This document shows, piece after piece, positions 1-20,632 of a DNA stretch of 20,632 nt. The position numbers and the translations under genes are program-made. The notes under the pieces were generated by a model. It was not told where the DNA came from, ran no database searches, and saw only the letters and a program-made list of their open reading frames with translations. How positions within the stretch are numbered: the first letter of the stretch is position 1; the number at the start of each line of letters is the position of its first letter. The stretch comes from Candidatus Eiseniibacteriota bacterium (GTDB taxonomy: Bacteria; Joyebacterota; Joyebacteria; Joyebacterales; Joyebacteraceae), in NCBI GenBank assembly GCA_043819135.1, contig JBDRFG010000024.1, forward strand, positions 1 through 20,632, read 5' to 3'.

Positions 1-1242
1 GCCGACTCGTTTGTACAGGTCGAACGCCTCGTCGACGCGCATCTCGTAGTCGGCCGCGTCCCCGCCGGTCTCGTGGTGCCCGATGATGGCGACGCCCTTC
101 TCGCGCCCGTAGCGCACCACCCCTTCCAGATCGAAGTCGTCATAGGGCGTCACGTAGTCGAACGCGCCCCTGGCGCCCCACCTGTCCCAGCCGGTGTTCC
201 ATCCCTCGATCAGAACGGCGTCGAGCCCGTGCGCGGCCGCGAAGTCGACGTAGCGCTTCGCGTTCTCCGTCGTCGCACCGTGCGTCGGGCCCACGTGCCA
301 CGACTCCTTACCGATGTGCAGACTCCACCAGATGCCCGCGTACTTCATTGGCCGTATCCAGGACGTGTCCTCGATGACGCACGGGTCGTTCAGGTTGAGC
401 ATCAAGTGCGATTCCACCAGGTCGCCCGGGCTCTCCCCGATCTGGATGGTCCGCCAGGGCGTGGCCAGCGGCGTGCGTCCGATGACCTTGACGCCGTCCG
501 GCCATGGTACGAGGTCCGCGCGAAGCGCGTTGGGGACTCCGTCCTCGGGCACGAGCGTCATCGCGGAGTAGTCGGTCAGGTTAGCCTCGTGGACGCTGAC
601 GTAGAGCCCCTCGGACGTGGCCATGGTCACGGGCGTGTTCGCGCCCTCGACGGCCGACAGCGGCGTCTCCCGGAAAAGGTGCTCGTAGCTGTCGTAGTCG
701 TTCGGGATCCACCAGACCGTGTGGTCTCCGGCGAACCGGAAGGTGGTCTCCTCCGAGACGATGTCGATGGCTCCCAGGTTCTGCTGCTCCGGAAGCACGT
801 AGCGGAAACCCACCCCGTCGTCGAAGACCCGGAAGATGAGGGTCATCATCCGCCCGAGCCCCCCCGCCTCCCTCAGCCGGACCTCGAGTTCGTTGCAGCG
901 GTTCGTCACCTCGGCGGCACTTCCCCAGACGGGCTCCCACGTCTCGTCGATGGTGTCCCGCTCGATCCCGGCCACGACGAAACCTCCCGTCAGCGGCGGG
1001 TCGTCCTTGAACCGGAACCCCAGCGTCGACGGCTGGATGACGGGCCGGCCGTCGCGCGTGATCGAGTAGGCGGGCACTCCCGCCGAGAGCTCAATGGCTA
1101 CCTCCACGCGGCCGTCGGGTGACAGGACAGTCTCGGTCGAGTCGGGCGCGGCGTCGGCATTGAGTGCTGCCGTCAAAGCAATCGCTCCTGTAAGCAGTAT
1201 GGTGGCAAGTAGAGAGAAGGGCGTTGCGTGGGTCCGTGGCAT
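1..1242 (-). CDS. Glycoside hydrolase family 97 (SusB-like alpha-glucosidase/alpha-galactosidase), secreted, 3' end beyond the left edge; absent from ORF track
   Basis: Manual translation from ATG 1242 (SD GGAGGAG upstream): signal peptide MPRTHATPFSLLATILLTGAIALTAALNA, then VLSPDGRV, FRVFDDGVGFRY, TPWRTIQIG, LNLNDP, DTSWIRPMKYAGIWWSLH, HGATTENAKRYVDFAA, VLIEGWNTGW, IIGHHETGG. These are typical GH97 motifs. The frame is open to position 1. Confidence 0.92.
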   Translation of the reverse strand, partial: MPRTHATPFSLLATILLTGAIALTAALNADAAPDSTETVLSPDGRVEVAIELSAGVPAYSITRDGRPVIQPSTLGFRFKDDPPLTGGFVVAGIERDTIDETWEPVWGSAAEVTNRCNELEVRLREAGGLGRMMTLIFRVFDDGVGFRYVLPEQQNLGAIDIVSEETTFRFAGDHTVWWIPNDYDSYEHLFRETPLSAVEGANTPVTMATSEGLYVSVHEANLTDYSAMTLVPEDGVPNALRADLVPWPDGVKVIGRTPLATPWRTIQIGESPGDLVESHLMLNLNDPCVIEDTSWIRPMKYAGIWWSLHIGKESWHVGPTHGATTENAKRYVDFAAAHGLDAVLIEGWNTGWDRWGARGAFDYVTPYDDFDLEGVVRYGREKGVAIIGHHETGGDAADYEMRVDEAFDLYKRVG

Positions 1243-1244
1243 CG

Positions 1245-2129
1245 CTACTCCTCCCCGACGTCGGGTCCCAGTCCCAGCCGGTCCAGCACGAAGGCGTACT
1301 CGAACGCCCATTCCTTGAACCTCTCGTAGCGCCCTGAGGCGCCCCCGTGTCCCGCGCCCATGTTCGTCCTGAGTAGCAGCAGGTTGTCGCCGGTCTTGTG
1401 CGCGCGCAGCTTCGCCGTCCACTTCGCGGGCTCCCAGTACTGGACGCGCGGGTCGTTCAGACTCGCGGTCACGAGCATGTCCGGGTAGTCGAGCGCGCCG
1501 ACGTTGTCGTACGGCGAGTAGCTCTTCATATAGAAGTAGTACTCTTCCTCGTTGGGGTTCCCCCACTCGTCGTACTCGCCCACCGTGAGCGGTATGGACG
1601 CGTCGAGCATCGTGTTGAGCACGTCCACGAACGGGACGTCCGCGACGATGATCCTGTAGAGGTCGGGGCGCATGTTCGCGATGGCGCCCATCAGGAGGCC
1701 GCCGGCGCTCCCGCCCGTGGCCACCAGGCCGTCGGGCGTGGCGTATCCTTCACGGACAAGGTGCTCGGAGCACGCGATGAAATCGGTGAACGTGTTCATC
1801 TTGTTTAGCATGCTGCCCTCTTCCCACCACTGCTCGCCCATCTCGCCGCCGCCGCGCACGTGGGCGACGGCGTAGATGACCCCGCGGTCCAGAAGGCTCA
1901 GGCGGTTCGACGAGAACCACGGGTCCATGCTGGAGGCGTACGCGCCGTAGCCCATCAGGTAGACGGGGTTCCCCTCGTCTCGCCTCGCGTCCCGCCTGTA
2001 GAGCACGGAGATGGGCACCTCGGCGCCGTCCGTCGCCGTCGCGAAGAGGCGCTCGGACGCGTAGAGCAATGGGTCGTAGCCTCCCAGCACCTCTCTCTGT
2101 TTGAGGAGTTCCCTGTCGCGCGTGTTCAT
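1245..2129 (-). CDS. ptrB: Oligopeptidase B C-terminal fragment (alpha/beta-hydrolase catalytic domain)
   Basis: 294-aa ORF with intact Ser-Asp-His motifs. There is no obvious SD before ATG 2129, so independent translation is doubtful. Confidence 0.65.
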   Translation of the reverse strand: MNTRDRELLKQREVLGGYDPLLYASERLFATATDGAEVPISVLYRRDARRDEGNPVYLMGYGAYASSMDPWFSSNRLSLLDRGVIYAVAHVRGGGEMGEQWWEEGSMLNKMNTFTDFIACSEHLVREGYATPDGLVATGGSAGGLLMGAIANMRPDLYRIIVADVPFVDVLNTMLDASIPLTVGEYDEWGNPNEEEYYFYMKSYSPYDNVGALDYPDMLVTASLNDPRVQYWEPAKWTAKLRAHKTGDNLLLLRTNMGAGHGGASGRYERFKEWAFEYAFVLDRLGLGPDVGEE

Positions 2130-2138
2130 GTCGTAGTC

Positions 2139-3410
2139 TTAGATGGAGGTCGGCGTCACGTGAGACATGTACGAGAAGCGTATGGTCGCGGTCTCGTATT
2201 CCATGTTCTCGGACGGGTACACGGCGTAGACCGGCTCCGGGAATTCGATGTAGTGTTCTTCTCGCGCGTCCAGTTCCATCACGCGTATGCGCCGCTGCCC
2301 CCTCTCGCGCTCCGCGACGACGAGATGGTTCGCGAACGTCTCCACGCGCTCGATCTTGACGTCGTCTCTGTGGGGTATGACCTCCGTCCAGTTGTCCTTC
2401 GATGGCGCACCAACGGGGGTCTTCATAACCTTGTAGTTCTTCGCTCCGTCGTTCGTCCTGATGTAGAACTCGTTGCCCCGGTGCGGGAGGTAGTATTCGA
2501 TTTTCTTCTCTCTGGGATGGACCAGGGCGAACTCGCCGAACGGATCGTCCGCGCTCAACAGGTATTGCTCCTCCGTGTCCCTGCTGCCGATGTCCATGAT
2601 CAGGAACGCGTCGCTTCTGGTGCGGCTGATCCAGACGCCGTAGCCCGGGTCCTCTTCGTGGTGTATGAGAGCGTCCGCCGACGGGTCGGTTCCGAGAGCA
2701 TGTCTCCAAAGCCTGTCGGATCTTCGCGTCTCGTCCATGGTCGTGTAGAAGAGCGTGTTGCTGTCGTTGGCCCACTCGAGCGCATAGTCGATCTCGGGGA
2801 TGACGTCAGGCAGGAGCTCACCCGTCGTCAGGTCCTTGATGAAGAGCGTGAACGTCTCCGCTCCCGTCGTGTCGACCGAGTACGCCAGCAGCCCGTTGTC
2901 CGGGCTGACCCTCGTCGTCCGGATCTCGAAATAGTCGTGCCCCTCTGAGAGCTGGTTCTGGTCGAGCAGCACGATCTCCTCGCCGTCCAGGCTTCCCTCC
3001 GCGCGGCAGAGGATCGGGTACTGCTGTCCCTCCTCGGTGCGCTCGTAGTAGTAGAAACCGTTGTCGAGATAGGGCACGGAGAGATCCGTCTCCTTGATGC
3101 GTGCCACCATTTCTTCGTAGATGGTCTCCCGGAATCCCTCGATGTGGCGCGTCATGTCCGCGGTGTACTCGTTCTCGGCTTCGAGGTGGGCGATCACCTC
3201 AGGGCTCGACTTGTCCCGCATCCAGCGGTAGTCGTCCACGCGCACGTCGCCGAAGAGCGTGTCGGCCACTGGGATCTTTCGGGCGACAGGTGGCGTCGCT
3301 TCATCGGGCGTCGCGGTCTCCGCGACGCCCGGCGTCGTGGGCGTCAGCATCGTGGCCGCCAGCAGTGTCGCGACCACCGACGCGACGATCGGCATTCTCT
3401 TTCGTGTCAT
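2139..3410 (-). CDS. ptrB: Oligopeptidase B N-terminal fragment (signal peptide plus beta-propeller)
   Basis: 423-aa ORF with S9A N-terminal motifs, ending at the premature TAA. Confidence 0.7.
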   Translation of the reverse strand: MTRKRMPIVASVVATLLAATMLTPTTPGVAETATPDEATPPVARKIPVADTLFGDVRVDDYRWMRDKSSPEVIAHLEAENEYTADMTRHIEGFRETIYEEMVARIKETDLSVPYLDNGFYYYERTEEGQQYPILCRAEGSLDGEEIVLLDQNQLSEGHDYFEIRTTRVSPDNGLLAYSVDTTGAETFTLFIKDLTTGELLPDVIPEIDYALEWANDSNTLFYTTMDETRRSDRLWRHALGTDPSADALIHHEEDPGYGVWISRTRSDAFLIMDIGSRDTEEQYLLSADDPFGEFALVHPREKKIEYYLPHRGNEFYIRTNDGAKNYKVMKTPVGAPSKDNWTEVIPHRDDVKIERVETFANHLVVAERERGQRRIRVMELDAREEHYIEFPEPVYAVYPSENMEYETATIRFSYMSHVTPTSI

Positions 3411-3446
3411 CGTCTCTTCCCTCGGTTGCTCATCACCTGCAGAGGA

Positions 3447-6245
3447 TCACGTCGTTTCGGATCCAGAGAACTCGATCTCCAGTGTGGCTATCTCGTGCGG
3501 TCCGAGCTCGACGCACAAGTCGCGCCCGTCGTCCACGGACAGGCTCGACAGCCGCTCTTCAAGCAGAGTTGTGCGCCAGGCTCCGGACACGTCCGCCCCA
3601 AGCGTGAGCGCCTCGCGGACCGCCGACCCCGTGAGGTTGTACAGTCTGACCACGAGCGTGTCTCTGGTCTCGTGCTTCTTCACCGCAGAAACGCACACGG
3701 CGTCGCTCGTCTTCGAAAGCAGGCCCGTTCCCCCCGGCACGCACTGGTCGCGCACCCCCTGCTTCGTGAGCACCTGCGTTCTGTAGGCGAGCGACAGGTT
3801 CTTGATGCCCGCGGCGATATGGTCGCCCGCGAACGGCACGACCGCGTACCCAAACCTCTGCGCTCCGAGACACTGGGCCTCCGGCGTGTGGATCGTCGGG
3901 CCGGCGTTCCCGCGCCTTGTCACGGCGAAGTCGTCGCGCGAGAGCCACCCCACGCACCGCAGGAGCGTCAGCGCGAGTGTCGCCTCCCCCGTTCCGTCTC
4001 GCGTGGCCTCGATCTCCGGCAGCCCTCGATTGAGGACGGCGACGCCACCTCGGTCATCGGATACAAGCGAGAACTCCTGCTGCGGGTACGTCGTTGGCGG
4101 AGGCTGCACCCACTCCGCGCCGTCGGGCTTGTCGATGGGGCGCTCGCTGACCAGGAAGTGACCGTCGGACAGGACCGTGTCCGTGACCACCGGTGTCGGG
4201 AAGAGCGCTCTCAGCCTGTGGTCCCTCGCCCGGTTCTCGAAGTCCACGTCGACCTCTACCACAGGACTGCCCGTCCTGAGTCTCACGCGGGTCGTCGTGC
4301 GGCACGCGACCGTGTCCGGCCTCCTGTGGTCCCGATTCTTCTCCAGCGCCGACGGCAGGTGCAGGTCGTACCGTACCTCGAGCCGCGCCGACAGACCGGT
4401 GTCCTCGATCACCCGCGTGTCCCCGTAGGTATCCGCGGAGGTCAGCGTCAGCGAGTGGCCGGCGGGTGCATAGTCGTACTCGTCCCCGATGTCCTCCGTG
4501 TCCTCGTACAGGTTGAGGCCGGGGTAGACGCGCCCGGTCTTCTTGTCCTCGATATCGAACGTGCCGTTGTGATGGAGCGTCACCCTCACGAGGTCGTTCT
4601 CGAGCGAGTTCCCGACGACACGAACCGCCCACACGGACGGCGGCCTGTGCGACGATTCATCTCCATCACCGCCGGTCTCCTGCCTGAAGTAGTAGTTGGC
4701 GTGCCCCAGAGCCGGCAGGTCGCGGGCGACGAACTGGACGGTCAGGAAGCAGTCGGATTCGTCTCTCTCTGCCTCGGTCCTGACGATGCGGTCGCCGAAG
4801 TGGTCGAGGTACATCCGGAAGATGTCGCCCTGCCTGCTGGAGAAGAGCTCGCTCCTGTAGTCTATCGCCCAGAACCGCTCGACGTACCTCTTCGACACGA
4901 TTGTGAACGGCACCGAGAGGCCCTCCTCGTCGTACAGATGGAGGCGGTGGCTGTCGATGCCGGGCGGCTGGAACACGACCAGCCGCTCTATCAGCTCGGT
5001 TCGCTTGAAGGGCAGCGGATTGACGACGCAGATGACCGTCTCGGCGTCGTCCGCGGCCTTTCTCGCGAAGGCGGGCGCAAGGTACTCGAGTTCGGCGCTC
5101 AGGAGCTGCTCGCCGGTGTCGCGCACGCCGGCGAAACGCGGCTCCATCTCGCGGTGGACCTCGTCCGTGCTGCAACCGCAGATGGAGTCGTGCGGGTGGT
5201 TCTTCATCAGGAGCTTCCAGGAGTAGTCGATGAGACCGTGCGGGTACGGGCGGTCGAGGAGAAAATGCGAGTACGCGGCGACCGGCTCTACGTAACCGGC
5301 CAGCAGCGTCTGAGCCGCGTCGTTCTGCTGCTTCAGGCGCATGCGCGCGGACCACACGCCGGACAGGATGTGGTGGTACCTCCCGCCGAGCATCTCCCCC
5401 TCGTACGTGCCTTTCGCCGCGCCGGACTCCCGGACGGCGGCTACGTAGTCGCTTACTGTGCCGTGCACGAACTCGACGTTCGGGAACGCCTCCCTCAGAC
5501 TCTTCAGGATCGTTCCGAATCCCTTCTGGGGTGGGTGGTGGTCGCATCCGTTGTTCAGGAGGAGCGCGTCGCAGTTCGTGCGCTTCCCCATCCTCTCAAG
5601 GAGGTCCCCGACCTGCTCGACGGCCCTTTGCGTGTTGATGTCCCGCCGAGTGAGCGCGTGCCACATCTCCTCGAACCCCAGCGCCGAGGCGTTGCAATAG
5701 CCGCCCCACTGGTTGACGGCGAGCACCTCGCTCCCGTCGGGCGCGCGCCACGTGTACTCGAGTCCAAGTTCCTCCAGTTCGTCGCCGTTCCCGCGGGTGT
5801 AGATGAACGAGTCGATGCCGGAGCGCCGCAACAGCTGTGGCATCTGCGCGATGTGCCCGAACGAGTCGGGCATGTAGCCGACCTTCTGCACGGGTCCGAT
5901 GGCGCCGGCGACCGCGTGTCCGACGAGCAGGTTTCTGACGGTCGCCTCCCCGCTCACGAGAAACTCGTCCGGCAGGACGTACCAGGGGCCGATCGACAGC
6001 GCGCCACTGCGCACCAGCGCCTCGATGCGCCCCGCTTCCTCCGGGCGTGCCTCGAGATAGTCCTCCAGGGCCACGCACTGACCGTCCAGCAGGAAGTGCT
6101 CGAACGACTCGTCGTTCTCCAGTGCGTCGAGCACCTGGTCCACCACCCGGACCAGGCTTACCCTGAAGCGGTGGTACGGGAGATACCACTCACGGTCCCA
6201 GTGGGTGTGCGAAACGATGTAGGCTGTTCGTTTCTTCGGTGACAC
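3447..6245 (-). CDS. Glycoside hydrolase family 38 alpha-mannosidase (MngB-like), cytoplasmic, ~932 aa
   Basis: HTHWDREWY (Zn ligands), FLLDGQ, GPWYVLPDEFLVSGE, GYMPDSFGH (nucleophile), NHPHDSICGCSTDEVH, LTLLRCVGWLSRDD. The likely start is GTG 6245 after SD AGGAGA; the track's extension to 6638 overlaps the GH130 gene. Confidence 0.93.
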   Translation of the reverse strand: MSPKKRTAYIVSHTHWDREWYLPYHRFRVSLVRVVDQVLDALENDESFEHFLLDGQCVALEDYLEARPEEAGRIEALVRSGALSIGPWYVLPDEFLVSGEATVRNLLVGHAVAGAIGPVQKVGYMPDSFGHIAQMPQLLRRSGIDSFIYTRGNGDELEELGLEYTWRAPDGSEVLAVNQWGGYCNASALGFEEMWHALTRRDINTQRAVEQVGDLLERMGKRTNCDALLLNNGCDHHPPQKGFGTILKSLREAFPNVEFVHGTVSDYVAAVRESGAAKGTYEGEMLGGRYHHILSGVWSARMRLKQQNDAAQTLLAGYVEPVAAYSHFLLDRPYPHGLIDYSWKLLMKNHPHDSICGCSTDEVHREMEPRFAGVRDTGEQLLSAELEYLAPAFARKAADDAETVICVVNPLPFKRTELIERLVVFQPPGIDSHRLHLYDEEGLSVPFTIVSKRYVERFWAIDYRSELFSSRQGDIFRMYLDHFGDRIVRTEAERDESDCFLTVQFVARDLPALGHANYYFRQETGGDGDESSHRPPSVWAVRVVGNSLENDLVRVTLHHNGTFDIEDKKTGRVYPGLNLYEDTEDIGDEYDYAPAGHSLTLTSADTYGDTRVIEDTGLSARLEVRYDLHLPSALEKNRDHRRPDTVACRTTTRVRLRTGSPVVEVDVDFENRARDHRLRALFPTPVVTDTVLSDGHFLVSERPIDKPDGAEWVQPPPTTYPQQEFSLVSDDRGGVAVLNRGLPEIEATRDGTGEATLALTLLRCVGWLSRDDFAVTRRGNAGPTIHTPEAQCLGAQRFGYAVVPFAGDHIAAGIKNLSLAYRTQVLTKQGVRDQCVPGGTGLLSKTSDAVCVSAVKKHETRDTLVVRLYNLTGSAVREALTLGADVSGAWRTTLLEERLSSLSVDDGRDLCVELGPHEIATLEIEFSGSETT

Positions 6246-6313
6246 GCGTGTCTCCTGTTCAAGCGGTGTCCGGCCCGCGGGTCGCGCCGGGTGGTCGGGA
6301 CTCGCCGGCGCGG

Positions 6314-7279
6314 CTAGTCGTTGCATGCGGCGAGCAGCTCTCCGACCGATGCGGTAGCCAGGCAGACCGATGTGTCGGCGGCGCCGTAGTAGATGAGCGC
6401 TTTGCTCTCGGGGTCCGCGAAACCCTCCACGTCGCACTCCTCCACTATCATGCCGCTTGGGAAGATCACGTTCGGGACCTGGCCGGTCATCTCGTACGGC
6501 TCCCTTGGCTCCAGCATGTTGTTGCGGCTTCGCGCGAGCACCCTCGAGGGATCGTCGAGGTCCAACAGCGCCACGCCCGCCTGGTAGATGCATGCACCCG
6601 CGAGGTGCGTCGCGATGCCGTGGTAGACGAGCAACCATCCCTCCCGCGTCTTGACCGGAGGCGGTCCCGGGCCGATGAGTTCGTCCCAGTAGTGGAGCCT
6701 GCCACGCATGACCGGCGCCACGGGTCGCCAGTTGAGGAGGTCGTCGGACCGCGACAGCACTATCTCATCCCCACTGGTGACTCCGGTCTCGAAGCTCACC
6801 CTGTTGGGCCGGTCGAGACGCGCGTAGCTCCCGTCGATCTTCTCCGGGAACAGCACGCCGTTACGGACGTCGTCCTCGCCGCTCGCCCCCAGGAAGTCGA
6901 TGGTCGTGAAGTCCGCCGTCCGCGCGAGTCCCAGCCGGCAGCCGTGGTCCGTGTCCATGGCGAACATGATGTAGAAGGTGTTCCCGAGCCTGGTGATCCG
7001 GGGGTCGTAGCTGTGGTAGACGGTCCCCCCGAAGCTGTCGATGCCCCGAATCTGTACCACGCGCCTCTCGACCTCGAAGTGCGTTCCGTCGTCGCCCTCG
7101 GCCATCATGAAGAACGTCTCGCGGCCACGCGTCTGTACGCGGAGCATCAGGAGATAGCGCCCCTCGTGCATGACGGCGCCCGGGTTGAACACCGACGTCG
7201 CGTCGACGATCTCGGGCGGGACGTCGGGGACGTCCTCGCGCGTGATTATCGGGTTCTCGGGGCTCCTCGCGAGCGCCAC
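6314..7279 (-). CDS. Glycoside hydrolase family 130 beta-mannoside phosphorylase-like protein
   Basis: SPENPII, SVFNPGA, SYDPRIT (catalytic Asp), RNGVLFPEKIDG, LDRP, GWLLVYHG, LLDLDDPSRV, EPREPYEMTGQVPNVIFPSG, IYYGAADT. GTG start 2 nt after the symporter stop, with SD GGAGGAG. Confidence 0.93.
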   Translation of the reverse strand: MALARSPENPIITREDVPDVPPEIVDATSVFNPGAVMHEGRYLLMLRVQTRGRETFFMMAEGDDGTHFEVERRVVQIRGIDSFGGTVYHSYDPRITRLGNTFYIMFAMDTDHGCRLGLARTADFTTIDFLGASGEDDVRNGVLFPEKIDGSYARLDRPNRVSFETGVTSGDEIVLSRSDDLLNWRPVAPVMRGRLHYWDELIGPGPPPVKTREGWLLVYHGIATHLAGACIYQAGVALLDLDDPSRVLARSRNNMLEPREPYEMTGQVPNVIFPSGMIVEECDVEGFADPESKALIYYGAADTSVCLATASVGELLAACND

Positions 7280-7281
7280 TG

Positions 7282-9297
7282 TTACTCCTCCCGTGCCGTT
7301 GCGTCGACGTGCTCGGCTACGCCGTCATCGTCCGCGTCGCGCTGCATCACCCTGAGCCGACCGAGCATGGCGCCCAGGTCTCTGAAGCCGCCTATCGCAA
7401 ACCAGACGATGACAAACACCGAGACCACCACCTGCACGAAGAAGTAGAACTTCCAGAATCGCGCCCACGCCTCGCTCGGCACGTCGTGGTGCAGATTGTA
7501 GATGGTCCCCACGATGAACACGAGTATCCAGAAGGTCGTGTGGGCGTAGCTCGCTATGTAGATGATGCGGTCGCCCCTCGTGAACTCCTTCCCCATGCCC
7601 AGCACGCGAAGCCCCCTGGACGGGGCAGCGTTGACGACGGTCGTCTCACGGGCCGTGTCGTACCTGCCGCGGTGCAGCAGCCTGTCGAGGTCGAAGGACC
7701 GCCGCTTCCCCAGGAGCGACACGAGCACGTAGAGCACGGCGGACGCCCCCATGGCCATCGCCCAGTACTGCTGGCCGTTGATGTGGTAGAGCCACCTGAG
7801 GACGCTCCACCCGTGTACGGCGATCTGTGACAGGTTCTCGGGCGTTGCGAGGAACATCTCCTCGGGGAGTCTGTGGATGAGAATGCCTCCGACCGCGATG
7901 CTCGAGCCCGTGATGAGCGCAGCCCACGCGGCGGGCGCGGTGCCCCGTTTCCAGTAGAGCCCCCCGATGATGACGGCGCCCGAGCCTCCGGCGAAGATGG
8001 CGCCGGTGATCGCGAAGAAGAGGAAGATGTACTCGCTCTGCTGGAACAGGAGACTGAAGAAGAAGATAAAGACGGCCACGCCGAAGATGGACCACCGGAG
8101 CAGTCGCAGGTGCTGTTTCTGCGAGAATCGCTTCTTCCTGAACGGCATGACGACGTCCTGAATGAAGATGCTGCCCCACGAATGCAGGTAGGTGTCGTGC
8201 GTGCTGATGAAGGCGGCCAGCATGACGGCGGCGAACGCTCCCATCAGCCCCGCCGGAAGCAGTCGCGCGAGCACCAGCGGACCCCTCATCTGGCTCTGGA
8301 TGGCCTCGTTGCCGACACCGGATATTGCGCTCTCTACGCCGGCGGCCAGTTGTGAGAAGTCGGGGTGGTGCATTACCGTGTAGATGATGATGGGCACGAA
8401 CAGCAGGAAGAGCCCCTGTGGGAACCCGCGCCAGTTGCCCAGCACGCTGCCCATCTTGGCCTCGTGCGCACTCACCGCGGAGCTGTTGTAGGCCTGCGTG
8501 CCCTGCCACGACATGGCGCCGTAGAGGACGCCGACGATGCCTATCAGGAAGTACCAGAGATTGAAGTCCTCGATGTGGCTCGTCTTGAACGGGTTTATGA
8601 GCGACGCTTCCTGTGGCGCCGCTGCCAAGGCCTCGACAATCTGTGTCCAGTCGACCTGGAGGAACAGGTAGAGAACGATGGCCACAAAGACGACGTTGAC
8701 GAAGAGCCCCTGCGCGAAATCGGTGATGATGACGGCAACCTGTCCGCCGGAGAAGACGAAGAAGAGCGCGATACCCAAGAGCACGATCATGACGAGTGGG
8801 AAGGTCGGCATGGCCAGGCCGAAGAACCCGACGGCCGCCGGGAGGCCGCAGAAGTGAATGAAGAAACGCGCCCCGACTGCCGGGAAGATGCCGAAGTTGA
8901 TCAACCCCGACAGGAACGCGATGATGCCCGCGAAGACGCGGAACTTCTTGCTGTAACGCGTCTCAAAGAACTGCGCGAGCGTCAGCGCCCGCGTCTGCCG
9001 GAAGCGATAGATGACCCAGCCGGAGACAGTGATGATGAGAATGACCACGCTCATCGTGAAGCCCCACCACGTCATCGAGAACCCGGCGATGTAGTTCATC
9101 TCCAGGAGGCCGACGATGGTGATGGCGCCTAAGCCCGCGATGCCGGCGGCCATGCTGATGAGGTAACGGCCGGCAGTTCTGCCCGCCGCCAGGAAATCGG
9201 CAACGCTCCTCATGTAGCCGCGACTCAGAAGAACGCCGCCGACCAGCACACCGAGCACGACGAAGAGGATCGTCCAATCTACGGGCGCCATGTTCAC
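7282..9297 (-). CDS. Sodium:solute symporter (SSS/SLC5 family), probably a sugar or oligosaccharide importer
   Basis: Many hydrophobic TM segments; DFLAAGR, TLAQFFETRYS, SGGQVAVIITDFAQG, LPAGLMGAFAAVMLAAFIST, GLYWKRGT. Start is most likely GTG 9297 (SD AGGAG) or ATG 9291; the track's 9366 start is less likely. Confidence 0.9.
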   Translation of the reverse strand: MNMAPVDWTILFVVLGVLVGGVLLSRGYMRSVADFLAAGRTAGRYLISMAAGIAGLGAITIVGLLEMNYIAGFSMTWWGFTMSVVILIITVSGWVIYRFRQTRALTLAQFFETRYSKKFRVFAGIIAFLSGLINFGIFPAVGARFFIHFCGLPAAVGFFGLAMPTFPLVMIVLLGIALFFVFSGGQVAVIITDFAQGLFVNVVFVAIVLYLFLQVDWTQIVEALAAAPQEASLINPFKTSHIEDFNLWYFLIGIVGVLYGAMSWQGTQAYNSSAVSAHEAKMGSVLGNWRGFPQGLFLLFVPIIIYTVMHHPDFSQLAAGVESAISGVGNEAIQSQMRGPLVLARLLPAGLMGAFAAVMLAAFISTHDTYLHSWGSIFIQDVVMPFRKKRFSQKQHLRLLRWSIFGVAVFIFFFSLLFQQSEYIFLFFAITGAIFAGGSGAVIIGGLYWKRGTAPAAWAALITGSSIAVGGILIHRLPEEMFLATPENLSQIAVHGWSVLRWLYHINGQQYWAMAMGASAVLYVLVSLLGKRRSFDLDRLLHRGRYDTARETTVVNAAPSRGLRVLGMGKEFTRGDRIIYIASYAHTTFWILVFIVGTIYNLHHDVPSEAWARFWKFYFFVQVVVSVFVIVWFAIGGFRDLGAMLGRLRVMQRDADDDGVAEHVDATAREE

Positions 9298-9316
9298 GAG
9301 ATCCTCTCCTTGGTCC

Positions 9317-9364
9317 GGTGTGTCGGTCACGCTCGGCCGTGTGGTGCGTCGGTCACGCTCGGCC
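9317..9364. repeat. Intergenic direct repeat, 2 x 22 bp (17-bp perfect core GTCGGTCACGCTCGGCC), period 26 bp
   Basis: GGTGtGTCGGTCACGCTCGGCC at 9317-9338 and GGTGcGTCGGTCACGCTCGGCC at 9343-9364. Confidence 0.85.
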
Positions 9365-9376
9365 ACCCGGGCCGGT

Positions 9377-10510
9377 CTACCGGATGTGCCCGTCCTGAGA
9401 GATGCGGAGCGTCGTTCCGTCCGGCCGCTTCACCGACGCCTCGAAACCGCTCGGCGACACGTGGACGGCGGGCGGCCAGTTCGCTCCCGGGGGCGCCCCG
9501 CCCAGACCCAGCGCATCGAGGTCGGCCGTGTAGCCGCCGTTGTTCCCGAAGAACGTCCTCTCTGCGTAGTAGAGCCGCATCAGGGTGCGCCGGTCTGCGG
9601 CCGAGGGGTCGGGCGCGTAGGCCGTCTCCGCCACACCCGCCGTGACACCCGAGAACTGCACGAATCCCCACATTTCGGGGTAGTGCATGTTGACGAGCCC
9701 CTGTGGCGACCACACCCAGTTGTCCTCCGGAAGCGGTCGTCCGGTCTCGGGGTCTGTCAGCTTGACGTAGTCGCCGTCGACGACCTCCGTCTTCCACTCG
9801 ACGCGCGAGAAGTTAACGCGCCACTGGTCCCCGTCCTCCGGAGGCGTGGGTCCGTGAGCGCACTCCTCGAGCACCGACCAGGGAATGGCCAGTTCTACGC
9901 TCCACCCCTCGTCGGTGTCTTCCGGATCGTTGATCGTGCCGCGAACGTCAATGCCCGTCCTGAGTCCCTGGATGTCCCAGGAGTCGATGGCCGTGCCGCC
10001 GTCGCGGTACGGCTTCGTAAGAAGTAGATCCCACTCGGTCCCGAACGCGTTGACCTCGAGTTCGTAGTACTCGTGCGTGTCACCGTCGGGGTCGATGAAG
10101 ACCTCGAAATCGTTGTCGTAGAATATGACGGAGTCGCGTTTGTCCAGCTTGGCCCAGACGTGCGGCTCTTCCATCTCGGCCGTCACGTAGAAGAAGTCAT
10201 CGTCCCACAGCATCTTCACCCTGGTCGAGAAGCGGGGTGCCGGCAGACGGTCGCCATCGATGTCAACGAACTCGTCGGTCCAGGGCGCGAACTGCCAGGC
10301 GCGCTCGTCGAGACGACCGTCGATAACAGGCGGCGCGTCGGTCCGGTAGCACACGTAGTTTCTCGGATCTCCGTCGAAGGAGGGTTTGGGGAACACATAG
10401 AGCGGAACGTCAGGAGCGGCCGCTCCCGGCAGCAGGAGGACGAAGCCGATGAGTTCGAGCGCACTGACCCAGTTCCCGGAGCGCCCGGCGCTCCGCGGTA
10501 CACGTTGCAT
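9377..10510 (-). CDS. Carbohydrate-binding family 9-like (CBM9/DOMON-like) protein, probably exported
   Basis: PVIDGRLDERAW, TRVKMLWDDDFFYV, DNDFEVFIDPDGD, YYELEVNAFGTEWD, GWSVELAIPW, WRVNFSRVEW, NWVWSPQG, MHYPEMWGFVQF. Hydrophobic N-terminal stretch (LIGFVLLLPGAAA); SD GGAGGG before ATG 10510. Confidence 0.85.
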   Translation of the reverse strand: MQRVPRSAGRSGNWVSALELIGFVLLLPGAAAPDVPLYVFPKPSFDGDPRNYVCYRTDAPPVIDGRLDERAWQFAPWTDEFVDIDGDRLPAPRFSTRVKMLWDDDFFYVTAEMEEPHVWAKLDKRDSVIFYDNDFEVFIDPDGDTHEYYELEVNAFGTEWDLLLTKPYRDGGTAIDSWDIQGLRTGIDVRGTINDPEDTDEGWSVELAIPWSVLEECAHGPTPPEDGDQWRVNFSRVEWKTEVVDGDYVKLTDPETGRPLPEDNWVWSPQGLVNMHYPEMWGFVQFSGVTAGVAETAYAPDPSAADRRTLMRLYYAERTFFGNNGGYTADLDALGLGGAPPGANWPPAVHVSPSGFEASVKRPDGTTLRISQDGHIR

Positions 10511-10575
10511 GCGTCCCTCCCGATCCTCGGGTGCTGCGGCGACGCCGCGGCCGGCGCACCGTGCGTGTTCCGCGG

Positions 10576-10581
10576 ATTATA
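10576..10581 (-). promoter_or_regulatory. Candidate -10 element (TATAAT) for an internal promoter upstream of the CBM9-like gene
   Basis: Perfect TATAAT on the minus strand in the 106-bp intergenic gap of a high-GC region; no convincing -35 element. Confidence 0.35.
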
Positions 10582-10616
10582 CATCATTTCCGGTCCAGTG
10601 CGCCCGCGCTGTCGCC

Positions 10617-13058
10617 CTAGTCGTTCCTGAGCCTGAAGCAGCGGATGCCCCAGCTCGCCTTTCTGCACTCTGCGAGCGCTGCCGCCTGGTCCGCCAGTTC
10701 GTCTCCCCACAGGACGGAGTAGCGGAACTCATAGAAGCCGCCCAACTCGGCCGAGAAGTTCGTTTCCCAGTAGTTGGTCATGAGCCAGGCGTACGGGAGC
10801 GCAGGATCGCCTGCGAGGGCGGGGTCGCCCGCGAGGAGCCTGGGACCGTGCTCGAGCGCGCCCAGCTGAAGAAGATGGTTGTCCAGAGTCGCGACGCCGA
10901 CGCCGTATCCCTCGGACACGATCGCGAACCCCTCCTGGATGCTGTAGAAGTCCGTGAGCGTTCCGGGTATCTGGTCGATGCGCGGACGCACGGCGGCACC
11001 GGCCTTGTCCAGCCAGAGCTGCGCGTCCGGCACACCGGTCGTGAAGGGCAGCGACAGATAGACGTTCTCCGGCTCCCACACGCTGTCCTTGTGCATCCTC
11101 ACGGCGACGTCGACGCGCGGTTCGTCCAGGTAGGCCCTGAGTTCCACGGTGAAGAGACTGATCCCGGGCGCGCCGTAGTCGAGCCACGTCGAGACGAACA
11201 CGTCCCCGCCCTCGACGCCGGCCGACCCGATGAGACAGCCCGAGGAGCGAACGGCGTCCTCGCCCTTCCTGTTGAGGCCCATCTTCCCTCGGACCGGCCA
11301 CACGTCGTCGGGCCCCGGCACCGGCGTCACCTCGTGGACCGGCGTGAACGCGGCGTGGCGGCGGTCGGGACGCAGGAGTTCCCGCGACAGCGCTGTGTCG
11401 AACCAACTGACGATGCCGTCGCCGGGCGCCCAGGCTATCCGCACGAACGGGGTTTCGAGCACCCCCTCCTCGCGCGGCTCCGCCGGTCCGGCCGCCGGTT
11501 CGCTGTCGCTCGAGTCGCACGGCTTCGGCGCTTCTTCCCGACCAGCACGTCCACCCGCAGGTACGAGTTCCAGCTGGCGTTCCTCCCCCGCCTCCAGTTC
11601 CAGGTGGACGAAGAACTGCGCGCCGGGCGGCGTGAGCAAGAGCTGGCAGGGCAGCTCGGCATCCGCCTCGACGTCCCTGACCACCGCGCCGCCGCCGAAA
11701 CCCAGCTCGTGAAACTCGAAGTGTCTGACGAGCAGGCTCGCGACACCGCTCACGGCGTGGTCGAGGGGATTGATGGCCCGATAGCGGCTACCGGCGACGG
11801 CCGACAGCGGCGCCGCGCCGAGTTCTTCCAGCGCGTCGGCGACCAGCTCCCGGGCGTCGTCGTGAGCGCTCGCCGCGAAGCCTCTCTTTCTCTCGGAGAT
11901 CGCGTGCACCATGTAGTGCCACGGTTCGATCATCGAGAAGCTGTGGCTGAACGTGTGTTCCGAGTAGAGAGCAAGCTGGTCCTCGACGGCGCGCGTGTCG
12001 GCGTGCGTGAGGTCAGGGTACCGCTCGAGCAGCCTGCGGTAGTACTGAAGCGCGCGCTGCGCGCGGCGGAAGAGCATCGTGCTCTCCGGGTCGCCCGCGC
12101 AGCCGTCCGACCACCAATCTGGCCAGTCGCCGCGATGGACCGGTATGTCGCGTTCCGATTCCCTCAGGCGTTCGAAGAACTGTGAGAGCGTGACCATCCT
12201 GATCCGGTAGCGGTCTCCGTGCTCGCTGTTCCAGCGCTCTATGAAGTCGACGACCCCGGGCGACGGCGGCGCATTGTCGGACCGCAGGCCCGACGCCATC
12301 ACGGGAACGAAGTCGTACGGGTAGCCCTCTGCCTCGAGACCATCGAAGTAGCGCGGGATGCGCCTCTCGGCCACGCCCCAGTGGTTGTGGTAGATCATGT
12401 CCGCGTCGCAGTCGTCCTTGGTGTGGTACGAAGAGACGGCGTCCGGGACGATACCGAGCTCGTTCCCGAAGTGGTAGTGCTCGCCGCTCCACACGAGGAC
12501 GCGGTCGCCCCCCGGCGTCTCCCACCAGAACGGGACCTGCTTCGCGCCCAGCGGGTACATCCCGTGATGGGTGTGTATGCACGTGAAGAGATTCGCGATG
12601 CCGTTGTCGTGGAGCGCCTGGGAGTAGCCCCAGCTGTACCCGTTGATGTCCGCGGTCATCGCCGAGTCGACCGGAACCCCGATCGAGTTTCCGTAGTTGG
12701 CGGCGCGCGCCAGCATGTTCGAAAGGGTCTCGTAGCCCAGAAGCTCGTTCGAGTTCAGGTAGTTGCCCGAGATGCCGATGGCGCCCGAGCGGACCGCGGC
12801 GGCGAACGCCTCCGCCTCCTGCACGGTCGCCTGCTCGAGGAACCGCTCAACGCCCCAGAACGTCTCGCACGTCCACCTGAACCCGTCGAAGTGCGGGACC
12901 ACCCGCTCGCGCGTGCTTTCGATGATGTCGAGCGCCTGCCGGATGAAGTCCGACTGCCAGCGCGCGACGCGGCCCTGAAGCTCGGTGTAGCCGATGTCGG
13001 TGTGCGTGTGGTGGATGACGTAGAGCGTTTTCACGGACGCGCTCTCGTGTGGTGGCAT
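10617..13058 (-). CDS. GH38-like glycoside hydrolase (divergent N-terminal Zn-binding barrel), ~813 aa, no signal peptide
   Basis: VIHHTHTDIGYT (HxHxD metal motif), FRWTCE, AMTADINGYSWG (putative nucleophile), PFWWETPGG, SDNAPP, GDWPDWWSDG, LYSEHTF, YAWLMTNYWETNF. The likely start is ATG 13058 after SD GGAGG; the track's 13184 start overlaps the upstream gene. Confidence 0.8.
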   Translation of the reverse strand: MPPHESASVKTLYVIHHTHTDIGYTELQGRVARWQSDFIRQALDIIESTRERVVPHFDGFRWTCETFWGVERFLEQATVQEAEAFAAAVRSGAIGISGNYLNSNELLGYETLSNMLARAANYGNSIGVPVDSAMTADINGYSWGYSQALHDNGIANLFTCIHTHHGMYPLGAKQVPFWWETPGGDRVLVWSGEHYHFGNELGIVPDAVSSYHTKDDCDADMIYHNHWGVAERRIPRYFDGLEAEGYPYDFVPVMASGLRSDNAPPSPGVVDFIERWNSEHGDRYRIRMVTLSQFFERLRESERDIPVHRGDWPDWWSDGCAGDPESTMLFRRAQRALQYYRRLLERYPDLTHADTRAVEDQLALYSEHTFSHSFSMIEPWHYMVHAISERKRGFAASAHDDARELVADALEELGAAPLSAVAGSRYRAINPLDHAVSGVASLLVRHFEFHELGFGGGAVVRDVEADAELPCQLLLTPPGAQFFVHLELEAGEERQLELVPAGGRAGREEAPKPCDSSDSEPAAGPAEPREEGVLETPFVRIAWAPGDGIVSWFDTALSRELLRPDRRHAAFTPVHEVTPVPGPDDVWPVRGKMGLNRKGEDAVRSSGCLIGSAGVEGGDVFVSTWLDYGAPGISLFTVELRAYLDEPRVDVAVRMHKDSVWEPENVYLSLPFTTGVPDAQLWLDKAGAAVRPRIDQIPGTLTDFYSIQEGFAIVSEGYGVGVATLDNHLLQLGALEHGPRLLAGDPALAGDPALPYAWLMTNYWETNFSAELGGFYEFRYSVLWGDELADQAAALAECRKASWGIRCFRLRND

Positions 13059-13090
13059 CGCATGTTCCTCCGCGGCGTCGCTTCCTCGCG

Positions 13091-14014
13091 CTACCGTCCG
13101 AAGAATCCTCTGATCCGCTCGAAGAAGCCCAGTCTGCCTTCCTGGAGCGCCGTCGTCGGAACGCCCCACCTGTTCAGGCGCCACGACAGGTGCTCCTCGA
13201 ATCCCGAGTAGGTCTCGATGGTCCCGTCCTCGAGCGACACCCTGAATATCCGGTCGAAGTCGCGCTCGAGGGCCACGTAGATCTCGCCGAGTTCCGGGTC
13301 GAACACCATCGAGCAGCGCGTCAGTTCCCAGGAGGTCCGTTCGAGCAGCTCGAGTCCATTGGCGACATCGAAGCTTTCGAAGTGCTCCTCGATGTAGTCG
13401 TGTGCGAGTTTGTACCGGTCGGCGCCCACGCCGCGGACGTGGTCGATGTCGTCATTGACGAACCGGCAGTTCGCGAAGTTCGTCATCACGATGCGGTCGC
13501 GCTCGATCGGCGTGACGGCCGTGCCGTCCTCGCCGGGCTCGACGATCATGGCGCGCCCGGTGGGGTCGGCGAACAGGAGGTGGAGCGTCACGCTGGGGCA
13601 GTCGACCATTTGATGGGTCAAGAGGTGCTCCTCGACGTCGGAGACGGCAGCGAAGTCCGCGAGCGCCTGCGCGTACAGCTCCCAGGGACACTGCTCCCCG
13701 GGGCCGCGTCCCGGGGCATCCGGGACCATCGGATTCAGCTCCTGCTGCGCCACGAAGAGCCCGTGTTCGTTCATGCCTGCGGTCCTGGGTATCCTCCTGG
13801 GTCCTCTGACGAAGGCAAGGTGGAAGGCCCTCGTTCCGTCCGACTCCTCTATCGTAAGTCTCACCGGAACAGCGGGGTCGTAGTCGAAGTTCATGCCGTA
13901 GAGCGCTGTCTCCGAGTACACCGCGAAGCTGGTGCAGGCGCGGCAGATGGGCGCCCCGCACAGCAGAGCGGCCGTGACGGCGGCCGCGACTGCGAGTCTA
14001 CTGCTTCTTCTCAT
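13091..14014 (-). CDS. Secreted Ntn-hydrolase (linear amide C-N hydrolase / choloylglycine hydrolase / acid ceramidase-like)
   Basis: Signal peptide MRRSSRLAVAAAVTAALLCGAPICRA followed directly by CTSF (N-terminal Cys nucleophile); YGMNFDY, AGMNEHGLFV, HLLFADPTGRAMIVE, VMTNF, DRY. The likely start is ATG 14014. Confidence 0.82.
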   Translation of the reverse strand: MRRSSRLAVAAAVTAALLCGAPICRACTSFAVYSETALYGMNFDYDPAVPVRLTIEESDGTRAFHLAFVRGPRRIPRTAGMNEHGLFVAQQELNPMVPDAPGRGPGEQCPWELYAQALADFAAVSDVEEHLLTHQMVDCPSVTLHLLFADPTGRAMIVEPGEDGTAVTPIERDRIVMTNFANCRFVNDDIDHVRGVGADRYKLAHDYIEEHFESFDVANGLELLERTSWELTRCSMVFDPELGEIYVALERDFDRIFRVSLEDGTIETYSGFEEHLSWRLNRWGVPTTALQEGRLGFFERIRGFFGR

Positions 14015-14160
14015 TTCTCCGTCTCCCGGGCTCGGGGCGGTGTACGGCTCCGTATCGATATCCACTCTGCTACCACATCCGGGGGCGAGCCTCAAGGTTG
14101 GACTACGTGGGCTCCGCGAGCGGCCTGCGCGCGGGCCGGGAGCCCGTGCAGGAATCCGCT

Positions 14161-14188
14161 TTGCCGGGCCGCACGTGTCCTCTAGAAT
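14161..14188 (+). promoter_or_regulatory. Candidate sigma70-type promoter for the kinase gene (TTGCCG-N16-TAGAAT)
   Basis: TTGCCG at 14161-14166 and TAGAAT at 14183-14188 in the divergent intergenic region, ~56 nt before ATG 14245. Confidence 0.35.
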
Positions 14189-14244
14189 GACTCTGAGCCA
14201 CCGACTGCGACGACCGCAACGGGAAGGCGCCGGGGGTACACTGC

Positions 14245-16512
14245 ATGATAGGCAAGATAGTCTCACACTACAGGATTATCGAGAAGATAGGCCAGGGCGG
14301 CATGGGCGTCGTCTACAAGGCGGAGGACCTGCGACTCAGGCGAACGGTCGCGCTCAAGTTCCTTCCGCACGAGATGACGCTGAACCCGGACGCCAAGGCC
14401 AGGTTCATGCACGAGGCCAGAAGCGCCTCCGCGCTCGAACATCCTTCCATCTGCAACATCCACGAGATCGACGAGACCGAGGACGGCCAGCTTTTCATCT
14501 GCATGGCCTGCTACGAAGGCGAGCCGCTGAGTGCGCGCATAGCCCTCGGACCGCTCGACATGGACGAGGCTCTGGGCATCGCGCTCCAGGTGGCGGAGGG
14601 CCTCGCCGAGGCCAGCTCCCGGGGCATCGTCCACAGGGACATCAAGCCCGGCAACATCCTGCTGACGGACGGCGGAAGCGTCAAGATAGTCGACTTCGGA
14701 CTCGCCAAGCTGGCGGGCGCCACGCGGATCACGCGCACCGGAACGACCATGGGGACGGCCGCCTACATGTCACCTGAGCAGGTCGAAGGCAGGGACATCG
14801 ACCACCGGTCCGACGTCTGGTCGCTGGGGGCCGTGCTCTACGAGATGATCACCGGCCGCCCGCCGTTCGGCGGCGATACCGAGCTGACCGTCATGTACTC
14901 GATCATGAACAGCGACCTCGACGAGATGTGCCGCGAGCGTCCAGACGTGCCCCCTGACCTCGAACGCATCGTCGGCCGCATGCTGGCGAAGGACCCGTCC
15001 GAGCGATTCAACGACGCGGCGGAGGTCGTGCGGGACCTCCGGGCTCTCCTGGCTCTCCGGGCTCTTGGGACCACCGACGGGAGCAGGACGTCCGTATCTG
15101 CTCCAGCGACCGCGGCGGGCTCGAGGCCCAACCCCTCGATAGCCGTCATGCCGTTCGTGGACATGAGCGCCGACGGCGACCAGGAGTATTTCTGTGACGG
15201 AATGGCCGAGGAGATCATGAACGCGCTCACTCACGTCGAGGGGCTTCGCGTCGTCGCGAGGGCGTCGGCGTTCGCGTTCAAGGGCAGGAACGACGACATT
15301 CGCGAGATCGGCAGGAAGCTCAAGGTCGCCACTCTGCTGGAGGGAAGCGTGCGGAAGTCGGGCTCGCGCATGCGCGTGACGGCCGAGCTCGTCAGCGTGC
15401 AGGACGGGTTCCGTCTCTGGTCGGAGCGATACGACAGCGACATCGAGGACGTGTTCGCCGTACAGGACGACATCTCGCTCGCGATCGTCGACAAGCTCCG
15501 GCTCAGGCTCGTCTCGGACGACAAGGAGAAGCTCCTCAGAAGGCACACGGAGGACCCAGAGGCCCTCAATCTGTGTCTCAAGGGACGCTTCTTCTGGAAC
15601 AAGAGGACAGAGGACAACCTTCTGCGCGCCATCGACCACTACGAGCAGGCCATCGCCCGCGACCCCGGGTACGCGCTCGCGTACGCGGGACTCGCTGACT
15701 GCTACATCGTTCTTCCGGACTACAGTTCTGTCGCTCCGCGGACGGCCTGCCCGAAGGCGAAGGACGCCGTCATGCGGGCCCTGGAGATCGACGACTCGCT
15801 TGCCGAGGCTCACGCCTCGCTCGCTCTCGTGCGCACCACATACGACTGGGACTGGTCCGGAGCCGAGCGTGAATTCAGGCGCGCGATCGAGATCACTCCC
15901 TCCTACGCCACCGCGCACTACTGGTTCGCGCTGCACCTGATGTGGATGGGGCGCATGGACGAGGCACTGGAGAGGATCGAGAAGGCGCGCGAGCTCGACC
16001 CGCTCTCGCTCGTCATCTACAGGAACCTGGCGCAGATGTGCATCTTCGCGCGGCGGTACGATGAGGCCATCGAAGCCCTCAAGCGGACCATTGAGATGGA
16101 CCCACGATTCCCGGTGGCGCACGTTCTTCTTGGAGAGGCCTACTCGCACAAGGGTATGAAGGAGGAGGCGCTGGCCGAATTCCGGAAGGAGCGCGAGCTC
16201 TCCGGTGAATTCGGTCCCGGCGTCGATACGCGGATCGGCAGCGCCTACGTGAGGTTGGGCATGCGCAACGAGGCCGAGGAGGTGTTGAGCCGCCTGGCCG
16301 TCCACGCGCAGGAGGCCTTCGTCAAGCCCTCGGACCTCGCCGAGGTGCTCTTCTCGCTCGGCGAGCGCGACCGTGCCTTCGAGTGCCTCGAGGCCGCGTT
16401 CGAGGAGCGCGACAAGGGAGTCCTGGGCCTCAAGGTCTATCCCGTCTACGACGACGTCCGGTCCGATCCCAGATTCAGGGCGCTCCTCTCCAGGATGGGG
16501 CTGGAAGGCTGA
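14245..16512 (+). CDS. Hanks-type Ser/Thr protein kinase with TolB-like middle domain and C-terminal TPR repeats
   Basis: IGQGGMGVVYKA, VALKFL, HRDIKPGN, DFGLAK, GTAAYMSPEQ, SDVWSLG; SIAVMPFVDMSADGDQEYFCDGMAEEI (TolB-like); TPR helices (AIARDPGYALAYAGLA, AIEITPSYATAHYW, ARELDPLS). No clear TM segment. Confidence 0.95.
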   Translation: MIGKIVSHYRIIEKIGQGGMGVVYKAEDLRLRRTVALKFLPHEMTLNPDAKARFMHEARSASALEHPSICNIHEIDETEDGQLFICMACYEGEPLSARIALGPLDMDEALGIALQVAEGLAEASSRGIVHRDIKPGNILLTDGGSVKIVDFGLAKLAGATRITRTGTTMGTAAYMSPEQVEGRDIDHRSDVWSLGAVLYEMITGRPPFGGDTELTVMYSIMNSDLDEMCRERPDVPPDLERIVGRMLAKDPSERFNDAAEVVRDLRALLALRALGTTDGSRTSVSAPATAAGSRPNPSIAVMPFVDMSADGDQEYFCDGMAEEIMNALTHVEGLRVVARASAFAFKGRNDDIREIGRKLKVATLLEGSVRKSGSRMRVTAELVSVQDGFRLWSERYDSDIEDVFAVQDDISLAIVDKLRLRLVSDDKEKLLRRHTEDPEALNLCLKGRFFWNKRTEDNLLRAIDHYEQAIARDPGYALAYAGLADCYIVLPDYSSVAPRTACPKAKDAVMRALEIDDSLAEAHASLALVRTTYDWDWSGAEREFRRAIEITPSYATAHYWFALHLMWMGRMDEALERIEKARELDPLSLVIYRNLAQMCIFARRYDEAIEALKRTIEMDPRFPVAHVLLGEAYSHKGMKEEALAEFRKERELSGEFGPGVDTRIGSAYVRLGMRNEAEEVLSRLAVHAQEAFVKPSDLAEVLFSLGERDRAFECLEAAFEERDKGVLGLKVYPVYDDVRSDPRFRALLSRMGLEG

Positions 16513-16551
16513 CCGCCCGCGGACCACCGGCGCCTCGCGTCGGTCCCGCGA

Positions 16552-16568
16552 GCAGCAATCTTTGCTGC
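16552..16568. repeat. Perfect inverted repeat GCAGCAA-TCT-TTGCTGC (operator-like dyad or small hairpin)
   Basis: 7-bp arms with a 3-nt spacer in the intergenic region between the kinase and RsbW-like genes. Confidence 0.5.
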
Positions 16569-16747
16569 ACTTCTGCCACTCTTGCAGGGATTTCCCTTCC
16601 CATCCTCCTCGGAATCGCGTAGCATCACTCCCACTCGTAATGACTGAATATCAATCCTGACCCCGCACTGTGTCCGGGCGGCGCACCGCGAGCGTGCGGA
16701 GTGGCGCGCACGGGAGAGTGCCGAGTCCGTGCACGGGCGCGTCCGCC

Positions 16748-17161
16748 ATGCAGAGAGCGTTCGACAGAAGCCTGAACTCCCTCGGAGAGATCCTCAAGTT
16801 CGTCGACGTCTTCGCCGAGCAGCAGGGTCTGAGCGGCAAGACCGCCTTCGCGACGAGGCTGGTCACGGAGGAGCTGTTCGCGAACTTCGTCAGGCACAAT
16901 CGGGGTGGCGAGGACCGCATCGAGGTCAGTCTATGCATGGACGCGGGTCTGCTGACGCTCAGGCTGCGGGACTTCGGTGTCGAGCCGTTCGACATCGCGG
17001 ACCGCGGGCCGGTGGACGTGAGCCGGCCGCTGAGCGAGCGCACGGCGGGTGGTCTTGGACTGCATTTTGTGAAGAGCTTCTTCGACAGCCTGTCGTACGA
17101 GTACTCCGACGGGACGGCGTGCGTCACGGCGACCAAGAGCATCGGGGGGGTGGATGTTTGA
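16748..17161 (+). CDS. RsbW/SpoIIAB-like anti-sigma factor / Ser kinase (HATPase_c-like ATP-binding protein)
   Basis: EELFANFVRH (N box), LRDFGVEPFD (G1), GGLGLHFVKSFFDSLSY (G2). The likely start is ATG 16748 (137 aa); overlaps the STAS gene by 8 nt. Confidence 0.88.
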   Translation: MQRAFDRSLNSLGEILKFVDVFAEQQGLSGKTAFATRLVTEELFANFVRHNRGGEDRIEVSLCMDAGLLTLRLRDFGVEPFDIADRGPVDVSRPLSERTAGGLGLHFVKSFFDSLSYEYSDGTACVTATKSIGGVDV

Positions 17162-17438
17162 CATCAGGCTGGCCGACGACGGACGCATCCTCCTGTCGGG
17201 AAGGCTCGACGCCTCTCAGGTCGAGAGCGTCAGGACCGTTCTCGGTACTGTTACAGGATCGTGCACGCTCGACTTCTCCGAGCTCGAGTACATCTCGAGT
17301 CTGGGTCTCGGCGTGCTTCTCGAGGCGCAGAAGCGTCTGACCGATGCGGGCCAAGGCCTGATCATCACCAATCTGAGCGCGCATATCGCGGACCTGTTCA
17401 AGCTCGCGGGATTCGACCGGATCTTCGAGATCAGATAG
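17154..17438 (+). CDS. STAS-domain anti-sigma factor antagonist (RsbV/SpoIIAA-like)
   Basis: LSGRLDA, LDFSELEYISSLGLGVLL (phospho-Ser motif), IADLFKLAGFDRIF; 94 aa. Confidence 0.92.
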   Translation: MFDIRLADDGRILLSGRLDASQVESVRTVLGTVTGSCTLDFSELEYISSLGLGVLLEAQKRLTDAGQGLIITNLSAHIADLFKLAGFDRIFEIR

Positions 17439-17499
17439 CCGAACCCGCGTTCGGCCTCCGGTCCCCCACTGCCCCGGGGGGCCGGGTGGCTTCGCCACC
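17438..17499 (+). other. Three consecutive GC-rich hairpins between the STAS and ECF sigma genes
   Basis: GCCGAAC-ccgc-GTTCGGC (17438-17455); CCGGTCCCCC-N8-GGGGGGCCGG (17458-17485, one G-U pair); GGTGGC-ttc-GCCACC (17485-17499). No U-tract. Confidence 0.5.
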
Positions 17500-17536
17500 G
17501 ATTCCCGCCAACATTCGAGGCTCCCGGACTGTAGTT

Positions 17537-18073
17537 ATGATAGATGAAGCGCGTGTCATAGAGATGGCCAGAGAGGGCGACAGCGGGGCCTTCGAAACGA
17601 TCCTCGAGAGGTACGAGAAACCGGTCTTCAACGCAGCCTACAGGATAGTAGCCGACTATGAAGATGCAGCGGATGTCACTCAGACGGTCTTCCTCAAGGT
17701 TCACCAGAAGCTCGGGAGCTACAAGCCCGAGTACAAGTTCTTCAGCTGGATCTATCGGATCGCCGTCAACGAGGCCATCAACTTCGGCAAGCGCCGCACG
17801 CGCGAGCGTCCGCTCGATGATGCTCTCGCTGCGCGTCAAGGTCATTCTGTCGATCATCTTGCTCGCATTGCACGTGATGAGCTGATTCAGGGAGCGCTTC
17901 GCGCGCTCAAGATGGATTACCGAGTGGTGGTGGTGATGAAGTACTTCCTGGAGCTGTCCTACAAGGAGATCGGCGACATCGTGGGGATTCCTGAGAAGAC
18001 GGTGAAGTCGCGGTTGTTCACGGGCAGGGAGCTTCTCAGACAAGAGCTGGTCCAAAGGGGATACTCAAGGTGA
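17537..18073 (+). CDS. ECF (sigma-70 group 4) RNA polymerase sigma factor
   Basis: GDSGAFETILERYEKPVFNAAYRIV, DAADVTQTVFLKV, FFSWIYRIAVN (region 2); LSYKEIGDIVGIPEKTVKSRLFTGR (region 4). The likely start is ATG 17537 (178 aa). Confidence 0.95.
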   Translation: MIDEARVIEMAREGDSGAFETILERYEKPVFNAAYRIVADYEDAADVTQTVFLKVHQKLGSYKPEYKFFSWIYRIAVNEAINFGKRRTRERPLDDALAARQGHSVDHLARIARDELIQGALRALKMDYRVVVVMKYFLELSYKEIGDIVGIPEKTVKSRLFTGRELLRQELVQRGYSR

Positions 18074-18843
18074 TCGACAGGCGGCACATAGAGCTGATGA
18101 ACGCGGAGATCGACGGGGTCAACTCCCCCGAGGCATCTCGCGAACTCCATGACTGCCTCGATGCCTGTCCGGACGCCCGTCGTCGTTTCGAGGAGCTGAA
18201 GGAGGTCGGGCGCGTTCTCGCAGAATCCGACCAGGTCTCCCCGCCCGCGCAGCTGAAGGTCGCGATCATGAGAGCCGTGGCCGCGCGCAGGAGCGGGGAG
18301 GTTGGTGCCGGACTCCTCGAGAGGATGAGAGAGGCTCTCAGTCCCGCGCCGAGAATGAGGCTGGCTTACGCCTTCACGGGCGGCATCGCGGTTGGGCTCG
18401 GTCTCTTCGCGCTGCTGTCGGTCACCCTCCCCCAGATGCTTCCCGGTGACGCAGCAGACCTGTATGGAACCGTCGGGGGCGGCGAGCGCCGCTTCGTGGC
18501 GGCGGATCCCGTGTCATTCAACGTGCCCGGGGCCACGGGAAGCGCCGGCGTTAGCTACTGCGCGGAGACCGTGATGCTCGAGCTGAGCCTGTCGTCCGAC
18601 TCGGAAGTCGTGGTGGTCCTCTCCTACGACGAGCAGGTCGACTTCGACGGACTAAGAGCGCTCCAGGCCGGAGATCATGCGATCAGAGTGACCGGCCACA
18701 GGGTCGAGCTCACACACGCAGGAATGCGCGACTACGACCTCCACTTCACTGACCATACCGAGTCTCACCTGCCGATGCGAATGAGCGTGCTCGAGGCAGG
18801 TCGGACCGTGTTCGAGAGTGCTGTCCCGCCGGGGCGAGAGTAG
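18070..18843 (+). CDS. Transmembrane anti-sigma factor (ZAS-like N-terminus, one TM helix, extracytoplasmic beta-rich domain)
   Basis: GTGA overlap with the sigma gene; ELMNAEIDG...ELHDCLDACPDARRRFEEL resembles zf-HC2 anti-sigma domains; TM segment LAYAFTGGIAVGLGLFALLSV. Confidence 0.8.
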   Translation: MIDRRHIELMNAEIDGVNSPEASRELHDCLDACPDARRRFEELKEVGRVLAESDQVSPPAQLKVAIMRAVAARRSGEVGAGLLERMREALSPAPRMRLAYAFTGGIAVGLGLFALLSVTLPQMLPGDAADLYGTVGGGERRFVAADPVSFNVPGATGSAGVSYCAETVMLELSLSSDSEVVVVLSYDEQVDFDGLRALQAGDHAIRVTGHRVELTHAGMRDYDLHFTDHTESHLPMRMSVLEAGRTVFESAVPPGRE

Positions 18844-18934
18844 AACAGGTTTCTTAAGACAGAGCGCCATCCCGCTGCCGGTTTCGCGATATCACCAAGT
18901 AGTAAGGCTCAAGAAGGGAAAGGGGGTTCTGCTC

Positions 18935-20632
18935 ATGGGTAAGACGAAGGCAATCTTGGCCGGTGTTGTCGTCATCGCCGTTGCCGCGGTCGTCTACTTC
19001 GGTTTCTTCTTCCCACCTCCGCCTGGTGAGGACGTCACCGGCACGATCGGCGCCGTTCAGAAATACAGAGCGGAGCAGATGACCGATGATGACGTCGTCC
19101 TCGCTGGCGAGGAGTCCATGTCCGAGAGCGACGTCAACGAGCTCGTGGGACTGCTCGATGCCGCATCGGCCGAGGAGAAAGCGGGCATGTTCGAGCGTAT
19201 GAGCCACGATGAGAAGGTGGCTTGCTTCAACGCTCTCCCGCTCGAGATGCAGAAGGATCTGCTCGAAAAGAGCCCCGTATGGTCTCAGCCGTACGGACTC
19301 GAGTTCTTCCAGAGGATGTCGGTCGACGACAAGGCCTCGCTCTTCAAGGAGATGCCTCTCGACGCCAGGCTCGACGTGCTTGAGAAGAGCCCCGTCTGGA
19401 GTCAGCCGTACGGCCTCGACTTCTTCCAGAGACTGCCCGAAGAAGAGAAGGTCGCCGCGTTCGACCGTATGTCGATCGAGCCGAAGCTGGCGCAGCTCCG
19501 GAAGAGCCCCGTGTGGAGCCAGCCCTACGGTCTCGACTTCTTCCAGCGCATGCCCGAAGAAGAGAAGATCGCGATGTTCGACCGTATGTCGATTGAGCCG
19601 AAGCTGGCGCAGCTCCGCAAGAGCCCTGTGTGGAGACAGCCCTACGGCCTCGACTTCTTCGAGAAGATGCCGGTCGAGATGAAGGCCATCGGCTACGACC
19701 TCGTTCCGCTCGACGAGAGGGTCGCGGCTCTCGAGAGGAGCCCCGTTTGGAGTCAGCCCTACGGCCTCGACTTCTTCGAGAAGATGCCGGTCGAGATGAA
19801 GGCCATGGCGTTCGAGAGAAGCCCGGTGTGGTCTCAGCCGTACGGACTCGAGTTCTTCCAGCGGATGTCGATCGAGCCGAAGCTGGCGCAGCTCCGCAGG
19901 AGCCCGGTGTGGTCGCAGCCTTACGCTCTTGAGTACTTCCAGAGGAGCCCGGTGAGCGAGCAGCCCGAGGCCATAGAGTTCTTCCGGCGGATGACCACCG
20001 ACGACAGGATGGAGGCTCTCGAGCGCCTGCCCGAGACGGATCTGAGTCAGATCCTGGAGCGCAGCCCCGTGTGGTCGCAGCCGTACGACCTCGCCAGCTT
20101 CAATCGTGCCCCCCTCGAGGAGAAGGTCGCGATGCTCGATGCGATGTCTCTCGAGGACCACGTGAGCGTGTTGGAGAGAAGTCCGGTCTGGTCTCAGCCG
20201 TACGGACTCGAGTTCTTCCAGCGCATGGACGTTGCCGACAAGGCGTCCTACTTCGGCAGGATGACTACCGAGAACCGCCTCTTCTTCCTGGAGCAGTGCT
20301 CTCTCGACTGCCTGACCGGCATTCTCGAGCGCAGCCCGGTGTGGTCGCAGCCGTACGACCTCGCCAGCTTCAATCGCGCTCCCCTCGAGGAGAAGGTCGC
20401 GATGCTCGATGCGATGTCGGTAGAGGACCAGGCATCGTTACTCGAAAGAAGCCCGGTGTGGTCGCAGCCGTACGGACTCGATTTTTTCAACAGGATGTCG
20501 ATCGAGCCGAAGCTGGCGCAGCTCCGCAGGAGCCCGGTGTGGTCGCAGCCTTACGCTCTTGAGTACTTCCAGAGGAGCCCGGTGAGCGAGCAGCCCGAGG
20601 CCATAGAGTTCTTCCGGCGGATGACCACCGAC
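18935..20632 (+). CDS. Membrane-anchored modular repeat protein with SPVWSQPY repeats (>=566 aa, 3' end beyond the right edge); absent from ORF track
   Basis: SD-like AAGGGGG then ATG 18935; MGKTK, TM segment AILAGVVVIAVAAVVYFGFFF, then PPPPGEDVTGTIGAVQKYRAEQMTDDDVVL. No stop in frame up to 20632. Repeats are conserved in amino acids while codons vary. Confidence 0.9.
   Translation, partial: MGKTKAILAGVVVIAVAAVVYFGFFFPPPPGEDVTGTIGAVQKYRAEQMTDDDVVLAGEESMSESDVNELVGLLDAASAEEKAGMFERMSHDEKVACFNALPLEMQKDLLEKSPVWSQPYGLEFFQRMSVDDKASLFKEMPLDARLDVLEKSPVWSQPYGLDFFQRLPEEEKVAAFDRMSIEPKLAQLRKSPVWSQPYGLDFFQRMPEEEKIAMFDRMSIEPKLAQLRKSPVWRQPYGLDFFEKMPVEMKAIGYDLVPLDERVAALERSPVWSQPYGLDFFEKMPVEMKAMAFERSPVWSQPYGLEFFQRMSIEPKLAQLRRSPVWSQPYALEYFQRSPVSEQPEAIEFFRRMTTDDRMEALERLPETDLSQILERSPVWSQPYDLASFNRAPLEEKVAMLDAMSLEDHVSVLERSPVWSQPYGLEFFQRMDVADKASYFGRMTTENRLFFLEQCSLDCLTGILERSPVWSQPYDLASFNRAPLEEKVAMLDAMSVEDQASLLERSPVWSQPYGLDFFNRMSIEPKLAQLRRSPVWSQPYALEYFQRSPVSEQPEAIEFFRRMTTD
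19163..20632 (+). repeat. Intragenic tandem array of 36-bp (12-aa) and 45-bp (15-aa) modules
   Basis: SPV motif starts at 19271, 19388, 19505, 19622, 19739, 19820, 19901, 19946*, 20063, 20180, 20333, 20450, 20531, 20576* (* = degenerate SPVSEQPE). Spacings are 117,117,117,117,81,81,45,117,117,153,117,81,45 bp. Confidence 0.92.

Follow-up and report, generated by a model that had tools for sequence, protein, structure and literature searches.

The repeat protein encoded at the 3′ end of the window (the whole 20,632-nucleotide stretch of Candidatus Eiseniibacteriota DNA analyzed here, which is an entire contig) is probably the leader-tagged partner of an Omp85-family peptidase in an apparently undescribed envelope system. 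Judged by family alignments, the conserved element of its family is a leader just outside the membrane anchor and not the Trp/Tyr array. On the same comparisons, the SPVWSQPY 15-residue module is one lineage's version of an exchangeable body and not a functional signature. The gene runs off the end of the contig and has the following features:

18935–20632, forward strand: repeat-protein gene, 566 residues in a stop-free frame, 3′ end cut by the contig end
18953–19009, forward strand: N-terminal membrane anchor, residues 7–25, with an aromatic/Pro-Pro belt at its end (hydropathy and family consensus)
19040–19108, forward strand: conserved leader, residues 36–58, G[TA]IGA[AV]xKYRxEQ[IM]xxxDVxL (family consensus and predicted docking)
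19040–19051, forward strand: G-T-I-G, residues 36–39, about 10 residues outside the anchor, putative PrsW site
19163–20620, forward strand: repeat body, residues 77–562 (gap-free parse and structure model)
19271, 19388, 19505, 19622, 19739, 19820 and 19901, forward strand: starts of the first half of the 14 fifteen-mers
19946, 20063, 20180, 20333, 20450, 20531 and 20576, forward strand: starts of the second half of the 14 fifteen-mers
20493–20632, forward strand: exact 140-nucleotide repeat, a copy of 19863–20002, likely cause of the assembly break

The original prediction described a membrane-anchored protein built from 12- and 15-residue modules, and both parts of that description hold. A single hydrophobic segment spans residues 7–25 (mean hydropathy of 2.71; the maximum past residue 40 is 0.68), and on recounting, residues 77–562 divide, with no gap, into 23 twelve-mers and 14 fifteen-mers, and residues 65–76 perhaps form a 24th twelve-mer. 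Eleven of the fifteen-mers carry SPVWSQPY, one SPVWRQPY and two SPVSEQPE. The 14 copies of SPV[WS][SRE]QP, at residues 113 to 548, are spaced by 39, 39, 39, 39, 27, 27, 15, 39, 39, 51, 39, 27 and 15 residues, exactly as had been reported, and 2000 shuffles of the protein yielded none. Orthologues are 816–915 residues long, with repeats reaching the C-terminus and no further domain.

The possibility of an assembly artefact had been raised for this array. The array is genuine: its copies differ mostly at silent sites (across the first eight codons, 728 codon pairs show 211 synonymous and 83 non-synonymous differences, with Ser5 of the motif encoded by both TCN and AGY codons), a genome of the same genus (G006) holds a complete 868-residue orthologue with 68–78% identity across the main blocks, and pieces of the array are present in contigs of other sequencing runs. 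The contig probably breaks where it does because of the exact 140-nucleotide repeat, and the remainder of the gene was not found elsewhere in its own assembly, which is 92% complete. In the search of sequencing runs, the best run shared only 0.17 of the words. One contig from an RNA library is identical to positions 19246–19491, which is not proof of transcription. Contigs of two other runs skip 117 nucleotides at 19636–19754 (one 39-residue unit); this is either a copy-number or strain variant or a misjoin at a stretch of 53 identical bases.

The body had been called unannotated and likened to the helical superhelices of MgtE-N and FliG. The likeness is supported by sequence, and 'unannotated' fails for the body: the protein matches Pfam MgtE_N (PF03448) at 51.5 bits against a cut-off of 25.9, and its orthologues score 46–63 bits. 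The term still applies to the 15-mer and the leader, neither of which matches a family. In the structure model, whose pLDDT is only 53.5, each 12-mer forms one 10-residue helix, and in most 15-mers a short helix is followed, after a kink, by one of 9 residues, suggesting that the 15-mer is a 12-mer variant with a kink. The best structural matches of this model are MgtE cytoplasmic domains with Z scores of 8.2, 7.7, 7.5 and 6.8, a middling range that is common for helical repeats (top match 8gpv, RMSD of 4.3 over 122 aligned residues), and its Atlas neighbors are mostly MgtE_N proteins. An Atlas feature search gave no usable match, Foldseek with the repeat model returned TM scores of 0.22 or less and was uninformative, and a PDB sequence search found nothing under an E value of 0.65 and thus no solved relative. 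The protein shares with the PF03448 superhelix a 12-residue N-capped helix period but differs from the MgtE N domain in having about 37 or more units, interspersed 15-mers, a probably extracytoplasmic location (as originally proposed) and neither CBS nor transporter domain. We rejected an identity as an MgtE Mg2+ transporter: TIGR00400 scores 24.7 against 232.75 bits, and the complete orthologues consist of repeats only, lacking the CBS pair and the multi-pass domain.

The proposal that the body displays a functional Trp/Tyr array, with a geometry dictated by the order of its modules, fares poorly among relatives. In the 20 long units of the G006 orthologue, the Trp position holds W in 10, F in 8 and S in 2, and the module order differs from that of the window. 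More distant orthologues (G021, G016 and G013) have looser 15/16-mers without Tyr, and SP-x-W occurs in only 3 of 90 family bodies, all three from the window's own family. The predominance of silent changes in the 8-residue motif does indicate selection on it within the lineage, and the solenoid fold would suit a multivalent binder or scaffold, but the Trp would most simply pack into the solenoid core, and we consider such a role very unlikely. The G016 orthologue (L018, 7248–9992) contains an internal run of about seven near-identical 14-mers akin to the window's SPVSEQPE unit, which by its sequence is a recent tandem expansion.

A search with residues 1–119 returned 334 clusters at E ≤ 0.001, whose common elements are the anchor, Pro-Pro and the 21-residue leader. 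In the family alignment, G31, G34 and Q43 are invariant in 51 of 51 sequences, in part through selection on the search pattern, and no Pfam or NCBIfam family covers the leader. The anchor and linker had been recognized in the original prediction, which missed that this segment is the conserved element of a family and belongs to a gene cassette. The bodies behind the leader are mutually unrelated and between 128 and 855 residues long (counting a few near-duplicate rows). A clear period was detected in 70 of 89 bodies, again including a few near-duplicate rows: 9 residues in 39, 12 in 12, 18 in 8 and other values in 11. A candidate family-wide cleavage site, [LF][EDG][RK], was enriched in the first 131 bodies but was dropped because the 9-mer bodies deviate, and no cleavage motif universal to all bodies was found. 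Among 141 pattern matches in viral contigs, none is a relative. We also discarded a match in G049 (E = 4.7e-7), the leader motif being absent from the DNA retrieved.

The leader gene belongs to a cassette ordered RsbW, STAS, ECF sigma factor, anti-sigma factor, repeat protein, Omp85 peptidase and PrsW. The window carries the first five genes in this order, the four preceding the repeat gene, with a promoter-like element, being:

16670–17161, forward strand: RsbW-like ATPase/kinase, real start probably internal to the frame
17154–17438, forward strand: STAS anti-anti-sigma-like protein
17508–17536, forward strand: promoter-like CCAAC...TGTAGTT directly 5′ of the ECF start codon
17537–18073, forward strand: ECF sigma factor (Sigma70_r2 and r4_2; TIGR02937 at 105 bits against a cut-off of 42.9)
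18070–18843, forward strand: anti-sigma factor with N-terminal anti-sigma domain, transmembrane helix, G133-T134-V135 and outer domain (NCBIfam antisigma E value of 1.9e-08, below that model's cut-off)

The Omp85 peptidase and PrsW genes were not found in the window's own assembly; because the contig breaks inside the repeat gene, membership of this copy in the cassette rests on the upstream genes and on the orthologues.

Searching GTDB genomes for the leader gave 54 loci, labeled Bacteroidota/Ignavibacteria, Candidatus Eisenbacteria (the closest), Krumholzibacteriota, Latescibacterota, KSB1, Zixibacteria, Cloacimonadota, Fibrobacteraceae, Acidobacteriota and one proteobacterium. Of these loci, 42 have an ECF gene, 41 a STAS gene, 41 an anti-sigma domain and 40 a member of a cluster of RsbW-like and some SpoIIE proteins. 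An Omp85 peptidase gene of about 1000 codons is present in 48 (downstream in 47, upstream in one); five of the remaining six are cut short, and L076 lacks it within 7 kb downstream. The linkage also holds in reverse: among the best 80 of 541 metagenome loci, a choice that favors intact cassettes, all 34 Omp85 loci with at least 3.5 kb of upstream sequence have a leader gene. PrsW follows the Omp85 gene in 33 of 35 GTDB loci with room for it, the other two genomes carrying PrsW elsewhere, and in 61 of 66 such loci among the same best 80. Of 31 genomes in the phylum, only the four with a full repeat orthologue were found to have the Omp85 gene. Clustering of open reading frames over the 54 loci returned the cassette genes and a Ser/Thr kinase (nine loci), with no conserved modifying enzyme near the leader gene. 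In the window, this kinase, with TPR repeats, lies directly upstream of the cassette (14245–16512). Second-type cassette copies occur in the same family (L170, G007:C239; L021, G016:C102), and the 9-mer body of the G007 copy suggests a separate acquisition. Elsewhere in the window, the reverse strand carries a sugar-use cluster (3447–13184) with a GH38N-domain protein and a CBM9-like protein, to which reading of the sequence adds another GH38-like enzyme, a GH130-like protein and a solute:sodium symporter. The same strand carries an oligopeptidase B-like gene in two frames (1245–3410), split at about 2130–2139, possibly by a frameshift.

The Omp85 protein comprises a signal peptide, an HExxH+E peptidase, a TolB-like propeller and an Omp85 barrel. 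Its model (pTM of 0.84) places the peptidase at residues 45–325 and the propeller at 335–605; the propeller aligns with TolB (Z of 23.0, RMSD of 2.9 over 244 residues) and the barrel with BamA 8xnb (Z of 19.6, RMSD of 4.0 over 289 residues). Pfam Omp85_2 matches one of two homologues at 30.2 bits against a cut-off of 23.1. The peptidase residues H143, E144, H147 and E197 are invariant in 37 of 37 sequences, and the enzyme looks active from this conservation. The PrsW proteins of relatives match PF13367 at 63–68 bits against 23.5 and have invariant columns for the E-E-x-x-K, E, H and H-x-x-x-N motifs, and they form a subfamily that scores 31 against a cut-off of 225 for the NCBIfam equivalog. 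In L052 (13941–14945) and its homologues, PrsW ends in a conserved extension of about 130 residues, which by the positive-inside rule is probably cytoplasmic and could link PrsW to the RsbW/STAS switch.

We modeled the 34-residue leader of the G016 orthologue with residues 42–1002 of its cognate Omp85 protein. The complex scored 0.81, and the best of three controls scored 0.00; the 0.81 mark is reached by 116 of 157 solved complexes and by 2 of 215 mismatched pairs, a calibration roughly valid for the alignments used here. Contact agreement in the complex runs was at least 83% and partner pLDDT at least 66, and 21 of the 23 contacting leader residues are identical between the G016 orthologue and the window. 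The leader is thus predicted to dock on the peptidase and propeller, running along the peptidase (residues 65–73, 134–138 and 207–217) and along the propeller and linker (607–644), with no barrel residues listed. The closest contacts join K, Y, R, A, E, Q and I of the leader to the invariant G209 and G210 and to propeller and linker residues. Since the listed contacts include no catalytic residue, the model describes docking and not cleavage. Conservation of the interface (0.70 versus a background of 0.65, p = 0.087) is not significantly elevated.

A leader that connects peptidase, propeller and linker while staying clear of the catalytic residues could also act like a propeptide in trans, clamping the peptidase to the propeller and holding the enzyme off, with the amphipathic body escorting the barrel or soaking up amphipathic peptides such as antimicrobial ones. 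The bodies are indeed Ala/Leu-rich amphipathic helices, and Bacillus subtilis sigma-W, as described in parts of PMC10202637, responds to antimicrobial peptides. For a chaperone of a barrel that is 42–68% identical across phyla, however, unrelated units and lengths between 128 and 855 residues would be unexpected, and we regard this role as quite improbable.

We favor a reading in which PrsW sheds the repeat protein, its leader loads it on the Omp85 peptidase, and processing or export of the body follows, with feedback through the ECF sigma factor; we hold the chances of this scheme to be about even. The periplasm is far wider than the roughly 10 residues that separate the leader from the inner membrane, so that docking on an assembled outer-membrane protein would require prior shedding. 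PrsW would likely cut the repeat protein from its inner-membrane anchor near G-T-I-G, and the shed protein would likely reach the Omp85 zinc peptidase as dedicated cargo, guided by its leader. The peptidase would then process the body at the outer-membrane barrel, or pass it through. The same PrsW likely cuts the anti-sigma factor at a matching G-T motif, which would free the ECF sigma factor to transcribe more cargo, peptidase and PrsW, in a feedback loop gated by the RsbW/STAS switch. The anatomy of the protein, the gene linkage, the two separable modules, the shared juxtamembrane motif and the promoter-like motif are observed and leader docking is predicted, whereas the topology of the repeat protein, its shedding by PrsW and its processing or export are inferred.

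The regulatory half of this scheme draws on two recurrent motifs. CCAAC...TGTA precedes 31 of 38 ECF starts, including that of the window (shuffle mean of 1.3, maximum of 6), and 22 of 50 repeat genes (mean of 3.7, maximum of 9), with no clear copy 5′ of the window's repeat gene. In the window (17508–17539) and the other ECF loci with the motif (31 of 38), the putative −10 element lies only about three bases from the ECF ATG, too close for a usual start site; the true start codon may be further downstream, or the transcript may offer no ECF start that can be translated. The second motif lies just outside the transmembrane helix of the anti-sigma factor, where G (34 of 35 aligned sequences) is followed by T or S (32 of 35), as in the repeat protein. 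The match of G-T-I-G with this G-[TS]-hydrophobic element, and its degeneration in signal-peptide variants of the repeat protein, mark it as the candidate PrsW site on both proteins. At 16 of 95 loci (23 of 149 proteins) the repeat protein carries an anti-sigma domain as an in-frame fusion, and because of these fusions the two juxtamembrane segments look interchangeable. The fused genes usually keep an internal Met, which in P0010, P0024, P0051, P0121 and others is accompanied by a ribosome-binding-like sequence; in L031 the fused frame still contains the promoter-like motif. Such genes probably give two isoforms.

The fusions, which place the leader on the anti-sigma factor itself, also suit a proximity sensor or decoy. 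The leader of the anchored protein would then capture the Omp85 peptidase only while it is near the inner membrane, as in stalled assembly or a shrunken periplasm, and capture would trigger or damp cutting of the anti-sigma factor, the body serving as spacer or shield. The same docking model fits, and the repeat proteins have no C-terminal domain or conserved tip. Cassette variants weigh against it, and we think it unlikely. In G026 and G019, STAS, ECF, anti-sigma and PrsW genes stand without repeat or Omp85 genes, so that the regulators appear to work alone, and in L124 and P0155 the leader sits on a protein that is apparently soluble and has no anti-sigma factor beside it. The L124 argument comes from one 14.9-kb locus, ordered ECF, repeat and Omp85, with neither anti-sigma nor PrsW gene within 6 kb of the Omp85 gene. 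The repeat protein of L124 has, as read by eye, a signal-peptide-like N-terminus and a degenerate G-T-I-G with KY-x-x-EQ...DV intact, and its relative P0155 is likewise a signal-peptide variant; L158 has kept its anchor, yet no PrsW gene is present in the DNA examined. From such gene contents, the cassette is read as two separable modules, regulator and repeat/Omp85. Two further loci, L167 (G010) and L168 (G021), have an anti-sigma gene without its N-terminal domain beside an intact PrsW gene, with no ECF gene in the DNA retrieved, and by this reading are decaying regulator-only copies.

The cargo reading is favored by the conservation of the leader in front of exchangeable bodies, by the one-to-one linkage with the Omp85 gene, by the docking model, by the invariant peptidase and PrsW motifs, by the G-T match with the anti-sigma factor and by the natural cassette variants. 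Against it, there is no body-wide cleavage motif, a folded solenoid would be an odd peptide precursor, the modeled complex is the G016 pair and not that of the window, and the Omp85 and PrsW genes are missing from the window's own assembly. A bolder version would see in the cassette a pathway, so far undescribed, for export and maturation at the outer membrane in FCB bacteria and Acidobacteria. In it, PrsW would shed a membrane-anchored polyprotein, its leader would load it on a dedicated Omp85 gluzincin, and cutting of the repeats would yield, in many copies, a lineage-specific peptide that leaves the cell and feeds back on the ECF sigma factor, amounting to polymorphic peptide signaling in Gram-negative bacteria; we advance this only tentatively and think it doubtful. 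The perfect 19-mers of L124 look like peptide cores, whereas the MgtE_N-like bodies look like folded solenoids. The signal-peptide forms at L124 (5000–5812) and P0155, with near-perfect 19-mer repeats and no anti-sigma or PrsW gene nearby, are the best candidates for a true peptide precursor.

Several known systems resemble parts of the cassette. Like sigma-W/RsiW/PrsW/RasP of B. subtilis, in the parts of PMC10202637 that describe it, the cassette combines an ECF sigma factor, a single-pass anti-sigma factor and a PrsW-family protease; the first two are adjacent in the window, and intact PrsW motifs are present in its relatives. Linkage and the shared G-[TS] motif suggest a putative site-1 cut of the anti-sigma factor by PrsW. 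The cassette differs in its diderm hosts, in the 130-residue extension of its own PrsW and in adding the RsbW/STAS switch, the repeat protein and the Omp85 peptidase. In the relevant parts of Zhang et al. 2012 (PMC3482391), PrsW is proposed as a cargo-releasing peptidase, similar to the role suggested here, where PrsW is a separate gene.

Two-partner secretion (TpsA/TpsB) likewise pairs adjacent cargo and Omp85-family barrel genes with a constant N-terminal tag and a variable body. The putative cargo is instead an alpha-helical protein with a membrane anchor and a leader of 21 residues, lacking TPS and toxin domains, and its barrel partner has a gluzincin and a propeller in place of POTRA domains. 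We therefore rejected this assignment, there being no Pfam match to a TPS domain or beta-helix, an all-helical model, and a periplasmic part made of peptidase and propeller. The WD40-Omp85 subfamily of Heinz & Lithgow 2014 (PMC4104836) also has a TolB-like propeller N-terminal to the barrel; the word 'peptidase' occurs 0 times in the main text of that article, its passages on the subfamily name no partner or cassette, and the Metallo-Omp85 described there uses PF00149, not an HExxH domain. Leader-directed peptide maturation, as by peptidase-containing transporters acting on multi-core precursors, has in common with the cassette a conserved leader, repeated variable units, an adjacent peptidase-channel gene and exosite-like docking; it differs in that the cassette has an outer-membrane barrel in place of an ABC transporter and no conserved modifying enzyme. 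A double-glycine leader and a darobactin-like W...Y cross-link were dismissed because their spacing differs and no modifying enzyme is conserved nearby. The conserved modifying enzymes expected beside a RiPP precursor are likewise absent from the gene clusters of the 54 loci.

We found no description of the cassette or its motifs in the main texts of the open-access literature, although the published ECF reclassification may describe the neighborhood of this ECF group. What is new is apparently the pair of cargo and Omp85 peptidase; the regulator half resembles sigma-W/RsiW/PrsW, and the 15-mer by itself is apparently a variant of MgtE_N repeats. We know of no substrate for Omp85 proteins with a peptidase and a propeller and, to our knowledge, PrsW has few known roles in diderm bacteria. 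Our analysis offers a candidate partner, linked one-to-one to the Omp85 gene, and a testable interface in its 21-residue leader, which is predicted to dock on the Omp85 protein. If correct, it would account for a large family of 'hypothetical' repeat proteins with unrelated body sequences and would add, for hundreds of lineages that are mostly uncultured, a new way in which proteins are cut and possibly exported across the envelope.
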